A model generated the notes under the pieces. The model did no database searches. It was not told the origin of the DNA and worked only from the letters and a program-made list of their open reading frames with translations. A DNA stretch of 64,000 bases. Origin: Antedon mediterranea (Eukaryota; Animalia; Echinodermata). The position numbers and the translations under genes are program-made. Shown one piece after another: positions 1 to 64,000 of the stretch (the first letter of the stretch is position 1; each line of letters starts with the position of its first letter). The stretch lies in contig NC_092680.1 of assembly GCF_964355755.1 (NCBI RefSeq), positions 11,284,001 to 11,348,000 on the forward strand, written 5' to 3'.

Positions 1-560
1 CAGTGTAAACGAGATATAAAAATTTGGCAATACCGTACGTAACTTATTATTGCAATACTGTATAAAGATTCGATGTAAATGAGATATAAAGATTCGGCAA
101 TACCGTACGTAAATTATTAATGCAATACTGTATAAAGATTCGATTTAAATGAGATATAAATATTCGGCAATACCGTACGTAAATTATTATTGCAATACTG
201 TATAAAGATTCGATGTAAATGAGATATAAAGATTCGGCAATACCGTACGTAAATTATTAATGCAATACTGTATAAAGACTCGATAGTATGTAAATGAGAT
301 ATAAAGATTCGGCAATACCTTAGTACGTAAATTATTATTGCAATACTGTAAAAAGATTCTATGAGATAATTAAGGATTCAGCAATACCGTACGTAAATTA
401 TTATTGCAATACTGTATAAGGATTCGATAGTATGTAAATGAGATATAAATATTCGGCAATACCGTGCGTAGATTATTAATGCAATACTGTATAAAGATTC
501 GATAGGAGAGTGCTCAAGAAACGTCGGGTCAACGTAAATTATTAATGATTCGATAGTATA
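1..560. repeat. 70-bp minisatellite, ~7-8 copies, decaying to the right
   Basis: GAGATATAAA recurs at 11, 81, 151, 221 (period 70), then at 296 and beyond with small indels. Each unit holds two GCAATAC(C/T)GTA and two TATAAAGATTCG sub-motifs. Confidence 0.95.
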
Positions 561-839
561 TGTAAATATATTTAGTTAGTTAATATTAAAATACAAATAA
601 AATATACATTGATTTATCGGCAGGCAAACTTAATTATTATAGAAATATAAAGATTCGATAGTACATGATTTGGCTTATATTTATTGGTTTGACCATACAT
701 ACAATTACTGTAACTCAACTCGCCATAGGCCATGGCGTTGACAACGACAATCAAAGATTAAAGCGCACATGGCGTTCCATACAAATGACGATATTAAACT
801 GGCGGCCGCTTTGGTTGGCGGCCGCTTCGACCATACTCC

Positions 840-990
840 TCTCTAGCTAGGCTTAGTAATAAGTAATATTTACTAGGCCCAGGCCTAGGGCCTAGTACTA
901 GTAGTAGTAAATAACTAGGCCTCTAGCTAGGCCTAGGCTAGGCCTACCTAGGTATGAACATTCATTGTTGTAGGCTAGGCTAGGCCTATA
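840..990. repeat. Low-complexity CTAGG/TAGGCCTA palindromic motif cluster
   Basis: Dense run of ctagctaggcctaggctaggccta-type words. The same TAGGCCTA word is scattered across 1-24 kb. Confidence 0.8.
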
Positions 991-1006
991 TTGTATTGTT
1001 ACTCAC

Positions 1007-1364
1007 CTGCTGCTGCTGACTCTGTCTGTATGTCATCATCAGAAGTATCGAAATCTGTTGAAGAAACCTCCCATGCTTTTCTCTTTGCTGCTGGAAGAAC
1101 TTCGGTAGTCGGAAGAACTTCGGTAGTCGAAATCCCAGTAGGCGACCCTTCTGTATCATCTACTCCTAGGACTAGGCCTATGCCTAGGCCTTCTTCATCG
1201 TCTTCACTTGAAGAATAGTATAGCATACGCTCAGCAGTTGGAACAGGGTGTTCTGTCGTGCCATCATCAGAAAATGTGATATTCATAATGTTATTATCGT
1301 AGAAATATGCATCGTCTTCGCTTGAGTATTGAAGCATTAGCTCAGAGTCGCTTATCATGTTCAT
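1007..1364 (-). CDS. Probable first coding exon of an unknown acidic protein (D/E/S-rich, KRK basic patch)
   Basis: The 121-aa ORF is less AT-rich than its flanks and ends at a perfect donor CAG|GTGAGT (1007/1006). CCAAT (1463-1467) and a TGACGT word (~1502) lie upstream. No family recognised. Confidence 0.45.
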
Positions 1365-3379
1365 GATTTAACAAATTGATAAAAGAAATGAACAATATAC
1401 GGTTTTATGTTCATTTAACCGTCATTCGCATCTAATCTTTGGAAAAAGCGCGAACGAATTTGATTGGCTGCTGCAGCTGATCAACGTTATATTATTTCAT
1501 GTGACGTCGTCAACGTCCAATGCAATTACAATACTGTACTTTATTCATTTTAAAACAAACCGAAATTGTCCACTTTTCCATTACTGAAACTGATTTAGGA
1601 TCAACCTGAGTTTTCGGCATGTATTGAATATAGGACTATTCCATTATTATTTATAGGGGTGTTAGTCAATATGTTGGGTTGGGTGTGCCAGGCTTGTTGA
1701 GGCTTCTATTGTTCGTGTCATTGTGCCAATTGTTTTGTATTTCACTGTGTTTGATAAAAACAAACAAAAAACTGCTGCTATAGTTAGCCTATGTGTCTGT
1801 AAATTATATCGTATTTTACACTATATTTATATAGCCTATAGGCCCTAACATGTTTTTTACCGTCAACAGTTAAATCATATCATGTTATATTTTACATTTC
1901 ATGTAATATTATTATATGTTTTTTTTTCTCAACAGCCGAATCAAGTTATATAGCCTCTTACAAATAACAAGAAAAAATACATTCAAACGTTATTCACAAT
2001 AAGGAGAAAACATATACAACTTATTTAATTTATGTTTTAATTTATATCAATCCAAAGGAAAATTAATGAAACAACGACAATGATGTGGGTATCAGTGGCT
2101 GGATCTCAATAGAGATACAAAAAAAAGCGAAAAGCTAAATCAAAACGATAAAGTAAAACAGCCAGAAAAACAATTTATATAAATACATCCATGTTTGTTT
2201 TTTTCTCAACAGTTTATGACTTTAACAAATTCAGTACACTTAAAGGCATAAGATTAAGCAAAACATACATTGTGTAACATATTTAATTTAAGGTATATAT
2301 GTGTAAGGATGTGGACAACAACACAAAAGGAAAAACACGCCTTTTCTCACTTTTACCACGGTCCGGTGGTGTATTTGGTTTTAATTTGTTTTTAGCATAA
2401 CAATAGAGATCAGTATGGTCCTGAAAACCACAAAATAAATACAATGAGAAACAAAAGTAAATAATATTCTAAAATACAAGCCAATTCTTAGTAACGACCT
2501 CAACTTAACAGGCGACTCTAATAAAAAGGATTCTCTCTGAGGACTGCGACTATTACGTCAAACGGCACGTCTACCTAAACAGCCTCTGTATACTTTGTTA
2601 GAGTATACAAATACCTAATTAATTACCTACACAATTGCATCATAAGTGCCTGAATATTACTATTATATTACTAGAATAAATGCATGTTGGAATTTACTCA
2701 CACTATTTGAATACTAAACTTAGTCTATTCATTGAATCAAGGAGTTATAATCTTAGGTTTGTGTAAAATATATAAATAACAAATCCATGGGCGCAGCCAT
2801 TTTGTATGATAAATAGAGGGCGCACTACATGACGATCTATCACGAGCATGGTAGCCTCGTGTGTACAAATTAATCAAGTGTGAACTGTAGGATGAACTAT
2901 TTTATACAAACTGTTAACTAGAAACTATCTTCTATAAACTAAACATTACTAAATCTATCTAAACATATTTTGTTAATACAAAGAAGGTTTATCACAAAAG
3001 TATATATTATAACATTATATGGCATAAAATCCTAGTTCAAAGATTGTAACACAATACTATTCAATAGGCTTCCTAACTGCACATTCCATGAGTCAAGGTT
3101 AACCCAAAACAAATGTCTAGGCCTATGAATGCAATCATCTTAAAATACAACATTAATGTTTCTTAAACATAACAGAATCTTATAAATGTATAACAAAGTA
3201 ATATATGTATAAAGTAGAGTAATTACCTTTTAATCAGATCTTTAATTAAGTAAGAGACAAAACTATCTGCTTCCTTGACCGGTTCATGAATACAAAAGAA
3301 AGCAAATCATTTGAAAAAGACTGTTACAATTATAGGGGGCAGTAACACCTATAGGGGGCAGTATTTAATTATCACATGA

Positions 3380-3706
3380 TTAGATTAATCCCCACACTCC
3401 CCTGTTTAAGCCGAGTTTGTCCTCAAACTTAATATTATTCACAACAAGAAGAATCTTTTCAGCATTTTCAGAGTCAATGCCAGCATCATCAGGCCAGTCA
3501 GGGTAAACGTCCCCAGTACCATCGTCTTCAACAAAGGACTCTACACATTCCCCTTCGGCTCCCACAAAGTGTCTCATCTTCTTCTCTGGGAGAACATATA
3601 CTGTGTTTCCATTACCATGGGCAGCACGCCTAGTTGCTTCTAGTTCGGCTCTTAGCTCATCAACCGTCCTCTGCACATCTCGCAACGATGCCTTGCTTGC
3701 CATCAC
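3380..3706 (-). pseudogene. Truncated gag N-terminus fused to the element's 3' end (108-aa ORF)
   Basis: The ORF starts just after the PBS. A coiled-coil is followed by VYVLPEKKMRHFVG...VESFVED, resembling the PNMA-like Gypsy Gag start. The ORF runs through the PPT and stops inside the LTR. Confidence 0.7.
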
Positions 3707-3740
3707 TGATCTCTAATGTTAAAGCCAAATACGATCCACG

Positions 3741-3758
3741 ATCCCACTTCTGACACCA
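3741..3758 (-). promoter_or_regulatory. Primer-binding site complementary to the tRNA-Leu 3' end
   Basis: The minus strand reads TGGTGTCAGAAGTGGGAT, 3 nt after the 5' LTR. It matches the ...ATCCCACTTCTGACACCA end of metazoan tRNA-Leu(CAA). The PPT (AAACAGGGGAG, minus strand ~3407-3397) abuts the other LTR. Confidence 0.9.
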
Positions 3759-5058
3759 AATTGTAAGGATGTGGACAACAACACAAAAGGAAAAACACGC
3801 CTTTTCTCACTTTTACCACGGTCCGGTGGTGTATTTGGTTTTAATTTGTTTTTAGCATAACAATAGAGATCAGTATGGTCCTGAAAACCACAAAATAAAT
3901 ACAATGAGAAACAAAAGTAAATAATATTCTAAAATACAAGCCAATTCTTAGTAACGACCTCAACTTAACAGGCGACTCTAATAAAAAGGATTCTCTCTGA
4001 GGACTGCGACTATTACGTCAAACGGCACGTCTACCTAAACAGCCTCTGTATACTTTGTTAGAGTATACAAATACCTAATTAATTACCTACACAATTGCAT
4101 CATAAGTGCCTGAATATTACTATTATATTACTAGAATAAATGCATGTTGGAATTTACTCACACTATTTGAATACTAAACTTAGTCTATTCATTGAATCAA
4201 GGAGTTATAATCTTAGGTTTGTGTAAAATATATAAATAACAAATCCATGGGCGCAGCCATTTTGTATGATAAATAGAGGGCGCACTACATGACGATCTAT
4301 CACGAGCATGGTAGCCTCGTGTGTACAAATTAATCAAGTGTGAACTGTAGGATGAACTATTTTATACAAACTGTTAACTAGAAACTATCTTCTATAAACT
4401 AAACATTACTAAATCTATCTAAACATATTTTGTTAATACAAAGAAGGTTTATCACAAAAGTATATATTATAACATTATATGGCATAAAATCCTAGTTCAA
4501 AGATTGTAACACAATACTATTCAATAGGCTTCCTAACTGCACATTCCATGAGTCAAGGTTAACCCAAAACAAATGTCTAGGCCTATGAATGCAATCATCT
4601 TAAAATACAACATTAATGTTTCTTAAACATAACAGAATCTTATAAATGTATAACAAAGTAATATATGTATAAAGTAGAGTAATTACCTTTTAATCAGATC
4701 TTTAATTAAGTAAGAGACAAAACTATCTGCTTCCTTGACCGGTTCATGAATACAAAAGAAAGCAAATCATTTGAAAAAGACTGTTACAATTATAGGGGGC
4801 AGTAACACCTATAGGGGGCAGTATTTAATTATCACATGATTAGATTAATCCCCACATATGTTTTATTTCATCGACCCAGTTTTAAGTGTTATTTATTAGT
4901 GTCATGTTTGGTTCAACTCAATGAGTTAGCAATGTTCGTGAGGTTCTCTCTCCAGCTGATCCTGACACAAAAACTAAAATAGTCAGAAATAAAATTGCAG
5001 AACTTTCTCTCATGCAACACACACTAACCCTTCCCCAGTACAGGATATATAGGGCCTA

Positions 5059-5570
5059 CACTGTTAAAAAAATTCTTATAAAAAAACTGTAAATTACTGG
5101 CAATCTGGACGCCAGTAATTTACCGTAATGTAGAATTACAGGTACTGTTGAAAATAAATTACTGTAAAACTACAGTAAATTATTGTTGGTCATAAAGTCG
5201 GTTGTCTACCGTAATGTAGAATCACAGGTACTGTTGAAAATAAATTACGGTAAAACTACAAATTACTGTTAACTTGAAAGTCGGATGTCAACTATAACGT
5301 AAAATCACAGGTACCGTTTCTAATAAATTACTACAGTATAATTACTGTTAATCTGAAAGTCTGTTAATGTCAACAATAACGTAAAATCACGGGTACCATA
5401 AAACTACGTAAAATTACTGTCGATTTCAAAGGAAGTGGTCTACCATTAATGTAGAATAATGTTGATAAATAACTGTAAAACTACATTAAAATTACTGTCG
5501 ATTTCAATGGTCAATGATAATGTAAAATCACAGGTACCGTTATTAATAAATTACTGCAAAAGATTCAGTG
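5059..5570 (+). mobile_element. CACTG-ended (EnSpm/CACTA-like) non-autonomous element fragment with ~80-86-bp internal tandem repeats
   Basis: Begins CACTGTTAAAAAAA. TACCGTAATGTAGAAT at 5121 and 5207 is followed by ~4 more diverged units. No matching right TIR was found. Confidence 0.6.
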
Positions 5571-5669
5571 AATTCCAACCAAACAAAATATTACAAAAAT
5601 ATAAATACCATACAAACAAAATAAATACATGCCAATAATCTTATTTCATGCCTTATATTAAAATGACCA

Positions 5670-5900
5670 TCAAATAAATGGAAGGTTTATTCCAGAGTAC
5701 ATGACCTGGATGTGGTAGATGGACACTTAACAGTAAACCACAGTAAGAATGTTGTTGATCCAATAACAGGAGTCCACACTCAAAACATAGAATCCTACTG
5801 GAATCGTGAAAAATTAAAGTTAAAAAGAATAGGTGTAAACGGGAATGGTTACCGGAATACCTTGACGAATTTATGTGGCGAGAAAGATATGGCATAATAT
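5670..5900 (+). pseudogene. Merlin transposase C-terminal fragment (frameshifted)
   Basis: Reads SNKWKVY...HLTVNHSKNVVDPITGVHTQNIESYW, then after a 1-nt shift REWLPEYLDEFMWRERYG. These are the SD.W..Y, VNHS, HTQ.IES.W and YL.EF.WR motifs of IS1595/Merlin DDE transposases. The second catalytic D appears as N. Confidence 0.9.
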
Positions 5901-7629
5901 AAATTAAACAGATTAAGTAAGTTAAAATAGTATATGTTCCTTGTGCCTTATTAAATAATGTTAAAGTCTTGTGCCTTATATTTGAATAAAGTTTGAAGAA
6001 TGTATCTTTCGATCTAACGATTTTTTTCTTGTCGTTTGTAGAGGCTATTTGCAACTGTTGAGAAAAAACCAAACATGGATGTATTTATATAAATTAAAAC
6101 ATAAATTGGATATTTTATATAAATTAAAACATAAATTAAATAAGATTAAAATGTATATGAATCTTTTTCTTGATCTTTTCTTGTTATTTGTAGAGGCTAC
6201 TTGATTTAACTGTTGAGTAAAAAAACATGTTAGGGCCTATAGGCTACTTTATATAGTGTAAAATACGATATAATTTACAGACACATAATAAAAGCTATAG
6301 GCTAACTACAGCAGCAGTTTTTTGTTTGTTTTTATCAAACACAGTGAAATACAAAACAATTGGCACAATGACACGAACAATAGAAGCCTCAACAAGCCTG
6401 GCACACCCAACCCAACATATTGACTAACACCCCTATAAATAATAATGGAATAGTCCTATATTCAAATACATGCCGAAAACTCGGGTTGATCCCTGATTTA
6501 ACCTAAAGCCATAGAAATGTAAACTAAAATATGCGTAGTGCATGAATATAGAGTAACAGTAACATTTTTAGTTTTTAATCTTTCTCAGTTTACTTTTAAT
6601 AATGCTTTGTTTTTTTACGTTTTGTTTTATATTTGAAGATATCAAATTTGTCAGTGGTTTGTCATGACAAATTATACTTTTTAAATATTTTTTTAATGGT
6701 TTTTATGTATATTTTTTTAAAAATATAATTATGTTTATTTACTCTTGTTGCACATCTCCCTCATTGAGACTGTGCCTCTGATAAAGAGATAAAAAAAATT
6801 CATAACATAATTAACTGTACGCCACATTAAATCTTAAAAAAAAAGTTTATATAAACTTTAGATTCTATCATCAAAACACTTCCCCTATTATGATCAAATC
6901 ATCTTTCATGTAAACTTGGCCTATTTTTCAGAAATGAATATCCTTATAGTAATACGATGAGTGGTAAGTTCAGAGCTTGGGATTTTTTTAGGAAACAATG
7001 AGTTTGAAAGAATCCCAATTTGATTGGTCAAAATTATCGCTACTTATACGTCCGCTATAGATGGCGCTTTTTTTCATACAGATAACTACATAAACAGAAC
7101 ACAATTGTTAAAGAATAATTAATAATATTAAAGAACCAATTCTTTTAATTATTCCTTGTATAAAAATTGTCCCCATGTATGGCAAGATATTCCTAATTTT
7201 ATCGTATATCATCTTTAATTGTCTGTACACACGAACCATGTTATCTGTATATTTAAATGATTGTTCACACAATTTATTATATCTTATGTATTTTTATTGT
7301 TTTACTAAGTTTTATGATTGAAATGCAGTATAGATAACCAATTCGATAGTGCTTAGCACTCAAGAAAGGAAATTCCCAGGTTGCTTTGTTGCGTTGTTTG
7401 ACTGCGTGAAAATTTAATAAAATAATTCTGTTCGATCCTTTTCCTTCATCTATATGGCTTGTGTTTTTGTAATTTCTGTGTGCATGCTATACATGTTGGC
7501 TTCGTCTATGAATTTGTTACCGATTGGCTATTTCCTTTGATTGTTAATGCGTTGGTGGTTGGTTACAATCAGGCCTGCATATTATTTTTCAAAATTATAA
7601 CATTTTAAATTTTGTTGTAAATTGATGCT

Positions 7630-7805
7630 TTCAATAATGATTGTAGATCATTTTCACTATTTCCAATGAGAATTATATCGTCGGCCAAGAATGAGTCTTT
7701 TTATCAATAAAAAATATTAATCTCTTTCTCTTTGAAATCTTTTGTAAGTTCATTTATATATAATATTAACAGAATTAGAGAGAGAGAGAGACAGCCTTTG
7801 TGTGT
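7630..7805 (-). pseudogene. Old non-LTR retrotransposon reverse transcriptase fragment
   Basis: The minus strand gives, with frameshifts, (Q)GC..(CT)n..LILLILYINELTKD...FLADDIILIGNSENDLQSLL, corresponding to RT domains 4-5. Confidence 0.8.
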
Positions 7806-7829
7806 TGAAAAAAATGGATAATTTTCAAT

Positions 7830-8330
7830 ATAAATCCAAATTACTGAAAGAAGACAATGCTGTGGGTATCAGTGTGGCTGGGGGTATCAGCGGCTTGATC
7901 TTAATAAAGATACAAAATAATATAAACAAAAAGCTAAATCTAAACGATACAATTTAAACAACTAGACAAAATTAGCAGAGCTTTCGGGCAAAACTAGCCC
8001 TTCATCAGTGTGTAGAAATCAAGCGCTGCCTGAGTGGACTGGAATAAAAGAAATAAAACAAAAGAGGCATAATGCTGGTGAAAAGAGTGAGATTAGAAAA
8101 CAATAAAGATAGCTTGGTATATATAAACAATTTAGAAATTGAATTAAAAATCAACTCAAATGGTGGTTAATATTGAAACATTAAATTTAGGTAGTCGATG
8201 GAATAATTTTACCGATCTGGGAATATGTTCCTAATGTTAAGTCAAAATATTTCGTGGTTTTAAGTAGTAATTCCAAGTGGTTTTCATGGTCTGCCCTGTC
8301 GTGAAAGAACGTCGCAATTGACACATTTTA
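7830..8330 (-). mobile_element. Decayed Penelope-like element 3' end / pseudo-LTR
   Basis: Contains a type I minimal hammerhead motif. It is homologous in reverse orientation to 13510-13800 and in direct orientation to 2055-2170. Confidence 0.6.
7975..8012 (-). ncRNA. Minimal type I hammerhead ribozyme motif (Penelope type)
   Basis: The minus strand reads CA-CTGATGA-A-GGGC-TAGTTTT-GCCC-GAAA-GC-TC-TG. Both core boxes are intact, with a 4-bp stem II, an AGCT palindrome in place of stem III and a short stem I. Confidence 0.8.
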
Positions 8331-8912
8331 AAAAAGCTTTTTGGGCAATTTAGGGAATGATACACCTTGTGGTGCATTCGGATTTTCAATTACTTGCAAT
8401 TATTGTTCATTCCGGATGATAACAAAAACACGTTTGGTTGATTATCTGAAAATTATGCAGTATGCAGTTGAGAGGTTATTTCATGACGGGGCAGAAATGT
8501 AGGCTAATAATAATTTGTTTTGCACAATGCATGGTTAATATTAAACATCTTTTTTATGCGAGTCTTCCTTATTACTTTCATTTAAACGAAACACAATTAA
8601 GTCACCTATGTGCGCTCACTTTGCTTTTTCACTTTGCAATGTTATCGATAACTTTAAACGAAGGGAGCCAACCGAAGCGCACCCGCATCATTTGGACGCA
8701 ATCATAATGGGTTTTTGGACCGATGTCTTATTAACGTTCCCTTTTGTAATGAAAATTATGTATAAAGGGTTTTTTTTCGGACCGACATAAAAGTAAGTCG
8801 AGATTCATGACATTTTTCGTTCTTTAATTTTTAAATGCCAAGGAGAACTAAATTTAGCAAAAGTATAGTCACGCGAGGGTTTATGAGTGCTATAGGATGC
8901 AAGTACAGCACG

Positions 8913-10780
8913 TTAGTAAATCAGGAAAGGTATGGATGATTTGTATAATGATATTGTTTGTGCTCTATCTAGTGCCTCCAAAATGTGTTTTAAAAATAAG
9001 AAAATAAAAAATGGGACCCACATTCCAGGGTGGAATGAAAATGTCGCAGAATGCCATAATGTGGCTAGAGAATCATTCCTTCTATGGGTTAATAATGGAA
9101 AGCCTAAATCTGGTTCATTATTTGAGGCGATGCGTTTTAAATGACAAGATCTCAATTTAAAATGAGTTTACGCTAGTGTAAATCAGAAGAAGAACAGCAT
9201 AGGGCTGATTCTATGGTTAAGTCTTTATTAAACAAGGCCAACAGCCATTAAGTCGCGTGCTACAATGCATAGTGATACCGGACCGACAGACAAACAGACC
9301 GACAGACAGACGGACCGACCGACATAGTGAACTATACTGACCGAAATTACTGAACATGTTTACAAATGTTGAAATGTTTAAAAACATTTATATTTTTTTA
9401 ATTTACACGTGCGTAGCCTGTCACTTTTGACGTGCTCGTATAACGTAATTTCGAGTTGAAAAGTAAGTCAAGAAAACAGAAATCGGGCAAAAAGAGTGCG
9501 CAATAACATTTAACGCGCAGTGCGCGCACAAAAATTTGCGCACTCATGGCAATTTTGTAAACGCTTAAAATTTCTTGAAACGTACGTCTCTTATTTCATC
9601 GAAAATAAATTTTGAAAATTTTAAGCGCGCGTACGCATGCGTTACATGCACTACGCACGTAATTGTATTGCCATATGATGATTTATGCCCTGAAATTTAT
9701 GAGTACCAAATTTTATTTAATTGTGATTTATGGTTGTTAAGATATGATTACAAACGTGATTTCGTTAAATCGTGCGTAGACCGCGTACTTTTTTATTGCG
9801 CACCGTGAAAACATAACCACATCGATTCCTGGCCATAAGGAATATTCTGTGAAAAATTGACTTAGCTAGATTAAACTGATATCAAGATAAGGTCATAAAG
9901 CGATAAAACGCATAGTGATACCGGACCGACAGACAGACCGACAGACAGACCGACAGACAGACCGACCGACCGACATAGTGAACTATAGAGTCGCTTCCAC
10001 GCGACTAAAAATGATTATGCTGATTTGTGGAAAAGGTTTATAAGTCTAAATCATGTACTCCTGTTCTTACTTCTTCTTTCTTGGAAATTTAAGAAATACT
10101 TACAGAATCTTTGGATAATGTTAATGGTGAATATGATAATTATAAGTAACCACTGGGCAGCTCATTTTGAGGAGCTGTTTAATTGTGTTCATAATGATAG
10201 TAATAAGGATTATGTTCACAGTATACTTGTTAATTGTAATGATGATTGTGGTTGTGAGGTAAATGTCCAACAGGTAGCGGGCATTATTAAAGATTTATCT
10301 AGTGATAAATTGTTCCGATTTTAAAATCTAAATCAGGTGATATTACGAGTAAAAGCAATTAGGCCTATAGCTTTAGCTAGTGTGGTATCTAAGGTACTAG
10401 AATTTGTATTAATTAAATTGTCCGGAGATAGCCTTAAGTCATCTGACCATCAGTTTGCGTTTAAATCGGGTCACTCCACAGATACATGTATATTAATCTT
10501 AAAACAAGTTGTTGCATTTTATAGTCGGCAAAATAGCCCTGTATATGCTTGCTTTCTTGATGCCTCTAAGGCATATGACAGATTAAATAACTGGACTCTT
10601 TTTTTAAAAATTGTTAAACAGAAAGATGCCAACCGCAATTGTAAAATTGTTATCGTGTTGGTACTCACAGCAACAGTTTTGTATTAAATGGGGAAGATCT
10701 ATCTCCCGATAGTTCTATGTAAGAAACGGAGTGCGACAGGGTGGAATCATGTATCCGTTACTGTATAATGTTTACATTTC
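8913..10780 (+). mobile_element. Degenerate LINE ORF2 fragment (CR1/L2 group, Daphne/Crack-like), interrupted at 9231-10009
   Basis: Reads IPGWNENV...ARESFLLWVNNGKP, then RPIALASVVSKVLE...QFAFKSGHST...CFLDASKAYDRL, then GVRQGGIMYPLLYNVYI. There are several stops and frameshifts, and it is truncated before the YADD motif. Confidence 0.9.
9231..10009 (-). mobile_element. DINE-1/HINE-like non-autonomous Helentron element
   Basis: The minus strand starts TTTAGTCGCGT (subTIR), then a short inverted copy GCGACT and a (GTCK)n microsatellite. It ends ACGCGACTTA plus a GGC-TGTTG-GCC hairpin plus TTGTT. It is inserted in an A/T run with no TSD. Removing it restores the LINE frame KSLL|NDYADLWKR. Confidence 0.85.
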
Positions 10781-11129
10781 CCAAGAACCAGTGGGAATAT
10801 TAAAAGAAAGCCGATCACGCTTACTAACATCTTTTAAACGGAGTTTTGGACGACGATATCAAATGCCTGTTGCCACTGAATTGGACTGTGACTTTCATAT
10901 CTTGTTTTTACGTGATATTAGGATTTATTGCTAAAAATCATATACAGTATAACCAAAGTTAAATATAAACTATGAAATTATGAGCCTATGAAACATTTTA
11001 ATTAACGCTTGAACTTTTTTTAAATTAATGTGATTGTAAATAGGGGCCTACCTGATTTGTATTAAAATGTTTCTATAATTATCAATTATTCCTTATATTC
11101 ATCTGAATATAAAACAAAAGTCTACTTCC

Positions 11130-11200
11130 GAATTGGCAGGGTCGGAGTCACTATAATGTAATTAGCTACCCCATTTGGACGGAAAATAATAATAATAATA
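11130..11200 (+). repeat. Short interspersed repeat 3' end with (AAT)n tail
   Basis: CAGGGTCGGAG...ATTAGCTACCC is followed by (AAT)5. A reverse-complement homolog lies at ~14560-14600 and in the other two full 1756-bp units. Confidence 0.5.
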
Positions 11201-13499
11201 ACGTTCAAATTACTAATATAATGTTCAGATACTTTAGTCTAATACCACCTCAGCCCGACCATGGGGTTGGTTAGAGCATTTTTTAGGAATATGGACATAG
11301 CTTAGATTGCTAGCAATTCCACTATTAACTCTTGATAATATCACAGATAAGTTTAAAGTTTTAAAAAAACGCTGATTATAGTTTCAAGCAATAAATAGAT
11401 AGGACTGGACATGCCCTCTAGAGTAAAACTAGGTAAAACTATAGGAATCCATCCCAAAAACGTATTGGATTTGTTTCCGTTTAAAAAACTTTTCATTTAC
11501 AATAATTTTTAGTTCATACATTAAATGCCAAGGAAAACTAAATTTAGCAATATTATTTGTTTAGGGGTGCAAATAAAAGTGAAAACTATAGACAAGATGT
11601 AAAGTAGTCTAATGTACCGTTTCTTCGATAATCTTAATTTTACCTATACCTATACTTTTATTCAGACATTCCGGATTTTTAATCCTCTCAAAAATAATGT
11701 TAGCTAAAAGTAAGAGTGCATTGCCTGGTCTATATTCCTGAAAAAAGTTTTGTCGTCTCTCGATTTTATGATGCTGTGTCCGATTCTATAAATACGTTTT
11801 ATATTAACACTGGCAGCATTTATCTATATTAACGAACACATGCCTTTTTACTTTCCGTACTTTTGAACCTTCTGAACATAGTCTGGTTATACTGAGATTG
11901 TTTATCTAATTGAATTCGTATCATATATTACGTAATATTAGGATATATTGCTAAAAATCAAGAAGTAAATAATTGTTCGGGTTGAGTGCTATAGGATAGA
12001 ATTACAGTTATGAAAAATGTAACGAACAATACACTTTAGAAGTTGTTTGAATCCCATCTAGTCTACACACTTTAAACTATTTTAATTTGATCGTAAATAC
12101 CTATATTCGTGTCATTGATATTACACGATTGCGACATGAATTTTCATCAAAGTATCATACATTAAAAGTGATGCTGGTGATTGTAAATGAAAGCTCTTTT
12201 AAATGGCAACCATATACCATACGTTTCTTATAGACCTAATCCGTTAGAAAATTAAAATACTTTTAAAACTTTTAATTTGCATCTCCTATTTAGGCATCAA
12301 AACTTATTGTGTGTTGTCCCTTAGATGGAAACCAGGCAATCTAGCACCAAAATAATTTCGTAATTATATACTGTAGGCCTAGTGTATATATTAATAAAAA
12401 TCACTCGAATAATTACAATACAAGTTATTGCCTATTCCCTATCGAAGTTCAAAGTTCTTCTGTATGACTAAGATACAGTCACTAAAGGCAATATTGTATG
12501 TATGTTAACTATTAAATACAAGCCCGTACTTCATCATTCAACATAATTAATAATTTCGCCATGCAAACTTCGAAGTGTTTTTTTGTATACTTTACTAAGT
12601 ACTTTCCATGTATTTTAAATAGTCAATTAAGCTAAGAATATAGAGCACCGTGTTTTTTATAGGTTCAGCTTTTAAATGTGTCTCGTTGTGTGCTTTGCAT
12701 CTGTTTAAAAAAAAATCGTCACATTTGTCTTAGCTTTCGGAGTCAAAAATCTCGAATGACTTTTATGTCGGTCGAACAAATTTATTATGATGAACTCGTA
12801 TGTTGATTCTCTCTCTCGGACAACATCTTTATAAAACTGGCTAATCGTATCTCAGCGGTATCAGGTCGGCTGTCTTCGTTTTGCTTCTAGATATCGCATT
12901 AAGCTATTAGTAGGCCTACCTGATATAACCGAGCTATCAAAAAGCGAACTTCAATCACAGAGGTGACTTATTTGTCCCAAATTTAGTTGAGAATGTTTTA
13001 AGGCCTAAACGAATTATTATTACAAAATTTAGTGGGCCTATATTATAAAGTGATTAGTTTAATGAAATTAATAACAAAGACTCGAATTAAAAAGTACAGT
13101 ATAATTAATCATGCACGTTTAAAACAAATTATTATATTAGCCTATATTTTAATGCCAACACTTTTCCAATACGTGCTTAAATTGGCTTTGCTTGTTGCTT
13201 CATAGAAAATCATAACCAATTAATTGTCTAACCAAAAATGTCATTTATCTCATACACTGTAATATTTGTAGTGAGTGGTAGAAACCAAAACACTCTCCGT
13301 ATGAGAATGACACAGAGATCAGCTATAAAAAACATTAAAGTTTTTCTGTAACCGAAATGTTATTTCAACCTACTTGCAGAAATCGCACAGGACTTTTAAT
13401 GTAGTCCTGTTGCTTTCAAAAGTCATGTCGCAATCGTTTAATATCTTATATCAATGACACGAACATATTAGGTTGTCAAATGGAGCGACAAAACTCGCA

Positions 13500-16400
13500 A
13501 AGACAAAAAAACACTTGGAATTACTACTTAAAGCCACAAAACTGTTTGATCTTAACATTAACATACTCCCAGATCAGTAAAATTATTCCATCGACTACCT
13601 AAGTTTAAGGTTCAATATTAACCACCATTTGAGTTGCTTTTTTTTAGATACAATCCTAATTGTTTATATCTACCAAGCTATCTTCATTGTTTTTAGCTTG
13701 TGCCTTGATCCTTTGTTTTTATTTCTTTATTCCAGTCCACTCAGGCAGTGCTTGTTTGCTTCATATTCTCAATTTTGTTCTTTCACTTATAAAGGGCTAG
13801 TGGATTTATATTTAAATGTTTTTTAATTTTCTGTTTTTTAACTCACATAATGTCTAAAAGATCGCAATAATAATGAAGCTTTTGAAATGGATGTAAAATA
13901 TTCATATTCTCAATTTTGTAAAAGCACTTCCACTGATATAGTATATTATCCTATTAATTAAATATGACAAGTTGTACAGGTAGTTTCAGTTTTTATTTTC
14001 TATTGTTTTTGTATATATTTTTTTTAAAGTAATTGTGTTGCTTAAATCATGGAGGTATAAACATATTTTGATATGCTTAAATGTTGTATGTGTGCCACTG
14101 TTAAATATGTGTTGCTCCAAATAAATATTATTATATTATTATTACAAGGTACAGTATTCATTTCTGAAAATTATATACATAAAAGATGATTTGATCATAC
14201 AGGAAATTGTTTGAAGATAGAATTTAAAGTTTAGATTTAACTTGTTTTAAAGATTTAATGTGGCTATACTTTGATATATTATAAACGAATTTAACAAAAC
14301 TCTTTGAAATTTATAATTCTATTGAGCCTATATGCGTGGTACGGTCACTGTTACTCTTTATTCATTGATTTAAAATTCAGGTTAGACTTTTAATTAGAAA
14401 GAAATAAACACACCAGGGTTAAAAGGGTTAAATGATCCATAATTAAGCGATATATCTACACTGTGAGACACAAAATGCTTTCATAAAATTACACATTTAT
14501 ACCTTTGCTTAATAATAATATTTTATAATAATTCATTTTAACGGCACTACGCCTACATGATGATCATGGGTAGCTAATGGCATGGGGCTCCGACCCTGTA
14601 TGCCACTTTTGGAAGTGTTTATATTGATGTTGCAAACAATTTCATTATCAAAATTTATATGTAGAAGACAAAACTGATTAATTAGTGTGCATGATGCATA
14701 TAAGAAGTAATTACTGAAAACTATCATTGTAGTACATTTTTTATAGTATTAGTAGTACTTTATAGTATAAAGGGTGTATAAAGTTGTGCCTTTTTCAAGC
14801 ATGATTTGAGTGATAGTTGTTTTTGGGGTTGGCAATTATTGCGACAAAATTGTAATGTCCTTGACGTTATTAATGCCTAATTTCCGTGACAGAGATAAAC
14901 CCTTATATCAATAACATATCATTGGGATTTTTTTTTATCTAATGTGATATAAAGGGATAATCGCAGAAACAGCACAGAACTCCGAATTCCTAAAAATGCT
15001 CTAAACATTAGTCCCAATCATAGTCGAGCTGACGTGGGTTTGGACTTCCAAATATACACAACCTTAAATTACCACTAAATTTCAAAAACGTTGCGCCGGT
15101 TCTGAATATTATATCTAATCTGAATGATATAGGCCTAAATGAATAATACTGATACTTGCAGAAACCGCAAAGAACGTTCAATGTATTGCATTCAAAAGAC
15201 ATGTCACATTCGTGTAATATCTTATATCAATGACACGAACATATTAGGTTGTCAAAAGACAAAAAAAACTTGGAATTACTACTTAAAGCCACAAAACTGT
15301 TTGATCTTAACATTAACATACTCCCAGATCATTAAAATTATTCCATCGACTACCTAAGTTTAAGGTTCAATATTAACCACCATTTGAGTTGCTTTTTTTT
15401 AGATGCAATCCTAATTGTTTATATCTACCAAGCTATCTTCATTGTTTTCAGCTTGTGCCTTGATCCTTTGTTTTTATTTCTTTATTCCAGTCCACTCAGG
15501 CAGTGCTTGTTTGCTTCATATTCTCAATTTTGTTCTTTCACTTATAAAGGGCTAGTGGATTTATATTTAAATGTTTTTTTAATTTTCTGTTTTTTAACTC
15601 ACATAATGTCTAAAAGATCGCAATAATAATGAAGCTTTTGAAATGGATGTAAAATATTCATATTCTCAATTTTGTAAAAGCACTTCCACTGATATAGTAT
15701 ATTATCCTATTAATTAAATATGACAAGTTGTACAGGTAGTTTCAGTTTTTATTTTCTATTGTTTCTGTATATTTTTTTTTAAAGTAATTGTGTTGCTTAA
15801 ATCATGGAGGTATAAACATATTTTGATATGCTTAAATGTTGTATGTGTGCCACTGTTAAATATGTGTTGCTCCAAATAAATATTATTATATTATTATTAC
15901 AAGGTACAGTATTCATTTCTGAAAATTATATACATAAAAGATGATTTGATCATACAGGAAATTGTTTGAAGATAGAATTTAACGTTTAGATTTAACTTGT
16001 TTTAAAGATTTAATGTGGCTATACTTTGATATATTATAAACGAATTTAACAAAACTCTTTGAAATTTATAATTCTATTGAGCCTATATGCGTGGTACGGT
16101 CACTGTTACTCTTTATTCATTGATTTAAAATTTAGGTTAGACTTTTAATTAGAAAGAAATAAACACACCAGGGTTAAAAGGGTTAAATGATCCATAATTA
16201 AGCGATATATCTACACTGTGAGACACAAAATGCTTTCATAAAATTACACATTTATACCTTTGCTTAATAATAATATTTTATAATAATTCATTTTAACGGC
16301 ACTACGCCTACATGATGATCATGGGTAGCTAATGGCATGAGGCTCCGACCCTGTATGCCACTTTTGGAAGTGTTTATATTGATGTTGCAAACAATTTCAT

Positions 16401-19208
16401 TATCAAAATTTATATGTAGAAGACAAAACTGATTAATTAGTGTGCATGATGCATATAAGAAGTAATTACTGAAAACTATCATTGTAGTACATTTTTTATA
16501 GTATTAGTAGTACTTTATAGTATAAAGGGTGTATAAAGTTGTGCCTTTTTCAAGCATGATTTGAGTGATAGTTGTTTTTGGGGTTGGCAATTATTGCGAC
16601 AAAATTGTAATGTCCTTGACGTTATTAATGCTTAATTTCCGTGACAGAGATAAACCCTTATATCAATAACATATCATTGGGGTTTTTTTTTATCTAATGT
16701 GATATAAAGGGATAATCGCAGAAACAGCACAGAACTCCGAATTCCTAAAAATGCTCTAAACATTAGTCCCAATCATAGTCGAGCTGACGTGGGTTTGGAC
16801 TTCCAAATATACACAACCTTAAATTACCACTAAATTTCAAAAACGTTGCGCCGGTTCTGAATATTATATCTAATCTGAATGATATAGGCCTAAATGAATA
16901 ATACTGATACTTGCAGAAACCGCAAAGAACGTTCAATGTATTGCATTCAAAAGACATGTCACATTCGTGTAATATCTTATATCAATGACACGAACATATT
17001 AGGTTGTCAAAAGACAAAAAAAACTTGGAATTACTACTTAAAGCCACAAAACTGTTTGATCTTAACATTAACATACTCCCAGATCAGTAAAATTATTCCA
17101 TCGACTACCTAAGTTTAAGGTTCAATATTAACCACCATTTGAGTTGCTTTTTTTTAGATGCAATCCTAATTGTTTATATCTACCAAGCTATCTTCATTGT
17201 TTTCAGCTTGTGCCTTGATCCTTTGTTTTTATTTCTTTATTCCAGTCCACTCAGGCAGTGCTTGTTTGCTTCATATTCTCAATTTTGTTCTTTCACTTAT
17301 AAAGGGCTAGTGGATTTATATTTAAATGTTTTTTTAATTTTCTGTTTTTTAACTCACATAATGTCTAAAAGATCGCAATAATAATGAAGCTTTTGAAATG
17401 GATGTAAAATATTCATATTCTCAATTTTGTAAAAGCACTTCCACTGATATAGTATATTATCCTATTAATTAAATATGACAAGTTGTACAGGTAGTTTCAG
17501 TTTTTATTTTCTATTGTTTTTGTATATTTTTTTTAAAAAGTAATTGTGTTGCTTAAATCATGGAGGTATAAACATATTTTGATATGCTTAAATGTTGTAT
17601 GTGTGCCACTGTTAAATATGTGTTGCTCCAAATAAATATTATTATATTATTATTACAAGGTACAGTATTCATTTCTGAAAATTATATACATAAAAGATGA
17701 TTTGATCATACAGGAAATTGTTTGAAGATAGAATTTAAAGTTTAGATTTAACTTGTTTTAAAGATTTAATGTGGCTATACTTTGATATATTATAAACGAA
17801 TTTAACAAAACTCTTTGAAATTTATAATTCTATTGAGCCTATATGCGTGGTACGGTCACTGTTACTCTTTATTCATTGATTTAAAATTCAGGTTAGACTT
17901 TTAATTAGAAAGAAATAAACACACCAGGGTTAAAAGGGTTAAATGATCCATAATTAAGCGATATATCTACACTGTGAGACACAAAATGCTTTCATAAAAT
18001 TACACATTTATACCTTTGCTTAATAATAATATTTTATAATAATTCATTTTAACGGCACTACGCCTACATGATGATCATGGGTAGCTAATGGCATGGGGCT
18101 CCGACCCTGTATGCCACTTTTGGAAGTGTTTATATTGATGTTGCAAACAATTTCATTATCAAAATTTATATGTAGAAGACAAAACTGATTAATTAGTGTG
18201 CATGATGCATATAAGAAGTAATTACTGAAAACTATCATTGTAGTACATTTTTTATAGTATTAGTAGTACTTTATAGTATAAAGGGTGTATAAAGTTGTGC
18301 CTTTTTCAAGCATGATTTGAGTGATAGTTGTTTTTGGGGTTGGCAATTATTGCGACAAAATTGTAATGTCCTTGACGTTATTAATGCCTAATTTCCGTGA
18401 CAGAGATAAACCCTTATATCAATAACATATCATTGGGGTTTTTTTTTTATCTAATGTGATATAAAGGGATAATCGCAGAAACAGCACAGAACTCCGAATT
18501 CCTAAAAATGCTCTAAACATTAGTCCCAATCATAGTCGAGCTGACGTGGGTTTGGACTTCCAAATATACACAACCTTAAATTACCACTAAATTTCAAAAA
18601 CGTTGCGCCGGTTCTGAATATTATATCTAATCTGAATGATATAGGCCTAAATGAATAATACTGATACTTGCAGAAACCGCAAAGAACGTTCAATGTATTG
18701 CATTCAAAAGACATGTCACATTCGTGTAATATCTTATATCAATGACACGAACATATTAGGTTGTCAAAAGACAAAAAAAACTTGGAATTACTACTTAAAG
18801 CCACAAAACTGTTTGATCTTAACATTAACATACTCCCAGATCAGTAAAATTATTCCATCGACTACCTAAGTTTAAGGTTCAATATTAACCACCATTTGAG
18901 TTGCTTTTTTTTAGATGCAATCCTAATTGTTTATATCTACCAAGCTATCTTCATTGTTTTCAGCTTGTGCCTTGATCCTTTGTTTTTATTTCTTTATTCC
19001 AGTCCACTCAGGCAGTGCTTGTTTGCTTCATATTCTCAATTTTGTTCTTTCACTTATAAAGGGCTAGTGGATTTATATTTAAATGTTTTTTTAATTTTCT
19101 GTTTTTTAACTCACATAATGTCTAAAAGATCGCAATAATAATGAAGCTTTTGAAATGGATGTAAAATATTCATATTCTCAATTTTGTAAAAGCACTTTCA
19201 CTGATATA
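13500..19208. repeat. Tandem array of ~1755-1757-bp units, ~3.2 copies, ~99% identical by eye
   Basis: Identical ORFs recur at 13629/15384/17139/18896 and 14533/16288/18044. Differences are limited to a few SNPs and homopolymer lengths. Confidence 0.97.
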
Positions 19209-20380
19209 GGGCTAGTGTTGCCCATATATTATCCTAATTAAATACGATTTAATGTGGCTTTACTTTTATATATTATAATAATATTTTATAATTATTCATT
19301 TTAACGGCACTTTGATAAAACAATGTTATATATCATACTATTGCACCTTTATTCATGGGGTGACCTACTATAACCTTACACTATTATGGAAGAAAAGAAA
19401 AAAAAAAACAAATAAGAATTGTGAAAGTTAACCCAATGTATCACGGGTGTGACTTGGGTACACAATTGAAAAATTCATTATATAATAATATCATGTGCAT
19501 GCAAAAACAAAATTGTATTATTAAATGTGCATATCATTTATTTGTCCAATATAATTTTATATATTAGTTTAATTTATTTTTCTAACGCCTAGTTTGACAG
19601 GCCAACTTTGAAATTGAAATAATCTTTTCGTTCGACACAATATTTCAGAGATACGTGAACATTTGATGATGGTCTATCCGATATGACTTTGTTTTTTTGT
19701 ACATAAAAAGTGGACAATTTTGGTTTAGATCAATGAATGCTTAAAATTGTTTTTATTTTGTGCTATATTTTTCAAGTTGATATCTGGAATACTATCAACG
19801 CTTTTATCTTATAATACACGATATATTCATATTTTTTTACAAGAAAATAAAGTATTGATCACTAGCTTGTTTTTATGTATTTAATAACTATTCTAAGTTC
19901 ATTTTAAATAGGCGTATGTTTATATTTTAATGATTCATGGTAAACAATTATAAACAGCTTCAATATTACACAGTAGGTTATTCAAAAGAGACGCACAATT
20001 TATACGGACGTGTTTTTAACGACAAAATTGACCAATCAAAATGGAAATAGTCAAAATACAATAATTTTATGTTCATTGGCTACCCCACCAACAACCTAAA
20101 CTTCAAATAATAAAACATCTCTGTAATACTGTATTTAAAAAAAAGCATATTTGCAACCGAAATTTCTTATTTTATAAATATAATATAAATTTACAATTAT
20201 ACAAAACAATATACAACTGCTTATAAAAAAGGAATTTAATTAAAGAATTTTAATTTAGTTAAAATATCAGGATTTCTTACTTCAATTTGATGTTTCCTTT
20301 AGAGGCACTAAACTTTTGAATATATGATTTATTTATTTTTTGTTATTATGTTATGTGCAAATAAAGTATTTACATAGTTG

Positions 20381-20401
20381 ATATATATATATATATATAT
20401 T
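20381..20401. repeat. (AT)n microsatellite
   Basis: About 10 AT units. Confidence 0.9.
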
Positions 20402-20768
20402 ATGCAGTGTAGCATAGGTGAAATTACGGGAGCCCAATATGAATTAGTTTGAAATGGTAAAAATTATTTTACTACAGTATAAGTAGATTAAAATATATAA
20501 GTTAATCTATGAAAATGATTATATATTACTGGCAGATTTTATCGATCTCTATCGTGCAAATAATACTCGTTATCGATATGAAATACGATTTGCACTTGAG
20601 TTTTTCTTCCTGCTGATCTGTAGCTTTAGTATAAACAATGTGAACAATGCCCAAACAGGGAGTTGACTAATAACTCCCTGGCCCAAATAAAAGATCGTAA
20701 CAGTGTGAAAGTGCGTCACTCGTCGCCCAACATTGTTTGTGATCACTTCGTTATCGCATTTGATAAAA

Positions 20769-23700
20769 ATGGACTGGAGGTTTTGTGTAGAGGAAGACAA
20801 CATTGCTTATCTAATAATTAATAACACTAGGGCAATAAAGCATTCTGATGGTGAACAGTTAGGCAAGGTTATAAAATTTACCAAAACAACTAAAGGCAAA
20901 AACTGGCTTAAGGTAAGATTGTTGTGTTCTTCTAAATAATATAATTTTATTTTAATGTTTTTAGGGAACCATTCTTCACCAGTCTTATTACTTTATAAAG
21001 ATGTTTTATTTTCCATTTTGCAGTTTTAAAAAGTGTTTCAAGCCACGCAATTATTAGTTTTATTAGTATTTTCCCAGGGGCACAATCTTCAGCTGTTTAA
21101 TAGGCCTATTATATTTGGATTTTATAGGCTTTCTGATTATAATATATATTATGATTTATTCGATTATTTATTTCATCTAATTAATTGGAATGTTGTTTCA
21201 GGCCTAAAACTAAATTGTAATATATCTTTACTATAGGACCATTGATACTAATTTTGTTGACCATTTTTTTAACATTAAAGTTTTATATATGATTTAAAAA
21301 ATGCATTTTCATCAAGAGCACCAACACTGAATATTAGGGTGTAGTGTGTACACTTAACAACTATATAAATTTCTATGTTTAGTAGTACGCTTGCTGCAAC
21401 CAAAGTATTGTGGAGCAAATTCAAACCGGACGAAAATTGCCCATTTTGCAAATGCAAGACAATTGACGACCTTACCAAAACATTGCAAACATTACGAAAG
21501 CGAAAAGCTCAAGATGCTGAAAACGTAACTACAAAGAGAACAAGAATTAACATAAAGACAATTGACGAAACAATCAAAGAAAAGATCATTGGTTAGTATA
21601 TGAAACATTTGTTATTGAAGTTACATACTGTACCATGCCCCATGGACAAGCATAATTATTATCTGCTTTTGTTTTACTGTAGTTTACAATTAAACAAACG
21701 TTACTGTTTTATATTTTTTCAAATGTTTTGTTGAATATGTCACATAATAGCTATTCACTTTGATCTTGGATAACAAAAACTGTAATTTTAAACATAACTC
21801 ACAATAACTATAGGCCTAACCATGATTAGATTTAATGTATCTACAATTCGTTACGTTAAATTAGTATAATCTGGCTAGATAAGTAATTATACGTACTAGG
21901 CCTATTAAAATATAAAGCGGATGAACACATTTTTCGAAGATGAACGAACTAAAGATATTTTGAACACAGGTTTTAACTTCTTATAGTTACTCTATTTTCT
22001 ATTTGTTTTATTGTTATTTAAGTTTCAAACAGTTATTATAAAACGCATAAATAGATTCCGGTCATTCGATTGGACAATTTTCTTTCACATGACTACTACT
22101 AGCCTTGCAAACCCAGACCTAGCCCGGATGCTAACATACACTAGGCCTAACCTTCCTAGATATTGTGCAAAATACCTATATAAATTCAAAATTAACTAAA
22201 ATATAAAAAATAACATGTGCAGGGTGATCTCCATGCACTCAAGCAGGCAGGGGGTGATGATGTCCTGACACTACCTAGGCCTAGACTAAACGGCCTATAC
22301 TGTATGGCAACGTTAAATTTTTAGGATATATATTGTTAATAAAATAAAACTAATATTAAAATATAATTTCAATCATTTTTTGTAATTCATATAATTTAAT
22401 AATGTATCCTTTTTCTGAAAATGTCCAACTTTGTATGTAAAACAATTTTTAAAAATGTTTTTTACTGATGTCGCAACTTGCAATTACTGTGGAATTCCCC
22501 ATTTTAGTGAAAAATAAAATTGGTTTATTAAATATGAAAATCCTATCATAATAATAATACAATGACATATTTATATTAAGTTGTTTCATTATTCAATAAT
22601 ATTCAAACTGTTTTTAGAGATTATATATATTATTTTATAATTCTACCCATTCTAACTGACCCCCCGAAGCCTGACACATGCAATTTTTGCATAACACAGT
22701 AACATTGAGACTGCACTGGTTTTGTTACTGGTTTTGTTACTGTTGTTATTCTTATTATATTATTTTTTCTATGCTTTTTTTTTGTAGAAATGTGAAAAAG
22801 AAATGCTGATTTCTGATGTCATCGTAGTTGTTTGCAATGACGAGGACCTGCTATACAATATGACTATTTTAAAAGACAACGATAGAGTCATGCAAGTACA
22901 GTATTGGTACTGCGAAGAACAAGGTATACCCAGTTTGTTATTGTATTTACAAATATAGTTCAGTCATTTTTATTCAATTATAAATATAGGTCAATCATTG
23001 ATTGGCAGTCTACTAAAAAATTCACCAATTTGCAATACTAACTGCTTTTTGGTATGAGGTGGATGGTGGGGTAATGGGGTTATTTCTTCTTGTGTCTAAT
23101 AAAAGAAAAAAAAAAGAAATGTACCATTGATATTATTATTATTATATTCAAATATACAGGAAAGTTAATGTAAGTATGTAGGCCTACAGTTTAATGATGA
23201 TTCATATTTTTTTTAGACACCATTCGCACGTTATTAGTAAGCCCTCAACACGAACGCATGATGAATGGAATTGGTGGCGTCATTAAGGCTAAGTCACTAG
23301 AACTGCTAATTAAGCAACTAGTGACAAGGCATAGCAGAGAAGGTCACTTAGTTGTAAATTGCCTAGGATGGAATGGTAAATAATACATTTATACCATAAC
23401 TCATAATAATCATTCATTGATGTTAACCAAAAACATATCGCGTGACAATTGGGCATGTCGCTAAAATCCAATCAAATGGGAAAAATTCTTGTTCTTTGAG
23501 TCATTACTATTGTCGTTTGTACAAACGACATTAATGAACTAACAAACTAATTTAATATTCAATTGAAATCTATTTTATTGTTATTATAATTACAGTGTTC
23601 AAGGAAATAATTTTGCAACGGCGCAATTGTATAACCTTGCTCGAGAATGATGGAGAATCTGAATTAAGATCCAGATTAGTTCGTTTCAAAGAAGAAATTG

Positions 23701-24261
23701 AAAACAGCATTCAGCTTGAAAATGGAGCCCAATCAGATGGTAAGTTTAAGTTAAATTAACTTTATTGTTTATCTATTGTCATGGATGCTAATACGAAGAA
23801 CAATATACAAGCGATATTGTATACATTCAAGTCGCAATACAATGCTGATGATTTGATGTTTGTAGTGCAATATACTGCTACTTTTTGTTCAGGAATTTTA
23901 AAACGGCATATTAAGCTGTATTCTCATAACTTGGACGGCATACTATGCTATCTGTATTGTAAACTTGTATAAACACAGCCCATGCATTTAATTTTTAATC
24001 AATATTCAAAATACCCATAATCAATTTCTGACCCAATTTGAAACATATAGTAATACAAATTTAAAAAAAAACAAGATTCTCTATTTTAAAATTTTGTTTA
24101 CACAGAGCTTCTAAAAAAATGATACAACTATTTAGAGGTCTATTAAATAATAGGGCCTTGGTTTATTCATCATTTCAGATGAGGACGACAGTACAGATGA
24201 GGAGGTTGAAAATAATGCGGAGATGGCAAATGAGGAGGACGACTACACATTTCCGGGGTGA
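20769..24261 (+). pseudogene. Spliced gene, probably decayed, encoding a beta-class DNA amino-methyltransferase (N6_N4_Mtase)-like protein with an acidic tail
   Basis: Predicted exons: 20769-20912, ~20965-20981(?), 21383-21591, ~22641-22698, 22788-22923, 23217-23375, 23596-23739, 24179-24261. The last four join by canonical, phase-compatible GT-AG introns. Motifs occur in beta order: ILTDPPK; LISDVIVVVCND...QYW...LLVS; KSLELLIKQLVTRHSREGHLVVNCLGWN; RRNCITLLE. Apparent lesions are a lost acceptor at ~22640, a 1-nt deletion at ~22677 and a weak exon-2 donor. Confidence 0.65.
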
Positions 24262-24407
24262 AAATAGCATTCATGATACTGGACACATGCCTTGCAGTCA
24301 CATTTTATATAACTTTTCAAATTAATTTATTAAATTTATTCTGTGCCTTGTGATGTTTATATATATACTGTATATACAATTGAGAGACTAGTACTGTTCC
24401 GCCGTAC

Positions 24408-24540
24408 TACGACAGTGGTCTAATGGTCATCTGCATATCAAGCAGAATGTTCCGGGTTCGGATCTTGGATTGGGCATTCTCACTGATTTCCTCATCTTTA
24501 TCGTTTAAAATTAAATAATTAAATTTCACTGGGCGGTTTA
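24408..24540 (+). mobile_element. tRNA-derived SINE head (degenerate)
   Basis: An A-box-like TGGTCTAATGG (24416-24426) and a B-box-like GGTTCGGATC (~24455-24464) lie at tRNA-like spacing. No full cloverleaf forms. Confidence 0.6.
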
Positions 24541-24839
24541 GAATTATTCTGTGCCTGTGAAATGTATATATCTTTTAAATATTTTCTACTACAATCACGT
24601 ATAAATAGTTAGTAATGCATACAATACTTATTTTACTAGAAGCCGAGTTTAATTCTTTCTAAATTAATAACCAGTGTTAGTGAATAAATAGTTAAAATTT
24701 ATCAGTTCTTTAATTCTTTGATGTAAGGCTGAGAAAAAACATGAGTGTATTCATGTTTTGTCATTAATAAAAAGCTTGTATAGCACACTAAAACTTTGTC
24801 TACTAATTATTTTTACAGAGAAATTCTTGTATTTCTGAA

Positions 24840-25225
24840 GTCATAAATTTTATGACCTAATGGCAGCTTCACAATCATGTCATAAATATTATGACTTATG
24901 TAAAAATAGTCAATACCTTGAAGCCCGGAAATCACAGCCTCATGTACTATAACCAGCGTATTCCGAGACATAACATGTAGTTTTAAATTGTCATAAATTT
25001 TATGACCTAATGACTGCTAAATTAATGTCATAAATATTATGACTTATGTGAAAATAGTCAATACTGTACCAGGAAGCCCCGAAATTAGTGCTTCCTGTAC
25101 TATACACTATAACTAGCGTATTCCGAGACTTAACATGTACCTTTAAATTGTCATAAATGTTATGACCTAATGACTGCTAAATTAATGTCATAAATATTAT
25201 GACTTATGTGAAAATAGTCAATAGG
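24840..25225. repeat. 150-160-bp tandem repeat (~2.5 copies) carrying six 17-bp palindromes GTCATAA-nnn-TTATGAC
   Basis: Palindromes start at ~24840, 24879, 24990, 25027, 25150 and 25187. Confidence 0.9.
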
Positions 25226-25983
25226 CAGCTACCATGTCGATCGAATAATACACGCTGTTATCTGCTGTATATAGCCCATAACTTTATAACTTTTTTGTTG
25301 AATCTAATATATTATTACCGAGTATAAGGTGGTTAGGAGCTAATAATACTAAGCTTTAGAGCTGAGTGGAAATGGGCCGCTACTACTAGTAATTACACCA
25401 AAGTGTTTTGTGTATGATAATCGAAGTGCAGCTAGCTCTGCCAACAAATGCATGGATTAATACATTCATTTATAAAAATAGTTTTTAACACTCAGCTAGC
25501 TTTTATCTCATTATCATAAATGAAAACAAAAAAGAATTGCCTTTTTCAACTACAAATAAAAACATATCATCCAAACTAATACACAGAAAAAAGAAACAAT
25601 TATTCAATCAATATTATAGTTTATCGTTAAAGTAAGTTGATATATTTATGTTTCATTATACATTGTATTAAACTAGTTAATGTCGATGTATACATTTATA
25701 TAAAACAAGGTTTTGTTTATTAATTTCTCAGCGTTACTAAAATCAAAATATAAAACAAAACAAATTATACGGCAAGTTTATGCAAATAAAAATAATTATA
25801 AGAGGAAATGTTTGTTATCGCTAAATTGTAGTATTTTGATAATATTGAAATCGATAAAAATCAAAATATGCATATTTTACGATTTTGTATACATTTTAGC
25901 TATGAATGGCCAAAATTAAAGTAAAGGTCGATTTTGTTGAATCTACACAGACGTATAATGTTTGTACTGAAAATAAAACGTGT

Positions 25984-28900
25984 TGTAACCAAGTTTCATC
26001 GAAAATCACAAAATGGTCTAAAACGTCTCAAAATGCGATTTGAAGCTTTTCTAAGCACTTTGGTGTTTTTATGTTAACAAGTTTTTTCGAAAATCACGAA
26101 ATGGTCTAAAATGTCTCCAAATGCGATTTGAAGATATTCTGAGCACTTTGGTGTTTTTATGTTAAAAAGTTTTTTCGAAAATCACAAAATGGTCTAAAAC
26201 GTCTCCAAATGCGATTTGAAGCTCTTCTGTACACTTTGATGTTTTGTGTGAAAAAGTTTTGTCGAAATGCTCAAAATGGTCTAAAACGTTTTTAAATACG
26301 ATATTAAGCTGTTTTGTGCACTTTGATGATTTGTGTGAAAAGTTTTAACGAAATGCTCAAAATGGTCTAAAACGGTTTCTAATGTGATTTTAAGCACTTT
26401 GATGTTTTTGTGTAACCAAGTTTTTTCGAAAATCACAAAATAGTCTAAAACGTCTCCAAATGCGATTTGAAGCTTTTCTAAGCACTTTGGTGTTTTTATG
26501 TTAACAAGTTTTTTCGAAAATCACAAAATGGTCTAAAACGTCTCCAAATGCGATTTGAGGATATTCTGAGCACTTTGGTGTTTTTTTGTTAAAAAGTTTT
26601 TTCGAAAATCACAAAATGGTCTAAAACGTCTCCAAATGCGATTTGAAGCTATTCTGTACACTTTGATGTTTTGTGTGAAAAAGTTTTGTCGAAATGCTCA
26701 AAATGGTCTAAAACGTTTTTAAATACGATATTAAGCTATTTTGTGATCTTTGATGTTTTTGTGTGAAAAGTTTTATCGAAATGCTCAAAATGGTCTAAAA
26801 CTGTTTCTATTGTGATTTTGAGCACTTTGATGATTTTGTGTAACCAAGTTTCATCGAAATGTACAAAATGGTCTAAAACGTCTCCAAATGCGATTTGAAG
26901 CTATTCTAAGTACTTTTGTGTTTTTATGTTAACAAGTTTTTTCGAAAATCACAAAATGGTCTAAAACGTCTCAAAATGCGATTTGAAGCTATTCTGTACA
27001 CTTTGATGTTTTGTGTGAAAAAGTTTTGTCGAAATGCTCAAAATGGTCTAAAACGTTTTTAAAACGATATTAAGCTATTTTGTGCTCTTTGATGTTTTTG
27101 TGTAACCAAGTTTCATCGAAATCAACAAAATGGTCTAATACGTCTCCAAATGCGATTTGAAGCTTTTCCAAGCTTTTTGCTGTTTTTATGTTAAGTTTTT
27201 TCGAAAATCACAAAATGGTCTAAAACGTCTTCAAATGCGATTTGAAGCTATTCTGTACACTTTTATGTTTTGTGTGAAAAAGTTTTGTCGAAATTCTCAA
27301 AATGGTCTAAAACGTTTTTAAATACGATATTAAGCTGTTTTGTGCACTTTGATGATTTGTGTGAAAAGTTTTAACGAAATGCTCAAAATGGTCTAAAACG
27401 GTTTCTAATGTGATTTTAAGCACTTTGATGTTTTTGTAAAACCAAGTTTTTTCGAAAATCACAAAATAGTCTAAAACGTCTCCAAATGCGATTTGAAGCT
27501 TTTCTAAGCACTTTGGTGTTTTTATGTTAACAAGTTTTTTCGAAAATCACAAAATGGTCTAAAACGTCTCCAAATGCGATTTGAGGATATTCTGAGCACT
27601 TTGGTGTTTTTTTGTTAAAAAGTTTTTTCGAAAATAACAAAATGGTCTAAAACGTCTCCAAATGCGATTTGAAGCTATTCTGTACACTTTGATGTTTTGT
27701 GTGAAAAAGTTTTGTCGAAATGCTCAAAATGGTCTAAAACGTTTTTAAATACGATATTAAGCTATTTTGTGATCTTTGATGTTTTTGTGTGAAAAGTTTT
27801 ATCGAAATGCTCAAAATGGTCTAAAACGGTTTCTATTGTGATTTTAAGCACTTTGATGATTTTGTGTAACCAAGTTTCATCGAAATGTACAAAATGGTCT
27901 AAAACGTCTCCAAATGCGATTTGAAGCTATTCTAAGTACTTTTGTGTTTTTATGTTAACAAGTTTTTTCGAAAATCACAAAATGGTCTAAAACGTCTTCA
28001 AATGCGATTTGAAGCTATTCTGTACACTTTGATGTTTTGTGTGAAAAAGTTTTGTCAAAATGCTCAAAATGGTCTAAAACGTTTTTAAAACGATATTAAG
28101 CTATTTTGTGCTCTTTGATGTTTTTGCGTAACCAAGTTTCATCGAAAATCACAAAATGGTCTAAAACGTCTCCAAATGCGATTTGAAGCTTTTCTAAGCA
28201 CTTTGGTGTTTTTATGTTAACAAGTTTTTTCGAAAATCACAAAATGGTCTAAAACGTCTCCAAATGCGATTTGAAGCTCTTCTGTACACTTTGATGTTCT
28301 GTGTGAAAAAGTTTTGTCGAAATTCTCAAAATGGTCTAAAAGGTTTTTAAATACGATATTAAGCTGTTTTGTGCACTTTGATGATTTGTGTGAAAAGTTT
28401 TAACGAAATGCTCAAAATGGTCTAAAACGGTTTCTAATGCGATTTGAAGCTATTCTGTACACTTTGATGTTTTGTGTGAAAAAGTTTTGTCAAAATGCTC
28501 AAAATGGTCTAAAACGTTTTTAAAACGATATTAAGCTATTTTGTGCTCTTTGATGTTTTTGTGTAACCAAGTTTCATCGAAAATCACAAAATGATCTAAA
28601 ACGTCTCCAAATGCGATTTGAAGCTTTTCTAAGCACTTTGGTGTTTTTATGTTAACAAGTTTTTTCGAAAATCACAAAATGGTCTAAAACGTCTCCAAAT
28701 GCGATTTGAAGCTCTTCTGTACACTTTGATGTTTTGTTTGAAAAAGTTTTGTCGAAATTCTCAAAATGGTCTAAAACGTTTTTAAATACGATATTAAGCT
28801 GTTTTGTGCACTTTGATGATTTGTGTGAAAAGTTTTAACGAAATGCTCAAAATGGTCTAAAACGGTTTCTAATGTGATTTTAAGCACTTTGATGTTTTTG

Positions 28901-31900
28901 TGTAACCAAGTTTTATCGAAAATCACAAAATAGTCTAAAACGTCTCCAAATGCGATTTGAAGCTTTTCTAAGCACTTTGGTGTTTTTATGTTAACAAGTT
29001 TTTTCGAAAATCACAAAATGGTCTAAAACGTCTCCAAATGCGATTTGAAGCTATTCTAAGTACTTTTGTGTTTTTATGTTAACAAGTTTTTTCGAAAATC
29101 ACAAAATGGTCTAAAACGTCTTCAAATGCGATTTGAAGCTATTCTGTACACTTTGATGTTTTGTGTGAAAAAGTTTTGTCAAAATGCTCAAAATGGTCTA
29201 AAACGTTTTTAAAACGATATTAAGCTATTTTGTGCTCTTTGATGTTTTTGTGTAACCAAGTTTCATCGAAAATCACAAAATGGTCTAAAACGTCTCCAAA
29301 TGCGATTTGAAGCTTTTCTAAGCACTTTGGTGTTTTTATGTTAACAAGTTTTTTCGAAAATCACAAAATGGTCTAAATCGTCTCCAAATGCGATTTGAAG
29401 CTCTTCTGTACACTTTGATGTTTTGTTTGAAAAAGTTTTGTCGAAATTCTCAAAATGGTCTAAAACGTTTTTAAATACGATATTAAGCTGTTTTGTGCAC
29501 TTTGATGATTTGTGTGAAAAGTTTTAACGAAATGCTCAAAATGGTCTAAAACGGTTTCTAATGTGATTTTAAGCACTTTGATGTTTTTGTGTAACCAAGT
29601 TTTTTCGAAAATCACAAAATAGTCTAAAACGTCTCCAAATGCGATTTGAAGCTTTTCTAAGCACTTTGGTGTTTTTATGTTAACAAGTTTTTTCGAAAAT
29701 CACAAAATGGTCGAAAACGTCTCAAAATGCGATTTGAGGATATTCTGAGCACTTTGGTGTTTTTTTGTTAAAAGGTTTTTTCGAAAATCACAAAATGGTC
29801 TAAAACGTCTCCAAATGCGATTTGAAGCTATTCTGTACACTTTGATGTTTTGTGTGAAAAAGTTTTGTCGAAATGCTCAAAATGGTCTAAAACGTTTTTA
29901 AATACGATATTAAGCTATTTTGTGATCTTTGATGTTTTTGTGTGAAAAGTTTTATCGAAATGCTCAAAATGGTCTAAAACGTTTTTAAAACGATATTAAG
30001 CTATTTTGTGCTCTTTGATGTTTTTGTGTAACCAAGTTTCATCGAAAATCACAAAATGGTCTAAAACGTCGCCAAATGCGATTTGAAGCTATTCTGTACA
30101 CTTTGATGTTTTGTGTGAAAAAGTTTTGTCGAAATGCTCAAAATGGTCTAAAACGTTTTTAAATACGATATTAAGCTATTTTGTGATCTTTGATGTTTTT
30201 GTGTGAAAAGTTTTATCAAAATGCTCAAAATGGTCTGAAACGGTTTCTAATGCGATTTGAAGCTATTCTGTACACTTTGAAGTTTTGTGTGAAAAAGTTT
30301 TCTCGAAATGCTCAAAATGGTCTAAAACGTTTTTATATACCATATTAAGCTATTTTGTGCACTTTGATGTTTTTTTTGAAAAGTTTTATCGAAATGCTCA
30401 AAATGGTCTAAAACGGTTTCTATTGGGATTTTAAGCACTTTGATGATTTTGTGTAACCAAGTTTCATCGAAAATCACAAAATGGTCTAAAACGTCTCCAA
30501 ATGCGATTTGAAGCTTTTCTAAGCACTTTTGTGTTTTTATGTTAACAAGTTTTTTCGAAAATCACACAATGGTCTAAAACGTCTTCAAATGCGATTTGAA
30601 GCTATTCTGTACACTTTTATGTTTTGTGTGAAAAAGTTTTGTCGAAATTCTCAAAATGGTCTAAAACGTTTTTAAATACGATATTAAGCTGTTTTGTGCA
30701 CTTTGATGATTTGTGTGAAAAGTTTTAACGAAATGCTCAAAATGGTCTAAAACGGTTTCTAATGTGATTTTAAGCACTTTGATGTTTTTGTGTAACCAAG
30801 TTTTTTCGAAAATCACAAAATAGTCTAAAACGTCTCCAAATGCGATTTGAAGCTTTTCTAAGCACTTTGGTGTTTTTATGTTAACAAGTTTTTTCGAAAA
30901 TCACAAAATGGTCTAAAACGTCTCCAAATGCGATTTGAGGATATTCTGAGCACTTTGGTGTTTTTTTGTTAAAAAGTTTTTTCGAAAATCACAAAATGGT
31001 CTAAAACGTCTCCAAATGCGATTTGAAGCTATTCAGTACACTTTGATGTTTTGTGTGAAAAAGTTTTGTCGAAATGCTCAAAATGGTCTAAAACGTTTTT
31101 AAATACGATATTAAGCTATTTTGTGATCTTTGATGTTTTTGTGTGAAAAGTTTTATCGAAATGCTCAAAATGGTCTAAAACGTTTTTAAAACGATAGTAA
31201 GCTATTTTGTGCTCTTTGATGTTTTTGTGTAACCAAGTTTCATCGAAAATCACAAAATGGTCTAAAACGTCGCCAAATGCGATTTGAAGCTTTTCTAAGC
31301 ACTTTGGTGTTTTTATGTTAACAAGTTTTTTCGAAAATCACGAAATGGTCTAAAATATCTCCAAATGCGATTTGAAGATATTCTGAGCACTTTGGTGTTT
31401 TTATGTTAAAAAGTTTTTTCGAAAATCACAAAATGGTCTAAAACGTCTCCAAACGCGATTTGAAGCTCTTCTGTACACTTTGATGTTTTGTGTGAAAAAG
31501 TTTTGTCGAAATTCTCAAAATGGTCTAAAACGTTTTTAAATACGATATTAAGCTGTTTTGTGCACTTTGATGATTTGTGTGAAAAGTTTTAACGAAATGC
31601 TCAAAATGGTCAAAAACGGTTTCTAATGTGATTTTAAGCACTTTGATGTTTTTGTGTAACCAAGTTTTTTCAAAAATCACAAAATGGTCTAAAACGTCTC
31701 CAAATGCGATTTGAAGCTTTTCTAAGCACTTTGGTGTTTTTATGTTAACAAGTTTTTTCGAAAATCACAAAATGGTCTAAAACGTCTCCAAATGCGATTT
31801 GAAGATATTCTGAGCACTTTGGTGTTTTTATGTTAAAAAGTTTTTTCGAAAATCACAAAATAGTCTAAAACGTCTCCAAATGCGATTTGAAGCTATTCTG

Positions 31901-34900
31901 TACACTTTGATGTTTTGTGTGAAAAAGTTTTGTCGAAATGCTCAAAATGGTCTAAAACGTTTTTAAAACGATATTATTAAGCTATTTTGTGCTCTTTGAT
32001 GTTTTTGTGTAACCAAGTTTCATCGAAAATCACAAAATGGTCTAAAACGTCTCAAAATGCGATTTGAAGCTTTTCTAAGCACTTTGGTGTTTTTATCTTA
32101 ACAAGTTTTTTCGAAAATCACGAAATGGTCTAAAATGTCTCCAAATGCGATTTGAAGATATTCTGAGCACTTTGGTGTTTTTATGTTAAAAAGTTTTTTC
32201 GAAAATCACAAAATGGTCTAAAACGTCTCCAAACGCGATTTGAAGCTCTTCTGTACACTTTTATGTTTTGTGTGAAAAAGTTTTGTCGAAATGCTCAAAA
32301 TGGTCTAAGACGTTTTTAAATACGATATTAGGCTGTTTTGTGCACTTTGATGATTTGTGTGAAAAGTTTTAACGAAATGCTCAAAATGGTCAAAAACGGT
32401 TTCTAATGTGATTTTAAGCACTTTGATGTTTTTGTGTAACCAAGTTTTTTCAAAAATCACAAAATGGTCTAAAACGTCTCCAAATGCGATTTGAAGCTTT
32501 TCTAAGCACTTTGGTGTTTTTATGTTAACAAGTTTTTTCGAAAATCACAAAATGGTCTAAAACGTCTCCAAATGCGATTTGAAGATATTCTGAGCACTTT
32601 GGTGTTTTTATGTTAAAAAGTTTTTTCGAAAATCACAAAATAGTCTAAAACGTCTCCAAATGCGATTTGAAGCTATTCTGTACACTTTGATGTTTTGTGT
32701 GAAAATGTTTTGTCGAAATGCTCAAAATGGTCTAAAACGTTTTTAAAACGATATTATTAAGCTATTTTGTGCTCTTTGATGTTTTTGTGTAACCAAGTTT
32801 CATCGAAAATCACAAAATGGTCTAAAACGTCTCAAAATGCGATTTGAAGCTTTTCTAAGCACTTTGGTGTTTTTATCTTAACAAGTTTTTTCGAAAATCA
32901 CGAAATGGTCTAAAATGTCTCCAAATGCGATTTGAAGATATTCTGAGCACTTTGGTGTTTTTATGTTAAAAAGTTTTTTCGAAAATCACAAAATGGTCTA
33001 AAACGTCTCCAAATGCGATTTGAAGCTCTTCTGTACACTTTTATGTTTTGTGTGAAAAAGTTTTGTCGAAATGCTCAAAATGGTCTAAAACGTTTTTAAA
33101 TACGATATTAAGCTGTTTTGTGCACTTTGATGATTTGTGTGAAAAGTTTTAACGAAATGCTCAAAATGGTCTAAAACGGTTTCTAATGTGATTTTAAGCA
33201 CTTTGATGTTTTTGTGTAACCAAGTTTTTTCGAAAATCACAAAATAGTCTAAAACGTCTCCAAATGCGATTTGAAGCTTTTCTAAGCACTTTGGTGTTTT
33301 TATGTTAACAAGTTTTTTCGAAAATCACAAAATGGTCTAAAACGTCTCCAAATGCGATTTGAGGATATTCTGAGCACTTTGGTGTTTTTTTGTTAAAAAG
33401 TTTTTTCGAAAATCACAAAATGGTCTAAAACGTCTCCAAATGCGATTTGAAGCTATTCTGTACACTTTGATGTTTTGTGTGAAAAAGTTTTGTCGAAATG
33501 CTCAAAATGGTCTAAAACGTTTTTAAATACGATATTAAGCTATTTTGTGATCTTTGATGTTTTTGTGTGAAAAGTTTTATCGAAATGCTCAAAATGGTCT
33601 AAAACGGTTTCTATTGTGATTTTAAGCACTTTGATGATTTTGTGTAACCAAGTTTCATCGAAATGTACAAAATGGTCTAAAACGTCTCCAAATGCGATTT
33701 GAAGCTATTCTAAGTACTTTTGTGTTTTTATGTTAACAAGTTTTTTCGAAAATCACAAAATGGTCTAAAACGTCTCAAAATGCGATTTGAAGCTATTCTG
33801 TACACTTTGATGTTTTGTGTGAAAAAGTTTTGTCGAAATGCTCAAAATGGTCTAAAACGTTTTTAAAACGATATTAAGCTATTTTGTGGTCTTTGATGTT
33901 TTTGTGTAACCAAGTTTCATCGAAATCAACAAAATGGTCTAATACGTCTCCAAATGCGATTTGAAGCTTTTCCAAGCTTTTTGCTGTTTTTATGTTAAGT
34001 TTTTTCGAAAATCACAAAATGGTCTAAAACGTTTTCAAATGCGATTTGAAGCTATTCTGTACACTTTGATGTTTTGTGTGAAAAAGTTTTGTCGAAATGC
34101 TCAAAATGGTCTAAAACGTTTTTAAATACGATATTAAGCTATTTTGTGATCTTTGATGTTTTTGTGTGAAAAGTTTTATCAAAATGCTCAAAATGGTCTG
34201 AAACGGTTTCTAATGCGATTTGAAGCTATTCTGTACACTTTGAAGTTTTGTGTGAAAAAGTTTTCTCGAAATGCTCAAAATGGTCTAAAACGTTTTTATA
34301 TACCATATTAAGCTATTTTGTGCACTTTGATGTTTTTTTTGAAAAGTTTTATCGAAATGCTCAAAATGGTCTAAAACGGTTTCTATTGGGATTTTAAGCA
34401 CTTTGATGATTTTGTGTAACCAAGTTTCATCGAAAATCACAAAATGGTCTAAAACGTCTCCAAATGCGATTTGAAGCTTTTCTAAGCACTTTTGTGTTTT
34501 TATGTTAACAAGTTTTTTCGAAAATCACAAAATGGTCTAAAACGTCTTCAAATGCGATTTGAAGCTATTCTGTACACTTTTATGTTTTGTGTGAAAAAGT
34601 TTTGTCGAAATTCTCAAAATGGTCTAAAACGTTTTTAAATACGATATTAAGCTGTTTTGTGCACTTTGATGATTTGTGTGAAAAGTTTTAACGAAATGCT
34701 CAAAATGGTCTAAAACGGTTTCTAATGTGATTTTAAGCACTTTGATGTTTTTGTGTAACCAAGTTTTTTCGAAAATCACAAAATAGTCTAAAACGTCTCC
34801 AAATGCGATTTGAAACTTTTCTAAGCACTTTGGTGTTTTTATGTTAACAAGTTTTTTCGAAAAACACAAAATGGTCTAAAACGTCTCCAAATGCGATTTG

Positions 34901-37900
34901 AGGATATTCTGAGCACTTTGGTGTTTTTTTGTTAAAAAGTTTTTTCGAAAATAACAAAATGGTCTAAAACGTCTCCAAATGCGATTTGAAGCTATTCTGT
35001 ACACTTTGATGTTTTGTGTGAAAAAGTTTTGTCGAAATGCTCAAAATGGTCTAAAACGTTTTTAAATACGATATTAAGCTATTTTGTGATCTTTGATGTT
35101 TTTGTGTGAAAAGTTTTATCGAAATGCTCAAAATGGTCTAAAACGGTTTCTATTGTGATTTTAAGCACTTTGATGATTTTGTGTAACCAAGTTTCATCGA
35201 AATGTACAAAATGGTCTAAAACGTCTCCAAATGCGATTTGAAGCTATTCTAAGTACTTTTGTGTTTTTATGTTAACAAGTTTTTTCGAAAATCACAAAAT
35301 GGTCTAAAACGTCTTCAAATGCGATTTGAAGCTATTCTGTACACTTTGATGTTTTGTGTGAAAAAGTTTTGTCAAAATGCTCAAAATGGTCTAAAACGTT
35401 TTTAAAACGATATTAAGCTATTTTGTGCTCTTTGATGTTTTTGTGTAACCAAGTTTCATCGAAAATCACAAAATGGTCTAAAACGTCTCCAAATGCGATT
35501 TGAAGCTTTTCTAAGCACTTTGGTGTTTTTATGTTAACAAGTTTTTTCGAAAATCACAAAATGGTCTAAAACGTCTCCAAATGCGATTTGAAGCTCTTCT
35601 GTACACTTTGATGTTCTGTGTGAAAAAGTTTTGTCGAAATTCTCAAAATGGTCTAAAAGGTTTTTAAATACGATATTAAGCTGTTTTGTGCACTTTGATG
35701 ATTTGTGTGAAAAGTTTTAACGAAATGCTCAAAATGGTCTAAAACGGTTTCTAATGTGATTTTAAGCACTTTGATGTTTTTGTGTAACCAAGTTTTTTCG
35801 AAAATCACAAAATGGTCTAATACGTCTCCAAATGCGATTTGAAGCTTTTCCAAGCACTTTGCTGTTTTTATGTTAAGTTTTTTCGAAAATCACAAAATGG
35901 TCTAAAACGTCTTCAAATGCGATTTGAAGCTATTCTGTACACTTTGATGTTTTGTGTGAAAAAGTTTTGTCGAAATGCTCAAAATGGTCTAAAACGTTTT
36001 TAAATACGATATTAAGCTATTTTGTTATCTTTGATGTTTTTGTGTGAAAAGTTTTATCAAAATGCTCAAAATGGTCTGAAACGGTTTCTAATGCGATTTG
36101 AAGCTATTCTGTACACTTTGATGTTTTGTGTGAAAAAGTTTTGTCAAAATGCTCAAAATGGTCTAAAACGTTTTTAAAACGATATTAAGCTATTTTGTGC
36201 TCTTTGATGTTTTTGTGTAACCAAGTTTCATCGAAAATCACAAAATGATCTAAAACGTCTCCAAATGCGATTTGAAGCTTTTCTAAGCACTTTGGTGTTT
36301 TTATGTTAACAAGTTTTTTCGAAAATCACAAAATGGTCTAAAACGTCTCCAAATGCGATTTGAAGCTCTTCTGTACACTTTGATGTTTTGTTTGAAAAAG
36401 TTTTGTCGAAATTCTCAAAATGGTCTAAAACGTTTTTAAATACGATATTAAGCTGTTTTGTGCACTTTGATGATTTGTGTGAAAAGTTTTAACGAAATGC
36501 TCAAAATGGTCTAAAACGGTTTCTAATGTGATTTTAAGCACTTTGATGTTTTTGTGTAACCAAGTTTTATCGAAAATCACAAAATAGTCTAAAACGTCTC
36601 CAAATGCGATTTGAAGCTTTTCTAAGCACTTTGGTGTTTTTATGTTAACAAGTTTTTTCGAAAATCACAAAATGGTCTAAAACGTCTCCAAATGCGATTT
36701 GAAGCTATTCTAAGTACTTTTGTGTTTTTATGTTAACAAGTTTTTTCGAAAATCACAAAATGGTCTAAAACGTCTTCAAATGCGATTTGAAGCTATTCTG
36801 TACACTTTGATGTTTTGTGTGAAAAAGTTTTGTCAAAATGCTCAAAATGGTCTAAAACGTTTTTAAAACGATATTAAGCTATTTTGTGCTCTTTGATGTT
36901 TTTGTGTAACCAAGTTTCATCGAAAATCACAAAATGGTCTAAAACGTCTCCAAATGCGATTTGAAGCTTTTCTAAGCACTTTGGTGTTTTTATGTTAACA
37001 AGTTTTTTCGAAAATCACAAAATGGTCTAAATCGTCTCCAAATGCGATTTGAAGCTCTTCTGTACACTTTGATGTTTTGTTTGAAAAAGTTTTGTCGAAA
37101 TTCTCAAAATGGTCTAAAACGTTTTTAAATACGATATTAAGCTGTTTTGTGCACTTTGATGATTTGTGTGAAAAGTTTTAACGAAATGCTCAAAATGGTC
37201 TAAAACGGTTTCTAATGTGATTTTAAGCACTTTGATGTTTTTGTGTAACCAAGTTTTTTCGAAAATCACAAAATAGTCTAAAACGTCTCCAAATGCGATT
37301 TGAAGCTTTTCTAAGCACTTTGGTGTTTTTATGTTAACAAGTTTTTTCGAAAATCACAAAATGGTCTAAAACGTCTCCAAATGCGATTTGAGGATATTCT
37401 GAGCACTTTGGTGTTTTTTTGTTAAAAAGTTTTTTCGAAAATCACAAAATGGTCTAAAACGTCTCCAAATGCGATTTGAAGCTATTCTGTACACTTTGAT
37501 GTTTTGTGTGAAAAAGTTTTGTCGAAATGCTCAAAATGGTCTAAAACGTTTTTAAATACGATATTAAGCTATTTTGTGATCTTTGATGTTTTTGTGTGAA
37601 AAGTTTTATCGAAATGCTCAAAATGGTCTAAAACGTTTTTAAAACGATATTAAGCTATTTTGTGCTCTTTGATGTTTTTGTGTAACCAAGTTTCATCGAA
37701 AATCACAAAATGGTCTAAAACGTCGCCAAATGCGATTTGAAGCTATTCTGTACACTTTGATGTTTTGTGTGAAAAAGTTTTGTCGAAATGCTCAAAATGG
37801 TCTAAAACGTTTTTAAAACGATATTAAGCTATTTTGTGCTCTTTGATGTTTTTGTGTAACCAAGTTTCATCGAAAATCACAAAATGGTCTAAAACGTCTC

Positions 37901-40900
37901 CAAATGCGATTTGAAGCTTTTCTAAGCACTTTGGTGTTTTTATGTTAACAAGTTTTTTCGAAAATCACAAAATGGTCTAAAACGTCTCCAAATGCGATTT
38001 GAAGCTCTTCTGTACACTTTGATGTTTTGTTTGAAAAAGTTTTGTCGAAATTTTCAAAATGGTCTAAAACGTTTTTAAATACGATATTAAGCTGTTTTGT
38101 GCACTTTGATGATTTGTGTGAAAAGTTTTAACGAAATGCTCAAAATGGTCTAAAACGGTTTCTAATGTGATTTTAAGCACTTTGATGTTTTTGTGTAACC
38201 AAGTTTTTTCGAAAATCACAAAATAGTCTAAAACGTCTCCAAATGCGATTTGAAGCTTTTCTAAGCACTTTGGTGTTTTTATGTTAACAAGTTTTTTCGA
38301 AAATCACAAAATGGTCTAAAACGTCTCCAAATGCGATTTGAGGATATTCTGAGCACTTTGGTGTTTTTTTGTTAAAAAGTTTTTTCGAAAATCACAAAAT
38401 GGTCTAAAACGTCTCCAAATGCGATTTGAAGCTATTCTGTACACTTTGATGTTTTGTGTGAAAAAGTTTTGTCGAAATGCTCAAAATGGTCTAAAACGTT
38501 TTTAAATACGATATTAAGCTATTTTGTGATCTTTGATGTTTTTGTGTGAAAAGTTTTATCGAAATGCTCAAAATGGTCTAAAACGTTTTTAAAACGATAT
38601 TAAGCTATTTTGTGCTCTTTGATGTTTTTGTGTAACCAAGTTTCATCGAAAATCACAAAATGGTCTAAAACGTCGCCAAATGCGATTTGAAGCTTTTCTA
38701 AGCACTTTGGTGTTTTTATGTTAACAAGTTTTTTCGAAAATCACGAAATGGTCTAAAATATCTCCAAATGCGATTTGAAGATATTCTGAGCACTTTGGTG
38801 TTTTTATGTTAAAAAGTTTTTTCGAAAATCACAAAATGGTCTAAAACGTCTCCAAACGCGATTTGAAGCTCTTCTGTACACTTTGATGTTTTGTGTGAAA
38901 AAGTTTTGTCGAAATTCTCAAAATGGTCTAAAACGTTTTTAAATACGATATTAAGCTGTTTTGTGCACTTTGATGATTTGTGTGAAAAGTTTTAACGAAA
39001 TGCTCAAAATGGTCAAAAACGGTTTCTAATGTGATTTTAAGCACTTTGATGTTTTTGTGTAACCAAGTTTTTTCAAAAATCACAAAATGGTCTAAAACGT
39101 CTCCAAATGCGATTTGAAGCTTTTCTAAGCACTTTGGTGTTTTTATGTTAACAAGTTTTTTCGAAAATCACAAAATGGTCTAAAACGTCTCCAAATGCGA
39201 TTTGAAGATATTCTGAGCACTTTGGTGTTTTTATGTTAAAAAGTTTTTTCGAAAATCACAAAATAGTCTAAAACGTCTCCAAATGCGATTTGAAGCTATT
39301 CTGTACACTTTGATGTTTTGTGTGAAAAAGTTTTGTCGAAATGCTCAAAATGGTCTAAAACGTTTTTAAAACGATATTATTAAGCTATTTTGTGCTCTTT
39401 GATGTTTTTGTGTAACCAAGTTTCATCGAAAATCACAAAATGGTCTAAAACGTCTCAAAATGCGATTTGAAGCTTTTCTAAGCACTTTGGTGTTTTTATC
39501 TTAACAAGTTTTTTCGAAAATCACGAAATGGTCTAAAATGTCTCCAAATGCGATTTGAAGATATTCTGAGCACTTTGGTGTTTTTATGTTAAAAAGTTTT
39601 TTCGAAAATCACAAAATGGTCTAAAACGTCTCCAAATGCGATTTGAAGCTCTTCTGTACACTTTTATGTTTTGTGTGAAAAAGTTTTGTCGAAATGCTCA
39701 AAATGGTCTAAAACGTTTTTAAATACGATATTAAGCTGTTTTGTGCACTTTGATGATTTGTGTGAAAAGTTTTAACGAAATGCTCAAAATGGTTCAAAAC
39801 GGTTTCTAATGTGATTTTAAGCACTTTGATGTTTTTGTGTAACCAAGTTTTTTCGAAAATCACAAAATAGTCTAAAACGTCTCCAAATGCGATTTGAAGC
39901 TTTTCTAAGCACTTTGGTGTTTTTATGTTAACAAGTTTTTTCGAAAATCACAAAATGGTCTAAAACGTCTCCAAATACGATTTGAGGATATTCTGAGCAC
40001 TTTGGTGTTTTTTTGTTAAAAAGTTTTTTCGAAAATCACAAAATGGTCTAAAACGTCTCCAAATGCGATTTGAAGCTATTCTGTACACTTTGATGTTTTG
40101 TGTGAAAAAGTTTTGTCGAAATGCTCAAAATGGTCTAAAACGTTTTTAAATACGATATTAAGCTATTTTGTGATCTTTGATGTTTTTGTGTGAAAAGTTT
40201 TATCGAAATGCTCAAAATGGTCTAAAACGGTTTCTATTGTGATTTTAAGCACTTTGATGATTTTGTGTAACCAAGTTTCATCGAAATGTACAAAATGGTC
40301 TAAAACGTCTCCAAATGCGATTTGAAGCTATTCTAAGTACTTTTGTGTTTTTATGTTAACAAGTTTTTTCGAAAATCACAAAATGGTCTAAAACGTCTCA
40401 AAATGCGATTTGAAGCTATTCTGTACACTTTGATGTTTTGTGTGAAAAAGTTTTGTCGAAATGCTCAAAATGGTCTAAAACGTTTTTAAAACGATATTAA
40501 GCTATTTTGTGCTCTTTGATGTTTTTGTGTAACCAAGTTTCATCGAAATCAACAAAATGGTCTAATACGTCTCCAAATGCGATTTGAAGCTTTTCCAAGC
40601 TTTTTGCTGTTTTTATGTTAAGTTTTTTCGAAAATCACAAAATGGTCTAAAACGTCTTCAAATGCGATTTGAAGCTATTCTGTACACCTTTATGTTTTGT
40701 GTGAAAAAGTTTTGTCGAAATGCTCAAAATGGTCTAAAACGTTTTTAAATACGATATTAAGCTATTTTGTGATCTTTGATGTTTTTGTGTGAAAAGTTTT
40801 ATCAAAATGCTCAAAATGGTCTGAAACGGTTTCTAATGCGATTTGAAGCTATTCTGTAATCTTTGAAGTTTTGTGTGAAAAAGTTTTCTCGAAATGCTCA

Positions 40901-43900
40901 AAATGGTCTAAAACGTTTTTATATACCATATTAAGCTATTTTGTGCACTTTGATGTTTTTGTGTGAAAAGTTTTATCGAAATGCTCAAAATGGTCTAAAA
41001 CGGTTTCTATTGTGATTTTAAGCACTTTGATGATTTTGTGTAACCAAGTTTCATCGAAATGTACAAAATGGTCTAAAACGTCTCCAAATGCGATTTGAAG
41101 CTATTCTAAGTACTTTTGTGTTTTTATGTTAACAAGTTTTTTCGAAAATCACAAAATGGTCTAAAACGTCTCAAAATGCGATTTGAAGCTATTCTGTACA
41201 CTTTGATGTTTTGTGTGAAAAAGTTTTGTCGAAATGCTCAAAATGGTCTAAAACGTTTTTAAAACGATATTAAGCTATTTTGTGCTCTTTGATGTTTTTG
41301 TGTAACCAAGTTTCATCGAAATCAACAAAATGGTCTAATACGTCTCCAAATGCGATTTGAAGCTTTTCCAAGCTTTTTGCTGTTTTTATGTTAAGTTTTT
41401 TCGAAAATCACAAAATGGTCTAAAACGTCTTCAAATGCGATTTGAAGCTATTCTGTACACTTTGATGTTTTGTGTGAAAAAGTTTTGTCGAAATGCTCAA
41501 AATGGTCTAAAACGTTTTTAAATACGATATAAAGCTATTTTGTGATCTTTGATGTTTTTGTGTGAAAAGTTTTATCAAAATGCTCAAAATGGTCTAAAAC
41601 GGTTTCTAATGCGATTTGAAGCTATTCTGTACCCTTTGAAGTTTTTTGTGAAAAAGTTTTCTCGAAATGCTCAAAATGGTCTAAAAAGTTTTTATATACC
41701 ATATTAAGCTATTTTGTGCACTTTGATGTTTTTTGTGAAAAGTTTTATCGAAATGCTCAAAATGGTCTAAAACGGTTTCTATTGGGATTTTAAGCACTTT
41801 GATGATTTTGTGTAACCAAGTTTCATCGAAATGTACAAAATGGTCTAAAACGTCTCCAAATGCGATTTGAAGCTATTCTAAGTACTTTTGTGTTTTTATG
41901 TTAACAAGTTTTTTCGAAAATCACAAAATGGTCTAAAACGTCTTCAAATGCGATTTGAAGCTATTCTGTACACTTTTATGTTTTGTGTGAAAAAGTTTTG
42001 TCGAAATTCTCAAAATGGTCTAAAACGTTTTTAAATACGATATTAAGCTGTTTTGTGCACTTTGATGATTTGTGTGAAAAGTTTTAACGAAATGCTCAAA
42101 ATGGTCAAAAACGGTTTCTAATGTGATTTTAAGCACTTTGATGTTCTTGTGTAACCAAGTTTTTTCAAAAATCACAAAATGGTCTAAAACGTCTCCAAAT
42201 GCGATTTGAAGCTTTTCTAAGCACTTTGGTGTTTTTATGTTAACAAGTTTTTTCGAAAATCACAAAATGGTCTAAAACGTCTCCAAATGCGATTTGAAGA
42301 TATTCTGAGCACTTTGGTGTTTTTATGTTAAAAAGTTTTTTCGAAAATCACAAAATAGTCTAAAACGTCTCCAAATGCGATTTGAAGCTATTCTGTACAC
42401 TTTGATGTTTTGTGTGAAAAAGTTTTGTCGAAATGCTCAAAATGGTCTAAAACGTTTTTAAAACGATATTAAGCTATTTTGTGCTCTTTGATGTTTTTGT
42501 GTAACCAAGTTTCATCGAAAATCACAAAATGGTCTAAAACGTCTCAAAATGCGATTTGAAGCTTTTCTAAGCACTTTGGTGTTTTTATGTTAACAAGTTT
42601 TTTCGAAAATCACGAAATGGTTTAAAATATCTCCAAATGCGATTTGAAGATATTCTGAGCACTTTGGTGTTTTTATGTTAAAAAGTTTTTTCGAAAATCA
42701 CAAAATGGTCTAAAACGTCTCCAAATGCGATTTGAAGCTCTTCTGTACACTTTGATGTTTTGTGTGAAAAAGTTTTGTCGAAATGCTCAAAATGGTCTAA
42801 AACGTTTTCAAATACGATATTAAGCTGTTTTGTGCACTTTGATGATTTGTGTGAAAAGTTTTAACGAAATCCTCAAAATGGTCTAAAACGGTTTCTAATG
42901 TGATTTTAAGCACTTTGATGTTTTTGTGTAACCAAGTTTTATCGAAAATCACAAAATAGTCTAAAACGTCTCCAAATGCGATTTGAAGCTTTTCTAAGCA
43001 CTTTGGTGTTTTTATGTTAACAAGTTTTTTCGAAAATCACAAAATGGTCTAAAACGTCTCCAAATGCGATTTGAGGATATTCTGAGCACTTTGGTGTTTT
43101 TTTGTTAAAAAGTTTTTTCGAAAATCACAAAATGGTCTAAAACGTCTCCAAATGCGATTTGAAGCTATTCTGTACACTTTGATGTTTTGTGTGAAAAAGT
43201 TTTGTCGAAATGCTCAAAATGGTCTAAAACATTTTTAAATACGATATTAAGCTATTTTGTGATCTTTGATGTTTTTGTGTGAAAAGTTTTATCGAAATGC
43301 TCAAAATGGTCTAAAACGGTTTCTATTGTGATTTTAAGCACTTTGATGATTTTGTGTAACCAAGTTTCATCGAAATGTACAAAATGGTCTAAAACGTCTC
43401 CAAATGCGATTTGAAGCTATTCTAAGTACTTTTGTGTTTTTATGTTAACAAGTTTTTTCGAAAATCACAAAATGGTCTAAAACGTCTTCAAATGCGATTT
43501 GAAGCTATTCTGTACACTTTGATGTTTTGTGTGAAAAAGTTTTGTCAAAATGCTCAAAATGGTCTAAAACGTTTTTAAAACGATATTAAGCTATTTTGTG
43601 CTCTTTGATGTTTTTGTGTAACCAAGTTTCATCGAAAATCACAACATGGTCTAAAACGTCTCCAAATGCGATTTGAAGCTTTTCTAAGCACTTTGGTGTT
43701 TTTATGTTAACAAGTTTTTTCGAAAATCACAAAATGGTCTAAAACGTCTCCAAATGCGATTTGAAGCTCTTCTGTACACTTTGATGTTTTGTTTGAAAAA
43801 GTTTTGTCGAAATTCTCAAAATGGTCTAAAACGTTTTTAAATTCGATATTAAGCTGTTTTGTGCACTTTGATGATTTGTGTGAAAAGTTTTAACGAAATG

Positions 43901-46900
43901 CTCAAAATGGTCAAAAACGGTTTCTAATGTGATTTTAAGCACTTTGATGTTTTTGTGTAACCAAGTTTTTTCAAAAATCACAAAATGGTCTAAAACGTCT
44001 CCAAATGCGATTTGAAGCTTTTCTAAGCACTTTGGTGTTTTTATGTTAACAAGTTTTTTCGAAAATCACAAAATGGTCTAAAACGTCTCAAAATGCGATT
44101 TGAAGCTAATCTGTACACTTTGATGTTTTGTGTGAAAAAGTTTTGTCGAAATGCTCAAAATGGTCTAAAACGTTTTTAAAACGATATTAAGCTATTTTGT
44201 GCTCTTTGATGTTTTTGTGTAACCAAGTTTCATCGAAATGTACAAAATGGTCTAAAACGTCTTTAAATGCGATTTGAAGCTATTCTAAGTACTTTTGTGT
44301 TTTTATGTTAACAAGTTTTTTCGAAAATCACAAAATGGTCTAAAACGTCTTCAAATGCGATTTGAAGCTATTCTGTACACTTTGATGTTTTGTGTGAAAA
44401 AGTTTTGTCAAAATGCTCAAAATGGTCTAAAACGTTTTTAAAACGATATTAAGCTATTTTGTGCTCTTTGATGTTTTTGTGTAACCAAGTTTCATCGAAA
44501 ATCACAACATGGTCTAAAACGTCTCCAAATGCGATTTGAAGCTTTTCTAAGCACTTTGGTGTTTTTATGTTAACAAGTTTTTTCGAAAATCACAAAATGG
44601 TCTAAAACGTCTCCAAATGCGATTTGAAGCTCTTCAGTACACTTTGATGTTTTGTTTGAAAAAGTTTTGTCGAAATTCTCAAAATGGTCTAAAACGTTTT
44701 TAAATTCGATATTAAGCTGTTTTGTGCACTTTGATGATTTGTGTGAAAAGTTTTAACGAAATGCTCAAAATGGTCTAAAACGGTTTCTAATGTGATTTTA
44801 AGCACTTTGATGTTTTTGTGTAACCAAGTTTTTTCGAAAATCACAAAATAGTCTAAAACGTCTCCAAATGCGATTTGAAGCTTTTCTAAGCACTTTGGTG
44901 TTTTTATGTTAACAAGTTTTTTCGAAAATCACAAAATGGTCTAAAACGTCTCCAAATGCGATTTGAGGATATTCTGAGCACTTTGGTGTTTTTTTGTTAA
45001 AAAGTTTTTTCGAAAATCACAAAATGGTCTAAAACGTCTCCAAATGCGATTTGAAGCTATTCTGTACACTTTGATGTTTTGTGTGAAAAAGTTTTGTCGA
45101 AATGCTCAAAATGGTCTAAAACGTTTTTAAAACGATATTATTAAGCTATTTTGTGCTCTTTGATGTTTTTGTGTAACCAAGTTTCATCGAAAATCACAAA
45201 ATGGTCTAAAACGTCTCAAAATGCGATTTGAAGCTTTTCTAAGCACTTTGGTGTTTTTGTGTAACCAAGTTTCATCGAAAATCACAAAATGGTCTAAAAC
45301 GTCTCAAAATGCGATTTGAAGCTTTTCTAAGCACTTTGGTGTTTTTATGTTAACAAGTTTTTTCGAAAATCACGAAATGGTCTAAAATATCTCCAAATGC
45401 GATTTGAAGATATTCTGAGCACTTTGGTGTTTTTATGTTGAAAAGTTTTTTCGAAAATCACAAAATGGTCTAAAACGTCTCCAAATGCGATTTGAAGCTC
45501 TTCTGTACACTTTGATGTTTTGTGTGAAAAAGTTTTGTCGAAATGCTCAAAATGGTCTAAAACGTTTTTAAATACGATATTAAGCTGTTTTGTGCACTTT
45601 GATGATAATTGTGAAAAGTTTTAACGAAATGCTCAAAATGGTCTAAAACGGTTTCTAATGTGATTTTAAGCACTTTGATGTTTTTGTGTAACCAAGTTTT
45701 TTCGAAAATCACAAAATAGTCTAAAACGTCTCCAAATGCGATTTGAAGCTTTTCTAAGCACTTTGGTGTTTTTATGTTAACAAGTTTTTTCGAAAAATAC
45801 AAAATGGTCTAAAACGTCTCCAAATGCGATTTGAGGATATTCTGAGCACTTTGGTGTTTTTTTGTTAAAAAGTTTTTTCGAAAATCACAAAATGGTCTAA
45901 AACGTCTCCAAATGCGATTTGAAGCTATTCTGTACACTTTGATGTTTTGTGTGAAAAAGTTTTGTTGAAATGCTCAAAATGGTCTAAAACGTTTTTAAAT
46001 ACGATATAAAGCTATTTTGTGATCTTTGATGTTTTTGTGTGAAAAGTTTTATCGAAATGCTCAAAATGGTCTAAAACGGTTTCTATTGTGATTTTAAGCA
46101 CTTTGATGATTTTGTGTAACCAAGTTTCATCGAAATGTACAAAATGGTCTAAAACGTCTCCAAATGCGATTTGAAGCTATTCTAAGTACTTTTGTGTTTT
46201 TATGTTAACAAGTTTTTTCGAAAATCACAAAATGGTCTAAAACGTCTTCAAATGCGATTTGAAGCTATTCTGTACACTTTGATGTTTTGTGTGAAAAAGT
46301 TTTGTCAAAATGCTCAAAATGGTCTAAAACGTTTTTAAAACGATATTAAGCTATTTTGTGCTCTTTGATGTTTTTGTGTAACCAAGTTTCATCGAAAATC
46401 ACAACATGGTCTAAAACGTCTCCAAATGCGATTTGAAGCTTTTCTAAGCACTTTGGTGTTTTTATGTTAACAAGTTTTTTCAAAAATCACAAAATGGTCT
46501 AAAACGTCTCCAAATGCGATTTGAAGCTCTTCTGCACACTTTGATGTTTTGTTTGAAAAAGTTTTGTCGAAATTCTCAAAATGGTCTAAAACGTTTTTAA
46601 ATTCGATATTAAGCTATTTTGTGCACTTTGATGATTTGTGTGAAAAGTTTTAACGAAATGCTCAAAATGGTCAAAAACGGTTTCTAATGTGATTTTAAGC
46701 ACTTTGATGTTTTTGTGTAACCAAGTTTTTTCGAAAATCACAAAATGGTCTAAAACGTCTCCAAATGCGATTTGAGGATATTCTGAGCACTTTGGTGTTT
46801 TTATGTTAAAAAGTTTTTTCGAAAATCACAAAATGGTCTAAAACGTCTCAAAATGCGATTTGAAGCTAATCTGTACACTTTGATGTTTTGTGTGAAAAAG

Positions 46901-49900
46901 TTTTGTCGAAATGCTCAAAATGGTCTAAAACGTTTTTAAAACGATATTAAGCTATTTTGTGCTCTTTGATGTTTTTGTGTAACCAAGTTTCATCGAAATC
47001 AACAAAATGGTCTAATACGTCTCCAAATGCGATTTGAAGCTTTTCCAAGCACTTTGCTGTTTTTATGTTAACAAGTTTTTTCGAAAATCACAAAATGGTC
47101 TAAAACGTCTTCAAATGCGATTTGAAGCTATTCTGTAGACTTTGATGTTTTGTGTGAAAAAGTTTTGTCGAAATGCTCAAAATGGTCTAAAACGTTTTTA
47201 AATACGATATTAAGCTATTTTGTGATCTTTGATGTTTTTGTGTGAAAAGTTTTATCAAAATGCTCAAAATGGTCTGAAACGGTTTCTAATGCGATTTGAA
47301 GCTATTCTGTACACTTTGAAGTTTTGTCTGAAAAAGTTTTCTCGAAATGCTCAAAATGGTCTAAAACGTTTTTATATACCATATTAAGCTATTTTGTGCA
47401 CTTTGATGTTTTTTGTGAAAAGTTTTATCGAAATGCTCAAAATGGTCTAAAACGGTTTCTATTGGGATTTTAAGCACTTTGATGATTTTGTGTAACCAAG
47501 TTTCATCGAAATGTACAAAATGGTCTAAAACGTCTCCAAATGCGATTTGAAGCTATTCTAAGTACTTTTGTGTTTTTATGTTAACAAGTTTTTTCGAAAA
47601 TCACAAAATGGTCTAAAACGTCTTTCAAATGCGATTTGAAGCTATTCTGTACACTTTTATGTTTTGTGTGAAAAAGTTTTGTCGAAATTCTCAAAATGGT
47701 CTAAAACGTTTTTAAATACGATATTAAGCTGTTTTGTGCACTTTGATGATTTGTGTGAAAAGTTTTAACGAAATGCTCAAAATGGTCAAAAACGGTTTCT
47801 AATTTGATTTTAAGCACTTTGATGTTTTTGTGTAACCAAGTTTTTTCAAAAATCACAAAATGGTCTAAAACGTCTCCAAATGCGATTTGAAGCTTTTCTA
47901 AGCACTTTGGTGTTTTTATGTTAACAAGTTTTTTCGAAAATCACAAAATGGTCTAAAACGTCTCCAAATGCGATTTGAAGATATTCTGAGCACTTTGGTG
48001 TTTTTATGTTAAAAAGTTTTTTCGAAAATCACAAAATAGTCTAAAACGTCTCCAAATGCGATTTGAAGCTATTCTGTACACTTTGATGTTTTGTGTGAAA
48101 AAGTTTTGTCGAAATGCTCAAAATGGTCTAAAACGTTTTTAAAACGATATTAAGCTATTTTGTGCTCTTTGATGTTTTTTTGTAACCAAGTTTCATCGAA
48201 AATCACAAAATGGTCTAAAACGTCTCAAAATGCGATTTGAAGCTTTTCTAAGCAATTTGGTGTTTTTATGTTAACAAGTTTTTTCGAAAATCACGAAATG
48301 GTCTAAAATGTCTCCAAATGCGATTTGAAGATATTCTGAGCACTTTGGTGTTTTTATGTTAAAAAGTTTTTTCGAAAATCACAAAATGGTCTAAAACGTC
48401 TCCAAATGCGATTTGAAGCTCTTCTGTACACTTTGATGTTTTGTGTGAAAAAGTTTTGTCGAAATGCTCAAAATGGTCTAAAACGTTTTCAAATACGATA
48501 TTAAGCTGTTTTGTGCACTTTGATGATTTGTGTGAAAAGTTTTAACGAAATGCTCAAAATGGTCTAAAACGGTTTCTAATGTGATTTTAAGCACTTTGGT
48601 GTTTTTATGTTAACAAGTTTTTTCGAAAATCACAAAATGGTCTAAAACGTCTCCAAATGCGATTTGAGGATATTCTGAGAACTTTGGTGTTTTTTTGTTA
48701 AAAAGTTTTTTCGAAAATCACAAAATGGTCTAAAACGTCTCCAAATGCGATTTGAAGCTATTCTGTACACTTTGATGTTTTGTGTGAAAAAGTTTTGTCG
48801 AAATGCTCAAAATGGTCTAAAACGTTTTTAAATACGATATTAAGCTATTTTGTGATCTTTGATGTTTTTGTGTGAAAAGTTTTATCGAAATGCTCAAAAT
48901 GGTCTAAAACGTTTTTAAAACGATATTAAGCTATTTTGTGCTCTTTGATGTTTTTGTGTAACCAAGTTTCATCGAAAATCACAAAATGGTCTAAAACGTC
49001 GCCAAATGCGATTTGAAGCTTTTCTAAGCACTTTGGTGTTTTTATGTTAACAAGTTTTTTCGAAAAATACAAAATGGTCTAAAACGTCTCCAAATGCGAT
49101 TTGAGGATATTCTGAGCACTTTGGTGTTTTTTTGTTAAAAAGTTTTTTCGAAAATCACAAAATGGTCTAAAACGTCTCCAAATGCGATTTGAAGCTATTC
49201 TGTACACTTTGATGTTTTGTGTGAAAAAGTTTTGTTGAAATGCTCAAAATGGTCTAAAACGTTTTTAAATACGATATAAAGCTATTTTGTGATCTTTGAT
49301 GTTTTTGTGTGAAAAGTTTTATCGAAATGCTCAAAATGGTCTAAAACGGTTTCTATTGTGATTTTAAGCACTTTGATGATTTTGTGTAACCAAGTTTCAT
49401 CGAAATGTACAAAATGGTCTAAAACGTCTCCAAATGCGATTTGAAGCTATTCTAAGTACTTTTGTGTTTTTATGTTAACAAGTTTTTTCGAAAATCACAA
49501 AATGGTCTAAAACGTCTTCAAATGCGATTTGAAGCTATTCTGTACACTTTGATGTTTTGTGTGAAAAAGTTTTGTCAAAATGCTCAAAATGGTCTAAAAC
49601 GTTTTTAAAACGATATTAAGCTATTTTGTGCTCTTTGATGTTTTTGTGTAACCAAGTTTCATCGAAAATCACAACATGGTCTAAAACGTCTCCAAATGCG
49701 ATTTGAAGCTTTTCTAAGCACTTTGGTGTTTTTATGTTAACAAGTTTTTTCAAAAATCACAAAATGGTCTAAAACGTCTCCAAATGCGATTTGAAGCTCT
49801 TCTGCACACTTTGATGTTTTGTTTGAAAAAGTTTTGTCGAAATTCTCAAAATGGTCTAAAACGTTTTTAAATTCGATATTAAGCTATTTTGTGCACTTTG

Positions 49901-52900
49901 ATGATTTGTGTGAAAAGTTTTAACGAAATGCTCAAAATGGTCAAAAACGGTTTCTAATGTGATTTTAAGCACTTTGATGTTTTTGTGTAACCAAGTTTTT
50001 TCGAAAATCACAAAATGGTCTAAAACGTCTCCAAATGCGATTTGAGGATATTCTGAGCACTTTGGTGTTTTTATGTTAAAAAGTTTTTTCGAAAATCACA
50101 AAATGGTCTAAAACGTCTCAAAATGCGATTTGAAGCTAATCTGTACACTTTGATGTTTTGTGTGAAAAAGTTTTGTCGAAATGCTCAAAATGGTCTAAAA
50201 CGTTTTTAAAACGATATTAAGCTATTTTGTGCTCTTTGATGTTTTTGTGTAACCAAGTTTCATCGAAATCAACAAAATGGTCTAATACGTCTCCAAATGC
50301 GATTTGAAGCTTTTCCAAGCACTTTGCTGTTTTTATGTTAACAAGTTTTTTCGAAAATCACAAAATGGTCTAAAACGTCTTCAAATGCGATTTGAAGCTA
50401 TTCTGTAGACTTTGATGTTTTGTGTGAAAAAGTTTTGTCGAAATGCTCAAAATGGTCTAAAACGTTTTTAAATACGATATTAAGCTATTTTGTGATCTTT
50501 GATGTTTTTGTGTGAAAAGTTTTATCAAAATGCTCAAAATGGTCTGAAACGGTTTCTAATGCGATTTGAAGCTATTCTGTACACTTTGAAGTTTTGTCTG
50601 AAAAAGTTTTCTCGAAATGCTCAAAATGGTCTAAAACGTTTTTATATACCATATTAAGCTATTTTGTGCACTTTGATGTTTTTTGTGAAAAGTTTTATCG
50701 AAATGCTCAAAATGGTCTAAAACGGTTTCTATTGGGATTTTAAGCACTTTGATGATTTTGTGTAACCAAGTTTCATCGAAATGTACAAAATGGTCTAAAA
50801 CGTCTCCAAATGCGATTTGAAGCTATTCTAAGTACTTTTGTGTTTTTATGTTAACAAGTTTTTTCGAAAATCACAAAATGGTCTAAAACGTCTTTCAAAT
50901 GCGATTTGAAGCTATTCTGTACACTTTTATGTTTTGTGTGAAAAAGTTTTGTCGAAATTCTCAAAATGGTCTAAAACGTTTTTAAATACGATATTAAGCT
51001 GTTTTGTGCACTTTGATGATTTGTGTGAAAAGTTTTAACGAAATGCTCAAAATGGTCAAAAACGGTTTCTAATTTGATTTTAAGCACTTTGATGTTTTTG
51101 TGTAACCAAGTTTTTTCAAAAATCACAAAATGGTCTAAAACGTCTCCAAATGCGATTTGAAGCTTTTCTAAGCACTTTGGTGTTTTTATGTTAACAAGTT
51201 TTTTCGAAAATCACAAAATGGTCTAAAACGTCTCCAAATGCGATTTGAAGATATTCTGAGCACTTTGGTGTTTTTATGTTAAAAAGTTTTTTCGAAAATC
51301 ACAAAATAGTCTAAAACGTCTCCAAATGCGATTTGAAGCTATTCTGTACACTTTGATGTTTTGTGTGAAAAAGTTTTGTCGAAATGCTCAAAATGGTCTA
51401 AAACGTTTTTAAAACGATATTAAGCTATTTTGTGCTCTTTGATGTTTTTTTGTAACCAAGTTTCATCGAAAATCACAAAATGGTCTAAAACGTCTCAAAA
51501 TGCGATTTGAAGCTTTTCTAAGCAATTTGGTGTTTTTATGTTAACAAGTTTTTTCGAAAATCACGAAATGGTCTAAAATGTCTCCAAATGCGATTTGAAG
51601 ATATTCTGAGCACTTTGGTGTTTTTATGTTAAAAAGTTTTTTCGAAAATCACAAAATGGTCTAAAACGTCTCCAAATGCGATTTGAAGCTCTTCTGTACA
51701 CTTTGATGTTTTGTGTGAAAAAGTTTTGTCGAAATGCTCAAAATGGTCTAAAACGTTTTCAAATACGATATTAAGCTGTTTTGTGCACTTTGATGATTTG
51801 TGTGAAAAGTTTTAACGAAATGCTCAAAATGGTCTAAAACGGTTTCTAATGTGATTTTAAGCACTTTGGTGTTTTTATGTTAACAAGTTTTTTCGAAAAT
51901 CACAAAATGGTCTAAAACGTCTCCAAATGCGATTTGAGGATATTCTGAGCTCTTTGGTGTTTTTTTGTTAAAAAGTTTTTTCGAAAATCACAAAATGGTC
52001 TAAAACGTCTCCAAATGCGATTTGAAGCTATTCTGTACACTTTGATGTTTTGTGTGAAAAAGTTTTGTCGAAATGCTCAAAATGGTCTAAAACATTTTTA
52101 AATACGATATTAAGCTATTTTGTGATCTTTGATGTTTTTGTGTGAAAAGTTTTATCGAAATGCTCAAAATGGTCTAAAACGGTTTCTATTGTGATTTTAA
52201 GCACTTTGATGATTTTGTGTAACCAAGTTTCATCGAAATGTACAAAATGGTCTAAAACGTCTTTAAATGCGATTTGAAGCTATTCTAAGTACTTTTGTGT
52301 TTTAATGTTAACAAGTTTTTTCGAAAATCACAAAATGGTCTAAAACGTCTTCAAATGCGATTTGAAGCTATTCTGTACACTTTGATGTTTTGTGTGAAAA
52401 AGTTTTGTCAAAATGCTCAAAATGGTCTAAAACGTTTTTAAAACGATATTAAGCTATTTTGTGCTCTTTGATGTTTTTGTGTAACCAAGTTTCATCGAAA
52501 ATCACAACATGGTCTAAAACGTCTCCAAATGCGATTTGAAGCTTTTCTAAGCACTTTGGTGTTTTTATGTTAACAAGTTTTTTCGAAAATCACAAAATGG
52601 TCTAAAACGTCTCCAAATGCGATTTGAAGCTCTTCAGTACACTTTGATGTTTTGTTTGAAAAAGTTTTGTCGAAATTCTCAAAATGGTCTAAAACGTTTT
52701 TAAATTCGATATTAAGCTGTTTTGTGCACTTTGATGATTTGTGTGAAAAGTTTTAACGAAATGCTCAAAATGGTCTAAAACGGTTTCTAATGTGATTTTA
52801 AGCACTTTGATGTTTTTGTGTAACCAAGTTTTTTCGAAAATCACAAAATAGTCTAAAACGTCTCCAAATGCGATTTGAAGCTTTTCTAAGCACTTTGGTG

Positions 52901-55900
52901 TTTTTATGTTAACAAGTTTTTTCGAAAATCACAAAATGGTCTAAAACGTCTCCAAATGCGATTTGAGGATATTCTGAGCACTTTGGTGTTTTTTTGTTAA
53001 AAAGTTTTTTCGAAAATCACAAAATGGTCTAAAACGTCTCCAAATGCGATTTGAAGCTATTCTGTACACTTTGATGTTTTGTGTGAAAAAGTTTTGTCGA
53101 AATGCTCAAAATGGTCTAAAACATTTTTAAATACGATATTAAGCTATTTTGTGATCTTTGATGTTTTTGTGTGAAAAGTTTTATCGAAATGCTCAAAATG
53201 GTCTAAAACGGTTTCTATTGTGATTTTAAGCACTTTGATGATTTTGTGTAACCAAGTTTCATCGAAATGTACAAAATGGTCTAAAACGTCTCCAAATGCG
53301 ATTTGAAGCTATTCTAAGTACTTTTGTGTTTTTATGTTAACAAGTTTTTTCGAAAATCACAAAATGGTCTAAAACGTCTTCAAATGCGATTTGAAGCTAT
53401 TCTGTACACTTTGATGTTTTGTGTGAAAAAGTTTTGTCAAAATGCTCAAAATGGTCTAAAACGTTTTTAAAACGATATTAAGCTATTTTGTGCTCTTTGA
53501 TGTTTTTGTGTAACCAAGTTTCATCGAAAATCACAACATGGTCTAAAACGTCTCCAAATGCGATTTGAAGCTTTTCTAAGCACTTTGGTGTTTTTATGTT
53601 AACAAGTTTTTTCGATAATCACAAAATGGTCTAAAACGTCTCCAAATGCGATTTGAAGCTCTTCTGTACACTTTGATGTTTTGTTTGAAAAAGTTTTGTC
53701 GAAATTTTCAAAATGGTCTAAAACGTTTTTAAATACGATATTAAGCTGTTTTGTGCACTTTGATGATTTGTGTGAAAAGTTTTAAGAAATGCTCAAAATG
53801 GTCTAAAACGGTTTCTAATGTGATTTTAAGCACTTTGATGTTTTTGTGTAACCAAGTTTTTTCGAAAATCACAAAATAGTCTAAAACGTCTCCAAATGCG
53901 ATTTGAAGCTTTTCTAAGCACTTTGGTGTTTTTATGTTAACAAGTTGTTTCGAAAATCACAAAATGGTCTAAAACGTCTCCAAATGCGATTTGAGGATAT
54001 TCTGAGCACTTTGGTGTTTTTTTGTTAAAAAGTTTTTTCGAAAATCACAAAATGGTCTAAAACGTCTCCAAATGCGATTTGAAGCTATTCTGTACACTTT
54101 GATGTTTTGTGTGAAAAAGTTTTGTCGAAATGCTCAAAATGGTCTAAAACGTTTTTAAATACGATATTAAGCTATTTTGTGATCTTTGATGTTTTTGTGT
54201 GAAAAGTTTTATCGAAATGCTCAAAATGGTCTAAAACGTTTTTAAAACGATATTAAGCTATTTTGTGCTCTTTGATGTTTTTGTGTAACCAAGTTTCATC
54301 GAAAATCACAAAATGGTCTAAAACGTCGCCAAATGCGATTTGAAGCTTTTCTAAGCACTTTGGTGTTTTTATGTTAACAAGTTTTTTCGAAAATCACGAA
54401 ATGGTCTAAAATATCTCCAAATGCGATTTGAAGATATTCTGAGCACTTTGGTGTTTTTATGTTAAAAAGTTTTTTCGAAAATCACAAAATGGTCTAAAAC
54501 GTCTCCAAACGCGATTTGAAGCTCTTCTGTACACTTTGATGTTTTGTGTGAAAAAGTTTTGTCGAAATTCTCAAAATGGTCTAAAACGTTTTTAAATACG
54601 ATATTAAGCTGTTTTGTGCACTCTGATGATTTGTGTGAAAAGTTTTATCGAAATGCTCAAAATGGTCTAAAACGTTTTTAAAACGATATTAAGCTATTTT
54701 GTGCTCTTTGATGTTTTTGTGTAACCAAGTTTCATCGAAAATCACAAAATGGTCTAAAACGTCGCCAAATGCGATTTGAAGCTTTTCTAAGCACTTTGGT
54801 GTTTTTATGTTAACAAGTTTTTTCGAAAATCACGAAATGGTCTAAAATATCTCCAAATGCGATTTGAAGATATTCTGAGCACTTTGGTGTTTTTATGTTA
54901 AAAAGTTTTTTCGAAAATCACAAAATGGTCTAAAACGTCTCCAAACGCGATTTGAAGCTCTTCTGTACACTTTGATGTTTTGTGTGAAAAAGTTTTGTCG
55001 AAATTCTCAAAATGGTCTAAAACGTTTTTAAATACGATATTAAGCTGTTTTGTGCACTCTGATGATTTGTGTGAAAAGTTTTAACGAAATGCTCAAAATG
55101 GTCAAAAACGGTTTCTAATGTGATTTTAAGCACTTTGATGTTTTTGTGTAACCAAGTTTTTTCAAAAATCACAAAATGGTCTAAAACGTCTCCAAATGCG
55201 ATTTGAAGCTTTTCTAAGCACTTTGGTGTTTTTATGTTAACAAGTTTTTTCGAAAATCACAAAATGGTCTAAAACGTCTCCAAATGCGATTTGAAGATAT
55301 TCTGAGCACTTTGGTGTTTTTATGTTAAAAAGTTTTTTCGAAAATCACAAAATAGTCTAAAACGTCTCCAAATGCGATTTGAAGCTATTCTGTACACTTT
55401 GATGTTTTGTGTGAAAAAGTTTTGTCGAAATGCTCAAAATGGTCTAAAACGTTTTTAAAACGATATTAAGCTATTTTGTGCTCTTTGATGTTTTTTTGTA
55501 ACCAAGTTTCATCGAAAATCACAAAATGGTCTAAAACGTCTCAAAATGCGATTTGAAGCTTTTCTAAGCACTTTGGTGTTTTTATGTTAACAAGTTTTTT
55601 CGAAAATCACAAAATGGTCTAAAACGTCTCCAAATGCGATTTGAGGATATTCTGAGCACTTTGGTGTTTTTTTGTTAAAAAGTTTTTTCGAAAATCACAA
55701 AATGGTCTAAAACGTCTCCAAATGCGATTTGAAGCTATTCTGTACACTTTGATGTTTTGTGTGAAAAAGTTTTGTCGAAATGCTCAAAATGGTCTAAAAC
55801 ATTTTTAAATACGATATTAAGCTATTTTGTGATCTTTGATGTTTTTGTGTGAAAAGTTTAATCGAAATGCTCAAAATGGTCTAAAACGGTTTCTATTGTG

Positions 55901-58900
55901 ATTTTAAGCACTTTGATGATTTTGTGTAACCAAGTTTCATCGAAATGTACAAAATGGTCTAAAACGTCTCCAAATGCGATTTGAAGCTATTCTAAGTACT
56001 TTTGTGTTTTTATGTTAACAAGTTTTTTCGAAAATCACAAAATGGTCTAAAACGTCTTCAAATGCGATTTGAAGCTATTCTGTACACTTTGATGTTTTGT
56101 GTGAAAAAGTTTTGTCAAAATGCTCAAAATGGTCTAAAACGTTTTTAAAACGATATTAAGCTATTTTGTGCTCTTTGATGTTTTTGTGTAACCAAGTTTC
56201 ATCGAAAATCACAACATGGTCTAAAACGTCTCCAAATGCGATTTGAAGCTTTTCTAAGCACTTTGGTGTTTTTATGTTAACAAGTTTTTTCGATAATCAC
56301 AAAATGGTCTAAAACGTCTCCAAATGCGATTTGAAGCTCTTCTGTACACTTTGATGTTTTGTTTGAAAAAGTTTTGTCGAAATTTTCAAAATGGTCTAAA
56401 ACGTTTTTAAATACGATATTAAGCTGTTTTGTGCACTTTGATGATTTGTGTGAAAAGTTTTAACAAATGCTCAAAATGGTCTAAAACGGTTTCTAATGTG
56501 ATTTTAAGCACTTTGATGTTTTTGTGTAACCAAGTTTTTTCGAAAATCACAAAATAGTCTAAAACGTCTCCAAATGCGATTTGAAGCTTTTCTAAGCACT
56601 TTGGTGTTTTTATGTTAACAAGTTGTTTCGAAAATCACAAAATGGTCTAAAACGTCTCCAAATGCGATTTGAGGATATTCTGAGCACTTTGGTGTTTTTT
56701 TGTTAAAAAGTTTTTTCGAAAATCACAAAATGGTCTAAAACGTCTCCAAATGCGATTTGAAGCTATTCTGTACACTTTGATGTTTTGTGTGAAAAAGTTT
56801 TGTCGAAATGCTCAAAATGGTCTAAAACGTTTTTAAATACGATATTAAGCTATTTTGTGATCTTTGATGTTTTTGTGTGAAAAGTTTTATCGAAATGCTC
56901 AAAATGGTCTAAAACGTTTTTAAAACGATATTAAGCTATTTTGTGCTCTTTGATGTTTTTGTGTAACCAAGTTTCATCGAAAATCACAAAATGGTCTAAA
57001 ACGTCGCCAAATGCGATTTGAAGCTTTTCTAAGCACTTTGGTGTTTTTATGTTAACAAGTTTTTTCGAAAATCACGAAATGGTCTAAAATATCTCCAAAT
57101 GCGATTTGAAGATATTCTGAGCACTTTGGTGTTTTTATGTTAAAAAGTTTTTTCGAAAATCACAAAATGGTCTAAAACGTCTCCAAACGCGATTTGAAGC
57201 TCTTCTGTACACTTTGATGTTTTGTGTGAAAAAGTTTTGTCGAAATTCTCAAAATGGTCTAAAACGTTTTTAAATACGATATTAAGCTGTTTTGTGCACT
57301 CTGATGATTTGTGTGAAAAGTTTTAACGAAATGCTCAAAATGGTCAAAAACGGTTTCTAATGTGATTTTAAGCACTTTGATGTTTTTGTGTAACCAAGTT
57401 TTTTCAAAAATCACAAAATGGTCTAAAACGTCTCCAAATGCGATTTGAAGCTTTTCTAAGCACTTTGGTGTTTTTATGTTAACAAGTTTTTTCGAAAATC
57501 ACAAAATGGTCTAAAACGTCTCCAAATGCGATTTGAAGATATTCTGAGCACTTTGGTGTTTTTATGTTAAAAAGTTTTTTCGAAAATCACAAAATAGTCT
57601 AAAACGTCTCCAAATGCGATTTGAAGCTATTCTGTACACTTTGATGTTTTGTGTGAAAAAGTTTTGTCGAAATGCTCAAAATGGTCTAAAACGTTTTTAA
57701 AACGATATTAAGCTATTTTGTGCTCTTTGATGTTTTTTTGTAACCAAGTTTCATCGAAAATCACAAAATGGTCTAAAACGTCTCAAAATGCGATTTGAAG
57801 CTTTTCTAAGCACTTTGGTGTTTTTATGTTAACAAGTTTTTTCGAAAATCACGAAATGGTCTAAAATGTCTCCAAATGCGATTTGAAGATATTCTGAGCA
57901 CTTTGGTGTTTTTATCTTAACAAGTTTTTTCGAAAATCACGAAATGGTCTAAAATGTCTCCAAATGCGATTTGAAGATATTCTGAGCACTTTGGTGTTTT
58001 TATGTTGAAAAGTTTTTTCGAAAATCACAAAATGGTCTAAAACGTCTCCAAATGCGATTTGAAGCTCTTCTGTACACTTTGATGTTTTGTGTGAAAAAGT
58101 TTTGTCGAAATGCTCAAAATGGTCTAAAACGTTTTTAAATACGATATTAAGCTGTTTTGTGCACTTTGATGATTTGTGTGAAAAGTTTTAACGAAATGCT
58201 CAAAATGGTCTAAAACGGTTTCTAATGTGATTTTAAGCACTTTGATGTTTTTGTGTAACCAAGTTTTTTCGAAAATCACAAAATAGTCTAAAACGTCTCC
58301 AAATGCGATTTGAAGCTTTTCTAAGCACTTTGGTGTTTTTATGTTAACAAGTTTTTTCGAAAATCACAAAATGGTCTAAAACGTCTCCAAATGCGATTTG
58401 AGGATATTCTGAGCACTTTGGTGTTTTTTTGTTAAAAAGTTTTTTCGAAAATCACAAAATGGTCTAAAACGTCTCCAAATGCGATTTGAAGCTATTCTGT
58501 ACACTTTGATGTTTTGTGTGAAAAAGTTTTTTCGAAATGCTCAAAATGGTCTAAAACGTTTTTAAATACGATATAAAGCTATTTTGTGATCTTTGATGTT
58601 TTTGTGTGAAAAGTTTTATCGAAATGCTCAAAATGGTCTAAAACGGTTTCTATTGTGATTTTAAGCACTTTGATGATTTTGTGTAACCAAGTTTCATCGA
58701 AATGTACAAAATGGTCTAAAACGTCTCCAAATGCGATTTGAAGCTATTCTAAGTACTTTTGTGTTTTTATGTTAACAAGTTTTTTCGAAAATCACAAAAT
58801 GGTCTAAAACGTCTTCAAATGCGATTTGAAGCTATTCTGTACACTTTGATGTTTTGTGTGAAAAAGTTTTGTCAAAATGCTCAAAATGGTCTAAAACGTT

Positions 58901-61900
58901 TTTAAAACGATATTAAGCTATTTTGTGCTCTTTGATGTTTTTGTGTAACCAAGTTTCATCGAAAATCACAACATGGTCTAAAACGTCTCCAAATGCGATT
59001 TGAAGCTTTTCTAAGCACTTTGGTGTTTTTATGTTAACAAGTTTTTTCGAAAATCACAAAATGGTCTAAAACGTCTCCAAATGCGATTTGAAGCTCTTCA
59101 GTACACTTTGATGTTTTGTTTGAAAAAGTTTTGTCGAAATTCTCAAAATGGTCTAAAACGTTTTTAAATTCGATATTAAGCTGTTTTGTGCACTTTGATG
59201 ATTTGTGTGAAAAGTTTTAACGAAATGCTCAAAATGGTCTAAAACGGTTTCTAATGTGATTTTAAGCACTTTGATGTTTTTGTGTAACCAAGTTTTTTCG
59301 AAAATCACAAAATAGTCTAAAACGTCTCCAAATGCGATTTGAAGCTTTTCTAAGCACTTTGGTGTTTTTATGTTAACAAGTTTTTTCGAAAATCACAAAA
59401 TGGTCTAAAACGTCTCCAAATGCGATTTGAGGATATTCTGAGCACTTTGGTGTTTTTTTGTTAAAAAGTTTTTTCGAAAATCACAAAATGGTCTAAAACG
59501 TCTCCAAATGCGATTTGAAGCTATTCTGTACACTTTGATGTTTTGTGTGAAAAAGTTTTGTCGAAATGCTCAAAATGGTCTAAAACATTTTTAAATACGA
59601 TATTAAGCTATTTTGTGATCTTTGATGTTTTTGTGTGAAAAGTTTTATCGAAATGCTCAAAATGGTCTAAAACGGTTTCTATTGTGATTTTAAGCACTTT
59701 GATGATTTTGTGTAACCAAGTTTCATCGAAATGTACAAAATGGTCTAAAACGTCTCCAAATGCGATTTGAAGCTATTCTAAGTACTTTTGTGTTTTTATG
59801 TTAACAAGTTTTTCGAAAATCACAAAATGGTCTAAAACGTCTTCAAATGCGATTTGAAGCTATTCTGTACACTTTGATGTTTTGTGTGAAAAAGTTTTGT
59901 CAAAATGCTCAAAATGGTCTAAAACGTTTTTAAAACGATATTAAGCTATTTTGTGCTCTTTGATGTTTTTGTGTAACCAAGTTTCATCGAAAATCACAAC
60001 ATGGTCTAAAACGTCTCCAAATGCGATTTGAAGCTTTTCTAAGCACTTTGGTGTTTTTATGTTAACAAGTTTTTTCGAAAATCACAAAATGGTCTAAAAC
60101 GTCTCCAAATGCGATTTGAAGCTCTTCTGTACACTTTGATGTTTTGTTTGAAAAAGTTTTGTCGAAATTTTCAAAATGGTCTAAAACGTTTTTAAATACG
60201 ATATTAAGCTGTTTTGTGCACTTTGATGATTTGTGTGAAAAGTTTTAACGAAATGCTCAAAATGGTCTAAAACGGTTTCTAATGTGATTTTAAGCACTTT
60301 GATGTTTTTGTGTAACCAAGTTTTTTCGAAAATCACAAAATAGTCTAAAACGTCTCCAAATGCGATTTGAAGCTTTTCTAAGCACTTTGGTGTTTTTATG
60401 TTAACAAGTTGTTTCGAAAATCACAAAATGGTCTAAAACGTCTCCAAATGCGATTTGAGGATATTCTGAGCACTTTGGTGTTTTTTTGTTAAAAAGTTTT
60501 TTCGAAAATCACAAAATGGTCTAAAACGTCTCCAAATGCGATTTGAAGCTATTCTGTACACTTTGATGTTTTGTGTGAAAAAGTTTTGTCGAAATGCTCA
60601 AAATGGTCTAAAACGTTTTTAAATACGATATTAAGCTATTTTGTGATCTTTGATGTTTTTGTGTGAAAAGTTTTATCGAAATGCTCAAAATGGTCTAAAA
60701 CGTTTTTAAAACGATATTAAGCTATTTTGTGCTCTTTGATGTTTTTGTGTAACCAAGTTTCATCGAAAATCACAAAATGGTCTAAAACGTCGCCAAATGC
60801 GATTTGAAGCTTTTCTAAGCACTTTGGTGTTTTTATGTTAACAAGTTTTTTCGAAAATCACGAAATGGTCTAAAATATCTCCAAATGCGATTTGAAGATA
60901 TTCTGAGCACTTTGGTGTTTTTATGTTAAAAAGTTTTTTCGAAAATCACAAAATGGTCTAAAACGTCTCCAAACGCGATTTGAAGCTCTTCTGTACACTT
61001 TGATGTTTTGTGTGAAAAAGTTTTGTCGAAATTCTCAAAATGGTCTAAAACGTTTTTAAATACGATATTAAGCTGTTTTGTGCACTTTGATGATTTGTGT
61101 GAAAAGTTTTAACGAAATGCTCAAAATGGTCAAAAACGGTTTCTAATGTGATTTTAAGCACTTTGATGTTTTTGTGTAACCAAGTTTTTTCAAAAATCAC
61201 AAAATGGTCTAAAACGTCTCCAAATGCGATTTGAAGCTTTTCTAAGCACTTTGGTGTTTTTATGTTAACAAGTTTTTTCGAAAATCACAAAATGGTCTAA
61301 AACGTCTCCAAATGCGATTTGAAGATATTCTGAGCACTTTGGTGTTTTTATGTTAAAAAGTTTTTTCGAAAATCACAAAATAGTCTAAAACGTCTCCAAA
61401 TGCGATTTGAAGCTATTCTGTACACTTTGATGTTTTGTGTGAAAAAGTTTTGTCGAAATGCTCAAAATGGTCTAAAACGTTTTTAAAACGATATTAAGCT
61501 ATTTTGTGCTCTTTGATGTTTTTTTGTAACCAAGTTTCATCGAAAATCACAAAATGGTCTAAAACGTCTCAAAATGCGATTTGAAGCTTTTCTAAGCACT
61601 TTGGTGTTTTTATGTTAACAAGTTTTTTCGAAAATCACGAAATGGTCTAAAATGTCTCCAAATGCGATTTGAAGATATTCTGAGCACTTTGGTGTTTTTA
61701 TCTTAACAAGTTTTTTCGAAAATCACGAAATGGTCTAAAATGTCTCCAAATGCGATTTGAAGATATTCTGAGCACTTTGGTGTTTTTATGTTGAAAAGTT
61801 TTTTCAAAAATCACAAAATGGTCTAAAACGTCTCCAAATGCGATTTGAAGCTCTTCTGTACACTTTGATGTTTTGTGTGAAAAAGTTTTGTCGAAATGCT

Positions 61901-64000
61901 CAAAATGGTCTAAAACGTTTTTAAATACGATATTAAGCTGTTTTGTGCACTTTGATGATTTGTGTGAAAAGTTTTAACGAAATGCTCAAAATGGTCTAAA
62001 ACGGTTTCTAATGTGATTTTAAGCACTTTGATGTTTTTGTGTAACCAAGTTTTTTCGAAAATCACAAAATAGTCTAAAACGTCTCCAAATGCGATTTGAA
62101 GCTTTTCTAAGCACTTTGGTGTTTTTATGTTAACAAGTTTTTTCGAAAAATACAAAATGGTCTAAAACGTCTCCAAATGCGATTTGAGGATATTCTGAGC
62201 ACTTTGGTGTTTTTTTGTTAAAAAGTTTTTTCGAAAATCACAAAATGGTCTAAAACGTCTCCAAATGCGATTTGAAGCTATTCTGTACACTTTGATGTTT
62301 TGTGTGAAAAAGTTTTGTTGAAATGCTCAAAATGGTCTAAAACGTTTTTAAATACGATATAAAGCTATTTTGTGATCTTTGATGTTTTTGTGTGAAAAGT
62401 TTTATCGAAATGCTCAAAATGGTCTAAAACGGTTTCTATTGTGATTTTAAGCACTTTGATGATTTTGTGTAACCAAGTTTCATCGAAATGTACAAAATGG
62501 TCTAAAACGTCTCCAAATGCGATTTGAAGCTATTCTAAGTACTTTTGTGTTTTTATGTTAACAAGTTTTTTCGAAAATCACAAAATGGTCTAAAACGTCT
62601 TCAAATGCGATTTGAAGCTATTCTGTACACTTTGATGTTTTGTGTGAAAAAGTTTTGGCAAAATGCTCAAAATGGTCTAAAACGTTTTTAAAACGATATT
62701 AAGCTATTTTGTGCTCTTTGATGTTTTTGTGTAACCAAGTTTCATCGAAAATCACAACATGGTCTAAAACGTCTCCAAATGCGATTTGAAGCTTTTCTAA
62801 GCACTTTGGTGTTTTTATGTTAACAAGTTTTTTCAAAAATCACAAAATGGTCTAAAACGTCTCCAAATGCGATTTGAAGCTCTTCTGCACACTTTGATGT
62901 TTTGTTTGAAAAAGTTTTGTCGAAATTCTCAAAATGGTCTAAAACGTTTTTAAATTCGATATTAAGCTGTTTTGTGCACTTTGATGATTTGTGTGAAAAG
63001 TTTTAACGAAATGCTCAAAATGGTCAAAAACGGTTTCTAATGTGATTTTAAGCACTTTGATGTTTTTGTGTAACCAAGTTTTTTCGAAAATCACAAAATG
63101 GTCTAAAACGTCTCCAAATGCGATTTGAGGATATTCTGAGCACTTTGGTGTTTTTATGTTAAAAAGTTTTTTCGAAAATCACAAAATGGTCTAAAACGTC
63201 TCAAAATGCGATTTGAAGCTAATCTGTACACTTTGATGTTTTGTGTGAAAAAGTTTTGTCGAAATGCTCAAAATGGTCTAAAACGTTTTTAAAACGATAT
63301 TAAGCTATTTTGTGCTCTTTGATGTTTTTGTGTAACCAAGTTTCATCGAAATCAACAAAATGGTCTAATACGTCTCCAAATGCGATTTGAAGCTTTTCCA
63401 AGCACTTTGCTGTTTTTATGTTAACAAGTTTTTTCGAAAATCACAAAATGGTCTAAAACGTCTTCAAATGCGATTTGAAGCTATTCTGTAGACTTTGATG
63501 TTTTGTGTGAAAAAGTTTTGTCGAAATGCTCAAAATGGTCTAAAACGTTTTTAAATACGATATTAAGCTATTTTGTGATCTTTGATGTTTTTGTGTGAAA
63601 AGTTTTATCAAAATGCTCAAAATGGTCTGAAACGGTTTCTAATGCGATTTGAAGCTATTCTGTACACTTTGAAGTTTTGTCTGAAAAAGTTTTCTCGAAA
63701 TGCTCAAAATGGTCTAAAACGTTTTTATATACCATATTAAGCTATTTTGTGCACTTTGATGTTTTTTGTGAAAAGTTTTATCGAAATGCTCAAAATGGTC
63801 TAAAACGGTTTCTATTGGGATTTTAAGCACTTTGATGATTTTGTGTAACCAAGTTTCATCGAAATGTACAAAATGGTCTAAAACGTTTCCAAATGCGATT
63901 TGAAGCTATTCTAAGTACTTTTGTGTTTTTATGTTAACAAGTTTTTTCGAAAATCACAAAATGGTCTAAAACGTCTTTCAAATGCGATTTGAAGCTATTC
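25984..64000. repeat. Satellite DNA, 77-88-bp monomers (~440 copies), higher-order repeat organisation, putative (peri)centromeric; continues past the window end
   Basis: The AAAATGGTCTAAAAC anchor occurs at 26015, 26103, 26191, 26278, 26364 and 26442 (spacings 88, 88, 87, 86, 78, giving a 427-bp 5-mer). Orientation is single and no insertions were seen in 38 kb. Confidence 0.98.

What the first reader, a model, noticed from the sequence alone, without database searches (positions are those of the whole stretch)
20769..24261. Intron-containing, bacterial-type beta-class DNA amino-methyltransferase-like gene in an animal genome, next to a satellite array
Seen: splicing reconstructs a protein invisible to the ORF track: MDWRFCVEED...KGKNWLK / ...CPFCKC...LRKRKAQ...TKRTRI...KEKII / LPILTDPPKPD.MQFLHNT / KCEKEMLISDVIVVVCNDEDLLYNMTILKDNDRVMQVQYWYCEEQ / DTIRTLLVS...KAKSLELLIKQLVTRHSREGHLVVNCLGWN / VFKEIILQRRNCITLLENDGESELRSRL... 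/ acidic tail. Established: beta-class N4C/N6A MTases run I.TDPPY, then L..GG.I.V...W..., then KP..L...LI...S..GD.VLDPF.GSG, then GR..IGIE, in exactly this order. Such enzymes are rare in animals (bdelloid rotifer N4CMT is the known horizontally acquired case). Inference: this is a eukaryotised member, with introns, NLS-like basic patches, a CxxCxC motif and a novel N-terminal domain. DPPK for DPPY and CLGWN for FxGxG suggest altered or lost catalysis, possibly a DNA-binding pseudo-enzyme. This copy has about 3 lesions, so intact paralogs should be sought.
Basis: partly seen in the sequence, partly recalled or inferred. Interest (0 to 1): 0.85.

Follow-up and report, generated by a model that had tools for sequence, protein, structure and literature searches.

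The report
Broken feather-star ParB-pseudomethylase transposon gene
This is a broken copy of a spliced, multi-copy feather-star gene whose full form is predicted to join a bacterial-style ParB DNA-binding part to a DNA-methylase-shaped part that appears to lack its catalytic motif, so it is likely a jumping-gene helper that would grip a nearby row of palindromes rather than methylate DNA, a design so far found in print only for algae.

Summary
The last three introns are spliced out at GT..AG in a probable RNA run. The last four exons match an Antedon mediterranea RefSeq family at 96-100%, found on five chromosome-scale contigs. The 'DPPK exon' (22641-22698) is intron: transcripts and RefSeq models join a different exon (LHRGLLVLTE) to exon 4, and a related organism breaks the stretch with indels. 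The window copy has an internal deletion (junction 22589/22598) that removes about 360 codons, including a predicted ParB/Srx-fold domain, and leaves the rest out of frame. The family's C-terminus matches beta-class amino-methyltransferases (PF01555) by predicted structure only (TM 0.70-0.73); sequence tests are null or marginal. By eye, motif IV reads LTEKC and motif I NCLGWN, so it is probably inactive. Six perfect 17-bp palindromes lie 0.6-0.9 kb downstream; none is in the satellite. Best reading: a dead derivative of a transposon accessory gene (ParB + pseudo-methylase), like those published for algae. No terminal repeats or transposase were found in the window. The scan has noted this design before on other animal and plant DNA.

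The parts
20769..20912 (+). Candidate exon 1 (48 codons, ATG, donor AAG|GTAAGA, phase 0); unverified
   Evidence: Sequence. No RNA joint; an X5 contig covers 20408-21291 unspliced. The one listed difference is synonymous. Phase does not fit exon 2; a possible in-frame acceptor at 20964 after a 52-nt intron is unresolved.
21383..21591 (+). Exon 2, basic N-terminal region with the KRK patch; directly precedes the ParB-like domain in the Anneissia protein
   Evidence: 59% identity over 66 aa to P0003 residues 50-115, E 1e-16 against the window; P0003 sequence
22589..22598 (.). Junction of an internal deletion (8 filler bases) that removes about 360 codons, including the ParB-like domain and the exon carrying the motif IV position
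   Evidence: contigs of X3 and X6 stop at 22589 or start at 22598 and run on in unlike sequence. A 68-nt X3 contig (30 bases on each side) spans the joint at depth 420 against 1110-1167 on the flanks. P0006 residues 46-343 have no match in the window.
22641..22698 (+).
   Evidence: No acceptor, frameshift; unspliced in X5; 6 substitutions and 4 indels in organism B; identical to the window in X3; absent from all 11 proteins fetched
22788..22923 (+). Exon 4, middle of the predicted methyltransferase fold
   Evidence: RNA joint to exon 5; 4 of 4 differences in organism B and 2 of 2 in X5 are synonymous
23217..23375 (+). Exon 5, with degenerate motifs X (KS for KP) and I (NCLGWN for DPFxGxG)
   Evidence: RNA joints on both sides; alignment to viral beta-class MTases
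23596..23739 (+). Exon 6, motif II region (CITLLEND) and last helix
   Evidence: RNA joints on both sides; 48/48 identity to P0006
24179..24261 (+). Exon 7, acidic tail and stop codon
   Evidence: RNA joint; 26/27 identity to P0006
24840..25203 (.). Array of six perfect palindromes GTCATAA-N3-TTATGAC in three pairs within 150-160-bp tandem units; candidate binding sites
   Evidence: 6 matches, all without mismatch; 0.49 expected at up to 2 mismatches, maximum 3 in 100 shuffles; none elsewhere in the window. Arms invariant while flanks differ. The copies are not independent (tandem repeat).

Best explanation
The window holds an internally deleted, out-of-frame copy of a multi-copy crinoid gene that likely serves as a DNA-transposon accessory gene, and whose full-length product (about 650-670 aa) is predicted to chain a basic N-terminus, a ParB/Srx-fold domain, a helical region, a likely inactive beta-class amino-methyltransferase fold and an acidic tail. 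Shown: the splicing of exons 4-7, the paralogues, the deletion junction, the frame break (exon 2 joined to exon 4 stops after two codons) and the palindrome array. Predicted: both folds. Inferred from two overlapping proteins of two species: the full architecture. Inferred from motifs read by eye: loss of catalysis. Inferred by analogy with algal elements: the intact protein binds the palindrome array of its own element through the ParB half, and uses the dead methylase fold and the acidic tail as a DNA-contacting or chromatin-facing scaffold that keeps the element open to transcription or to a transposase supplied in trans, without adding methyl marks. This copy can at most give short C-terminal fragments from internal ATGs.
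For: Ten RefSeq proteins (about nine gene models) in two 90%-identity clusters on five different contigs of 28-41 Mb, each truncated in its own way and none full length. A minor X3 contig carries 5 of 5 non-synonymous changes in exon 4, including a stop, as decayed transposon copies do. Deleted and undeleted forms coexist in one run. All 10 structure rows for P0006 295-480 are PF01555 clusters, TM 0.70-0.73 over 163-170 residues, 3 of them ParB_N + PF01555 fusions. Five of 7 structure rows for P0003 105-280 are ParB_N clusters, TM 0.61-0.66, and the nearest clusters by features are mostly mollusc (119 members) and sponge (53) proteins. Purifying selection on exon 4: 4 of 4 synonymous, P 0.001-0.012. 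Palindrome array. Precedent: the ParB-like + N4C/N6A MTase gene in Ectocarpus Sola1-1, and inverted-repeat arrays beside the ParB gene PAG3 of Bostrychia Plavaka elements.
Against: No terminal inverted repeat, target duplication or transposase was found in the window (ORFs judged by eye, so a spliced transposase could be missed). Organism B covers all 30 bins of 19200-26000 up to the satellite, which also fits a shared segmental duplication. The MTase fold rests on one source, an Atlas model of moderate quality (whole protein pTM 0.37, pLDDT 0.59). Pfam, PHROGs, NCBIfam and PDB sequence searches gave nothing relevant. A profile of 18 viral MTases scored the domain at -1.0 bits, reached by 207 of 1000 shuffles. 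The C-terminal half alone, chosen after seeing the data, gave 3.3 bits (25 of 2000 shuffles) and a semi-global score reached by 130 of 300 shuffles. The six palindromes are copies within a tandem repeat, and paired sites of the same word occur in 8 unrelated metagenome loci. Binding is untested. No single full-length protein was seen.
Confidence: 0.62

Rival explanations
1. The gene is a host (domesticated) crinoid gene spread by segmental duplication in satellite-adjacent regions; it is no longer part of a mobile element and acts as a chromatin DNA-binding protein.
For: No ends or transposase in the window. The homologous block in organism B reaches the satellite border. Spliced 3' transcripts exist, exon 4 is under purifying selection, and a homologue exists in Anneissia.
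Against: None of the ten Antedon models is full length, and they break in different ways. A decayed copy with a stop and an internal-deletion derivative coexist. The palindrome is absent from 38 kb of satellite. The known ParB + MTase fusions of eukaryotes are transposon cargo.
Confidence: 0.18
2. The C-terminal domain is not derived from an amino-methyltransferase; the likeness comes from a language-model prediction and a generic alpha/beta pattern, and the gene is a ParB-like transposon protein with an unrelated tail.
For: All sequence-profile tests are null or marginal. My two single-sequence AlphaFold models have pLDDT 35-36 and give no Foldseek match.
Against: 10 of 10 structure rows are PF01555 at TM 0.70-0.73. 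The best local profile match falls on the motif X-I region. ParB + PF01555 is an established fusion.
Confidence: 0.12
3. Intact copies encode an active, unusual 4mC/6mA methyltransferase that marks the element, the satellite or other repeats, like bdelloid N4CMT.
For: Predicted fold; selection on exon 4; an acidic residue remains after the strand of motif II.
Against: By eye, motif IV reads LTEKC where viral enzymes have DPPY/SPPY, motif I lacks DPF and the second glycine, and the target-recognition segment is nearly absent. Replacing SPPY abolishes N4CMT activity (PMC8885841). No chromodomain is seen.
Confidence: 0.05

Closest known systems
Accessory gene of Ectocarpus Sola1-1_Ec32 (PMC12477816; passages, reference-list passages and supplement rows seen)
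   Same: Spliced eukaryotic gene fusing a ParB-like domain to an N4C/N6A-MTase-type domain; proposed to bind its own element; non-autonomous derivatives without transposase are described in the same paper.
   Different: Here the host is an animal, the protein is shorter (about 660 against 1104 aa), the catalytic motifs appear lost, the copy is internally deleted, and no transposase or terminal repeat was found.
Plavaka accessory genes PAG2 (PF01555 + SET) and PAG3 (ParB + 2OG oxygenase) of Bostrychia (bioRxiv 10.1101/2025.02.11.637652; passages seen; supplements not seen)
   Same: ParB-like and PF01555-type domains as transposon cargo; tandem arrays of inverted repeats next to the ParB gene.
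   Different: There the two domains lie in separate genes with SET and oxygenase partners; here they are in one polypeptide and the methylase appears dead.
Phage and prophage ParB_N + N6_N4_Mtase fusions of ParB-terminase loci (Atlas rows; PMC4738411 section 8 and passages)
   Same: Same domain order and predicted folds.
   Different: No detectable sequence similarity; introns; a helical insert, a basic N-terminus and an acidic tail; eroded motifs.
Bdelloid N4CMT (PMC8885841; passages seen)
   Same: Beta-class amino-MTase fold in an intron-bearing animal gene.
   Different: N4CMT is an active host enzyme with SPPY and a C-terminal chromodomain, and its paper has no occurrence of 'ParB'. This family lacks SPPY and the chromodomain, has a ParB-like domain and is multi-copy.
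VANDAL/VANC anti-silencing system of eudicots (known here only from a passage)
   Same: Possible working principle: a transposon-encoded protein binds repeated motifs of its own element.
   Different: Unrelated protein; activity shown there, untested here.

Membership tests
Beta-class N4C/N6A DNA methyltransferases (PF01555) | Permuted Rossmann fold with motif order IV ... X-I-II | tested here: met
   Atlas structure search of P0006 295-480: 10 of 10 rows PF01555, TM 0.70-0.73; predicted models on both sides, one source only
Beta-class N4C/N6A DNA methyltransferases (PF01555) | Sequence match to the family profile | tested here: not met
   No Pfam hit at E 10; own profile -1.0 bits, 207 of 1000 shuffles as high; C-terminal half 25 of 2000
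Beta-class N4C/N6A DNA methyltransferases (PF01555) | Catalytic motif IV (D/N/S)PP(Y/F/W) after strand 4 | tested here: not met
   The DPPK stretch is intron. No such motif is in P0006; the equivalent position reads LLVLTEKC, placed by eye.
Beta-class N4C/N6A DNA methyltransferases (PF01555) | SAM-binding motif I (D-x-F-x-G-x-G) | tested here: not met
   Aligned position reads NCLGWN
Beta-class N4C/N6A DNA methyltransferases (PF01555) | Methyl transfer to DNA | not testable with these tools
   Needs a biochemical assay
ParB/Srx superfamily (PF02195) | ParB_N fold | tested here: met
   In the Anneissia homologue, 5 of 7 structure rows are ParB_N clusters, TM 0.61-0.66; no Pfam hit; the domain is deleted from the window copy
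ParB/Srx superfamily (PF02195) | Nucleotide-binding GxxR motif (recalled) | tested here: inconclusive
   Reads GGNHLR in both crinoid proteins; CTP binding not tested
ParB + MTase transposon accessory genes (Sola1-1_Ec32 type) | ParB-like and amino-MTase-like domains in one spliced gene | tested here: met
   P0006 joins the GGNH/RHN part of the ParB-like domain to the MTase-like domain; full length inferred from P0003 + P0006
ParB + MTase transposon accessory genes (Sola1-1_Ec32 type) | Lies inside a DNA transposon (terminal repeats, target duplication, linked transposase) | tested here: inconclusive
   None found in the window; no genome held; dispersed, near-identical, broken copies point to mobility
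ParB + MTase transposon accessory genes (Sola1-1_Ec32 type) | Array of inverted repeats near the gene | tested here: met
   Six palindromes at 24840-25203; presence beside other copies not tested
Bdelloid N4CMT | SPPY motif and C-terminal chromodomain | tested here: not met
   Neither is seen in P0006 or the window exons

The most novel reading that the evidence does not exclude
Animal DNA transposons carry a bacterial partition-type self-recognition system: a ParB-fold protein loads on a parS-like palindrome array of its own element, and a catalytically dead DNA-methylase fold kept under selection, plus an acidic tail, shields the element from host silencing or delivers the transposase. It would be an animal counterpart of plant VANC anti-silencing built from phage parts, spread across crinoids, molluscs and sponges.
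Probability: 0.25. Interest if true: 0.75.

Novelty: new variant of a known kind. Interest (0 to 1): 0.42.

Why it matters
It removes a false lead: this is not a second N4CMT-like writer of 4mC or 6mA in an animal, and the DPPK motif is intron. What remains is an animal branch of the ParB + methylase transposon accessory genes, which I found in print only for algae (searches; Iyer et al. 2011, cited there for algae, was not read; most subscription papers are not in the library). The methylase fold appears to be kept under purifying selection after loss of its catalytic motifs, which argues for a non-enzymatic job. The gene also comes with a candidate binding site, so self-recognition by a transposon protein can be tested with one gel shift. 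This copy itself is dead, and the scan has already noted the design in other animals and plants.

Tried and rejected
Own-genome search: no genome held, so copies, ends and neighbours could not be mapped. Single exons against Pfam: nothing. Exon 5 against 1.84 billion representatives and the word-indexed database: only P0001. A two-sequence profile found only the two crinoid proteins among 6488 candidates, so the mollusc and sponge look-alikes could not be fetched or aligned. Metagenome and viral contigs: no relative. Phage records with P0008: one match at E 2. AlphaFold without an alignment: pLDDT 35.9 and 34.7; Foldseek on the second model gave nothing; these are uninformative, not negative. 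Run X9 laid nothing. No listed holder is on record as RNA; X5 is a guess that the GT..AG joints support. The lack of joints for exons 1 and 2 in X5 is not taken as evidence of silence. My own idea that 22690-22745 is a decayed copy of the true LHRGLLVLTE exon was dropped: the letters differ and tblastn finds no trace. Zinc-binding CxxCxC: rejected, not conserved. Satellite targeting: no palindrome in the satellite. Terminal repeats: best match between downstream and upstream DNA is a 16-base AT-rich word; only the 25 longest of 90 inverted pairs were shown. Rfam and tRNA scans: nothing. A metagenome scan for paired palindromes gave 8 loci, none with family protein or flanking DNA similarity. 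PMC12344493 passages were not informative.
Full report
1. What is in the sequence. The region is 28-32% GC and lies 1.7 kb before a satellite array that fills 25990-64000. No whole genome is held, so I tested the gene model with sequencing runs and proteins. Ten runs hold the stretch, none on record as RNA. In X5, which the tool guesses is RNA, contigs skip 293, 220 and 439 bases at GT..AG, exactly the introns between exons 4, 5, 6 and 7; X1, X6 and X10 show none of these joints. This is one run of one study. No joint is listed for exons 1, 2 or 3.

2. The family. Exon 5 found one protein, P0001, named by its source as Antedon mediterranea. From it I reached P0002 and an Anneissia japonica protein, P0003, and a cluster of nine members. 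In all, ten Antedon proteins (about nine gene models) lie on five different contigs of 28-41 Mb. Exons 4-7 match them at 96-100%, so the window is from a feather star of this genus or very close. None of the models is full length: some read into introns, some start at internal ATGs, one locus is split in two. P0003 holds a homologue of exon 2 (59% over 66 aa) followed directly by a domain with GGNH and RHN words that overlaps P0006 at 58% identity. Read together, the two proteins imply a full-length product of about 650-670 aa. This is an inference from two species; no single complete protein was seen.

3. The DPPK exon is intron. It has no AG acceptor and needs a frameshift. Every Antedon model that reaches upstream of exon 4 has GLHRGLLVLTE there. 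An X5 contig carries the same exon as a loose end before 22786, and another X5 contig runs unspliced from 22647 to 22815. X3 matches the window without a difference from 22598 to 22862 at the same depth as the flank that undeleted copies share, so the supposed lesions are the normal sequence. In organism B the 58 bases have 6 substitutions and 4 indels, one removing three bases in the motif; by my sum all 27 gap letters of that contig lie in 22610-22727 and none in exon 4. Exon 4 has 4 substitutions, all synonymous, with a chance of 0.001 to 0.012 depending on the mutation model; 2 of 2 in X5 are synonymous too. Of the five exon differences visible in the cut table (278 rows hidden), four are synonymous. 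Against this, a minor X3 contig has 5 of 5 non-synonymous changes including a stop: a decayed copy.

4. The real lesion. Contigs of X3 and X6 end at 22589 or begin at 22598 and continue in sequence that the window lacks. A 68-nt X3 contig spans the window's joint, with 30 bases on each side (one short of the tool's bar for bridging), at depth 420 against 1110-1167 on the flanks. Depth is no copy number, but both forms exist in that run. P0006 residues 46-343 have no match in the window. About 360 codons are gone. Exon 2 ends in phase 1 and exon 4 starts in phase 0, so a direct splice stops after two codons. The eight filler bases resemble the sequence just downstream, as in templated end-joining (inference). 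Exon 1 has an ATG and a strong donor but a phase that does not fit exon 2; this is unresolved.

5. The folds. For P0006 295-480, all 10 structure rows of the ESM Atlas are PF01555 clusters, TM 0.70-0.73 over 163-170 residues; three are ParB_N fusions. By features the top hits are unnamed clusters at 0.90-0.91, and a cluster with 54% PF01555 comes at rank 14 (0.87, a lead only). For P0003 105-280, five of seven rows are ParB_N clusters (TM 0.61-0.66); the closest clusters are unnamed and mostly mollusc or sponge where taxa are known, then fungal DUF3723. Evidence against must be weighed: Pfam, PHROGs, NCBIfam and PDB sequences give nothing relevant. I fetched E. coli YhdJ and viral relatives and built profiles. 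With 18 segments kept from 52 loci the domain scored -1.0 bits (207 of 1000 shuffles as high), and hhalign gave 18.0 against a shuffle mean of 13.1 and maximum of 22.7. The best local match does fall on the motif X-I region. The C-terminal half (23 segments) gave 3.3 bits, reached by 25 of 2000 shuffles, and a semi-global score reached by 130 of 300. My AlphaFold models without alignment were unusable. So the methylase fold is a prediction from one source. In the alignment KP reads KS, DPFxGxG reads NCLGWN and FIGIE reads CITLLE; by eye the DPPY position reads TEKC, and the target-recognition segment is nearly absent. In N4CMT, replacing SPPY abolishes activity (PMC8885841, passages). The domain is therefore very probably inactive.

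6. Surroundings. Following a lead from the Bostrychia preprint and earlier scan notes, I looked for palindromes. GTCATAA-N3-TTATGAC occurs six times without mismatch at 24840-25203 and nowhere else in 64 kb at up to two mismatches; shuffles give 0.49. The sites form three pairs in 150-160-bp units; the arms do not vary while flanks and spacer do, but units 2 and 3 are almost identical, so the independent evidence is small. Paired sites of the same word occur in eight unrelated metagenome loci. No terminal repeat brackets the gene and no transposase-like frame was recognised by eye. Organism B covers the whole 19200-26000 block. The satellite lacks the palindrome.

7. How it likely works. Shown: splicing of the 3' exons, paralogues, deletion, array. 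Predicted: ParB and methylase folds. Inferred: the intact gene is cargo of a DNA transposon; its ParB half binds the array; the dead methylase fold and acidic tail act as scaffold to keep the element accessible or to aid a transposase. I give this 0.62, a host gene in a segmental duplication 0.18, a non-methylase tail 0.12 and an active enzyme 0.05.

8. What is known. Ectocarpus Sola1-1_Ec32 carries a 1104-aa ParB-like + N4C/N6A methyltransferase gene, and the authors cite similar proteins in green and red algae (PMC12477816, passages and supplement rows). Bostrychia Plavaka elements carry PF01555 + SET and ParB + oxygenase genes with inverted-repeat arrays beside the latter (bioRxiv 10.1101/2025.02.11.637652, passages; its supplements were not seen and may list animal homologues). 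The survey of eukaryotic adenine methylases lists no animal ParB fusion in the section and passages read (PMC4738411). Nine searches showed no paper on an animal version; I saw listings only for the papers not named here. Earlier scan notes describe the same design in plants and in two other animal windows; these are unchecked AI notes and not support.

9. Verdict. Observation partly confirmed, interpretation partly supported. It is not a member of the active beta-class methylases (motifs IV and I not met). It works most likely like the algal ParB-methylase accessory genes, in a disarmed animal form: a new variant of a known kind, represented here by a dead copy. Interest 0.42.

Noticed in passing
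window 25990-64000: Satellite array of at least 38 kb with an 88-bp unit and a 427-bp higher-order unit, strongly strand-skewed; possibly centromeric.
   Followed up: partly
window 13400-19210: About 3.3 head-to-tail copies of a 1755-bp unit at 99-100% identity; recent tandem amplification or an assembly effect. Part of the unit has a diverged inverted copy at 8011-8284.
   Followed up: no
window 1624-6465: Element with 169-bp terminal inverted repeats (99%). A frame near 5650-5900 resembles a Merlin/IS1595-type transposase end (recalled motif, not tested). A direct repeat of about 1.1 kb (2302 and 3762) around a gag-like frame looks like a nested LTR remnant.
   Followed up: no
window 9989-10780: Decayed reverse-transcriptase remnant, RVT_1 E 7e-7, probably a LINE.
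   Followed up: partly
window about 24395-24560: Very high-copy short repeat in all four runs with A-box and B-box-like words (by eye); probably a tRNA-derived SINE, between the stop codon and the palindrome array.
   Followed up: no
window 1002-1350, minus strand: Acidic open frame of about 115 codons ending at a strong GTGAGT donor, probably the first exon of another gene; no Pfam match.
   Followed up: no
P0003 residues 1-40: The Anneissia model starts with a Gypsy-type integrase zinc-finger piece (PF17921), probably a gene-model fusion with a retrotransposon insertion.
   Followed up: no
ESM Atlas: The crinoid ParB-like domain is close by features (0.94) to fungal DUF3723, recalled as Starship cargo; a search for DUF3723 with ParB found no paper.
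   Followed up: partly
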